Shown here in pieces: positions 1 through 64,000 of a DNA stretch of 64,000 nucleotides (position 1 is the stretch's first letter; each line of letters opens with the position of its first letter). Where the stretch lies: contig OZ176051.1 of assembly GCA_964247055.1 (NCBI GenBank), positions 5,394,001 through 5,458,000 on the forward strand, given 5' to 3'. Made by a program: the position numbers and the translations under genes. A model generated the notes under the pieces. That model did no database searches, was not told the origin of the DNA, and saw only the letters and a list, made by a program, of their open reading frames with translations. This stretch comes from Paragordius varius (taxonomy: Eukaryota; Animalia; Nematomorpha).

Positions 1-3000
1 TCTGAGTTACTACTTGTGGGATTATTGGGTATAGATTTACGTATCTTTTCGTGGTTTGTTCTTTTGTTGCTCTCAATCACATCAATGGAAGCTGATTTTT
101 GTTTGTATGATTTATGTCCAGGGTATTGTTTTGTTTTGCCGTCACAAGACTCGCTCTTTTCTGGAGTTTGTTGTTCTCCTTTTGCTTTAGTGTTTTTAGA
201 TGTGTCAGCTGTTGATTGAGCAATCCCACTATTATTGAAAATGTTATAATAATATGATGGTTTATGTACATGTTCTAACGGCAGATGGTGATGATAAATA
301 TTTGATACACGATGTTCTAAAGGCAATTTTTCACTTCCAAAACGATTATCAGTAGTTGTTGGGTTAGAAGAAAAGTGCATAGTTGCATTTCCCATCAAAG
401 GGTGAGGCAGGTATGGGATAGCTGGATTTATGTCAAACAAGGCATCCCTGTTTTGTTGAACGGTCGGACAACAAATGGGATAGTTTAGGGTAAGTAAATC
501 TAAAACCAAGGAGAAACGAGTTATATATTGAATAACCATTATAGACAGCCATATTATCGGCATTATAGGGTGGAAACATAGAAAAAATGTAGGGCATATT
601 AATTTTTGTTATTTTTGCTTAAAATCGTCCCATACTCCTCTATGGAAGCGAGACATGGCCGATGACAGATTCAATCGCGAAAAACCTAATGAATAGAAAA
701 GCGGATGCTAAATTTATTCCAACCCAATAACTCAAATATGCATCTACTGTACCAAATCGAACTATTAAATATTATTAACAGAAAAAATAGGCTTAGATAT
801 ATCGGACACATCAAGAGTGCTCCAGAACAATGGACAAACAAAATTTTATCCTACATCCAGAAGATAACAATTGTAGAGGTAGACCAAAATTGAACTGGGA
901 AAAAACAATAAATAATAATTTAAGCGTTGTTGCCAACATTAATGATAACACCTGGCAAGATCAATATTACAGACAGCTTCTATACGAATACAATGGCTAG
1001 CCATTACACAAAGACGATATATCATCACATAAAAACGAGGCAAATTTTTTAGCAATAGTTTTGATTATTTCAAAACTATATGATGAATTATATACATGCC
1101 AATTGTAAGAAATTTATAGACTTTATATCCGAAAATCGATGATAAACAGAGAAAGAACTGTGTATCAAAATATTTAAATCATGGTTAAGAATCAAAACTT
1201 AAAAATTATTTTATCATCGAATTAAATGTGTGTAAACACAGATTTTAAACTGGCGCTAAAATAATTTTCAATTGCCACTTGCTCAGAATTCATTAAAAAA
1301 TTTCCTTTCTTCAAAAATAAAAATCATATTTAGTAATTTTGGCACAAAACAAAATAACAAACTTTACCATTTTCAAAATTAATTATACCGTTATTAACAC
1401 AAAAAATAAATTATATCATTATAAAATTCCTAAAAAATTAAAAATATGTATAAATTGATCATAAACATTCAATATTTTTTGAAATGATCATTTGATTACC
1501 GAATCCCCAAATTTACAAAGACAACTTTCATTAATATTCATAAAAAACTTTGGAAATGTGCCTATATGTGTGCCCTAATTAAAAACTTTTAAAATTCAAA
1601 AAACTTATGAAACACTTTATCGGGTAAAAATCATGCTATTATAAAGTTTACTAACTTGTTTTGAGCAAATATTGTTCAAGATTATGCCAAAGGGTTAATT
1701 CACACCCCATTTTCCCGACCGTGCCATCATCAACTAAAAGGAAATAGCCATGATGACTATTCAGCGCAAATGTGTTGGGTGAATGAGGCATTATCGAATA
1801 ATATTGCACAGTTTTCTATCATACCAAATAACATATGAATGGAAACATGCATAAATTTTTAAGTTAATTTATAATTATTAGTGTTTTGGATTTATTAATT
1901 ATTAAATCGAGATTATATTGATTTAGAATTTGTCTGCCAAAAAATATATAAAATAAGGATAATTAATGATAAATCAAAATATATTAAAGATAATATAAAA
2001 AAACATATTTAATATTAAAATTTTAATTAATATTTTATTAACGTGAAAAGGGCAGCCAAAATTTTTGTAGTGCACACATATTTATATACGTTTCAATTTT
2101 AAAGCGTTGAGGGTATTTATATATATATTTGCAAAATATAAAAAAATTAAAAATTAGAAGTAACATTTTAATAGAAAATGTAATAAAATCAAAGAAAAAA
2201 TAAATTTATTAATAAAATTACATCAAAGCCAATAAGTTCATCCCTATTTTGAACCATACCCCAAGGAGCTATGCCAATCGTCACAATGTTATTTCGATTT
2301 TTGTGTGGTAAGCCATCTAATGCATGTCCCACATACTTTACGTAACCTAAAACATATTTAATTAATTCTTTTTTTGAAAAAGTATAGAAAAAATCAATCT
2401 TTGAATTGTGAACTCTAACTTTTAAAAAAACAAAATTAGTGTAACTCCCAATATATGTAATATGAGCTTACATAAAAAAATTAAATATTCGAAAATATGG
2501 ACTCATAAAAACAATTTATTAGCCAATTTATTTAGCGAAGAAAAGCGTTTTAGAAAGCCCGGGAAAATTAACTAATATAACAATCGTTTTAAAAACCGGA
2601 ATAGCAATAAATTAATGAATTATTTTTTGTTTTAAGCAAATTTTTGAGATTATAAAAGCTGATTTTAATTTTTTTGAAAGCATTAATATTTTTACAAGAT
2701 TTATACGATTTGTTATGTGAACCGAAATCACAACCCTTCGACGAAAAAAATAAACCGGTGCCTTTTTTTGGGAATCCATAATTTACAAAAATAAATTCAT
2801 AAAATCTTTGATAATTCTTTATCAATTTTTTTAAATAAGTATATCCAATCAGGCAAGAATTAGAAAAAAATTGTTATATTATGTCTGAATTTTACGGTCT
2901 TATGTATAAAATCTAATAAATTATTTATGAATGCCCATATACATTTCGAATGCGCGCGTAGCCATTTGTGTTGGACACGCCTGATCTTAACGTTTGTTAA

Positions 3001-5064
3001 ACTGATTTAAAAAAATCCGAATTAAATCATTTAAGTAGGGAGATATTTTACGTATTTATTTTAAATCTCTTTAACAAGCTTCAGAACAAATATTCCACAA
3101 TCCGTAAAAATCTTTAAGAAATCGATTTATATAATTGGCAATAAATTTAATTTTTCACCATATAGATAGATATTTTATAAAAATAAAAACCAAACCTGTA
3201 TTAAGTCCATGAGTAAGGATCCATGTAACCGTTGTATTTGCCGCAAGAACAAGCCCATGTTGAAATTCGGCATTAATTTTGGGATTCAACTCAAAATTAT
3301 ACAATGAACCATGAATTGAGATGAGTATTTTGGGTAAATCAAGACCCCAGTGTGCAATAAGGAGTTGTAAAATAGCATCAGGTGGTGTATCAAACGATAA
3401 TCGAATGTACTATACGATAAATATACGGTAAAAACGTGATTAAAAACATTTTTTTTAAAAAAATAAACATTAATTTACTACATATATTTAATTTGAAACA
3501 TTAGCAAATTAATTTCCTATTTAACCGAAAACGATATAAAATTAATAAAATCATGATATAAAATAAAGTTTTTTTATTAAAAAAATATTTATGTTAGTTA
3601 CATATTATTAGCATAATTATTATAAATAATGCCAAACAATTTTTTAACTAAAATTAGGTATCTAGAATGTATATATTTATAAAGGGTCGGTTGATATACC
3701 ATTTACAATTCTAATTCACCCTCGAATAATTCAAATTCATTCTTGAACAATTCAAATTCACCCTAAAAATAAATTATATGATATATCTTTATGGTTTAGT
3801 TTATTATTTTTTCAGTATAATTTAATTTTAAATTTTAAATGTATAAAAAAAATGTAGGTAATTTTTAATCTCAAAAAACACATAATTTATTTTAGGGTGA
3901 ATTTGAATTGTTTAAGGGTGAATTTTAAGTGTTAATAGTATATTCAATTTGTCATATGTTTTCAGAGAAGGTGTTTTAAATTAAAAACTTTACAAAATTA
4001 TATTATCCGTATATGATATCTAATTACAAACGTGTAGTATCATATATAATAAGTGTATATATTTTTCAATATCCAATTCAATAAAATTATATATATTCCT
4101 AGTAATATAATTTCAAATTATCCATTGTATACATTTTAAATTAAATTTTGATATATTTTGAGAAAAGAGGAACATTTTGAATTTATTGGATTTTGGGCTA
4201 TAAATCACGCAAAGATTTTTTAATAAAAGGAGAATGACAACTTAATTTTTAACAATAAATTAGAAGCTATAAATTATACAGGTAAAATTTTACAAAAAAT
4301 ACGATTTCACAAACATTTAATAGTGCAAAATTACTAAATCCAAATGTAACCAGTTAAAAATTTACATATTACACAACTCATTTGCAATTATGTGGCAATG
4401 CTTGTTTTAAAAATATATATAGCCTAAGGTTAAATATATTAATAATATCCGATTAATTGCAAATTTTCGATTAATTTGAGCCAAAAATAGAGAAATTGAG
4501 AAAATATTTACCTGAGAGAAATATTGATGTGAAATGCCTTGAAATTCGATAATCCCCATAGCATTTGTAGGTTCTAACATTGTATGACATAAAACATCCC
4601 AATTTTCGATATGTGATTCAGCTATTTCGTGTTAAAAATTTAAAGGTACCTAAGTTTTCAATAGTGGAGACATAGGTAGGTAAACCACCTAATCCATCAT
4701 CTCTTGTGTTAATGGAATCAATATAGCTGTTTTCTCCTTGTTCTTGATTGAGTTGGTATAAATTATTTTCTAAATAATACAGGTGTCCATATATCTCTTG
4801 TTTTGAATTGTTAAAAGCTTCAATCACATAGCTAGTGTGACTATATAAGCTTTGACCACATCCACATAATCTAATATATTAATATAATTTAACCGATCCG
4901 AGGGATCAACAGTTAAGGGGTAAGAAGATGGTATGAACTTATTACAGATCCGTTTTTTAAAAACAGATTCAATCCATCGACATTTTATCTAAAATAAAAT
5001 CAAAGTTTACAATTCCGATAGAGCTTAGACGCTTTCTGCTGCTGTATGATATTTTTGGGATCAT
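1..5064 (-). CDS. TRPM: TRPM-family cation channel (TRPM1/3/6/7-like N-terminal MHR region), 5' part; gene continues beyond the left edge
   Basis: Exons 5064-5011, 4988-4894, 4870-4650, 4621-4512, 3409-3196, 2346-2222, 1815-1656 and 499-<1, all GT-AG and phase-compatible. Spliced product: [18 protein letters not shown]|[24 protein letters not shown]|[11 protein letters not shown]...|[36 protein letters not shown]|[61 protein letters not shown]|[31 protein letters not shown]|..[22 protein letters not shown]. This matches the TRPM motifs SWIE..F.KREC, PTDAFGTIEFQG, LPKLLISVHGG, IGIAPWG and HFILADNGT.GK.G.E. The ATG at 5064 is tentative because it follows an AG. Confidence 0.93.
640..1010 (+). 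mobile_element. Decayed 3' fragment of an RTE-like LINE inside a TRPM intron
   Basis: [10 protein letters not shown] and, in another frame, [12 protein letters not shown] resemble the RLRWFGHV...RGRPK.RW.D.I C-terminus of RTE ORFs (compare 58658-58999). Stops and frameshifts are present. Confidence 0.6.
3695..3942. mobile_element. Foldback-type MITE, copy 1 (in TRPM intron 4)
   Basis: Begins TATACCATTTACAATTC. The inverted arms are built from ~21-bp subrepeats (TTCACCCTyrAACAATTCAAA) around an AT-rich core shared with four other copies. Confidence 0.75.
4622..4649 (-). other. 28-nt micro-intron (TRPM intron 3; an alternative upstream donor would give 67 nt)
   Basis: GTACCTTTAAATTTTTAACACGAAATAG, phase 1. 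The unspliced frame ends in TGA at 4620-4618 and the acceptor restores the W..HT..PT frame. Confidence 0.6.
4871..4893 (-). other. 23-nt micro-intron (TRPM intron 2)
   Basis: GTTAAATTATATTAATATATTAG, phase 2. Removal joins ..DPSDR|LCGCGQ..H (TRPM DPHR-CCCGR..H); retention frameshifts. Confidence 0.9.
4989..5010 (-). other. 22-nt spliceosomal micro-intron (TRPM intron 1)
   Basis: GTAAACTTTGATTTTATTTTAG, phase 0. Retention shifts the frame to a TGA before the conserved [10 protein letters not shown] motif. Confidence 0.75.
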
Positions 5065-5162
5065 CTTAATTTCTTCATGTTACAACCAGTCTAATTTACT
5101 CATACGCAAAAACAGCTATGTATAAAAATGCATATCTTGTATAAATTTTTATCGCAAAAATT
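5065..5162. promoter_or_regulatory. 98-bp interval between divergent TRPM and CAP start codons (candidate bidirectional promoter)
   Basis: The inferred ATGs are at 5064 (-) and 5163 (+). A TATAAAAA lies at about 5121. Position only, no transcript data. Confidence 0.35.
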
Positions 5163-7863
5163 ATGTTTTTTAATAATGTTGTTTCTGCTTTATTAAAATT
5201 AATCTACACTCAACCTATAGTAAAATAAAAAATTAACTTAAGATAATTTGTCCAAAAAATTATTCGCTTAAATATTCATGTGTACATCAAATGAGTTCTC
5301 ATCGGTCGAATTCAATATTATACATGCATAACCAAATAAGAAGTTCAGTAAACCCTCCATCGGGTGATATGTTGGAGTTAGTATGGTTATTGTAATAATT
5401 TAGATTTGGGACCATGGAGGTGAGATGGCAGCTATGTCACTTGTTAGTCAATGTGATATCAAAAAAGATTATGCGATAAATTGGAATAGTAATAAAATTT
5501 TTGTTTTATTCATATTTGAATATAAATATAACTATTTAATTAATAATAAACCGTGGATACAATACCTTTCAGTCCTCCGCTTCAAATTTGGGTTTTTGAG
5601 GCCCCCAGACCTCTTTAAAATCAATATTTCTTGACACTAATTAACATTGCAGAAGTTTGCTTATATATAATTTTAAACCGCAGTATAAAAAGATTCATTT
5701 AAAAAAATGATATTATTTATGGATAAACCTCAAAAAAATCAACGTGTCCATTACCTAAATACAAAAATGATGCAAAATAACCTCTTTTTTATTGATATTG
5801 TTCAGTGTTATTTAGATAAATTCTTTAATTTTAGCGTTAGATTAAATAAACACGATATTTGCAAAATGTGGAGTGGCGTAGAAGCAGTTTGAAAAGGAGC
5901 TTATTTCAAAACTATATTATTTATGGATTATTTATATTATAAAATTTGAATATTGTATTAGCGATTTAAATATAGGATAGCGGTGAAAAGTTTAGGATGA
6001 GAATTTGTTAACAATTATGCATCGAAACGTGCGCCTTAAAGCTGAAAGCAAATTTTTTGATTAGGTCTAATACCTTAAATACTTTTTGAAATATTAAGTA
6101 ACCCTTCAGATATTAAACTACCCTTAAAGGTAGAAGGTTAACATTAAATTATGCATATGTTGAGGTACATGAATAAGTATTAAATTGATTACATATCATC
6201 TTTTCGGTGAGGTTTATGACAAAACATTTTTTAAAAAAAAATATTATTTTTTTCACAAATACGACATATTTTTACAAATATTAGAGCCTTTAGACCAAAT
6301 ATTTTTGACATAATCGCAACGTAGTGCTGATAAGTACGCTTACTTACATTAAAATGAAGGATCATTATTATCAGCGGTTTGAAACATCTTTTTTAATCTT
6401 AAAAATGTCCTAAAATATTTAGGCTATTAATTTTTCGATTCCACATAAACTACCCCATATTTTATTAACAGATTTAAACCTGGTTTTTATAATATGTTTG
6501 GATCTGTTATTATAATTAACATAAAGAAATATATACATTATATAAATAAAACAAAAAACATGAATATATTGTATTGGGTGTTTATAATAATAGCTAACGA
6601 AATAGGAGGACAAAATATATATGTATCAGACCTAAGCTTAAAATATCCTAATTGGGGAGAAGCTATTGGCGAATGGACAGATACCCATATATTAATACAA
6701 ATGAACCGATATCAACAAGATGATGAGTATTCGCAGGTATGCATTTCAACAAATTATAAATATTCTATTATACCCTATAATAGAGTATGTTTTTCATGCC
6801 CAGATTAGGTGTTATAATTTTCTTACGGATAACCTTTCATCTGATCTCAATAAATATAAAAGAATTATAGTATTTAGTTATTTCAAAAAAAGTTTTATAA
6901 TTAAAAGGTAAACACTCTTCTACTGCTGACAATGATTTAAAAGTTATGCATATACGGGGTTTGGCCAAATCCTACGGACGCCTTAACCATGTAGATTGTA
7001 ATAAAAATTATTCATAAAACTTGTGACTAAAAAGTTATTAGATTAATAAATCATTAGAGTTATGAGTAATATATTTTTAATTAATGACAGTCTTATTTAA
7101 CAATGCAAATTTTATTTTACATAAAGTACCATGATAAATTTGGAAATGAATAACTCTTATTTCGCATGTTGGAAAATTATTTCTAATGTCCTTAACACTC
7201 CGTGTTTTAATACTTTATTAGAGTTAATAATATCATATTGTTTTATATCTAATTTAAATAGTTTTGGTGATGGTAAATTGTGTAAAAAATGTTTGTTTTG
7301 TTTTTTCGTGTTTTAGCTTCCATGAATTAGCCCTAATACAATATGATCCAATAAATTTTTATGTTTTTCCAAAATAAAATTATAACTTGGGTGTCTTTTT
7401 TTTACTTGTTGTTTACACCTAACGCATAAAACAAACCTCTCTAGATAAGTTGGAATTTTTTTGCAATTTTTCAAAATGAAGTAATTTAAATATAACTACA
7501 TAATTATCTATAGATCTATTCTAAATTTGTTTTTAAGCTTAGAGGGTAATTTTGCACATATATCAATATCCCAATAGTCACACGTATTTTTTTATGAAAG
7601 GTAGTGTGGAGTCGAACAAAATCTATAGGCTGTGCTTCAGCTTATTGTCCTGCAAAGGAAAAGAAGGCATTTGGCCCTTTCATATTTTATGCTTGCAATT
7701 ATTACCCCAGGTATATGTGCGTAATTTTGTTTTTAGAGGCAATATACCCGGTCAACTGCCTTATAAAATAGCCAAAAAACAAAGCTGTTCCAAATGCGCC
7801 AAAGGTGGATTGTGCCTCACAAAAGGACCTTTTAGCGGAAAACTCTATAAACGATGCGGTTAA
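5163..7863 (+). CDS. CAP/SCP-TAPS (venom allergen/CRISP-like) secreted protein
   Basis: Exons 5163-5219, 5243-5380, 5404-5488, 6594(or 6606)-6736, 7601-7710 and 7737-7863. Product: ..IICPKNYSLKYSCVH..SILYMHNQIRSSVNPPSGDMLEL|IWDHGGEMAAMSLVSQC..|GQNIYVS..NWGEAIGEWTDT..DEYSQ|VVWSRTKSIGCASAYCPA..FIFYACNYYPR|GNIPGQLPYK..CSKC..LC. This contains HN..RS.V.P.A.NM, W.D, GEN-like, YTQ-VVW...IGC and CNY.P.GN CAP signatures. The start codon is tentative. Confidence 0.92.
5220..5242 (+). other. 23-nt micro-intron (CAP intron 1)
   Basis: GTAAAATAAAAAATTAACTTAAG, phase 0, with an in-frame TAA if retained. It links an ATG-initiated hydrophobic leader to the CAP body. Confidence 0.65.
5381..5403 (+). other. 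23-nt micro-intron (CAP intron 2)
   Basis: GTATGGTTATTGTAATAATTTAG, phase 0, with an in-frame TAA if retained. Removal gives PPSGDMLEL|IWD (canonical PPASNMLKM-xWD). Confidence 0.93.
7711..7736 (+). other. 26-nt micro-intron (CAP last intron)
   Basis: GTATATGTGCGTAATTTTGTTTTTAG, phase 2. Only its removal reconstitutes the CNYYPR|GN signature. Confidence 0.94.
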
Positions 7864-10800
7864 CTATTTTAATTTGTGTTTTTATTGCACATTAATCGAT
7901 TTGCGAGGATATAAACTTTTTAAGTGTTTAATAGCCTTGCAAAAAATACAAAATAATCGAAAAACTATTAATAGCACATACACCTTTTAATCTTATCGAT
8001 TTTAATGAAGCATTTCAAATAAATAGTAACAATCTATTTTGAAATTGAGTAAAATTGATAAATGTATAGATTTCATTTTATTTTTTGATAACCACATAAC
8101 AAGGGTATAATCAATAAAAATGTAAAAAATGTTATTAATCCTTTAATATAGTTCAATTAATATAATAATTTCTATTCTTTGGGCCAGCTATGTTAGAATA
8201 TAATTTAAATCTTTACAGAGTGACACTTTTTTCGTTAACAGTCGCATTTTTTAAACCCAGTTGAATTTAATTCGGAAACATCAACAAAACTTCCAAATAT
8301 CGCAAAAATTATATATAGCACACCCAAACAGTGTTTAATTTAAATTAAAAAACTATATTAGCTGCTTTCTAAATTTAGGTCAATCTTGATTTAAGTGTTA
8401 CAATATTTTCCTCTCGTAGTTATGTGTGTTGTTTTAAGTCGAGTTCGCTTTTAGATATTTTAACACCGTAAACCGTTGGTTATTACATAATATTTGAATA
8501 TGTTATTTATTTTACCCATCTAATTTGAAGCCTAACATTTTTTCATGGATATGGTGTCTGACTAAATGATCAAAATATTTCGAGTAAATAGGGTCTATTT
8601 TCTTTAATTATGGCGTGTGTGTGCCTAATTTTACTTATCCCATCACTCCGTTCAGTATCGTCCGTCTGCGCCAGACTTATGAATTATCCGTTTTGCCCAG
8701 CCAAAAGTGAAAAAAATGGGTATGAATCCTGGTCTATAAAAATTGAACGCGTTTTTTAGTTTTTTTCGAAAGCTCTCACTTTTACTAAGGCGTTTTTACT
8801 ATTAAGTTCGTCGTACTAATTTTATATCTAGAAAGTGTGTTCCTTTCAAAGTTAGTAATTTCCTTAAAATCTTATGACTTTTGTTTTTTTTCAATTGGTT
8901 GGATACTGTATGTTCCGCCTCTATTAAGCCTATTCAACATGGTACCATATTACGATTATATTATTGGTGACCAAGATATATTCAATTGAAAATCCAAAGT
9001 TATTAATTGTTAGCTCAGCAATTTTTAGGTTCATTTTTTGGGAGGATTAGACTCCTTCATAATACTTTTTACATTTAATTAATACGGCGAATCTTATATC
9101 TTTATCATACTGCTTTTTTATTTTTTTGCAAGTAGTTTTTAAGTTTGTTGAAAATCTCCCATTTAATAATTTTATAATTTGTGTATGAATAATTGTGGGA
9201 AGGGTCCCCATAGTTTGTCCTTATTTTATAAATAAATTTTCTAAATCAGGGCAGCACGCACAACTTGTGATCCCGTTGTTTTTATAATCCATGGCATTTT
9301 TGTTTGAAGTGCTACAACATCCCTAACACACGTCCTTGTTCTGTGAGCAGCTTTAATTATTTTATGTCTTATTTTGTACGATGATATAATTTTATCAAAA
9401 TGCGATGCTGATTCTCTCGTTTTTTACATTTGGCTTATACTAAAAAATGGTTAGTGATTTTTTCCATTTCAATGACCATGTGACGTTTTCCACGTGTTTG
9501 TTAAACGATATCTGTTTTTAAAAAAAATCTCCAAATAATTGCCATGAGTTCATCGCATTAGGCATTGTAGTAGGAAGTGATTTTGTTATTTAAAATAATT
9601 TAAGGCTTTAATTTTTGAAAATTTTACAAATCATCACGGGAAAGCTTTGCAGAGTTAAAAATGGATTCTACTTACTTTTCATTGCATTTTTTTCTGCGAG
9701 CCGTAATAGTTAAAAATGTCTCAATTTTTTCAGGACGTTGAAGAAATTTAAACGGATATTCCAAATTAATTATTAACATTTGGGTAAGCAGCAAAAAAAA
9801 TATGCAAAAATAGCCAGATTTTCTAAGTTTTACGGTTTTTGAAGATATGTTTTGAAAGGGCTTTTTAATTTTTCTAATAGGCTTGCTTCTGGTTTTTTAA
9901 ATTTTGTTACCGTTAGATTTATTAAATAAATTTATATAAATTGATGCTTTTAAAATATTTAGGTATTAGAAACTTTGTATAAATACTAAAAATTGCATTG
10001 TGATTATGTTATGTCATTTATTCCATCAAATTCATCCGGCAGTTTACAAGATGATTTTGGTGCTTATACAATACAAATGATCAATTATTGTTAGGAAGTA
10101 GTCTAATATGTAGCCACATCCCAAAAAATTTAAAAGATTTATTATAAATGCTCTAACCTTTAGATATGTTTTGTCACAACATCTTTCACAATTGCGTGTA
10201 TTTAGCCACCACTTGTCGATCACAGGTTTTTGTAGATGGAAACTATATAATGATAGGAAATGCTTGTCCCACGTTTTGTAAAAGTATCTGCAAAAAGTGA
10301 TCGTTTAATCAAATCCATAAATATTTATATTCACAATCAAATGCAAATATGACATATCTCATCCAAATTAATTTAGTGCTTAGAATATATATATTACGCT
10401 AATTATTTTCGTATTAACTCCACATTTTTTAATATTCAAACTAAAAGATAAGACACCTTGAGCAAAGTATTCCAAAAAAATTATAATTTATTTGTTGGTA
10501 AATCACAAAATTCTACATATTACACGTATAAATTAAAACATTAATCATTTTTATTATTGGCTAAATCAATATGTTTATACATTAAATAACTTATTTGCCA
10601 TGTATTATATCAAGATCGCAGCTACTTACAACATGATGCATATATTTATCGATGGTTGAATTAATTTTTGTATGTATTTATTAAACATAAATATGTTACC
10701 TAAAGTATCTATCACAAAATTGCATAATTTAAGCTTAAAGAGTTAGGGGATGAAATCAATCAATTCAAAAAGGACTCGACAATGCTCGGAGCTTTAAATA

Positions 10801-11415
10801 GATTATAAACGGTAAACTGCTTTCACTATTTTTTTGAAGGCTTATACCTTGACATAGGCTGGGCTAGTCAGAGAAAATAAATGACGAGTGCCTTAAATTT
10901 CGGCGATAAAAAGTAAAATATGGGAATAATTTAGATTTTATTAAATGGCACCATTCTCATTTTGATTCAAGGCCATGATTTTTATGTGAAGGCGTTTTTT
11001 ACACACGCCTGGACTGAACCTTATTAATTAAGAAAAAGGCCAGCTATTGTAACTTTTGAGAGATATTCTCAAATTTACATCTTTTGTGTTCATCGGAATA
11101 TTATTCAAATGCACGCTTATAAAAGCTTATATTTTGTAAAAAAATTTACTGAGTGCGTCGCCATAGATGTTAAAAATAAATATTTTAAAGGGTTATTATA
11201 CCATTTTTATACTACCTCAAAATAGTATAAAGTACACCTCGATTTTGCAAACATTAAATTTTAAAAATTTTGATAAAAATACAATTTAACAAAAAATGTT
11301 TTTTAACTTGTAAAATTATTGTTATAAAGAAAACAATCATCGTAGACAAATATATCATAAAATTTTTTGGTTCGGAAGGACCGTTTATATTAGAATTTTT
11401 ATTCCGATCATTATA

Positions 11416-12673
11416 TCCTATATATTTATATGGAAAAGGCTGGCTTTGTCATCTGTTTCCGGAAAACCGGTAGACCCATTCAAATTCAAATGTCAAAAAA
11501 ATATTATCATTGATGAATGCCCCGACAATAGCTTCGTCCTTTTTTGAATTAGGCTCCCAGTTCAGGCGCACCACGTGTAAAAAGCGGTTTTTTAAAACAA
11601 CTCCAGAAAAATCGTGTCTTTGAGACAATTTTCCGGAAAACGTGCTGTACCTTTCGATTTCAAATATGATTATTTTTACTTTTTTTCGATTGCGCCGAAC
11701 ATAGTCGGCTTTTAATTTAGGCTCTCTTTTTACCCGTTCCCCCGTAATATGCCATTTTTTAAAAAAAAAACTAAAAATTTTTTTTCCCAGGGTATGAGAC
11801 CGTTAAAATTCATTGAGGATTCGATTTATTTTCTGTTAAAAGGCAAAAAAAATTGTCTTGTGTTTTTTAAATATTGGCTGCTGGGTAAACAGATAGCCGC
11901 TAAAACTTCGCCACTATATCGAAATTGCGGAGTTTTAGAACTAATCTACAGAAAATTTATGAAGCCATATGAGCTCATTAAAAGCTCGAAATACTACCCG
12001 TAACTAAAAAATTAATGTCGGGTTTTTTTATTAGCCGTTAATTTGGGGCTTTTATGCCCCAAAACCCTCATATAACGATTATTTAGTGTTAAGGTATTTC
12101 GTATAACTCATGAGACGATAGTATCAAAGAGGATTCCAAATATTTGCCCTATAAAGGCAAAGAATTATTCAGCGCTTTTTCCATATAGGTCTATGGGTGG
12201 GGTCTACCAGCTTAAAACCGAGACGCCATACAAAATAGGCGTAGATTTGGTGCTAATTTTCAAAATAATTAAGCCATACGAGTTCATTTAGACACAAATC
12301 TGGGAAATTTGTATAATATCAATCGTTCCTTTAAAAAGGGACCACAAATTACTTTTTATATCCCTTGATCCCAGGTGTATAAACACAGTTTAAAATTAGA
12401 ACTTTTAACCATGATTTCGTAAAACGAAAATTTTAAAATAAATCCAATAGTAGTTGAATATTAACTTTAATAAGGGACAGATTAAATATGGCTAATTTCG
12501 AGTAAACAATATTTCAGCCTATGCAAAAACCCGTAAAAGAATAATGAAAGACATTCTTTTTATTAAACATGTTTATTATTATTTTTTATCTCCAATAACT
12601 CTATTTATTGCAAATTATTAAGAATATTTGTCGGTGAGACTACGCCACGCCGAAGCGTGACAGGGCCTGCTAG
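11416..12673 (+). mobile_element. Non-autonomous Helitron-like element
   Basis: Host A|TCCTATATATTTATATGGAAAA at the 5' end. The 3' end has hairpin CACGC-CGAA-GCGTG (12646-12659), a 10-nt spacer, then CTAG|T (12670-12674). The body is homologous to the 60.5-63.4 kb repeat array. Confidence 0.65.
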
Positions 12674-12829
12674 TATCTTGTATATTACTATGAATCAATG
12701 TTATAGATATTTATAAAAAAAGTAGATTTTTTTGTCAATCTCACAAAACCGATATAATCCTGATAAATATTATCAACAAAATTTCGAAAAGTTATTTCGA
12801 AAAAACTATTATTTTTCTTTTATATTTGT

Positions 12830-12896
12830 TGGGGTCGTTAGGAAATCAGCAATCATAAATGGGGTCGGGACTACAAATGTTTAAGAAGCCCTGTCC
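12830..12896 (-). mobile_element. Terminal fragment of a hAT-like MITE (same family as 31354-31734)
   Basis: GTTGGGGTCGTT..ATCATAAATGGGGTCGGG..GTTTAAGAAGCCCTG is the reverse complement of the 31354-31420 end. Confidence 0.55.
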
Positions 12897-13278
12897 TAGA
12901 TATTTAAAAATTTATCGCGAAATATGGTGATTTTTGCGTTTATGAAACTAGTTTATTTTGATAGTGCGAAAAATTTAGGACTTTAGGGATCCGTATATAA
13001 AAATAGGAATTTTATATGAAGATCGTTTTCTTATTTATATACAGTTAAGGATATATTAAGTGATATATTTTAGAATCCACTAAGCTTCGGTCAAAAAAAT
13101 TAGATTTAAAAATGTGCCCAGATTTTGCCATTTTTTTATATCACTCGGAAGGGCAGAAAACAAAAACGCCATGATAATCCGGATACATTTTTTATTTGAA
13201 TATATGTTTGCTCTTCATCAGGATATATTTATGGACATTACATATTTATATATAGTATGCATTCTAAATAAGGCTTAT

Positions 13279-13366
13279 TTCACACTATAGTTGAGCAATT
13301 TGCAAACAGTAGTTTTTTCTTATTCCTTACAGTATTGTGTTGCAAATTGCCCAAGTATAGTGTGAA
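13279..13366. repeat. 27-bp inverted repeat (mini-MITE) about 180 bp upstream of WDR70
   Basis: TTCACACTATAGTTGAGCAATTTGCAA ... TTGCAAATTGCCCAAGTATAGTGTGAA, with 2 mismatches and a 34-nt unpaired spacer. Confidence 0.7.
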
Positions 13367-13547
13367 TATGCAACCATCAAAATGAATATTGTAAATATAT
13401 ATAATAGTTGTGTAAAGATAGAATTTAATTGATATGTGTATATATATAGGTGTTTGTACCTATCATTCATACAAAAAAAATTTCGTCAAACAACATAAAA
13501 TATTTTAAATAATTTATATGATTTGCACACATTCAATTTGATACGGT

Positions 13548-16500
13548 ATGGAAAAAAAAGCAAAAACTTTCGATATTGAGACTATGATTAGTTTGGCAAA
13601 AGAGAAAAATATTAGTTCAGGAAAACGATTGTATGAAGGTTAATAATAATAATTTTATTACCAGAGTCATTTAAGAAATTAGAAATTGACGTCAGTAAAG
13701 AAATCGATAAAGAGCAAGAATCTTCGGATGATACTGATTCAGAAACAGAAGTAGAAATTCCTGAAACCAAATCTAACATTGAGGTTCCTAAAAGTCGTCA
13801 TATATCTCTTGAACATAGTTACAAAACGGTATAATACATATAATAGTATAGATCACTGCTTTAGCTATTGATCAAAATGGCCATCGATTAATAAGTGGGT
13901 GCATGGGATATGAAATTAAACTTTGGGATTTTCATGGCATGGATTCAGAATTACAACCTTTTAGGGTTTTTGATGAGATGGTTGGCAAGTATTTAATTAT
14001 ATATCTTTGCATACGACAGTATTAAAATAACACTCATAAATTTTTAAATATTAAGATATTTCAAAGACTATGTAAAGAGCAAAAACATAAATATATTAAA
14101 TGGACTGTTCCGTTTATAATAAAACTAATAACGATCTGGCTATCATGCATGTGTAAGTTATTGTAGCCGTTTTATATTAAAATGAGTTTAATTTACATTA
14201 CGCTATCTACAGTGAATGGTTAAATTTTTTGTTGCATTAACTTTTTTAATAAGCATAATTATTTTACTAAATACTTTAGCAATCAAATAACTTCGTTGAG
14301 CTTTAATTGTCGGGGCGAACAAGTCCTTATTACAAGTGGTTCATCTCAACCCAAAATAATTGATAGGGAAGGACATGCCATTAAAACTTGCATAAAAGGC
14401 GACCAATACATTGTTGATACCATAAACACTTTGGTTAGTTTGTTTGCTAAATTTTATTTTATTTCTCTTTTTTTATTAACTATAAATATTATTTTTTTTT
14501 ATTTTTCCCTTTAAAAAAATGTTATATCATTAATTTTATATGAAATTTAAAAATAGGGTCATATAGCATTTGTTAATGAAGGATGTTGGCACCCTAGAAA
14601 CCGGGATGAGTTTATGACATGTTCAAATGATGGGTATATAAATTGTGTTTTTTAGTTTTTCTCATATTTTTCTTTCTGATATTTAATTTAATTTAAAAAT
14701 TTTTAAAATCGGGTTATTTTTAATATCATTTTAATATTAAACAAATAAATTAAATTTTTAGGTTAAGATATTATGAAATTTTGTTACTCAGTTATTTTAA
14801 TTAATAATCAAAAATTTAATGTTTTACTATTTATGTAGAACTGTCAGAACTTGGAATGTTGAAACATGCGATAAAAAATACCATGAAATTATAAAAATTA
14901 AAGGGAAAAATGGTGCCAGAGTTATACCTACCGGATGCGCTTATGACGGGTATATATAAATTTATTTTAAATTATTTAAAACTTTTTTCTGCTATTGAAA
15001 TTCGAAGTTCCTTTTGCCTTGTTAGCAATGTGATTATATTATGTTTTAATCTAAACTTTAAATTATGGAAACAAAACGTTTAATATTGATTATTTTTTTC
15101 ACAAAGAAATATATTTTATAAAGCTTTTGAAAAATTTATATATATATATATATATATATTATCATTTTGGCTTCCAAATTGTTTCACAACATAATTATAT
15201 AGCCATTTTCAAAAAAATAAGTGTGAAAAAATATGTTTTTCTATCTAAAAAATTTTTTATTTTATCTTTTTTATAATTTTGTTTTTTCACACAAATTTAA
15301 TTTTTATTTTTAGGAGTGGTAATTTATTGACAGCATACTCTTCTGATGGTTCTTTACAAATTTGGGATCGACGGAAAAAATTGGTAAAAAAATTAATTTT
15401 CTTTTTCATTCAACAGTTTAGATTTTGATTGTTAAAAGCATAAAATTGGGCGCATATGAATGCAGACATTAACGGTCATAAAGCAGTCGTTTATTATTAT
15501 AAATGCAAAATAGGTTATAATTTAACAAAAACATATTAAATATTTTCGGTTAGTTATAATATAAACATTGTGACAATTGATTGATTTGAAAAATATTTAA
15601 AGATTTTACATAAAATTTGTTTTGTCCATAACTTTATATTAATTTTTGTCTCTTAAAGTGGTAAACCCCTATTAATGTAATATTTAAATGGCTATTTTTA
15701 TTTAAAAAATGCTTAAAAACCGATTGGGTACAATACCAATTATATCTAAAATAATATCTGATTTATGATGCTTTATCAGAAAGTGTATCATAATAATATA
15801 GTTTAATCGCAAATGTTACCATGAAAATTGTAACATTCATAAATGTTTTACTTGTATTCTTATGATTTATATTATATATTATTAATATTTTTAAATAAAA
15901 GTTATTTTGTTTTACCTGTTAAAGTAACATATTTTTCAAAAATCATAACAAGTTTTTTAGGAAAAAATATTATAAAATTACTCAATAACTATAATTATAT
16001 ATCTAAAACATTTAGGTAAATGCCATATTCGTTGTACGCAATGGACATGAGTTAGGTAGTGAAGGGACTCTTACTTACGCTTATGATAATATGTGTATTG
16101 CAACACGTACAACTGATGGTACACTTAAACTTTGGGATATTAGAACACTTTCCGGAAATAACTCAAACTCATCATCTCAAACGAGTAGCAGCATTAATAA
16201 TAATTCGAGGGATTACCGCCATAACAAATCGATAAAGGAATGGCATGGATTATATAATCGATATGCTATGTAAGTTTTTATTATGAAATTAGATAGTATA
16301 CCAAGTTTGATGGGGTAAAAAAAGTTTTTCTCATATATTTATGTGGAATTAAATCTCTTATTTGTATAAATGAAAAAAATCACAAAAAATTAAAAGTAAC
16401 AAATATTAACACCACCAGTATATTGGTCGGTATGAAAATGTAAAAATTTCCGAATATATTTGCAAGATCTATATGGACAAATTCAAAAAAGTCATATTAT

Positions 16501-17665
16501 GCGATTAATAGGCATTGTATATAATTTAAATTTAAAAAAATTCATTTACATAAAATGACGTAAAAAATGGATTTACTCACAGTATACTTAAAGAACAAGA
16601 TTTGACGTTTGTATTTTTTAGGACTTGAATACACGCTGAGGGAGTTTGTTATTTTACTGAAATATATTTTTGAAATCCTCATCAAACCCCATTGCCCCAT
16701 TATTTTCAATATTAGTTAAACTCAGTATAATTTTGTTTATAATCATTTCCAACTTTTAAATAAACGAAGAATAAGGAAAAAATGACAAAATAAGTCATTG
16801 GTAATGAGCTTATTAAAACTCTCATCTATAAGATAAACCATATAATATTTTAATTTTTTACAATTTGTAAAACATTTCAATCCAAGTAATATTTATGCTT
16901 TTCGATACATTATGCATTTTTCTACCGAATGTCTATTTTAACGTTTTATAATAATTTATATATTGTTTTCAAACATTATGTTTGATTTAATTTACAGGAC
17001 AAATTGTGTATTTTCACCTAACGATCGATTAATTTGTACACCCACATCTCAAAACATCAAAGCCAACATAAGTGGAAAATTGGTATTTATGGATCGACTC
17101 ACTGGCACGCCAGATAATTCAATTAATAATAATGCAATCAAAAAAACCACTAAAAATAATGAAAACAATATTACGAATGATAATGGAAATAAAAATTTGG
17201 ATATATTGGAGGAAATAGCTCTAACACCTCTTGATAGTCAAATTAATCCAGAAAATCAAAAAAATAAATTTACAAACGAAAAATATGAGGTATTTTTAAC
17301 AGTTACCAATTATTTTATCAAAAAAAACTTTTTAGTTTTTTAATCTTTAAGGCATTTTTTCTAAATCTTAATGTAAATCATTATTTATATTTGTGTATTT
17401 TGTGACTTTAATTTTTTAAATTTTTTACCTGTAGGAAAATGAAGTTGTAGGAGGTGTCCGTGTCCTTTGGCATCCAAAACTCAATCAAATCGCATTGGGT
17501 CAAACTGATGGCGTAGTTCAAGTCTATTTTGATAACAAAATTAGTCATAAGTATGTGTCTTTATTTATTAATATTAAGTTTTTTTTTTTGATAATTTTTT
17601 TAAAAGTTTTGGCAAGAATGTTTTTAATAGGTCCATTTTTTATTGTGTCACCATATTTTTTTGAT

Positions 17666-17709
<44 letters not shown>

Positions 17710-18733
17710 TATAATTACAAATATGTTTCAACAATAAAATTTTTTTTATTTAGACCACGACGTTTTATATAACAATTATATCTCTAATTTATATTAATTG
17801 CTTTAGTGGTGCGTTGCTGTGTGCCGATGTTCACCGAGTCCGTAGGCAAGATGTCTTTACGGATGAAAAACCTTATGCTTTTAATCCTGACATGTTACCA
17901 GATTACGATGACCACGATGCCGACGAATTGGTCGAATTGGAAAAACAATCGAGAACTATGAATCAAAGATCGTACAAACCTGAAATGCCTGTTACTGGCC
18001 CAGGTTTATTTCATACCTATCTTTTTTATTGGATTTGATTTAGCCTTTAAGCTTTGAGATATTGAGTAAAAAATTGTTGAAATTCGATTTTTTAACAAAC
18101 AATGATGTTTACTAGGTTTTGGTGAAAGTATAAAATTTAAATTATCAAAAAAATGTTTGAGAAAATGTTTTGTTTCAGTGTTTATCATCTTAACTAAAAA
18201 ATTTCTCCCTACTCTTGTATATTTAACCATTATTTTTGTAATGTAGTTCATAAATTTGAAACAACTCAGATTTATTTGTTTAGATTATATAGCATATACT
18301 ATCACTAAATTTTAATATCGTACCTTTTTTTATTTTAAAGATATCCTTAAATTTTTATATCATACCTTTTTTTTATTTTCCACGAAAACAATATAGGTAT
18401 TGGGGGTAGGATAGCTCCCATGGGTGGTACATTACACTCTTTCATAATCAAAAATTTGGCACTTGCTAAACCCGTTGATGATAAACAGAATCCACGTGAA
18501 GCACTTCTCAAACATGCAAAAGCCGCTTCCGAAAACCCATATTGGACTAAAGCTTATCAAAAGTATTAATTATTTATATTTTGCGCATTTTTTACCAAAT
18601 TATATCTGTTTGTTTTTTTATCTATTATAGAAATCAACCTAAACCCGTATTTGATGAAAATGCAAACATTGATGATATAATTATACCTTTGCATACGAAA
18701 GAAGACCATCCGAAAAGATTACGTTACAATTGA
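13548..18733 (+). CDS. WDR70: WD repeat-containing protein 70 (gastrulation defective-1 homolog)
   Basis: 13 exons: 13548-13638, 13665-13828, 13852-13988, 14280-14433, 14557-14633, 14839-14949, 15314-15383, 16016-16269, 16998-17289, 17435-17550, 17807-18003, 18397-18562 and 18631-18733. Motifs KKAKTFDIETM, LEHSYKT|ITALAID..RLISG..KLWDFHGMD, KIIDREG..CIKGDQYIVD, GH..WHPRNRDEFMTCSNDG, LWHPKLNQI, KPEMPVTGPG.GGRI...GGTLHSFIIKNLAL and NPREALLKHAKAASENPYW all match WDR70. Confidence 0.97.
13639..13664 (+). other. 26-nt micro-intron (WDR70 intron 1)
   Basis: GTTAATAATAATAATTTTATTACCAG, phase 1. Retention gives an immediate GGT TAA. Removal joins the KKAKTFD exon in frame to the acidic linker. Confidence 0.88.
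13829..13851 (+). other. 23-nt micro-intron (WDR70 intron 2)
   Basis: GTATAATACATATAATAGTATAG, phase 0. Retention gives GTA TAA. Removal gives LEHSYKT|ITALAID (human LKHGTKT-VSALGLD). The internal AG (18 nt) is out of frame. Confidence 0.95.
17669..17703. repeat. (TA)n microsatellite in a WDR70 intron
   Basis: Direct reading of an uninterrupted AT dinucleotide run. Confidence 0.95.
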
Positions 18734-18989
18734 ATTAAATTATATTGAATATACTATTTTATTTTCTTTAAATAAATGTGTTTACATGTCATAATTTCGT
18801 TAAAATTTAAAATTGAATAAACATGATAAATGTTATATGTTATATAAATAACCTTGATTTCAAAAATTTCAAATGCTGTGATGCGTTAAAAATGCTTTTT
18901 TACATTGCGAATGGATAAAATGACATAAATTTTTTATTATACTATTGAGCGACATATGGTATTGAATAATACTATAAATTACATTTTAT

Positions 18990-19480
18990 GTCTGTTGTAA
19001 CGCCAAAGAAACTAAAATTGGATTTCCTATCGATTTTATGTTTTGTGGCAATATTTTGCTCATTGAAAAGTCAGTTAGAACCAAATTTTAATTCTGTTAA
19101 CGGACAAAGGGTAAAACCCTGTGACGATGCAATATGTAATAAATTATTGTGCGGTCGATGTTATACCGATGCATTTGGCTACCTAACTTCCCAATGTAAG
19201 TCTTCTTTTATCCATTTTTAGAATTAATTGCATAAGTAATTTGTATACAAAAAAAGATTCTATTTTAACATTTCACCAATCCATTTTTTATCCAATATAA
19301 CGGGTATCATACCTGCAGATATTATAGTAGGTTTCTTGAATTCGTTGCGTTCAGCCCGATCGCTGTAGAAATAGCTCAATGTATAAAATAATATTCCTGC
19401 CTAAAATTAATGAGGAATTAGTCGGGAAATGTACATCTTTAAAAATAAAAATAGAAATCAGGCGCTTTTTATATAAGCCA
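18990..19480 (-). mobile_element. Highly decayed LINE apurinic-endonuclease fragment
   Basis: Stop-riddled minus-strand translation DVHFPTN..KPTIISAG..VILDKK..EDLHWEVR*PNAS..HIASSQGFTLC resembles the NVYAPN / TIIGGDFN..LD / DL.DVWR..NP / SRIDF.L APE motifs. Confidence 0.4.
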
Positions 19481-20537
19481 TCCTTTGAATTAACCACTTA
19501 TTATGATTTCGGTACGAATTATAACCAAATCAAAGGAAAACGCATCAAAGCATATTCTTATGGTATTACTAAATGTGCATATCATGATCAAGCGCTTTTT
19601 TGATTTTTTCCCACCCTAATATAATAGTCTCTCTTAAAAATATTTATAGGTCTTAAATTTCGTAAGTCGTAAAAAATTTCACCTATTATTAATTGAACAT
19701 TAAGCGTAATTTGTGGTTTTTAAGATATCATAAGTATATAAATTTTCATATAAATTGGTAAAATAAACCTTAGCATTAAACTGCGACCGATAAAACTCCG
19801 AATAAAAAAATGTAAATTAGTCTGATTTTTTTAAAATCCCATTTTTAATAATCGATTTACGTACATTTTTAATTTTTTAAATTTTAACCGCGATAATTAG
19901 TTTATATACGCATTTGACCTCTAAATTAACGCACAAAAGTCTCGATTACCCGTTAAAAATTTAAATACGGTCGAATTTTGAGATGAAAATAGTAGGAAAA
20001 AACACATAATTGCATTTTAATATATAAATAGAAGGAATATTTTAAATTTTGAATTAAACCGAAATCCGATTTTTATTTTAGATACTAGTTTGTATTAATT
20101 TTTAAGCTAAAACCTATGTTTTCCCCGACGCTAACTTATTATTGTTTTTTCACAAAGATTATGTTTATAATCCGTGTATAAAAATATATTACAAGATAAA
20201 TTGGTTATATAATTAATTCTTTTGTAGCATGGTCTTAGTTCAAAAATTAAAAAGTTAGTCAAACACCATCATATCTCACATTTATAGTTGTAACCAAACG
20301 GTTTCCTAATACCTTGTATATAATATCTTAAATCATCTCCTCCCCGTGTCAAAACTACCACTATGCCCTAGATATATTTCGTCAAAGATGGTGGTCTTCT
20401 TGTACCTTTGCATTAAATTTTTTGATCACATGGCGACCATCTTCACTTCTTTCGTATGTTGCATGTAAATGCTAGAATAAATTGGGAATAAAATTTTAGA
20501 CCAAATGGATCTGGTTTTATCTCAAGACGTTGCGTAA

Positions 20538-20784
20538 TATCAATTTACATTTCCAAACCCTTGAACAATTCAAATTCACCCTAGTATATGCGTTTTTTAA
20601 GATTAAAAATACCTATATTTTTTAAAAAATGAAATTTTGTTCAAAATTAAAATAATACTGAAAAAATAATAAAGTATGTCATAAAAAATTTCATATTAAT
20701 AATCTATATATTAGCCCGAAAACACATAATTTATTTTTATTGTGAATTTAAATTGTTCAAGGATTCGAATTGTAAATGGTATAT
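20538..20784. mobile_element. Foldback-type MITE, copy 2
   Basis: Same 21-bp subrepeat arms and core; ends GAATTGTAAATGGTATA. Confidence 0.7.
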
Positions 20785-20919
20785 TATCGCAATCTATTCT
20801 TTCATATGTGTGATACCCAGGCTCTTGAAAACAATAATTATTTATATCATCATTAAATCGGAAATATTTATGTGTTTGAATAACGAAAACTTATATATTA
20901 ACAACCACGGTAAGCCCAT

Positions 20920-21420
20920 AACACCCCCAAATCATGCTCTGTTACACATTCCCCGCTATGCCATTTCATTTCGATTCCAAACTGCTCCTCAAAAGCTCGA
21001 TTTAGCCTTGATTAAAACCCACAGTTCCACCATTAACGATTGTTTTTCCATTTTCAAAGTTAATTTGCCGATCAGCGATGCTACCGCCCCGGAATCAAAT
21101 AACATTTGCATCTAACTATCATTTATTGTAACAATCGTAGTGGAATTTTTTTATCGTTAACACGATTTATTCGCCTCCTAAATGATTAAGCACACCCTAA
21201 AACATTTCATTAATGCCTGACATTATTCGAACGATAAATTAACCAACATCTGTTACGTTGTTGAACATTTGCGATATGCGACCTTTTCGCATCTATAATG
21301 GCGGATTGATTTCCCATCATTGACCCTTCTACCGCTTCGTGCGCCGATTCGATCTCATTTCCAATGCAATGAGTTTTCCCTCACGAAACACATTTTGATT
21401 TTGCGCAGAAAAATTCAAGA
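20920..21420 (-). mobile_element. Decayed LINE (RTE-like) endonuclease fragment
   Basis: Frameshifted pieces RSGRRVNDGKSIRH, VGFNQG and F*GAVWNRNE(NG) resemble SG..DGK..HGVG and VG..FGLGNRNENG of RTE endonucleases. GC content is above the flanks. Confidence 0.35.
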
Positions 21421-22528
21421 TGTATGGGACCAGAGTTCAATCAATAACAGCAATTAATTAAAGAGATCGTTAAAAAACATAATATAAATTTACAATTTAA
21501 TTTATTGGTTTGGAAAGATTTTTTACAATACAGGCATGACATGACACTGTGTTGCCAAATAGTAAACAAGAGTTTTATTTAAATCAGGAGATAAATTACG
21601 TGAGGTTTTAATTTGGATTTATTGGTAAAATTTTTCACATTCTGGATTTAAACAATATCTAATTGCTTTGAAAAACCATAAGTATTTTGAGAACAAAGGG
21701 ATGAATACACAAAGCAGCTACATGGGTGTTTCGACATAGAAGTAAAACATGGCCACTGACGTAAACGCAGGATAAATGGTTAATTAAAACCGGAGAACGC
21801 TAAAAAAATAGTTTTTAATAAAATAATATAATTTTGGTGTGATATTTATGTAATTTACGTAATTATCCATTTTTATGTTTAATTTTAGTTAACGCCTTGT
21901 CATTTCATGTGAACTGCATGTATCTGCCTTATACATTGGCCATGATATTGATTTTAAGATTAAATGTTTAATTAAAAATATTGTATAACGTTTGATCAAA
22001 TTGAGGCTTATAAACGCATATACATTTATAAAACTATGCAATAGTACTCAGTGCTTTTGGTTTGGAAACTACAACATGTAAGAAAGTTATATACAATTTC
22101 TATTAGAACATTTGTATTGGAAAATTCCTAAATTTTACACAACGGTAAAAAACAAAGTAAAAATTGGTTATTAATTGTAATAAATGTATATATTATAAAT
22201 TTAGGTTGTCCATCATTCCCTTCAAATTGTCCATTGAGAATGAGATATAGTTATAGAAATTGCGTTTTTTGCGCACAAGGTTAGTGCTTTTTAATATAAT
22301 CATCCCATTATTTATTTACAATATATGTATAACGGACAAAACGTAATATTATTCTTGATTTTTTAAATAATCATTGTCTAAAATTGGAAAATATGAACAC
22401 AATCTATCATATATTTTAGAATTGTAAAATATAAAATTAATGAAAAAATAAGGTTTAAATAAGTATGGTTGTTTTTTTGAAAAAAATATTTGTCTGCATT
22501 TTTATTTCTGTATAATTTAAATTATAAC

Positions 22529-22565
<37 letters not shown>

Positions 22566-22684
22566 GTTTAGCGGATAATTCAAGCTAGAGCATTATAACA
22601 AGCCATAAATATCTTTTGTCTGCTATCTGAAATAATAAATATCAGAAAAAAATTAATTTATTATTATTATTGATATTTCGTACG

Positions 22685-25600
22685 CTAATATTTATATTCA
22701 TAATTTTCGATTGTTTCCGGTGTGGGATCAAGATAAGGATCGTAACATATATTTTGTGTGGCGTTTGGTTTTTGCATAAAAAAACTAAAGCACATATTCA
22801 ATATTTCTGGATTATATCCAATTACCTAAATGAAAGAAATATTATATATTTCACATTGCATAACAGGCAATGAATTAAAAATATATGAAAAAAGTCGAAA
22901 TTCTAAAACCATTTTGCAACATCAAAATTTATTGTAAAACATAAACAATAATTAACTCAAGAATCAATTTTTCCAAATTTTAAAATATATTTCATTTTTA
23001 ATCAAAAGGAAATAAGTAAGAAAAATTAAATTTAATTTTTATATCGATTTTACAAATTCCCAAATCAAAATTAAAACTTGATCATCATCCGTAATATAAT
23101 CAAATAATTTTAGTTCTCCATGATGCCAACATAAGTTACGTCTTTCATTAAAAGATGTGTCGTTTTGAGGTCCATATAAATGTACAAATCGACTGGCCCA
23201 CAACTGATTTTCTGCAAAAAATATATATTTTGGTTTTATTTTTTGTAAAAATATCTTTCTGTAATCAAAAATTTTCAAATAATATTAATAATAAGCCATT
23301 TTATTTGAGTAAAATAGATGAATCGATATATTTAATAGAAAAATAGATGATTAAACGCTGACCTAACTTATTCTCCAAAAAATATATTTTACAATAACTT
23401 TTTAGATATCATAAGACATTGATATTAAAGCAATATAAATATTTAAAATATAAAAAATCAAGGTTTATTAAATATTTATTAACTGGGCCAAAATTTATTA
23501 AGTTTTTTTGTAATTATTGTTTCAACTTATATTTACAAGAGTTAAAGGAGAACTTCAAAAGTTTGATAATTAATCCGGAAAAAGGTCATCAAAAATGTAT
23601 CGAATAAACAACAAATTACATCCTGGATATATATTTCGGATTTATCGAAAATCCATTTTAATGTATTGTACATTATACGATGAATATAGTGAAAAAACAT
23701 ACTATGTTCATCCAAAAGTTTATCATTCCAAGAGGCTTCATTATTTTGATCGGCTATTTTACGTTTATAACTTTCTTGACGTGGATCAAAATCAGCTCTA
23801 TCTTTCATCCATAAATGATTTGTATTGAGTTGATAAACATAAAAATTCCAAAGCCTTCCATCAGTCACAATTGATTGTGTAGTGAGGGGATAAGTTAATT
23901 CATTAAATGGTGTAAATCCTTATTAGATGTAAAAATTAAATATATACATTTATATATACCATTTACAATTAAATTTACCCTTGATTCACCCTAAAAATAA
24001 ATTATATGTTTTCGGGATAATTTAACTCATCATTAATATGAAATATATTTTTACGACATAATTTATTATTTTTTCAGCATTATATTAATTTTAAACAACA
24101 TTTTATATTTTAAAAATATTATATAATAAAGGTAATTTTTAATCTTAAAAAACACATAATTTATATTAGGGTAAATTTAAATTGTTCGAGGGTTTGCAGT
24201 GTTCAAGGATGAATTTGAACTGTAAATGGTATATAAGATAACAAAAAGTGTTGCGCTGCCTGTTATCATTTAATAATCTTACCAAGCAAAATCGATAGAT
24301 ATGGTTAATAATATACTGTTGAATTAAAAAAATTCATTTCATATCTAATTATAATTTGTTAATTTTTTTTTATAAAATATCATACAAATAATTAGTTTAT
24401 CGGTTAAACAAAAAATTCAAACCCAAATAATACGTTGCTGCATTTAACCATGCAAAATTGTGAAGCATATTGTTTGCATGTATACGAGCCAAGACACGTG
24501 GTGTATGATATAAAGTGGTTTTATTATTACCATCACCATCTTCATTATCATTATTAGTGTCCAAGTAAATGCCTTTAAACTGATTCAATGGTTTAACCTC
24601 TTGAGTATTTGATTGTTCACCACCCATTATTCTGTCATATTCATTCATGGGTTTGACCGGGATATAACTCTCATTGTTGGCATATGATGATTCAATTGAA
24701 CTGTATATGGGTAGACCAGGGGCTGTGTTAAATGGCTCAGAGGTACGAAATGAAATGTAAGGGAAAAGAACGTTATTAGTTAAATGTTGATTTGCTTTAC
24801 GATTGGCTTCAATATCTGCTCTGATAGGATCACCTTTTCGACGTCCAAGTCTATGCATAGTACGGTAATATGCGGTATCATGGTCCTTTAAAAAACCTAA
24901 CTCCCCCCCAAAAAGGATATAAGAAAATTAAGATTAGTAGGCAATAAATAAATTCATCGTAAAAATAATTTTAATAAAATTTTAAAAAATATTTGTTTTT
25001 GTCAAAATAACCGGTTAACATATGGATAAGTAATATTGTAAAATGCATCACAAAATATCAAAGTCAAATCCGTTTAAATGTTAACGTTAAATGTAATCCA
25101 TACCTGGAATTTTTGTTTCATATTACAAAAAAAATATAAAATCGCAATTATTTTGGAAAACGATATTGAAAAACGCATAAATTACCAGGTTTCGGACACC
25201 AAGAAACCTTTTCAGTATTTAATCCAAAGTACACGGGATTGTAATTAAACATTTCAACGTCACCCCTAACTGATTCCGAATCAAGTGGAACAATCTATAT
25301 TATAAACCATTTTTTAGTCATTAAAAAATATAATATATAATTATAAAAGAGATACTGGTTAAATTAACCCTATCTATAAAATTCCGCGTTATGTTTTCGA
25401 CAGAAAATTACTTTTCAATTTTTTCGATAATTATTAAAACACAAACATTTTAAAAATAAATATCCCCGAAATAAGCGGCAAACAATAATATTTAATAAAT
25501 TAAAAGTTAACTTTTGATCAAACAGGAACATAAGTGAGAATTCCATTAAAATTATTAATATTTTTTTCTAAAAAAAACCGGTGTTAAAGGATAAGGTAAT

Positions 25601-27171
25601 CTTATATTGCAATCAAGGGTGGTTGAATAATTATATGCGAGGGCGCATTCATCTGACCAATACGCTCGGATATGGGAAACGGGCCTTATATACCCTCCTC
25701 TACACCATGAATAATCTAATTTGACATTTTGATCAATCTATCATAAAATAATAAAATAAAAATATAAATGTTTTATGCAAAATTATTGAAAATGATAAGA
25801 TTACTGAGTAGAGAGGGAAAATAAGATGGTGCAAAAAAAGTGTCTGGTCAAAAATATATCCAGTCGATTTTACACAAACTGAAGGTATATCAGTTAAAGA
25901 AAACTAAATTTATCTAATTTAAATATAAAGATCCACGAGAAAATTCTTAGATAGAAACCACGATTCCATATTAAAAGTACAAATATTTTTCAAAACTAAA
26001 ATCAAATGTATGCATTGTATGAGCGTGTAAACTTTTAATCAATAAAAAATAGCTCGTAAAAATTTAAAAATGGTCGTTTTTTTAATAAACCATATTACAC
26101 TATTTACAGTTCAAATTCATCCTTGAACAATTCAAATTCCCCCTCGAACAATTAAAATTTACCCTAAAACAAATTAAGTGTTTTTTTAAGATTAAAAAAA
26201 CACTTTATCTCTTAATATTTTTAAAAAATGAAATTCTATTTAATATTAATATAACGCTGAGAAAATAATAAGCTATAAATATATATTTCATATTGATGAT
26301 GAGTTATATTAGCCAGAAAACACATAATTTATTTTTAGGGTGAATTTGAATTGTTCCAAGGATGAAATTGATTGTTCGAGGGTAAATTTGAATTGTTTAA
26401 GGGTGAATTTATAAATGGTATATTTAAAAGCAAATTTAAAAACATCAATTTAAATAAATTGAAATATATATCGGTAAAGCCGAAATATGACTATCAAGAC
26501 TATAATGGTAAAAATAAATATTTTTGTTATTGAAGAGGTATATCCCATAAAAAAAGTTTATAAAGATATTAAATATAAAATCCTTTATCAACCCGATATA
26601 TCGGCCAAAACATATTCTATATAATAAAAAATATATTCATATTATATATTAATTAAACCATTTTATTTACCATAGCTTCCTTTAGCAATAAATTTTGATT
26701 GATTGTGTTAGACATGCAGATATTAAGCATAATCCGTTGTAAATCCTTAATTCTATGTGCATTACTTTGATATATTTTATGCTTAAATGCATGAACAATA
26801 TTAGCAACAAAAATGTTATGCATATTCTCTCCAAGTTTGTGATCGGAATAAGGTTTGGGTAAACTAGATATCAAATGTGTTTTCGTAATATATTGTGAAA
26901 ATAATAGATTATTTTCAGGAATATTCCAATACTCTGGTATAATAAATTTATAGGTTGGGTATGATTGCATTAGTGATTCGAATCGGTTATTTATGTAACG
27001 CAATTTAGCCTCATAAAATTTGCATTGCAAAATATCCAACGACCTTTGAACACGATTCCCTTTAATTTCTGGTATATTACGAGGTGGAACATTAACTGGA
27101 AAATGAGAGTCAATTAAATTTGATTTAGCGATGGGCAAGGATAAAAATCGAACCTGAATTTTAAATGCCAT
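22685..27171 (-). CDS. MRPS30: Mitochondrial ribosomal protein mL65 (MRPS30)
   Basis: Exons 27171-26671, 25737-25579, 25294-25186, 24896-24423, 23918-23703, 23211-23078 and 22825-22685. Motifs FSQYITKTHLISSLP, DYSWCRGG, IVPLD, RIHANNMLHNFAWLNAATYYLG|FTPFNELTYPLTTQSIVTDGRLWNFYVYQLNT, RRNLCWHHGELKLFDYI and VIGYNPEIL match the remembered human motifs [66 protein letters not shown] and VKGFNDDVL. Confidence 0.9.
23955..24233. mobile_element. Foldback-type MITE, copy 3 (in MRPS30 intron 4)
   Basis: TA|TACCATTTACA ... TGTAAATGGTA|TA terminal inverted repeats with a TA target-like flank. Confidence 0.8.
26096..26422. mobile_element. Foldback-type MITE, copy 4 (in MRPS30 intron 1)
   Basis: Three 21-bp subrepeats per arm; ends ATAAATGGTATA. 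Confidence 0.78.
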
Positions 27172-30100
27172 GCGTTTTTTGACAAAGATGTTCACAATAT
27201 GATATTTAAAACCATGTTAGTTTCTTTAATTGTATTAGTAATGAAAAATTCGTTAATATTTATAGCATATAATTTTGGGGAGCTCACCTGTGTTTAAACT
27301 TCTATAATTATATACAATTTTCAAAATATGATTGTCAATAATTTTTATATATTATAAAATAACTTTTTTTGATTCAGCTATTTGCAGGTAAAAAGTTTGG
27401 ACAACGCTGAAAATTAAAAGTTGAAAAAGAAAATTTGTTGTCATACTTAATTTAATTATCAATCATAACCAGCTTCTTTAGCAAGATATTATTTACAAAA
27501 ATGTATCTGCTAAGGAAGTATAATATATTTTAAAATATTTTTGTTATTCAAGACGCTAAATATATATATACATCATAGTTTGTGTGGCACATTTAAAAAA
27601 GGCGTAAGATGGGAATTTGATAACAAAATTTCTTGATTTATTATTTTAAAAAGAGAATGCCTTTTTTAGAAGGTCGCTCAAAAATTATAAAGGGAAGTTT
27701 TACAAGAAATAAATTTATAAATCTTTAAATTTTTTCTTCAAATTTCTTCATATGTATGTTTTTTTATTATAAAGGCATAATATTAGCATACTTTGCCGTA
27801 AACAAGGGGTATTTTATAATTGCTTGAAATAAATTTTCTCTCTCTATAAAAACTAATATATTTTACAGTGTATCGAAGTATATAAATAATATTATCCTAG
27901 AATAAATATTTTTATAGATAAATGCATGGATTTTCGTTGTTTTTGGAGCTTATTTATATTATAAATTACCTTTTGGACAACACATTCATTTCAGTCCTTT
28001 AATTCAAATTGAGATAGTTGGATACCCCAGACCTGTTAAAATAAAATATTTTAAAAAATATGGTAGGAATCGATACCATCTAGCATTAATAACCCGAAAT
28101 ACATAAAAAATTTATATAAAATTACTTGATAAAGGTAAAAATTTAGTCAATGTAACGTGTGTGCATTGGCTAAATTGTAAAACAATACAAAATACACCAC
28201 TTCTTCTATTTTTATCATTGTTAGATGTAATTTAAATAAAAAACTAGCTTCAGTTTTACCTTAAAAATTAAATGGACATGGTATTTCCAAATTAATAAAA
28301 AATGGCGTCAAAGTAGTTTTTTGACATAGAACTTTTTTAAAAACGAAATTTATCTAGATATTTTGGCTTTTTTGTATAATTTTTTATTAGGATAGAAGAA
28401 TAAATTTAAATTAGGACAGTTTCCTTCAGTAGTTTTTTAAAAATATTTTAAATTTTGTCTGGGGTATTTAGATACCCCAATTAGAATCGAAATGTTAAAT
28501 ATGCATTCTTTAGTAACAGTTTTTTTATCAAAAAAAAGTAAATAAATATTAACCATTCTTTGGCCACCATATTTTATCAATGGTTATTTTAAATTACGAC
28601 AATTAATATATATTAGGGTTGATGTGCAATAAGAAAGCTTTAAATAGAATCTTTTTTTATAATTTATTTCAAAATCCGCTCTTTGGCTCTATCGTATTTT
28701 AGAGCTACAATTATGATTGAAAAATTGTAGAAATATTAGCTTTAAAATTTAATACATGAATGTTTAACTAACTTCTTACAACTTTCAAAACAGTAGTTTG
28801 TTGTCCAGTTTAAGCTCTAAGTTGACTTCCCCGTATAATCTTCCAAAAATGAAAAGGAAAGTTTTTAAAAAGATCTACTTCTTGTGTTCTAATATATATA
28901 TATATATATATATAATATATAGATAGATATAAGTTTACGAGATAGCGTGTAAAAAATAGTTTCCTAAAATATAATATATATTATAATGAACCCAAAGATG
29001 GTGCTCTGGCTTTGAGGGGTCCGAATCAAAGAAAGTCATTTACACTTTTATCATATAGTTGTGTATCAGAGAGCAATTCCTATCGAGTAAAAATTTTTGG
29101 TACAATATTAATTTACATTTATTAAAAAGTCAGAAACATATAGACCGCTCTAAAATGAGCTAATTTATAAAATAAACGCAAAATGCCGCGATTTGCATCA
29201 TAATATTTTTATTATTTATGTTAGATTATGATATCAAATTACAAAAAATGCATAGCTTTTTAATTCATATTTTGCAAATTTTGCTCAAGGGTATTTTAAT
29301 ACATAGCCGAAAAGGTAAAAAAACAATCGGATATTTTTTAACATGGATTCAAAGGCTACGCAAATTTAGCTGGCAGAAGTCACAAATATTTTCTTAGCTG
29401 CGCTTTATCTCACAAATACCTAGGTGTTCCAAAAAATATTCAATTAATTGTAACTTTTTTATATATAATTGGATATCTAAATAAATCATTGATTGCATAA
29501 AATTTTTATTTAAATATCATTCTCACCAGTGGTCAATATCTAATATATAGGTAAAATGTATTTTACACCATACAGTCAGTGTTGCAAAATACATTTATAT
29601 GGACGTTGTTCTTTTTTTTCACAAATTAAGGACTGATGTTACTCGAAAAGTTAAGCCTTCTGAAGATAGTCATTTTTAATTAAAATGTGAATAAAACTAG
29701 CTTAGAATTTATATTATTAAAAAAATTCTTAAAAATTAGATGTAAAAAATTAATTGGGAACTATTGAATTAACTAATAAATAGCATCCATATTAGAAATG
29801 AAAGGCCTGCGGCCTTAAAGGTTTCTGACACTGAATTATTTAGTCCAGTTGTAGATGTACCTATTTTGAGTGTAAATATCTACTAATGTGTCAGACAGCT
29901 ATAAAAGTTTTATCTGTAATATGTGCTTCAGGGACCTTGAGACAAGATTTTTTGTGGGCCTTAAACTTTTTATCATTTACAACTGAACTAGGCTATTATT
30001 AAATTATAAATATTAATTTTTAAGATTTGAATTTCTAAATAAAAAATATGCCCAAAACCTTTATTGTATTGTAACATTTAATAGTATTATTTTATTTAAA

Positions 30101-31308
30101 ATCAATACTAATTTTAAAGGTTAGCCTATAAACAGGCTTGTTTACCAATAATATTGCAACTCTTGCAAAACAACATCATCTAAAAACCCCATAGCTTTTC
30201 ATTTATATAGGAGATGGAATATAAAAATATTTACATTTTAGAAAAATATTCCTTTCAACCATGATTATTCGGAGCATAGGTAATTTCTTATTTTAAATAT
30301 TAAAATTTTTGATTAATTTATGTTAAAAAGTCAGAATTCGAGAATTTACTCCATGATAATTTTAAATGGTATCTAACAGGATATCTTGTTTGAAATCACA
30401 AAAAAACTTTTCCTAAAATCATTTTATTGATATATAACAGGGGTGGCCAACTTTTTTTCCCGCGGACTACTTTTTTGGGAGAAAATTTCACGTGGGCACG
30501 TAAAAAAATTTTTTTTATGAGGTAGCTTAAGACCTGCGAACTATTTTGCCGCAAAAATTTTAATGACGACCTTTTCGAAAATTAAGAGTAATAAAAAGTG
30601 AAAATTAGGGATAATCAAAGATAATTCAAAAAACAATGATAAAATTTGAGATATTATGGTTTATTATCATTTTTAGAGATAATTTTCAATGTATAAATAG
30701 CCTAAAATCATAAGTTAGGGCTTATCTCAGCTCAAAAGATGGCGTTTTTCTTCTAACACACTTAAGAGACAAAAATTTTTTATAAAATTCTAATAAAATA
30801 ATTTTTTTAATTATTTACCAGCTGACCTCACTATTAAAATCTTATTCATATGTTGTAAACTTATTTAATAAAACTAAAAAATATTGTTTATTATTTTTTA
30901 ATTTTTTTGTCATCTGGTTTATGAGTGTATAAAAAATTTACTGCTGTTTTATTTCGGAATCACAATTAAATCCTATCATGCATAAATTATATACTTTTGC
31001 CACACATGTAAGATTCCATAATAAAATAGTATAAATTTTTTATAAACTCATATGTGTAAAAATAAAAAACAATATTTTTAGTATTTTGATATATAGGTAA
31101 TTTTACTGAATAAAATATGAATGATTTTAATGGTTAGTTTAACTAGTAAATGATTAACAAAAATTGTTTCACAGTGATATTTTTACATGATTAGGGTTTG
31201 GGATATAAAACAAAAAATTAAAAGGTCATTAATGTTAAAGTAGCCCTTTGTATTTTTAAACCTTAAATTGATTAATAGATATAACTGTAAATCTTTTAAC
31301 TTCTCCGT

Positions 31309-31311
<3 letters not shown>

Positions 31312-31351
<40 letters not shown>
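31312..31351. repeat. (TA)n microsatellite
   Basis: Direct reading. Confidence 0.95.
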
Positions 31352-31353
<2 letters not shown>

Positions 31354-31355
<2 letters not shown>

Positions 31356-31734
31356 AGGGCTTCTCAAACTTTTTTATTTCCCGACCCCATTTATGATTGT
31401 AGTTTCTTAACGACCCCAACAAATCTTAAAGAAAAATAAATTAATATTTTTTGATGATATATTTATTGGGTAACAATAAACATATCACATGATAATATAT
31501 AAATTTAGAATTTGTTTTGAAACATATAAACAATTTAAAATTGGATTGCACAAAATGTTATAGAAATGTTTTTATTATAATTTAAAAACAAAAGTTAATT
31601 CTGACCCTTAATTTTGATACATTTATCTACGATCATTGTTATTTATATAACAATAATTTTGCAAGTTAAAAAACACTTGTTGTCAAATTGTATCTTTATC
31701 ACTCGCGACCCCACCCATAGTTTAAGAAGCCCCG
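31354..31734. mobile_element. hAT-like MITE
   Basis: Terminal inverted repeats CAAGGGCTTCTCAAACT / AGTTTAAGAAGCCCCG with subterminal CGACCCC motifs. No clean TSD is visible. Confidence 0.55.
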
Positions 31735-34700
31735 ATCTTTTTTTGGTTGTGCTTCATATGTTTTGCATTTTAATCCTTTATACAAGAAAGTTAAAACATA
31801 TGTTAAATAAAGGGAACTATTTATGCCAATTGGGTTATTTAATTAGATAAAGAGTAATTTAACACACATGTCCAATGGTATGCATGATTTTTCATTTTTA
31901 TTAATTACATAATTGATTGAAATTGTAGAGAAAAAATATAAAATATCATCATGTTAGCTATAATTTAAATGTAACTAATTTTTATACCGACAATGTAACC
32001 CGTTCAATTTACACACAGAAATTACCAATAATAGCTCTTGTTACTGACACTGTGAGACAAAATTGGGGGATGCGGCAGAAGTTAGGATTAGCTATTTCAG
32101 AATAAGTATAATAAAATAAGATGTTAGTATAGTAAAAAAAAATAAGTTTACTTTTAGTCAAACCAAAATAACTTGGTTCATATTGAGTCCAAAAACAAGA
32201 ATGAAAACGCATCAGCTAAGTGTATAAATTCCGAAATTTGATCGCAAAATATTTTAATTGATATTACTATCTTAAAATAACTAAAACACCACATACAAAA
32301 AGAAACATCTTGAAATATAATTGCGCTGATAAAATATTTGTCACGATTAATCAAGATGCTTTTTTCGGGACTTAATAGACATTTATGACAGTTATATTAA
32401 CTTTAGGGTAATCGAAAATTAGTTTGGACTTATCACGCCGAAAAAAATTTTTAGCAGAACGAAATTTCTCCATCCAATGTCATTATAGAGTGTGCGCAAT
32501 AAAAATATATCTTAATGGAATTTGTATGTCCTGATGCGTTTGGTTTTGGGCTTACCGGTGATATAAGAAGGATATTTGCATTTTTTTGATATTTCGATAT
32601 CGTAAACCCGCAAGATTAGCGCAATTAGGCTAATTAAATTTTTTTGTTAAAAGTTAGAGTATTTATAAAGCAAAACTATACATTAAAAAAATTAATTTTT
32701 AAGATCTGGGCTCCGAAAGATTTTTGGTCCTCTTTAAAATGATCTAGTCTTTTAAAATAACGGCAAAATGCCATTGGCGATAAATTATGCTATATATGGC
32801 ATCAAAAGGGTATTTTTGAAAAAATGTATACTTTCAAAAATTAAATTATTAGTAAAATTTTGTTAAAGCATAATTTATGATATTTTGAAACATGTTGGAA
32901 ACGGGATAAAAACGCAAGATGTTATTACAACACTTTGTCAATATGAACGATAATGCTGAATATTTTTATGACCATTTCGATATAAAGGTTCGTTGATTTA
33001 AAAAAAGCAATTTTTTTAAGATAAACACGAAGAACGAATTGTTTAATCGTTTAAACTGATAGAAATGTTCATTATCAATTTTTAGAGAAAAAGTTTTTAT
33101 AATATCGTAAAGCGTTTTTATACCGTTATCATTCTTCAAAATAACAAGAAATACGTTTAATAAAATTTTTATAAAACTTAAATTTTTGAACAAAGCAGGC
33201 ATTTTCATAAAAAAGTCATTTTTGATATAATCTAGCACAGTCATATTCAACCGTAACCCTAAAAATGCTTTTTATGGCCCTGAATTAAATTTTTTTGTGC
33301 TTAGAAATATTAACTCAAAAATTTTAAGTGCGATCCATATTTATTTATTTTTTTGCATTGAAAATCGATATTTTTTCAATTGCAAAACTTTATTTTCTGG
33401 AAGAATTTCCTCATTTTTGAAACTCATGTTTCGGTTTTGATCATACGCATCTTATAAAAGCATTTATCGATCACAGTGATTCTAGTTTAAATTTTTAAAA
33501 TCCTTAAGGGTAAAGGTATGTTGAGTTTTTGGCAAGATACAACTAAATATCAATATATATAATGAGCTGAAATTTTCCTTATTGTTTTGTCTTAACTATT
33601 GAGGCGACATATTTTAATTAAATATGTAAAGAGATCTAGGGATATGACGTTAAATTGGCCTGTTATGATATTTCGATTTGTTAAAAAACACTGGTTAATA
33701 TTAAAATATGTCCATATTGTCGAACATATTATCAAAATATTTGTGTATAACCCCCAAAAAATCTTGGTTTTCTGATTTAATCTATAAAAATCCGCATATA
33801 TGCAATATTTGTAGGTATTATATTAAGGCTTTTGCAATTTTATTCAGCTCGTAAATTTTAGTGAGTACAACTGATCTAGCATATATTAAAAATAGCGGAA
33901 AATGGCATTTAGGCGTATTTTAAGAGAACTGAACCATTATATAGTGGAGCAAATACTTGAGACTTTCGGAACCCACAGCTTAAAATTAAGGTAGTTACAA
34001 ATATTGTTATGCTTTATAAATATATTTATATATTCTAATAATTTTTTTTGATATAAAAAAGGATGCGTTTACGAAAAATTTTTTTATTAAACATAATAGA
34101 ACTAATCTTGCAAGCTTACAATAACTAACAAATGCCAAAAAAAGTGCAAGAATTTTCTTATATCACTTGTAAGACCCAAAACCAAAAGGATCAGAATGAT
34201 GGATTTTTCTTCCAGAAAATACATATTTTATAAAGAAAAGTGTATTGTTGACAGTTTTTTTAACCGAATGTTAGTGGAATAAAATGAGTCATTTGTCCGA
34301 AAAAAAATCAAATTACATATTTTATATTGACTCTTAATTAACATATTTTAAGGAAAAAGCAAAATATGAAATACAAATTTTGGGCATTTATTGCTTAATT
34401 TGTTAAAGCTTTAAAAAAATATATATAGAAGCTTAAAATCTCGTATTGTGTCTCAATTAGGCTAATCTAATTAAAATTTAAGTCAATCCTTAAAACATCT
34501 GCTAGCTAATAACCTTTGCTATCTGATAGTTTAAAGTTGGTGGTTTTCTCTCAAACGTAATTCGCATTTAATCATAAATTTAGACTGTCTGCGTTTCGAT
34601 TAAAGACAATTATCCGGTATGAAATGGTTTTAGTAATAATTGCTTTACAAATAATTATCCTTTGAGATGATATTCAAAGTTTTTTGACCTCTTGCTATGT

Positions 34701-34847
34701 GCTAATATGTTTGTCAACAAAGGGGCGTTGTAAAGCATCTAAGATGTCTATCATCCAACAAAACAGAGTTACTTCTGATTAGTTGAACAAAGGCACTTAT
34801 TTGTACACATACGTGAAAACGGCCATTAAGATCATAATAGATTATAT

Positions 34848-35156
34848 TATACCATTTACAATTCAATTTCACCCTTAAACAATTCAAATTCACCCTTAAA
34901 CAATTCGAATTCACCCTTGAACAATTCAAATACACCCTCGAACAATTCAATTTCACCCTCAAATAAAATATATGTTTTTTAAGATTAAAAATTACCAATA
35001 TTTTTATATATTTTTAAAGAATAAAAGTTTTGTTTTAAATTAAAATAATACTGAAAAAATAAACTATAACATAAACATATATTTCATATTAATAATAAGT
35101 TAAATTTTTTTAGGGTGAATTTGAATTGTTTAAGGGTGAATTTGATAAATGCTATA
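34848..35156. mobile_element. Foldback-type MITE, copy 5
   Basis: Left arm has about five tandem TTCACCCTyrAACAATTCrAA units, which generate the spurious NCSRV/NCLRV ORF at 34714-34998. The right arm is inverted. Confidence 0.8.
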
Positions 35157-38100
35157 TATTTAATGTATTTTTTGCAAAAGTGTAATTGGTCTTTCATAAA
35201 TAGAACCATTTTTTAGAGGAGAAATATGATACTTTTGGTAATAACAGATTTTTATTTAATCAGTATTTTTTGAGGAAAAATTATGTATAAAGTATATCGT
35301 TCAACGGAGCTTTTAAAATCTTGTGTCAAGAAAGGTCCCACAAAACATTAAAAATGTACATACATGAATCGCCTTACAAGGAAAACTATTAAAAGATAAT
35401 GTATTTAATAATCGATATTATTTTTAAAATTAATTATTAAATTTTTTTAGGGGCCTAGTGACAGCAGATAACTGTCGTAATTTTTGTCAAACGAGACATA
35501 GTTAATGGTATATTGGGGATGGATGAAATTGCGTGAGGACTTACCAGAGAAGGTAGCTAGATTAAGGTAATTTATATAATTCAAAACTTTTAGATTGTGC
35601 CAACAAATTAACTATATTGTTTGAGAAAAGTGAACATCACTGGAAAACACACGATCTTTTTTATTGAAAATAGTTATGGTATAATAATTTTTAATTAACT
35701 TTTAAGCAGCGTTCTTACACGCATCGCTGCAACAAAGTTGGATGTGACGTGGCAGAAACAGTTTTTATCATTTTTAAACAATATTAAAATAGTTGATTTT
35801 TTTTAAATAATTAACGAATTACATATAATCTTCCCATTATCCTGACCATTAAATGGTTTTATATAAAACATTGTCGCTTTTTGGTTGCTGAGCGGGGCTA
35901 AAATTAGGTGCTAATACAAAAATAACGATCTGATCTGTGAATTAAATATATAACATTTGGGTTAAGTTTTCTGGAAATTTTATTGCCATCATATTTGAAA
36001 CTTTAATAAACCTTATTTTTGGATTAGGAGGCGCTATTATGGAATAATTAAAGGAATGCGCTGTGTTAAGCTCGGGACAAAGTTATTAATGGCCATTTAC
36101 ACTAAATCTTAAACCAAATCTTTCTGTACACTTACAAAATGTAGAATGATGGCTTTGAACCGATTTCCAGAAAGTGTGTTAGCCGATATAAAACTATAAA
36201 GAATATTTTTTATAATGCGTTGTGCGTGGTAGAAATACCTTTTGAAAAACTCCCCAAATATTTTTAAATGGGGTTTTTAAAAAAATAAGTTTTCAAAAAT
36301 TGTGTATTGAAAGAAGGCCCATTAAAATTTATAAAAGAAAGTTTCAATAATTAATGCGTCAAACATTGTTGAGATACATTTTCAAATTAGCGCCTGTGTA
36401 AATCCCCCTTTAAATCACGTTCAAATATAATGTCGCCAAAAAAATCAACGATTTATCGGAAAATATATAAGATCAAATGGATCCAGTTTTTTAGGTACTG
36501 TTAAGCAAAAATTTTAGCAAATATTTTTCCGGCAGGTAGGGCCACTCTATTTTAAATAAGCCATAAAAATAATGTAGCTTTAAAGATTTTTAACCTTTAG
36601 CAATATGGCTTTAACAATGGCAAAATTTATAGTAGGTGTTTTTTAATTAGCCGATTTCCATTTAAAAGAAAGTAATTTGTAATTAATTTTTCGAAAATAA
36701 AACCGTTAAATTCAATAATTAATCTTTCTAAACATATTTTTTTCTGTTTGTTGCTGAAAAAATATAATAGCAATTTACTATTAATCGCGTCGACTTCACA
36801 CAGCGAGGCGCAGACTTATATGGTTATTAAAACAAAATCAAAGGATATCCAAAAAACTTTCCGTTATTTAAGTATTGATGTATACTCACAGCTATATTAT
36901 AAATCTAATGTCACTAAACTTTTCTGTATAATTACTAATAATATGCACGATTTTCGTTTGTTTGAAGATCCATTCTAGTGAAAAACTTTTATAACAACCA
37001 TTTTACAATGGTGTTAAAATAAAAAACGGGTTTATATAAGTTATGAAGGAAATATAATATTGGACCCAAAAAAGATTTCTTCGCCCACTATATCTGAAAA
37101 TAGATTTATAATAATTATTTTGGTTTCACCTTTATTTTTTTTCGCGTTTAACCTCTATGTTAATATCGTATCATTATATTACTCAAATATATAAGTGTAA
37201 AGGATAACAAGGTATTATAGCTATAAAAATACTTATTTTCACGATTTGACCTATCAATATGTTTTAGATAAAGTTAATACACTTTATAGTATTCGATTCA
37301 TATGAACGTTTTAAATTATAAAATAAAAAAAATAGATTTTAAATTTAAATAATAACCTTTTGTAATAATTGTAATTCTTCAAATTACTTTTTATTTCCAA
37401 AAACTCAATATTATTATTATTTATTTACTAAACATAAAAATAATTTCCAAAATATTTTATTTTTGGATAAATAAACATTTCAGAGATGATTGTTTGTCGA
37501 AAAAGGTGTAGATATATTTTTAGGCACAAACAAATTATATGATTAAATTAAAATATTAACAAAGTTAAAAAAAAGTTTATTGAAATCCAATGATTTATTT
37601 AATTTGGAATATGTCATTTAAAAAAATACGTAAATTATCAGCTTTTACCCCATCAGAAAAAAACACGGTTTTCTGATCCAATAGTTTTTGGCTTTTTCAT
37701 TTAGTGCCGCTAATATAATTAATATTATAATTCTATCAGGAAAATTTAAATATTAAATCATTACATAGTCACTAAACGTAATAAAAATAAACCCATTTTT
37801 AATCCAGTTTTAAAAAAATTGTATTATGGATGTTTAACAAGTTGGTTTAATGGAAAGCCTAAATAAATTTTTTTGATCCATTTTACAATTTTATTTGTAA
37901 AAACGGTTATGATTTGTAGATAATGATTGATCAAAAATAATAAATATTTCGATCTACCTGAGCTTATTTCAAAAAAATCGCTCTCTCAATGTAAAAAAAG
38001 GAGATAGGGAGATATATAATATAAGCAAGCAAGTTATTTGAGCCATTAAACACCTCTCTCGTGTGTGTTAGAGATGAACAAAACAAATAAAAATTGAAAT

Positions 38101-38578
38101 TGATTAACGAAAACAAAATTGATTTCGTTTTATTTTGTGTATATTATGTTAAATATTTCTGGAAAGCGTGTATACAATAAGCTATAAAAATTGTACGAAT
38201 TGATAAATGAAAAAAAATAAATTTTGGATAGATAATTATATAATGGTACTTTTAATTAGCAACATCAAATTGTGATTTAAACTAAAATTATTAAAATTTA
38301 AGAAAATATCTTTGATTATCTCTCATTATATTTGGTTTAATTAGCTATATTACCTACCTACTATATATAATTGGGTACTCTTAAATATTAAAACAGTTCC
38401 TTATTAAATATACATCTGATTTATCAATGTGATTGAATACGACGCCGGGTATGTTTTAATTAATTTCTTTCATATATATATTTATATAAAGAAAGAAATG
38501 TTTCCTTTGACATAATCCAAATAATACTATCAACTGATTCACAAAAATTATTGTAAAGAGCCTGTTTTGTCTCTAAAG

Positions 38579-38776
38579 CACGGGTACCCTACACGCAATA
38601 TGTATGGCCCGCAGATTTGTCATAATTTGCGAAAATATGCCCACTAAATTTGGGAAAAATTGATATTTCTTAAACATTTTTTGAGTTAGTCTATCAATTT
38701 GTCAAAACCTACTATCCTCCGGTTTTTCTGAGTCAAAAAATGCAGCCCGCGAAGCCGTTTGTGTTAAACACGCCTG
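38579..38776. mobile_element. hAT (Charlie-like) MITE
   Basis: Flanked by 8-bp near-duplicates CTCTAAAG / CTTTAAAG. Ends ..ACACGCCTG with internal GGCCCGC motifs. Related ends lie at about 2981, 30440, 42760 and 42981. Confidence 0.5.
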
Positions 38777-38845
38777 CTTTAAAGCAGCGCTTGTTTATTA
38801 ATTGGAAGACTTATTTATTATCTTAAATTTTTAAATTTTAGGGAT

Positions 38846-38881
<36 letters not shown>

Positions 38882-39445
38882 ATGTATATATTGGAATTAT
38901 CGTTCAAAGTCTAAAAATTCGAAATGCCTTTTTAATGACGGAATAGGAAATTAACTTCAAAAAGGTGGATAATTTTTCGATGAAATCAAGATAAACTACC
39001 AATTTAACAATGTCGACCTTTGGCGAAGGGTTTTAACCTAAAATTTTAATTTACAATCAAAAAGTTTTAAGAGTGTTTTTTATGTTTAATATGAAGAGAC
39101 ATTCTTATCCTTTTAATTTTTTAAAGTTTGTTTGACCAGAATAAGAGAGTGTGACGATGAATGAGTATCGCGCCTCTTTATTTTTGATATAATTAGATAA
39201 TACTACTACCTCCGAATCACGATTATTTTGAGACGATATTAGGTAAAGAAACAGGTATATAATTAAAATAATGAAATTCATTCAAAGTTCAAAGCATTTT
39301 ACACCATGAAAAAAAACGTTTTATAATATGTATCGATATAAATTAGGACTATTTTTAAATATATATTTTAGATAGTTTTGATAATCATTCTATTTGTGTT
39401 TTAAGCAGAATGGAAAAGCCCTAGTCTCATTTCTAAAAGCCTAAT

Positions 39446-42166
39446 ATGGAAGAAGAGTCTGAAGAATCCTCTTTTTCTTGTGACTTTTCCAATGATCAAA
39501 ATGTAAATCATATTCAATCATCCCTAAATAATAGCGTATCGTTTTCTAAAGAATTAAACCAAAGTCCTTCATCTAATGAAATTGTGGATGGATGTAAAAA
39601 TGTAGATAATATGTGCGATAAATCCAATAATTCTTGTGCAGTTAATAATCAAGAAAGACCAGAAGAAGAATACGACACATTGGATGAAGCATCACCTCAT
39701 AACATCAATCAATTAAATGCAAATTCATGTAATATAGTACCCGAAATTACCGATTACACTGTTTCCATATCCCCCCAAATAGACTATAAAACCAACCCAT
39801 ACAACATAGAAAATTTGTCCGTTTCCAACGATATTTTCAACATACATACGAAAGATCCTGTTGAAACTCAGGATAATTCTATGAATTCATCCAAAATTTC
39901 TGTAATGAACACAGACACATATTTTCTTGATATTCAATATTCCGAGGCGAATCCGCTCATACAATCCGATGAATTTTTAGGACATCAATGTGATTTTCTT
40001 ATCCCCATATCAGACCCTACTGACACATCAATCAACAACACAAATCATACGAAAAATGGCAGCATAGATGATCAATGTAAAAAGATGTTTAACCAATTGC
40101 TAAGTATAACAAATCAATCCTGCCCTATGAACGAAGAAAATCATTTTCCTGAAGATAATGGGCCACTAATTTTTTCAAAGACACAATTTGAAACACACAG
40201 TCCACCACAATTACTTAGCCCCGATTTATCACATATTCAACCTATGGAAGGCAGTATAGCCGGTGTATTTAATGAGAACAATGAAATAAATTTTGATCAG
40301 CGCGTTTTGAATAATGAATTTTATGATAAAAATAATTATGAAAAAGGAGGGGAACCCATAAAACAATTACATGTAAACGATGTATTATTCAATGAAACGG
40401 TTGATGGCGTAAGATCTCCAAAAAATAATTTATTCCCTGCAAACACAGATTGTGATCATGCGCACAAATACAATGTTTTTAGCAATCACAATGATTCCAA
40501 TCATTTATCGACGGAAAACTGTTCTAAGGGTTGGAATATCTTTGAACCATCTCCGTATTTAGATATGCTTTTAGGGTTACCGGCACAACATTCCTCAAAA
40601 GTGATTACGCCATTCATATACAATTCCGAACCTTATTCATCTTCTCAACTCATTTGTCCAAACCTAATTTCTGTCACATCTCAAGACGAATTATCAGTAC
40701 CTTCATACACACCTTTTGGACCACCTAATAATGATACTTTTGAATCAAATATTGATGCAAATTCCATATCGAATATATCCTTAAATCTTCCAAATAGTGC
40801 TACAGTCTTATCAGAGTTGGGTAAAAACTCAGTAATTGAAAATAATAACTCTTTGCCAATATCCATAAACCAAAGATTATTGCCAATGATGAATTCGGAT
40901 AATTCGACCCCCTTTAATATATCTTCAAGTAACAACATCCTAAGTAATCTAAAAGACCAATATAAAATTGTCAATCACACAAACATTAATAAAGGCGAAA
41001 ATTTGAATCCAGACACGGATTTTAATGATTTTGTTGATAGAAATGTTGATAAGTTTTCTGATGGCGATGGCGGTGATATTGAGGATAGCAGCGAAACTGA
41101 AAATCCATACAAAAATGATCTCTTTCTCCAAAATTATAGAATTCCCCCATCTAAGAACAACCGCATAAAAAATAATCAAAAAATTGGAAAATCTTTAAAT
41201 AATAATAATAAGGTCGTAACTAACAACACAAATAAAAATATAAATTATCCCAAGTATTTCCAAAATAACAGCCAAAATTTTACAACGCACAATAATAACA
41301 TTAATAAGTTAACTAATTTGGCATCCTATAATATGGTAAACTGTATCAAAGTTGGATCAGAAAGCTTGAACCAAACTCAAACAATAATTATCCAAGATGA
41401 TACCGAAAAAATTAAGCATTATGAAGAGGATACTATCACGTCTCCAAAAGATCATTTTTATAATCATAATGTAATTATCAATGATAACCAGGTGCCATCA
41501 AATAATTACAATCAGTACGGTGAAGAAGGCGGTTCCTCATCCTTTTCATCATCGTTTTACGATTCACCCGCCACTGGAAAATTACATGATTTGGTAGGAG
41601 GCAGTACTGATCCACATGCATCCGAAAATTGTTTAATAAATATTGCATTGTCAACCGATAATTCAATAAATAACCTTTCGAATCGATGCTTGTTTCGAAC
41701 AAATATCAATCACGCGGAAGCAAAAAATGACCCCCACCAATTCAGAAATAATTTTGCCGGTGGTGGTACGAATATGTGTTACACAGCCACATATAATGAA
41801 AATAATTACCGGAAAGAATACAATAATAATCCTGAAAGTATAAATAGCAGTTTGGACAATACAGAATATCTGGGACCTGCAATCACCGACAAAGAACTCA
41901 TTAATATAACTGTAAGAGATTTAAATCAACGATTACACGGTAAATCGAGAGAAGAAATCAATATATTTAAACAGAAACGGCGAACGCTCAAAAATCGGTG
42001 TTATGCTCAAAGTAGTCGACTAAGACGAATGAAAATGAAAAAGGACCTAGAAACGCGAAATCAACTTTTGCTCCAGGAAACTAAAATGTTAAAATCAGAA
42101 ATCGAGGTTCTTAGAAGCGAGCTAGCCTATTATAAAAACCGTTACTTCCAAGATGTAAATAAATAG
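39446..42166 (+). CDS. MAF: Large Maf-type bZIP transcription factor (traffic jam/MAFB-like), single 906-aa ORF
   Basis: The C-terminus [79 protein letters not shown] is the Maf extended homology region, basic region and zipper. YAQS is the large-Maf type. An in-frame TAA lies just upstream of the ATG. Confidence 0.93.
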
Positions 42167-42980
42167 CAGTTGTTTTTACGCATTTTATGCATTTTGATAT
42201 ATTTTTATTAATTTTTGTTATATATTTACGATAACTATTTATAATTTAATAATTATGAAAGACAACCTATGCATTCACCCAATTAAGATTTGCTCAATAA
42301 ATATATGTGATTTTATTACTAAACCATTATTATCTATGTAATTATTTGTTAAAATTTTAAAATTATGGCATTAAGGAAAATCGATTTCAAAATCTGAGTA
42401 AATGGAAGTTACGTCGCCTTTGAGAATGAAGGCCTATAGTTGATTTTAGAGAAACAAACGGTAAATATTAAATTATGGTTCATTTAGCTTTAAATTAAGG
42501 GTATTTAACACGTGGCCCGTGAAAAATTTTATCACAATTTGCATAAATATGATGATAAAATCTTAATAAAATTTATATTTCTTAAATTTTTTTTAATACG
42601 TCTATCCAATTGGCAAGAACTAGACAAAATTATATTGTGATTGCATTTTACAATCTTATGTTTAAAATCGAATAAATTATTTATATATATTTCAGATGCG
42701 GCCCGCTGGTTTATTTGAGTCAAAAATGCCGACCGCAAAACCATTAGTTCCGGACATCGTTGCTTATTAAAATTAAAACATCTAAAATGCAAAATTCGAG
42801 TTATTTAAAATATTGTACTAATATTTTAAGGGTTTTTACGATGTAGAAGTCGACGATAAAGAATATTCGCAATAAAACCTCAGTTTGAAACAAACACATA
42901 TGATTAACTTGTGCGGTTCTGATATGGATAATAGATATTATTATACATTTAGATAAAAATATTTTGGGAATTTTTTAGAG

Positions 42981-43250
42981 CATGGATGTCCAAGAATAAT
43001 AGCTTCACGGGCCGCATTTTCGCGGTTAAATAATCCGACGGACTGCATTCGCAAAATATGTGGGCATTTACAAATTAGATTTAAAATATAAAGCTATAAA
43101 ATATACTAATTATTTTAATATTTTTTGTTAGTTCATTGCCAAATTTGGTTTAGGAAGTTTGTTTAACAGAATGAGTTTTACTTAGATTTCGTATAATTTT
43201 GTAATTGAAACTTCTCGTGGGCCGTAGAGACATTTTGGGGCCGCATGCGG
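42981..43250. mobile_element. hAT-like MITE, related to 38579-38776
   Basis: Starts CATGGATGTCCAA after TTTTAGAG, with CGGGCCGCA/GGGCCG motifs. The right end is unclear. Confidence 0.4.
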
Positions 43251-44786
43251 CTCTAAAATTGATTTTTTATGGCCCTAGAATATTTATTATATTTTGATAT
43301 ACCTATTTGGAGTTAAATATCTGCAAATATACTAGGCTATACATTGGAATATTTTTTTAGTCTTTTGATTTTTTTGGTGAGTACCACTGGTATAAACTGT
43401 ATATTTTTAAATTTTTATGTATAATAATTTTTAATTAAATAAATATACACTTTTATTTGCAAAAACTGAAAATTGCAATCAATGCTCAAAAATAATTATA
43501 TTTAAGCTGCTGCCAATTATCCAAAAAATTAATTTTCTTGCTAAATAGGTGGACCTATAATTTCCACACTAGAGGCTAGTATATCATCAATGCCACCTTC
43601 AGTTAGGGAGCTATACGACTAACCTTTTGATGGTTTTAATTTAAAAAACAGATCGGTTATAAAGCCAGGTAATTTATTATACGAAAGAAAGTAATTATTG
43701 AAAATAAAAAGGCCGTAACACTTCTAGTACAACAAGTTATAAATGCCACAATCGCAAATATATGTTACATATGGATAAATATATTTTATAATGGTAATAT
43801 ATGCAAATAAAATTGTTGTATCAAGAAATAAATATTATCAAAGGAGCGATTATTAATTTAGCATATATGCTTATTAGTAGCGAAACTCTAGATTAATAAA
43901 TGTTGTTCCGATCCAATTAACTGTTTCGGCATTCAAGAATAGGTTGATTTGCTTTTAAACACAAGAATTACAGAATTTTGTTTTATTATAAAATAATTTT
44001 AACAGATAATCAAAATTGTTCTTTGGGTATCCGATTCTATCTAGCAGATTCTCCATACCAGGAGCCTAGTAAGGATATCTTAAAGTGTGTGTGTATATAA
44101 CCTCGGGCACTATAAATTAAGGGGTGCCGAATTTTAAAATCTAATTTAAGCTTATGTTCGTTTTTTAACACCCATCATTTAGAAACTGAAATTAAAAACT
44201 CTCGATTAAACCCTAAAAAATATCTTTTAGGTCCATTTACTTATGATATTATTTGTCTATGTTATCACGTGATGGCTGAAAACCAAAATGTGAGTTTTTA
44301 AATAGTTAAAGGTGAACGCTTCTAAGATAATGGAGAATATGCTTATAATTGGTAAAGGCACAGAAAGTGGCATACACAATAGTTGGTTAAACAATATTGA
44401 AATACCACATAAAATCTAAATTATTTATAATATATTTGTTTGTTCCCATGTGAATAGTGTAAAGTAATCAGACTTACATTTGCGAGTAATGTTGATTGGG
44501 AAAATGTGTATAATAAAAACTATTTATTCAGTAACATATGGTTAAATTTGTCATATTATAGCGGTCAGAGGAGTCACGGAAATATACATGTCTTTGCCAT
44601 ATGATTTTATTTAAGAAACTCTTATTCACTAAATATTAGTAACTAAATACTTTGATTATCTCTTATTAGTAATTATAGAAACCAAAATTTAGACCACCAA
44701 GATATTGGGACCAATATATTTACTTTCCTGAGATAAAATTTGAGGTAGGACAATATTAAACCTATATAATTTTATTCTTTACCGAA

Positions 44787-44790
<4 letters not shown>

Positions 44791-44853
<63 letters not shown>
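44791..44853. repeat. (TA)n microsatellite, longest in the window
   Basis: Direct reading. Confidence 0.95.
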
Positions 44854-44856
<3 letters not shown>

Positions 44857-46018
44857 GATTTTAGAAAATATATTTTATTAAGTTATTATGATATGTATCA
44901 ACCCATAAAAATTATATTCCACAAAAAATATTCTTATATGACAAGGCCTGAATTATGTTATAAACTCATTCCCCATTATATAATTTTATATAGACAGCTA
45001 TCAACTCGTTTAAAAACTGATCCCCTATATACTTTTACCAGTTAATTTTTATAACTAGAATTATTACATATAACTAAAAATATATTATTTTATTAAGTAA
45101 CATTGTAATTTAAGTTCATTCCGCATGTATACTAAAGGTTCATTTTTTATCATGAACTTTCACATTTTAACCATAAAATAATTGTTTTTAATCTAATTAG
45201 TTAGATGGATGGTATGCTCTGAAATGCTGTAAAGCGGTTAACGCAAAATAATTTTAAATAATTAGATATTGGTAAACTAATATTGATTCCAATAGGACCT
45301 GATAATAATATGGAATGCAATAATTATTTTAATTATAAATAAGATTAAAAAATTATAAAAAAATAAATAACTGTATTTTTGACATTGTGCGACACAAATT
45401 TGGGTCAAAAAATAAATACATGCGATAGCTAGAAACCTCAGGATAATGAATATTGATATAATAAATGTGGTTAAAATATTAGAAAAATAATTAATTTGAT
45501 TTTACTCTAATTACCCCAAATTAAAAATCGCATTTTCATCGTACATTAGGCCAAATAAAATAAGTACAATAGAGGGAAACGCGTTAACTAGATTTTAGTT
45601 ATCAATATGTGTCATAAATCATAAACGGAAAAGGTTAATGATAAGAAATACTCAGAACATCCTTGAAAGACTTACAAATTAAAGCTACAGTAAAGTTTAA
45701 GGCTTTATTATATAAAATTATTTATTTAATGATGATTGGTTGTGACCATGTTAAAAATGGAACGGTACAATAACCATTATAAATTTACTACTTTTCGAAT
45801 GATTATTGTAAAAATAAATACACATACAATGATTTGTTCATAAAAAATGATTTAAATAAAAATATATTATTGTCGTCAAGAAATAATCTAAATAAAAATT
45901 TTGAAAAAAATGGAAAAAAATAAATGCAAATGCCATGAACAAATGCCATATATTAACATCGTTATAGAGATAAAAACAGAGTATTATTAAATGCAAATTA
46001 TCAAAAATTGGGATGAAA

Positions 46019-49000
46019 TTATTTTTTAATAGGAGGAGGGCCTTTAATTTTGGACGATTGCGCATAATTTTGATTGGAATTATTAATACATGTGTTATTG
46101 AACGAAGTTTTCAGAAATTTACCAGGGGTATGATTAGAGCCTCCATTTATATTTTGTTTAATTTTAGTGCCATTAGAGGAAAATAGCGTTAAAGGAGAAG
46201 GGGATATTCTGTGTTTTGACATTATTAAACTGTTATTATTATTCGGCAATAGAGTAGTAGTATTTGTTTCATGCGAAGAAAGAGGAGTTGGCGATGATTT
46301 TAATTGTTGATTATTAAAAGTATTAAAAGATGTCGGGCTAGGTGATTTGCAATTAGTAGCTATGGCTTTAACACTACTTTTGCTTGCGAGATTAGTGGGT
46401 AATATTTGATGATTGTTTGAGCCAGTTCCAAAGCCATTATTACAAATTTTATTACTAAAATTGTTTTTGTAATTATAATGACTTATAGCATTTGGTGGTG
46501 ATGTACAGGAACTTAAATTAAAGGTTGGATTATCAAAAGCCCCCTCCGCCTCTACTGTAACAGCGTTAGGATGTTTAGTTTCGACGTGAGAATTTTTGAC
46601 TGAAACTGATAACATACTCCCTGATAAAGATGAGCACCTTGTTGTAGTATAGCTATTGCATGATGAAGATGAAAATATGATGGATTTATTGTTTGCAGAG
46701 GGGAAACATTTAGAATTGGTACTGATTATTAATAAATTTCCAATATGTTTGCTATTTGACATTTTTGGCGATTGACAGGTTTTTGTCATACCAACATTAC
46801 TAACGCTTGAAATATTATTTTGGGTAGTACCACTTAAATTTAATAAACTACTCGTTTTGCTATGAGAGTTAATATGCGATGATGTAATAGCAGATACTTT
46901 GGACTCGAGTTTAATATTAACCGAACTGTTTAGTTGGTTAATATTATTTGGATTCGATAAATTAGATTTAGCAGTAGTCGTTGTTAATTGAGTCAATATA
47001 GATAAAATGCGTGAATTTATTTCGGGGCGTCCCTCAATAATAAGCTCTTGAATGTTGTTAGTACAATCAATAATCTATTACAAAAAAGATATATATATAT
47101 ATAAAATAGTATCAAGGTTAAAACAATAAAATTACAATGCCTAACTAAAGAAGGACGCCACCAAAATATACTTAATATATAAAATATAAATGTCGAAATA
47201 TATGATAAAATATATGGGTGGGAATGAGCTTAAACATGCATTGACAAGTTGTATTGTAAAATTTGACATAATTCGTGTTAATGATTAGTATACAATATGT
47301 GGTTTATAATAACCCAAGTAAAAACATGTTAAAATTAGCAATAAAACACATAAAATGGTAATGAAATGATCCCTAAAATCACTACAAGCCAAAGGATTAA
47401 AAGTTTGAGCAAAATGCTTAGTTTGTTTTGGTGGGTCATTACATAAAAAGTATAACTCTAAATTTTTTAAAATATCATATATTATTGGAATTGTAGTATT
47501 CCAAACTGTTTGAGAACCGTTATCACATAATAATGCCTCCAAATTGTTGTCAAAACTCTGAATAATTATCAAAAAAATATATTTTTTGATCATTTATTCA
47601 TCAATTGGCAAATGAAAGCGATTTTTAATTTAGTAAAAAATAATATAAATTTTATTTAAATAAAAATTATTATTGCTATATAGTTAAAATTTCTTATTAA
47701 ATATCAATTATATATCATCTAAAATACAGCTTTACGAAAATTATTTATTGCAGAAAGAGCCACTTAAAATGTGATCAAATCATTTTTTTAATGCAAAAAT
47801 AAACTTGTAAAACAATTAATTACTTCAGGTATTTGCAATTGTTTACAGGCACCAATAAAATTATCCACGTTTCTTCGACATTTAGCCATCGGTAACTTTG
47901 GCTATTTATTATTAAATGTAATAAAAGATTATTAAAATATAAATAAAGCTTTTTATACGGACAAAACGTAAAAATATATAAAGACAAACATTTTTTTTCT
48001 AAAACCATACTTTGCATCTTGATTTTTTTCAATATAACTAATTGTTTAAAATGACAAAATATGAAATAGAAATATCTATTACTAACAAAATCAATTCTAT
48101 AGTTTACATTTGTAACAAAATAGCTTATATGGGAAGATTAAGGTTTTAAAAACTATGGTTGTCTTTTAGATAAAAATATTTGTCTTTATATTATCACGTT
48201 TTGTCCGTATAATTTCATTTTTTTACTGTATATGCAATATAATAATATTGATTAAATAAATATATTCATTCGGGTGCATAACTATTTTAGCTGTAGCCTG
48301 GAATCAAAAGAGACTTGATATAAATTGCATGTAATAAACAAAATAATATGAAAAAAATTAACGAGCTAGTATTTTTATGGATTGTTTTTTCTTTTGAAAT
48401 TTGTTTAAACCTAAATTAAAAAGATCAAAATGCTCTATACCATAGTTTTTGATGGCACATGTATGGTTAAGATTGAGTGCGGACGTATCACATTAAAATA
48501 TTGACAAAGGTAAACACCATCACTAAGTTGTTGAATAATATCACGATCGTTCGGTAGAGTTATCTTTAAACGATTCTCAATCATCTAAATAAAAAATTTT
48601 TTTAAAGTTAAAATATAACAGACATTATTTAAATTTAAAGCGTAAATGTATAAAGTAAAAGACTGTTTTTACTCATAAAAAGCATCAACTTTAAAAATTT
48701 AAGCAATGTTAACGTTAAAAATCAATTGGAGTCTATAAGATTGGGATTATAAATATTGGGGCAAGATACTCGTTTTGGCTAAAACAAAAAAAATAGTTAA
48801 AATTCCGAAATAATTTCATTTTGCTTTTTAGTGTTGCGGTTCCATTATTTATAAAACAACTTTTCATTTAAATATTTTTTGCCTCATAAAAATGTTATGG
48901 ATAAAATAGAATCTTGAGATTTTATATAGTTAAAACAAGACCCAAAAGCATTTATTGTAAGGGAATAAAATACCTCTTTCAACTTCAAAGCTATTTTACG

Positions 49001-52000
49001 ATCTTCACGGATTAAATTTATATCTTTGGTGATGTTTGTTGAAACATTTCCTCCACTCAAACGCATTTGATAATTTTTGCCGTTGAATAAATTGCTATAC
49101 AATCAATATTTAAAAAAGGAAATCAACATTAACATTTTAGAAAAGGCTTAAAAAATTTCATACCCTTTTGAAATAGGTGAAACAATCGAATTGGGTGTAA
49201 GGGCAGACGGCGGTTTTAATCTTGAATCAGATTCTTCTATGATTGGAAAAATATTTAAATCTTAAAAAAATTATATTAATTCGATTTTAAATAAATTTGA
49301 TAGGTGTATACCTTTGAATAGTATGAAGGATTCTTTATGGTCAGGAAAAGGCACTTTTTCCTAGATGTAAATATTAATATATGGATGAAAAATCAAAAAT
49401 GATTGTAAAAAATATTAAAAGAATTGATTAACAACAATTGTGCAAGCATATGAGTGAATCCTAAATCTGAATAGACATAATAAATGGGAAAACAATGAAC
49501 TAAATAAAGGTTTTAAATACTCTTAAGTATGCCTGTATTTCTATGAAAAAAAATTTTCTTGAAAAACGATGTAAACTTCTAATAATTCATTGTTGGCTCT
49601 TCTTTCAACAAATATATTTACATAGTTTAAATTAGTATACTTTTGGAGATAATGGTAAACTTTCGTAAAATGATTCAATTTTTGCTATGGGCGCATTGCC
49701 ATCTACCGAATTGGGTGATTTCAACACTTTTGCATTATCATTTTGATTTATTCGATATTTGACACTAAAAAATTATATGTAAAATAAATAGAAAGTAAAA
49801 TAACCAAAATGTTTTTAAAGTTGATATTATAGTTTAAATTTTTATAATTACTTAGCAGTTTCCAGATTTGTAATTATATTATTTTTATCTCGGAACTTTT
49901 TAAGCGTATTTTCATCCACTGTATTATTATTGCTATCCTTTTCAGTGTTTAATGTAATTTGATTAGTAAAATTATTACTGTTTCCATCATTTTTATTGAC
50001 ATCAATACCATTCTTTTCTGAAACACATACCGAGTTTAGGTATAATAAATCGCATACGTTTAACGATGCATCAGTCGAATAACCAGAATCAGTCCGTCCA
50101 CCTCCGGACAAACTTGAAGGGTGAAAAATGTTAAAATTTTCCTTTACTAAACTTTTGTTGAGTTGTAAAGATGCAGTGATAGCATGTTCATTTTTTAATG
50201 AGTTTTTGAGTGAAGCTATATGATTCATATTATGACTAGATGTAGTAGGGGGCAATACGGTCAATTGAATAACTTCATTTAGTTTCTCCGTATGTTCGGA
50301 TATTTGTGAAATCGTTGCCACATTATACACTTTGCCATAGATAGTGTCCTCATTCTTAACATTCATAGTGTAAGACTGTTCATCCATATCATGATTTACT
50401 GTTTTGGCAGTCATAAAAGTATTGGTTGTAGTATAAAGATTACATTTTATAACACTTTCAGAAGTTAATTCCCCATTTCCATTTACACATTGGGAATTTA
50501 TAATCGAAGTTTCTAAAGTATTATCAGAGTTAGTTTGTATAGCGTTAGATGTTATAGGAGATAATCGATTATTGGTGCTAAAAAAGTTAAAGGATAGGGG
50601 CGAGGAGGTGTCTGAAAAACCATCTTTTGCTGTTCCCAATTTTGAAGACGTTACCAGGCCAGGCATTGAAGGCAATTTTGATTTACGCCTTTTGGATTCG
50701 GTTTCTAATAACCGATGGAGTTGAACCACGTTATTGGTACATAGCTAAAAAGTGCAGGTGGCAAAAAGAAAAGATATATTAATTATAGGGTATTTTAAAT
50801 TTTTTCAATACATTAAAAGAATTTATGGGTTAACAACATCTTTGAATGGGTATAGTAATAAAGATTGAGAACATCAAAGCAGGTATATATTTTTTTCATT
50901 AATTAAATTTAGAAAAAAATACATTTAAAACTTAAGTACTATAATCTTATTATAGACCATTTAACCAATAATATGGCTCTTTACTGTATTAATAATTTGG
51001 TATAACAAATTTATTATAGTTTAAATAAAAAAAATAGTTATACATTGCCCAAAAAATACTTTAATAGCCGGACATTCAAGAGGATTTTGTTCGATGTTCA
51101 AAAAAATTAAGGAATTGCACATAAATCGCAGATCAGTGGGGAGATGTGTTATTTTATTGTAGGATAGATCCAAACTTACAAGGGATAAATTTCCCATTTC
51201 TATTTCAAAAATTTAAATTATTTAATTAAAAACTTATTCATAAAAAAGGATCATAAATTTCCATTAATAACTTTACCTATATTAAAAGTGTAATTATGAA
51301 AACCAAAAATTTTTACCTGAAGGTATCTGCACCAAAGAATTTTGAGATAAATTGAGATTTCTTAATCGTTTCATGCTGCCAATAGATGAGGGTATATAAC
51401 TTAATTCATTATAACTTGCATCCTAAACCAAATAAAAAACTCCAATACTAATAGCAAATATAAAAATCTATAAAATGTTTGACGTGCTTTTATTTATGTT
51501 GTAATCTTTTAAACCATCAATTTAATATTTGAATCTTTGTATATTTTTAAAAATGTTTATTATTTTTTTTTCATTATAGAAAATTAAAAAAAGTTTAATA
51601 TAAATTAAAAAATACCATACCAATTCGATGAGCTCTCTGAGGTTATTTATTTCATCGGGCAAAGATACTAAGCGATTTTGTCCAAGTAAAAGAACCTTGA
51701 GATTCGGGATGTTACAAAGTGGTTGAGGTATGTGATTTAAATTATTGCAGCTATGGTTAAAAAATAAAAAATCTATATATATTTTCGATTGAAAAATTTA
51801 ATTCTTTAAAAAATTTTATATGTGAAGAAATAAGCATATAAGTCAAGAATATCATTCACACCTCATTTTTACTCTAAATTTTTATTTTAAAATGTTTTGC
51901 AACTTCCAAGAAGTCATATCCAATCGAAAAAAAAGAACATGCCAGAGTCTAATTGCAAACATTTTAAAGTTTTGTTTTTTTATCAGCCAATATTTTCATT

Positions 52001-53796
52001 TGCCGCGGTTTATATAGCGATTCAAAAATGCTAAAAAAATTGGTGTTTTTAAAGTTTGATACATTGATATTTTCCAAATTACAATAGTAAATTATACCTT
52101 AAATCCAAATAGATTAAGGCTTTGAGATTAACTATAGCCGCAGGTACTTGGCATATTCTATTACCGTGAAAAAGGGCCCGTTCCAAGCTAACATACTTGC
52201 ACACGTCTTTGGGTATTTCACATAATCGATTGTGGGATACATCTATTAATTATAATTACATTTAAATCTTAAATATTAATTATGATAAAATAAAAAATTC
52301 CGATATTTGAAATGAAATTAGAAATACAACTTCCATATATATATATATATATATCTAATGTAATAAATAATTATAAAATCATTGCTGTTAAATAACACAC
52401 GTTAGTTTGTAAACAAATATCATAACAAACGGAAATCATAACAGGTGGAAATGGATCATATAAATATTAGGAAAATCAAAATATGTGCCATAATCAATAT
52501 ATGAATATGAGATTGTGCATATATGGTGGTCATTTTGAATATTTATTGTGTTAATATTGAATTTGTCACTCTTTTTTATACTATTCCTCCCTTTTCCTCT
52601 TTTTTTCTTTGCGTAAAATAGAATTTATATATATATATATATATATATATGGAAAAGGTCATTGTGATTATAAGATATATATAAATAATAATAATAGGAA
52701 TGTAATCCTCAATTTTTTATTGTTTTCATATATCATAATATAATGTAATACCTAAATTAATCAAGCGTGAAAAATTATGTATTGTCCGATTCTGAAGTCA
52801 CATAAAAATTATAAGCAATTTGTTGTGACTTTTATAAGAAAATAAAATATGTGTAATTTTATAGAAATTTAAATATATATATATTATATCCATAAAAATT
52901 TAATCGTTATAAAATGAATAATTGCATGTGTCTATGTCATAAAATTATAATTAGGTAATTCTACCGTTCGTACCTTTTGGTTCAAATTTTTTTCAAAAAA
53001 CTTTAAATATTATCATATCGAAATGAAATTAATTTATATAATTCATATAACTAAAATGACCATTTTACAATTTGACAAAAAAATATTTGAAAATAATAAA
53101 ATATTAACTTTTTCATATAAGAATTTTAGTTGGTGAAACTGAAAAATCGAAAAACAATTTATTAATCAAAACATTTAATAACTAAGCAAGAATAAGTTCA
53201 CGCTGCAAAATAATTTAAATTGATTCTTTTTATCTTGAAATTAATTTTCAAAAACTCCGTAAAAAAGATTTTGTTATATGTATGTTTCTTATATGTAGTT
53301 TGGTGCAAAACAGTTATAAAATGGAAAAGAATTTTTTAATGCGCTTTTTTAAAAACAGAACCATATTTTTTTGTTATACTATAGTATATTTATGGAAGAG
53401 TAGAAAGTATTCTTAATGCCAAAAATATAACTTATTAAAAGTTCATTCTCTTCGATTGAATAACTGAATAATGCATCAACAAAGAGTTAAAAAAAATCTG
53501 ATAAAATTAAAAATGTAAAAAACTATAAGAAGCTTTTATTAAATTATGTAAATACACAGTAATATAAAAGCTTTCATAAGAAAAAAGTATAAAAGATATA
53601 AATTAAATGCCATACCTATACTTATTGTATCCGATAAGTCATATTGAGATTCATTAATCTTAGGATAGAATAGTAAATGACGGTGGGACAAATTTAGTTT
53701 TAATTGATAAACTGCATCATCTATAATCTTTTCAAGTTTTGTATTTCTACATTGTACACGGCCAGGTTTTTTAATTTTAAAGTTATCAATGTGCAT
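46019..53796 (-). CDS. LRCH: Leucine-rich repeat and calponin-homology domain protein (LRCH)
   Basis: Exons ~53796-53616, 52242-52098, 51750-51621, 51422-51317, 51199-51060, 50744-49852, 49764-49641, 49360-49312, 49260-49164, 49094-48974, 48584-48441 and 47901-47824, then 47557-47285 (TM-ending) or 47074-46019 (S/T/N-rich). LEKIIDDA..LNLSHRHL..YP..YDLSDT|DVSHNRL.EIP plus LRRs, and the CH domain IENRLKITLP..LSDGVYLC..N.IRPHSI..IHVPS|PKLPMAKCRRNVDNFIGACK, are LRCH-diagnostic. The start codon and last exon are uncertain. Confidence 0.93.
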
Positions 53797-55059
53797 CACC
53801 GCCCATTTGAAACAACCATCATATGTGGATTACATGCATGAATAACAATATGTTTAAATTTGTAAAATGAATTATAGATTTTAAGACAAAAATACAAAAC
53901 GTAAATACCATATAATAGTTTTAATTTTATAAACAAAAAAATTATTATATGTATTTTAGTATATTTAAAAATGCAATAGTATGTTTTCTCACGGTGCAAA
54001 AAGCATAAAAATATTGTAATTAAATCATATTTATAAAATGTAATATTTAAAATTGTTTATTTTTACGGATTTCAGACATTAAAATTTTAGTGTATCGCCT
54101 ACTAAAAAAGGCCAGGACAAACTTCATTTTGGTTGTTACTGTGCCAACCAAAAAATAAGTTTAATATATTTTCTGGTAGAAATATGTAATAGGGAGCTCT
54201 TGGCTTTGGCCATTACGGGTCATTAGCCAAGTTTATAACAAATTATAGAATAAATTCTCATTTTAGATTTACCGCACAATACACACTGAATAAAATCAGT
54301 CGTAATAGAAATACCTATATAATAAATTAAGAAAAAAAAATCAGAATTCCTATCATGTTTTTGGCATTAAATTACTAGTTTTGAAGAGACATTACCACTT
54401 TTTTGGTAACTGATCTGTGCATACTATAATCTGAGGTATAAAAAATATGATGATAAAATACTACAAGAAATGTCTGATGAGTATAGATATATATTCTGAT
54501 AGGGAAATGAATTAGGCATGGTGCTTTTGGTTTTGAGCTCTTACGAGTGATCTAAAAAAGTTATTTACACTTTAGTGGTAAGGGCTCCATATCAGAAAAT
54601 GGCAAAATCGCAGTTTTGAAAATAATATTTTTGGTGAGAATAGAAGCTTTATTGTGAGATATATCCTAAATATAGCATAAACTACATATAACAAGCAAAA
54701 CAATATATTCGAAAAAATTTGTCTTAAATATATTTTGTATTTTAGGGAAACGAACCTTTAACATTAAACTCTGTTTTGATATCACAAAACTAATACCCAA
54801 TATATATTCATGCTTTTAACAAATTTATTTAACCAAATAATAGGTGAAATGAAAATACTCACAGCCTTTAATAATAAAGGAGATATTTGATACAGGCTTT
54901 TAAAACTTCTTTAAGATGGGTTAAAATTTCTTGAATGTATCACTCAGCTCATCTCAATCATGCAATTTTTTGTTTTAGCGGATAAAAGCACAATCGATCC
55001 CATATTCCTCATCAGACAATTGCAAAATAAATACCAAGCAAAAAATATATATACCACCT

Positions 55060-55790
55060 CTTTGTCGACTTGGAAAAGGCTTACGATTTCCTAGAACACT
55101 AATAATAATAGCATAACTGCGCTACAACAACGTAGATGGGTATACATTTAAAAATGTTTTTCACCAACTCAATCAGCTGTGATCTTACACCTGCTGGAAA
55201 TTCAGATATTTTAATACTAATTTCGGGCTGCATCTTTTAAACTCTATTCATTTCTAGTCCATACTAGACTTCATTGCAAAAGACATTAGAAAAGGATATA
55301 AAATTCTCTACGCAGACGATCTCATATAACTACGGAAACCATTTCAAATGCGAAAACAAATTAATGTGGTTAAATCAATCACAAAAACACCGCCTTAAGA
55401 TCAACACAAATAAAACCCAAATCCTAATCACAGAAAAATAACACAAAACTATCAAGTTCTTATGCCGAGTGTCCGCCGAAAAAGGTAAAACTAAGCTCAT
55501 GCTGTACAAAATAAATTTGGAACCATATATGCTGCAAAATAAACGGAAATGCCATTTCTCATCGAATCGGGCAAGGATCGGCTAATTTAATCAATTATAA
55601 TATAATTTATCTAATGAAAGTATCGAATAGAATAAGATAAAAATTTACAAAATGGGAAAAGACCAGCCATGACATACGCTACACAAACCTGAGCCCTGAC
55701 AGCAACAGTGTTTACTAGAGCTGAAAATCACATGCTAAAAATCTACAACAATAACCTTGATAATACCATAATCTATCAGGTATTAAAATT
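55060..55790 (+). mobile_element. Older decayed LINE reverse-transcriptase fragment
   Basis: SILDFIAKDIRKGYKILYADDLI (YADD catalytic motif) in a frame broken by stops. Confidence 0.6.
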
Positions 55791-55834
55791 TATATCCGCG
55801 CAATTTTGGCTTTTTTCCCCTTTAAGAGAACTTG

Positions 55835-58800
55835 ATTCACTCAAAAAAATGCGCGATATTACCTTTATAATATTTTTCTTATAATTTTCTATTTATCTTT
55901 TTATTTGAAGTATAATATTCCGAATCATAATCTTATTCCTCAGTTGTAAAGATGCGCATTTTATTTCATTTTTATTTATTGATATATATTTATTTATCTA
56001 TTTTTTTTTGGTTCAATTTTTTTTGTTTTTTTTTGGTTTTCATTTAGATATCAGCTACTATATATTTTAAGCTTTATTTTTATCTATTACTAATCGACTT
56101 ATTTATTGTATTTTTGTTTATGTATGTTTTTTTGTAAGGCGTACAGGCCAGACCCGGCCAGTCGCTGCACGGAGGTAGGGGCCAACGGGATAATGAGTGT
56201 TGTAGAGTGTGTTTTGCCAGTATCAATGTTGGTTCGTTAAAAATAAGTTATTGATTTAGTTGAAACTATGAGGGTAAAAAAGGTAAATTTTTTGTGCATT
56301 CAGGAGACCAGATACCGTGGAAATGGTACTAAGACGTTAGAGGGTAATTATTAAATGTTTTATTCAGGTTCTACGGATGGTTACAGTGGGGTCGCTATAA
56401 TAGTGTGTCCAAAATTGCCAATTAAGTAATTGAGGTTAGACGTGCTGACAGTAGAATTATAAGTGTCGACTATTGTTAAATAAGAGGGTTTTTACTATCT
56501 TTAGCGTTTATGCCCCTTAGATGGGGTTAACTAAACCGGAAAAAGATAAATTTTATGATTTGTTAGACGCAGAAATAACTTCATTAACGAAAGACAGAGA
56601 AATCACATTTTGTGGCGATTTGAATGGGCACGTGGGACAAAATAGGAGAGGTTTTGAGCCTTGGCACGGCGGAAAAGGCTACGGGGTTATAAATGAAGAA
56701 GGGGCTAGTTTATTAGGATTTGCCCAATCTTATAACTTTGCTATAACAAATACCTTTTTTACTAAAAGGGATAGCCATTTAATTACCTACGAAAGTGGAA
56801 ATAAGAAGCCACAAATCGATTATATTCTGGTACCACGAAAGTCTTCAAAGTTTGTTGTGGACTGCAAAGTCATACCTAACCTGCAGATTAGCACACAACA
56901 TAATTTAATTATGTGTAAATATATGACAGATATACCAATAAATACTAAAAAGCTTAAACTTATAAAACTCCGAAGGTAATTAAATGGGATTCCTTAAGAA
57001 ACAGTAAAAAAAGATTTGTAGAAACGGTAGGCATACTAGACAGGAACAGCGATCCAGAAAGTGTTTGGTCACAGGTGGCAAAAAAAATAAGAGAGGCGGG
57101 AGTTAAGGTGTGCGGAATGAAAGGCGGCAGAAATCAGATTTATAGAGAGGCATGGCTGAAATACGAAAAAATAATTCTGAAATCGCGAGAGAAAAGTAAA
57201 ACTTTTAAAATGTGGAGGTTTACCCGCCATGCAGAAGACAAGGAAAAATATAAAAGGATTAATAAGGAACTTAAAAGGCTTGTAAAATTAATCAAAAAAG
57301 AAAAGACGGCATCATTATATGAGGAGTTAAACAAGCAAGGTCTAAACAAAGTTTTTAAAATTGCTCGACAAAGATACAGAAGAAAGCTGGACTTGCCCCC
57401 TTACGCGACCGCTATTAAAGATAAAAACGGCAAATTACTCGTTGAGGAAGCGAAAATATTCAAAAGGTGGAAAGAATATTTCCAGGACCTTGAAATGGGC
57501 GTCAGTACAAATTTACCCGAAACACCAGATTATATATATGCGCATATTAAAAGTATAACAAAAGAAGAAGTCCAGGCCGGTTTAGAAGAGTTGTCTATAA
57601 ATAAGGCTGCAGGTCCAGACGATATTAACATAAACTGTTGGAAAATAATGTCAGAGAAAGGTATTGAATTTTTGACGGATATTTTTAATAATGTAGTTTC
57701 TACAGGTATGGTACCAACCGAATGGAAAGAGAGTGTCACTGTTCCCATTTTCAAGGGTAAAGGAGATATTAATGATTGTAATAATTACAGAGGGATAAGA
57801 TTGATGTCGCATACAATGAAGTTATTTGAGAAAGTATTAGAGAAACGAATGAGAAAAATGGTTGGGATACAGGGTAATCAATTTGGTTTTATTCCAGGAA
57901 AGTCCACCATTGATCCGATTCACGCAGTAAGAAGGCTAATCGAGAAGCATATAGAAATGAAAAAGGAGTTGCATGGTATTTTAATTGATATTGAAAAGGC
58001 GTTTGACAGAATACCAAGGAGCACAACATGGTGGAGCTTGCGACGGAAAAACGTCCCTGAAAGTTACATAAAGATTCTAAAAATCATGTACGATTCACAT
58101 CAAACCAAAATTAAAACACACCAGGGAGTATCAGATATTATTGAATTAAATCAATGGGTCTATCAGGGGTCAGCAATCAGGCCGTTACTATTTATAATAT
58201 GCATGGACGAAATTTCAAAAGAAGTAGGGCAACATGGTGGCTGGTATTTTCTTTATGCCGAAGACCTAATAGTGCTGTCCGAGGAGTTGCATGAATTGAA
58301 AGAATTGGTGGGTAAATGGATTGATGTGTTACGACGATGCGGATTAAAAGTTAACAAAAAGAAATCAGAACTTTTAAGTTTCGGTGGGAAAAAAAGGGAA
58401 ATGGAATTAGAAGAAGGGTGGGTATTAAAAGGTCAGGAGGAAATGCATATATTTAGGAGCTATTTTAGCAGCAGATGGCTCGTTAACGCATGATATTAAT
58501 TTAAGAATTCGAAATAGTTGGGCAAATTATAAAAAGATCTCAAATGTTTTGTGCGATAAAAATATTGACTTAAAAGTAAAGGGTAAGATTTACAGTGCTC
58601 TTATACAGCCAACAATGATGTAGAAACTCACAGACATGGGCAATAAAGAAATCAGAAGTGAGGCACTTTGAGGTTACTGAAATGAAAATGCTTAGATTGA
58701 TGTGCGGTGTAACGAGAAATGACAAGGTGAAAAATGTCTACATAAGAGGAAGTACAGAAATCAAACCGGTAACGCAAAAGATGATGGTAAATCGTTTAAG

Positions 58801-59042
58801 ATGGTTCGGACATGTTGAAAGAAGAGATAATAATTACATTGATAAAAAGATTGAAGATTATATTGTGAAAGGCAAGAGGGGAAAAGGGCGCCCTAAAACG
58901 CGATGGATAGATACAGTTAAGAGGGACATGGCAAAACTAAACCTAAAACGCGAGGACGCCACAGACAGGGTTCTATGGCGAAATAGTTTACGGATATGAC
59001 TGCTCGAAAGAGTGATATCATATAATGTAATTATTATTATTA
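55835..59042 (+). mobile_element. Full-length (~3.2 kb) RTE-clade non-LTR retrotransposon, inactivated
   Basis: The endonuclease (INVGSL, IQETR, FCGDLNGHVG, NTFFTKRDSHLITYESG..QIDYILV) and RT (KAAGPDDI, IFKGKGD..CNNYRGIRL, QFGFIPGKST, DIEKAFD, YAEDL) are split by stops and frameshifts. The C-terminus has RLRWFGHV..RGRPK. The 3' tail is (TTA)n. The flanking direct repeat TTAAGAGAACTTG lies at 55822-55834 and 59043-59055. Confidence 0.92.
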
Positions 59043-59819
59043 TTAAGAGAACTTGCTTATTTAGAATGGATCCAAAAATTTGGTATCAGAGCCCGTTTAT
59101 TTTTGCTTTTTGAACCCTTGGATAGAATCCATTCATTTCAGTCCTTCGATTCAAAAAATTTTTTATGATGAAATGGGTACATGGTTTTTTTCCTTTACAA
59201 CATCAATCAAATATGTAACTAATAAATTAGAAATATTTGAATGCTGATAGAGCTGTATACTCTTTAAAATATATATGGCCTATGGTAGTGGTCGTTACTG
59301 TACTCAAACTGGTTTAAATATATGGCCCCATCTATAATTAAAACCTAGTTGCTATATAAAGAGTTACCATATCGAGACTCTAAAACTAATATATAGTGGG
59401 ATATATTCCGTCAACGCATTTCTTCAAGATTAAAGGTGGCTGAGTTAAAATAGAATTTGATTTTGGATTTCCCAAAAGTTCTACATGCCGCATCTTCAAG
59501 TTTTATGTTAAGCAAGGGCATAGTTTTTAATATTTTGGATTTAGGGAATCGAAAATTTGTGATGTTTTATTTTGTCATTGGGCAACAGGTAAATAATTTC
59601 CTTTGGTTTCAAGATTGACATATTTATTATTTAAAATGTGTTTTAATGAATGATATCCCTATGTTTCGGCATATTTTAGGGTGTCTTTATTCCATTTTTG
59701 GCGGAAATTACGTCGCCTAAATACTTAAATTGGGTGACAGTTTCGTATTTATATTTATTGGGAATAGAATTGAAATATTTGTAGGTAGATGATTTTGTTG
59801 CACATGGTGCAAGTAAAAT

Positions 59820-60212
59820 CTGTAATGTGCAGTGTTTTATATTAGGCGCATTTTTTATGAAGCCAAAATTTGCATTTAAGGCGCTGAATAGAATTTGATT
59901 TTACTGCTTGATTACAGATTCTGAATGGAAATTTTATTGGTTTTCCTATATCATCAGACATTATTTGAGTTAACTCTGAGGCTGTATTTCTCAAGACAGC
60001 TTTTCCATGCATATGGCTTGCAGTAGTCCGTCTTTGGATGTCCATGATAACCAGATCATCTGCAAAGAATAACTCCCACGGTAAGCCTCTGCAAATGTCT
60101 TAAAATTAGTCATTATTATTATTTTAAAAAGGGGAGGACTATCTTGGTGAAGCCCTGAGAAGATTATTGAATCAGATAAACCGTAGGATGTTCTGATTTG
60201 GCTTTGGAACTA
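59820..60212 (-). mobile_element. Decayed LINE RT fragment
   Basis: Minus-strand pieces KIRTSYGLSD..GLHQDSP and PWELFFADDLVIM match the RT GLHQGS / PW.LLFADDLV motifs. Confidence 0.65.
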
Positions 60213-63200
60213 TTGACCGTAAAAATTCAATAAGGATTCCAGCTATTCCCTGTTTAAAGGCAAAAATATTAGTCAAGCGTTTCTTTGATGATAGCTGCTG
60301 GGTAAGGAGATATCCGCTAAAAACTGACCCATCATATCGAAATAGCGTGCCTTTGGGGCTATTCAGAAAATCTATCAGGCCATATGAGTTCGATATCTGC
60401 TTAAAATATTACCCGTAACAAGGCAAAAATTTGGGTCGTGCGGTTTTTAAAACTGCCCTTTATTATGTATGCTATTTGGAAATAATTAATGACTTTCTAG
60501 CAATGTATACTTATTCATACTGTATCATTTATCTATATATTCATAAAAATGGAAACAGGTGGTTTTTGCTGTTTCTAAAAAACCGGTAGACCCATTCAAA
60601 TCCAAATATCAAAAATATAAAATCATTAATAAATGCCCCGACAATAGATTCGCCCTTTTTTTAAATTAGGTCCCCAGTTCGATCCCATCCCGTGTAAAAA
60701 ACGGTTTTTTTTCGAAAACACAGGTGCACAAAAATCGTGTCTTTGATTTTCCGGAAAACTGTTAGACCAATAGATTTTAAATATGATTTTTTTTAAATTA
60801 TTTTCGATTGCGCCGAACATAGTCGGCTCGCTTTTTTAATTTAGGCCCTGTTTTCACCCGCTTCCCCTTATATTTATAGAAATGGAGAGTGGTGGCTTTG
60901 TGATCTGTTTCCGGAAAACCGGTAGACCCATATCAAATTTAAATATCAAAAAAATATAATCATTAATGAATGCCCCGACAAAATCTAGGCCCTTTTTTGA
61001 AATAGGCCCCCAGTTCGGGCCTACCCCGTGTAAAAAACAGTTTTTGTTTGAAAACAGAAGTCCATAAAAATCATGTCATTGAGACAATTTTCCGGAAAAA
61101 GTGTTGGACCATTCGATTTCAAATATGATTTTTTTAACTTATTTTCGATTGCGCCGAACATAGTTGCCTCGCTTTTTTAATTTAGGCCCTTTTTTACCCG
61201 CTCCCCCCGTAAAATGCCACTTTTTATAAAAAAATCCACAAAAATAATTTTCTATATCTATTTTTGGCCCAAGGTATGATACCGTAAAAATTCAATAAGG
61301 ATTCCAGGTATTCCCTGTTCAAAGGCAAAAATTTTAGTCAAGCGTTTCTTTGATGATAGCTGCTGATTAAGAAGATACCCGCTAAAAACTGACCCGTCAT
61401 ATTAGCGTGCCTTTAGGGCTAAATCTCAGAAAACCAAGGCTAAAATTTGGGTCGTACGGTTTTTTAAAATTGCCCTTTATTATGTATGCTATTTGGAAAT
61501 AATTAATGACTTTCTAGCAATGTATACTTATTCATACTGTATCATCTATCTATATATTCATAAAAATGGAAAATGGTGGTTTGTGATCTGTTTCCGGAAA
61601 ACCGGACCCATTCAAATCCAAATATCAAAAATATATAATCATTAATGAATGCCCCGACAATTGCTTGGCCATTTTTTTTAATTATGTCCCTAGTTCGGGC
61701 CCACCCCGTGTAAAAAACGGGAGTGCACAAAAATCCTGTCTTTGAGACAATTTTCCGGAAAACGTGTTGGACCATTCGATTTCAAATATAATTTTTTTAC
61801 TTATTTTCGATTGCGCCGAACATAGTCGGCTCGCTTTTTTAATTTAGGCCCTCTTTTCACCCGCTCCTTCCGTAAAATGCCATTTTTTTCAAAAAAAAAT
61901 AAGTCCACAAAAAATAATTTCTTAAATCTATTTTTCGCCCGAAGTATGAGACCGTAAAAATATGGGGATTCCAGGTACCTGTTAAAAGTCAAAAACTTTA
62001 GTCGTGCGTTTTTTCTGGGTAAACAGATACCCGCTAAAAACTGCCCCATCATATCGAAATAGCGTGCCTATGGGGCTAAATTTTAGAAAATATCAGGCCA
62101 TATGAGTTTAATAGGTGGTTAAATTATTACCCGTAACAAGGCAAAAGTTTAGGTCGTTTTTTTAATTAGCCGTTAATTAGGCCCTTCACGCCAAAATGCG
62201 CCACCATAGAATAATTTTTCAGTATTGAGGCAATTTTTCCAAAAACTAATGAGTGCATATGGAAATCATGATTCAAAATATTCTCCGTAAAAAGAAAAAT
62301 TTTATTCAAGCGCTTTTTTGTATCAGCCTCTGGGTATGGAGCTACCCGCCTAAAACTGCGTCATCATATCGAAATTGCGTTGTGTAGGAGTTTTTCAGCA
62401 TACTTATCAGGCCATATATTAATAAGGGCCTGAAATATTACCCGTAAAAGGCAAAAATTTAAGTCGAGCGGTTTATTAAATTAGCCGTTAATTAAGCCCT
62501 TTACGCCCTAATTAATGTGCTATCATTGAACTATTATTTAGTTTTGAGGCCATTCTCCAAAAACTATTAAGAACATATGGAATGAATGATGGGTATTCCC
62601 CTATAGGCAAATTTTTTTATCGAACGTATTTTTATTATTGGCCTCTGGGTAGGGGGCTGCCCGCCTACAACTGCGCTACCATATCGATACAGCGTGACTT
62701 TGGAAGCTAATTTTAGAAAACTTATCAGGCCATATGAATTTAATAAGGGCTTGAAATACTACCCGTAAAAAGGCGATAATTTAAGTCACGCGTTTTTTTA
62801 TATAGGCTGCTGGGTAAACAGATACCCGCTAAAAACTGCCCCGTCATATCGAAATAACGTGCCTTTGGGGCTATTTTTCAGAAAACCTATCAAGTCATAT
62901 AAGTTTAATACATAAATATTACCCTTAACAAGGCAAATTAGGTGGTGCGGTTTTTTTACTTAGCCGTTAATTAGGCCCTTCACGCCAAAATGTGCCACCT
63001 TAGAATGATTTTTCAGAATTCAGGCAATTTTTCCAAAAACAAATTAGAGCATATGGAATCAAACATGATTCCAGGTATCTCCGTAGAAGCCACATTAGTT
63101 TATTAAAAGCTTGAAATATCACCCGTAACTATGTAAAATTAAGGTCAGGCGTTTTTTTATTAGCCACTAATTACGGGGCCTTTATGCCCTAAAAATACGC

Positions 63201-63689
63201 CATAACGATTATGAATTTTTGAGGTATTTTTTCAAATAATTCATGAGACGATGGTATCAAAGATGATTCCAAATATTTGTCCTAATAAGGCAAATAATTT
63301 AACTCAGCGCTTTTTCCATATAGGTCTATGGGCAGGGGACTACCGGTTAACTGAAACGCCATACAAAATTGCTTGTTTTTGGAGCTAATTATCAAAAAAT
63401 TTAAGGAGCCATACGAGTTCAATAAAGAAATAATACCCATAAAAGGTAAAAATTATAGTATAGCGTTTTTTCCGTTAGCGTCAATTTGGGGCTTTCACAC
63501 CAGTAAACAATATATTAGTATGAATGCACAGTTTTAAAAATTCTATGAAGCTCTGTTTTGAAAATCCTATGAGATCATAACTAATATAATATTTCGAAAT
63601 AATCCACATATATGGATCACAATTTTGTTGATCTCTTTTTTCAAATAGCACCGCCCTCGGGCTGCGTAAGAGCCCGAGATTTATGCTAC
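60213..63689 (+). mobile_element. Tandemly expanded Helitron-like repeat array (same family as 11416-12673)
   Basis: A|TCTATATATTCATAAAAATGGAAA starts at 60532 and 61549. Recurrent internal modules are CCGGAAAACCGGTAGACCCATTC (x3), CATATCGAAATAGCGTGCC (x5-6) and TTAGCCGTTAATTAGGCCC (x4). The terminal hairpin CTCGGGCT-GCGTAAG-AGCCCGAG (63656-63678) is followed by CTAC|T. Confidence 0.6.
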
Positions 63690-64000
63690 TTTATAAAAAT
63701 AACCTATCATTATGAGCATACTAAAAAGTTATTATTAGAACAACAAAATTATTTACTGCTTTTTTGTTATATTTTAAATCCAATATTGCAGAATCGTTAG
63801 ATAACTTAATCTTTAATTATATTTTTCTAGGCGTTATCTATTTACACCTTGAATTTAACCTCAAAAACATATTCACTTTTAAACTGATTCCTCTTCTCAA
63901 ATACCTAACTTATAAAGAGATGGCACCTTGCTTTTCAAATTATTTGATTCGTACTAAATCTTAAAACTAATTCTTAAGCATTATAAGGCGTTATAATATT

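Follow-up and report, generated by a model that had tools for sequence, protein, structure and literature searches.

For animal introns shorter than 30 nt, a 2026 paper names the myxobolid Myxozoa and Dicyema as its sole examples (PMC13644364). The median intron is 22 bp in Thelohanellus kitauei and Myxobolus rasmusseni and 27 bp in Henneguya salminicola (PMC13644364). Myxobolid introns of ~22–27 nt have GT-AG ends, the 5' signal GTa and no polypyrimidine tract; a few A residues upstream of the AG form the presumed branch site, these animals have AT-rich genomes (GC is 29% in Henneguya) and the introns lie at conserved positions (PMC13644364). The micro-introns of 22–28 nt described here, from a horsehair worm, resemble them in these respects, with a branch site that is likewise presumed. 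They are also like those of Dicyema japonicum (Dicyemida), a parasitic animal for which the same source gives sub-30-nt GT-AG introns and reduced splice-site motifs (PMC13644364). Outside animals, Paramecium and other ciliates share the size range (~20–34 nt, and 15–16 nt in Stentor), the AT-richness and the GTA...AG pattern, and their intron lengths avoid multiples of 3 (PMC5014332, PMC13644364). None of the eight lengths found here is a multiple of 3, a count biased by ascertainment, since a reader notices micro-introns solely where the frame breaks. An earlier note on this DNA, made from the letters alone, had listed Paramecium, Stentor and the dicyemids, among others, as precedents; the myxobolid Myxozoa are missing from that list (PMC13644364).

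The surroundings of the micro-introns are different in the present case. In myxobolids, which are Cnidaria and unrelated to the ecdysozoan lineage studied here, the short class is the genome median, whereas the three genes here also contain introns of hundreds of nt to >1 kb and their micro-introns are clustered among the first introns. The Dicyema genome is compact with short introns throughout, and the genome here is repeat-rich with two classes of intron length. Ciliates are unicellular, use another genetic code and have nearly all introns tiny, whereas long introns occur here in the same transcripts. An ultra-short class that forms the genome majority in a compact genome, a trait of myxobolids, Dicyema and Paramecium, does not hold in this window. 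A related layout is seen in Gordionus, also a nematomorph, in which UBA3 has a 5' cluster of 41, 41, 53 and 41 nt introns followed by kb-scale introns. Short introns toward the 5' end of the gene and long ones downstream are common to UBA3 and the genes described here, and in UBA3 this architecture is less extreme. Schistosoma mansoni, as Berriman et al. reportedly described in 2009, has an 'unusual intron size distribution' with short introns toward the gene 5' end. The short classes of Gordionus and Schistosoma are ~30–50 nt, no shorter than the usual lower limit in animals, while the mode here is 23 nt.

The window, the whole stretch of 64,000 nt of Paragordius varius DNA that was analysed, contains eight micro-introns in three genes, TRPM (three), CAP (three) and WDR70 (two), all with GT...AG ends (Table 1). 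The eight segments are very probably genuine U2-type GT-AG spliceosomal introns and would form a distinct ultra-short class in a nematomorph nuclear genome. The earlier note had proposed all eight, and each is confirmed in the sequence, with some coordinates taken over and others reconstructed; its claim that the frame needs each segment removed is borne out by open spliced frames in TRPM, CAP and WDR70 at all eight junctions. Its further claim, that such introns are spliced alongside long ones in an animal genome, is supported at the level of sequence by the Gordionus alignment, exon lengths and intron positions. The three genes have ~24 introns together, and in this small sample none is of 29 to ~67 nt; about two-thirds are of 68 nt to 1.1 kb. 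Micro-introns are found among the first introns of each gene, and ordinary introns of ~70 nt to >1 kb lie further downstream in the same transcripts. The long introns measure 1102, 849 and 406 nt in TRPM, ~1141–1147 and 864 nt in CAP, and 291 nt and then ~68–730 nt in WDR70, so that the previously proposed range of 51–1400 nt is about right. That the segments are cut out of the RNA is inferred, as are the choice of branch point and any alteration of the splicing machinery. WDR70 was absent from every RNA run searched, the single RNA-labelled run compared with 2100–8099 gave no match, and a search for transcript-derived proteins yielded none.

Table 1. Positions in the window of the three genes, the micro-introns and one ordinary intron.
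Feature	Position	Strand	Description
TRPM channel gene, 5' part	1656..5064	-	ATG at 5064; seven exons; spliced N-terminus 326 aa
TRPM exons	5011-5064, 4894-4988, 4650-4870, 4512-4621, 3196-3409, 2222-2346, 1656-1815	-	
TRPM intron 1	4989..5010	-	22 nt, phase 0, GTAAAC...TTTTAG; sole GT-AG solution restoring the frame
TRPM intron 2	4871..4893	-	23 nt, phase 2, splits DPSD-R/LCGCGQ; alignment gap-free there
TRPM intron 3	4622..4649	-	28 nt, phase 1; sole GT-AG solution; no Gordionus counterpart
TRPM intron 4	3410..4511	-	ordinary long intron, 1102 nt, GTAAAT...TATAG
CAP (CRISP/PR-1 superfamily) gene	5163..7863	+	six exons, 205-207 aa, ATG 5163 to stop 7861-7863
CAP intron 1	5220..5242	+	23 nt, phase 0, separates signal-peptide-like exon from exon 2
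CAP intron 2	5381..5403	+	23 nt, phase 0, separates ...GDMLEL from IWDHGG...
CAP intron 5	7711..7736	+	26 nt, phase 2, splits CNYYP-R/GN motif; spliced frame reaches stop
WDR70 gene	13548..18733	+	~13 exons, read from frames; boundaries past intron 3 approximate
WDR70 intron 1	13639..13664	+	26 nt, phase 1; placed by frame logic alone
WDR70 intron 2	13829..13851	+	23 nt, phase 0, separates ...EHSYKT from ITALAIDQNG...

Intron position and phase were compared with an orthologue for TRPM only and in one species, Gordionus. The spliced TRPM N-terminus aligns with residues 8–234 of the Gordionus TRPM3-like protein with 49% identity (E 8e-72), and none of the three micro-intron junctions shows a gap. 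The exons in the window measure 54, 95, 221 + 110, 214, 125 and 160 nt, those of Gordionus 66, 95, 331, 214, 125 and 160 nt; apart from the first exon (54 versus 66 nt), the lengths are identical. The two exons flanking intron 3 add up to exactly the undivided 331-nt Gordionus exon. Intron 1 has the position and phase of the first Gordionus intron (390 nt, aa 22.0), intron 2 has those of a 13,953-nt Gordionus intron (aa 53.67), and the 95-nt exon between them is of equal length in both species. The position of the ordinary intron 4 is kept in Gordionus as well, by a 150-nt intron at aa 164.0. Exons 5 and 6 match the Pfam SLOG-in-TRPM domain with E values of 2.5e-23 and 1.5e-9, and exon 4 has a PDB match to TRPM7/TRPM3 and aligns with TRPM7 residues 73–104. 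The best relative is Gordionus, with 216 bits versus at most 120 bits for other phyla, and lineage-specific inserts are common to both nematomorph proteins. Together with a Maf bZIP gene, TRPM is one of two genes in the window that indicate a nematomorph.

CAP is arranged head-to-head with TRPM, with 98 nt between the two ATGs. Its exon 5 matches PF00188 (profile positions 90–117 of 117), and the best PDB match of exons 2 and 5 is snake CRISP 1rc9_A (residues 15–38 and 119–149). Exon 2 aligns with CRISP up to its penultimate residue, at the junction of intron 2; without splicing the frame stops after 4 codons, and the alternative GT-AG solutions of 44 and 56 nt would remove residues. CAP intron 1 is the sole GT-AG solution at a junction across which no homology is found; it is placed by frame logic alone, and the unspliced frame stops after 2 codons. 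CAP intron 5 has an alternative of 20 nt (7717–7736). In WDR70, exon 3 has human WDR70 (6zym_p, residues 185–223) as its best PDB match. The exon following intron 2 aligns with the human protein, from residue 185 on, starting at its own first residue, and the upstream frame, read through the donor, meets a stop after 1 codon. The least secure of the eight placements is that of WDR70 intron 1; it competes with GT-AG alternatives of 44 and 50 nt, and the homology searches gave nothing that spans the junction. Exon 1, if unspliced, stops 1 codon past the donor, and exon 2 has no ATG. For CAP introns 1 and 2 and both WDR70 introns, detected homology is missing on one or both sides; the ends of the alignments to human WDR70, snake CRISP and TRPM7 coincide with exon starts or ends.

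The micro-introns keep little more of the splice-site consensus than GTa...AG and have practically no polypyrimidine tract. Six of them have A and two have T at position +3, the 3' end is TAG in six, AAG in one and CAG in one, and an extended agGTaagt-like 5' match is found in none of the eight. The branch-like motif and the AT-richness that the earlier note had described are both recovered, and both were compared with the 1,485 GT..AG 22–28-mers within the window. The motif T[AG]A[TC] (TRAY) is present in all eight micro-introns, with its A 6–12 nt from the 3' end, and in 25% of these background segments, a comparison that is partly post hoc because the motif definition followed the wording of the earlier note, and the sequence is also AT-rich. 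Internal GC is 12% in the micro-introns, 30% in the background segments and 34% in the flanking exons. The micro-introns would most likely be spliced by intron definition, with a minimal 5' signal (GTA or GTT) and a TRAY-like branch site as recognition cues; this branch site would lie just 11–18 nt past the 5' splice site, and recognition would proceed with hardly any polypyrimidine tract. A spliceosome with relaxed spacing between 5' splice site and branch point is a reasonable, putative reading of this geometry, and gene predictors may reasonably be expected to mis-annotate such genes.

Bare GT..AG pairs 22–28 nt apart are common, with 1,485 in the window, and a scan for segments joining open reading frames found GT..AG no more enriched than control dinucleotide pairs. 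Hundreds of cuts could conceivably restore the frame at each junction, and chance would therefore supply roughly one with GT-AG ends when cuts of as much as 60 nt are admitted. GT..AG pairs being so common, the case is based on homologous proteins, identical exon lengths and features peculiar to introns and not on the dinucleotides. The same numbers would suit decaying pseudogenes or chance insertions with coincidental GT..AG ends, a reading that is nevertheless very improbable: TRPM, CAP and WDR70 are open after removal with no other defects, and all eight segments are intron-like in composition and carry the branch motif. Frameshift indels of 1–2 nt compensated by removal of ~25 nt would leave gaps of 7–9 aa, and none is seen; nor would decay be expected to keep TRPM exon lengths equal to those of Gordionus to the nucleotide. 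Removal by a route other than the spliceosome, such as ciliate-like somatic DNA elimination or translational bypassing, has no positive point in its favor and hardly any probability. The segments end in GT...AG and not TA...TA, two of them occupy positions of ordinary introns in Gordionus, and the DNA contigs carry them, with no joint that skips them among those listed. Contigs of independent DNA runs are nearly identical to the window (contig X6, 4900–5027, spans TRPM intron 1), and among the matches listed they show no indels or joints at the six micro-introns within 2100–8099; an assembly artefact is therefore unlikely.

Two further readings accept the introns as real. Some boundaries may differ, with WDR70 intron 1 being 44 or 50 nt, CAP intron 5 20 nt and CAP intron 2 44 nt, and the micro-intron class would lose some of its stated uniformity. 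Five of the eight junctions do have GT-AG alternatives that restore the frame, and the WDR70 intron 1 junction lacks homology across it. We nevertheless consider such shifts unlikely, as most of the longer alternatives would remove residues aligned to homologues, the three TRPM introns are fixed by the exon-length identity with Gordionus, and the shortest solutions all have the TRAY motif and extreme AT content. Somewhat less probable still is inefficient or conditional splicing, in which many transcripts would keep their introns and be degraded or left untranslated, so that the introns would mainly throttle expression. Extremely short microsporidian introns behave in such a way, with a median splicing of ~25% (PMC13644364), and each of the eight, when retained, leads to a stop within 1–23 codons. 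WDR70, however, is conserved and present in human spliceosome structures, and any WDR70 protein needs both micro-introns out.

Genuine spliceosomal micro-introns, the preferred reading, would extend a short list. We found no literature report of sub-30-nt introns in horsehair worms, and since such animal introns are listed for myxobolids and Dicyema only, the nematomorph looks, from its sequence, like a third animal lineage. The chances are about even for a stronger proposal: sub-30-nt introns would have arisen independently in animals for the third time, and for the first time in Ecdysozoa, with a new architecture in which ~23-nt introns gather toward the 5' ends of genes and the genome is rich in repeats and has kb-scale introns as well. 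The 22- and 23-nt TRPM introns are orthologous to Gordionus introns of 390 nt and 14 kb, a contrast from which fast, position-specific miniaturisation would follow. If the proposal is true, miniaturisation is not a by-product of genome compaction, and a discrete ~23-nt class at gene 5' ends beside kb-scale introns is a new architecture. No intron of the orthologous Gordionus TRPM is shorter than 53 nt, and the class is therefore not necessarily phylum-wide.

The genome is not compact, as the window shows by its kb-scale introns, a LINE, repeats of high copy number and extended intergenic stretches. TRPM intron 4 itself contains a very high-copy repeat at ~3700–4100, with word depth reaching ~20,000 in DNA runs (3700–4099), in agreement with the repeat-rich, non-compact genome that had been proposed. 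Nematomorph genomes of 200–300 Mb are given in a preprint. Mitochondrial genes with coding palindromes are a nematomorph trait (PMC6649704). GC content is 27% in the window and 27.6% at the Gordionus TRPM locus, and a published value is 26.9%. For a Maf bZIP gene in the window, the single match found is from Gordionus, with 67% identity.

Eight GT...AG segments of 22–28 nt, assigned by the earlier note to a TRPM, a CAP-superfamily and a WDR70 gene, are all recovered at the same positions by direct reading and re-derivation of the frames. As had also been claimed, the segments must be removed for an open frame. None of the eight lengths is a multiple of three, and unspliced read-through reaches a stop in 1–23 codons at each segment, in a count for which the script chose the wrong frame at CAP intron 5. 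The SLOG domain of TRPM lies on two successive exons with adjoining Pfam profile positions (3–72 and 74–115), and CAP exon 5 matches the end of the CAP domain. In PDB searches, TRPM exon 4 matches TRPM7 residues 73–104, CAP exons 2 and 5 match residues 15–38 and 119–149 of one snake CRISP, and the WDR70 exon after the 23-nt segment matches human WDR70 residues 185–223, from exon residue 1. The spliced CAP product is a complete protein of 205–207 aa. Pfam and PDB returned no match for the short pieces TRPM exon 2, CAP exons 3 and 6, WDR70 exon 1 and WDR70 exon 2. The first introns of CAP and WDR70 could not be bridged by homology, and searches for a CAP homolog and for further nematomorph TRPM N-termini returned nothing useful. 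A 20-nt GT..AG candidate directly past TRPM exon 7 was rejected because it runs at once into a stop codon.

Gene starts, short GT...AG segments and longer introns of the three genes (window coordinates)
Feature	Position or length	Strand	Remark
TRPM gene	ATG 5064	-	Identity from Pfam SLOG domain, PDB and Gordionus alignment
TRPM segment, 22 nt	4989–5010	-	GT...AG
TRPM segment, 23 nt	4871–4893	-	GT...AG
TRPM segment, 28 nt	4622–4649	-	GT...AG
TRPM introns 3' of micro-introns	1102, 849, 406 nt	-	Frames re-derived
CAP-superfamily gene	ATG 5163	+	98 nt from TRPM start
CAP segment, 23 nt	5220–5242	+	
CAP segment, 23 nt	5381–5403	+	
CAP long introns, two	~1141–1147 nt and 864 nt	+	Between second and third micro-introns
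CAP segment, 26 nt	7711–7736	+	
WDR70 gene	ATG 13548	+	
WDR70 segment, 26 nt	13639–13664	+	
WDR70 segment, 23 nt	13829–13851	+	
WDR70 later introns	291 nt, then ~9 more of ~68–730 nt	+	

The terminal dinucleotides by themselves are no proof of splicing. The window has a GC content of 27% and holds 1,485 GT..AG pairs 22–28 nt apart. Hypothetical frame-restoring cuts, when counted, number in the hundreds per junction, so that about one GT–AG solution per junction is expected among cuts of up to 60 nt. Alternative GT–AG solutions, longer or shorter, are present at five of the eight junctions, including those of 44 and 50 nt for WDR70 intron 1. A GT–AG solution by itself is weak evidence and, the dinucleotides being uninformative, the case for micro-introns must rest elsewhere. 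In a scan for segments that join open reading frames, GT..AG was no more frequent than the seven dinucleotide pairs used as controls; chance open frames of 20–30 codons are too common at 27% GC for such a scan to have power, and its null result is no evidence against micro-introns.

The segments themselves show several intron-like features. The branch-like motif that the earlier note described is present, as T[AG]A[TC] with its A 6–12 nt before the 3' end, in all eight segments compared with 25% of background GT..AG segments, in a test that is partly post hoc. The A of the motif lies 11–18 nt past the 5' splice site. Internal GC is 12%, compared with 34% in the exons on either side and 30% in the background segments. 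The base at +3 is A in six segments and T in the other two; at -3, six segments have T.

The decisive evidence for these putative micro-introns is the sequence comparison with the nematomorph (horsehair worm) Gordionus. In an exhaustive profile search with the TRPM SLOG exon, one relative stands out, the TRPM3-like protein from Gordionus sp. m RMFG-2023 (69% identity). Residues 3–230 of the spliced TRPM N-terminus align to Gordionus residues 8–234 with 49% identity (E 8e-72), with lineage-specific inserts common to both proteins and no gaps at any of the three micro-intron junctions; for this N-terminus, scores in the next-best phyla are about half as high. Threading the Gordionus protein through the fetched locus DNA gives first exons of 66, 95, 331, 214, 125 and 160 nt, and those of the window gene are 54, 95, 221+110, 214, 125 and 160 nt. 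The 95-nt exon is flanked by the 22- and 23-nt segments in the window and by introns of 390 and 13,953 nt in Gordionus, with equal phases; the equal length and phases identify it as the same exon in both. On either side of the 28-nt segment, the window gene has exon halves of 221 and 110 nt, which add up exactly to the undivided 331-nt exon of Gordionus. Farther downstream, the long introns of TRPM occupy orthologous positions. The shortest introns of Gordionus TRPM are not below 53 nt.

A very unlikely alternative is that the reading frame is broken by mutation and the apparent introns are artificial repairs. A frameshifted pseudogene would not give exon lengths equal to the nucleotide, and a 'repair' of about 25 nt around an indel of 1–2 nt would leave gaps of 7–9 residues in the alignment, where none is seen. 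The earlier claim of genuine micro-introns beside long ones is thus backed by the alignment, the exon lengths and the shared positions and phases. On this comparison of sequences, micro-introns in a genome with ordinary long introns are very probably real.

The short introns are the first three introns of TRPM, the first two of WDR70, and the first two and the last of CAP. Among the approximately 24 introns of the three genes, none has a length between 29 and about 67 nt. In the UBA3 gene of Gordionus, a neighbour of TRPM (47446–52247, -, in the fetched DNA), the introns are at first 41, 41, 53 and 41 nt long and then kilobase-scale, a milder version of the 5' clustering in the window. From this run of short introns, a cluster at the 5' end seems to be common to both species, with the short class seemingly driven to ~23 nt in the window species. 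A mitochondrial ribosomal protein S30 (PDCD9) gene at 23545–27216 (-) has a long exon 1 and introns that look kilobase-scale. No micro-introns were seen in it, so 5' micro-introns are not in every gene.

Introns shorter than 30 nt were long held impossible in animals. A survey of 51 animal genomes found them in myxobolid Myxozoa and Dicyema japonicum only, and further lineages are expected (PMC13644364, September 2026). The introns of these two groups have the form GTa...AG with a few A residues upstream of the AG and without a pyrimidine tract (PMC13644364), and the window segments match this description. The window introns join this known kind, and what is unusual is the two length classes, the 5' bias, the repeat-rich genome and the long-intron orthologs. 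If true, Nematomorpha, a poorly studied phylum, would be a third animal lineage with sub-30-nt introns, in another superphylum than the known two. We found no literature on intron size in Nematomorpha; a 2023 Current Biology genome paper, which may have intron statistics, was outside the scope of the search, and neither the Gordionus genome preprint nor a comparative nematomorph-genome preprint mentions introns. GC content is 27.6% at the Gordionus TRPM locus and 26.93% in the published assembly (Gordionus genome preprint). Gordionus supplies the closest relative of the window's TRPM and the sole relative found of its Maf, two unrelated genes, and on these two genes ciliate, dicyemid, myxozoan and flatworm origins of the window were rejected. 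Protein identities of 49–69% imply another genus or a deeper divergence rather than Gordionus itself. The window's proteins were not found in the protein collection, so the genome probably has no public annotation. Coding palindromes in mitochondrial genes have been described as a nematomorph trait (PMC6649704).

Since introns of 23 nt and 1 kb share transcripts, intron miniaturisation appears separable from genome compaction. The spliceosome would have to cope with a spacing of ~11–18 nt between 5' splice site and branch as well as with normal introns, a plausible prediction; the earlier note had proposed a relaxed spacing. Such introns would offer a natural system for studying how recognition by U1 and by U2 can be accommodated on an RNA of this size, and the comparison with Gordionus supplies dated orthologous pairs of long and micro-introns, a rare resource. 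The predicted consequences for annotation are plausible as well. In many gene finders and RNA aligners, the minimum intron length is near or above these sizes: STAR takes gaps below 21 nt as deletions, and the minimum in AUGUSTUS is near 39 nt. With such limits, nematomorph gene sets and estimates of gene loss may be distorted.

Sequencing runs searched for these genes gave matches in DNA runs alone. An RNA-labelled run compared with the locus gave no match; such runs under the same species label are small (1–30 Mb). Contigs from the DNA runs confirm that the segments are truly present in the DNA. TRPM intron 1 is covered from end to end by a single contig, and none of the indels or joints listed for 2100–8099 falls at the other micro-introns of TRPM and CAP. 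Runs under four organism labels carry DNA almost identical to the window, with 0–1 differences per contig, and those labelled as three other organisms were too alike to serve for a cross-species test of selection. This could reflect a parasite inside sequenced hosts, differing specimen identification or cross-contamination.

TRPM (-) and CAP (+) lie head-to-head at 5064–5163, and the spacing of their start codons suggests a very short bidirectional promoter common to both; no CAP gene was found in the 10 kb upstream of Gordionus TRPM. TRPM intron 4 contains a very high-copy repeat at 3700–4100, with a word depth in DNA run X3 of ~13,000–20,000 against ~2–30 over the gene sequence at 4100–5500. 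From its many joints marked 'opposite strands', it may be a foldback or inverted-repeat element. A non-LTR retrotransposon at 56521–58996 (+) has open frames of 152, 511 and 126 aa and a reverse transcriptase domain (PF00078, E 3.5e-29), and may have been recently active. GC is 34–35% from this element to the window end. Repeats at 11250–12300 and 60200–63500 have alike open frames on both strands (e.g. ...GAFINDNIFLTFEFEWV..., ...GAFINDYIFLIFGFEWV...) and look like an unclassified dispersed family. Neither an Rfam search nor a tRNA scan gave any match in the window. Very long Asn/Ser-rich low-complexity coding exons are found at 39446–42163 (+), 46022–47074 (-) and 49851–50744 (-), the latter two with no Pfam domain. 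One such exon encodes a 906-aa single-exon large-Maf bZIP protein, whose sole relative found is in Gordionus, with conservation limited to the last ~115 residues. Microsatellites of TATATA type are common in introns and spacers (~15100–15200, 17640–17700, 44770–44850 and elsewhere) and read as IYIYIY runs in translation.
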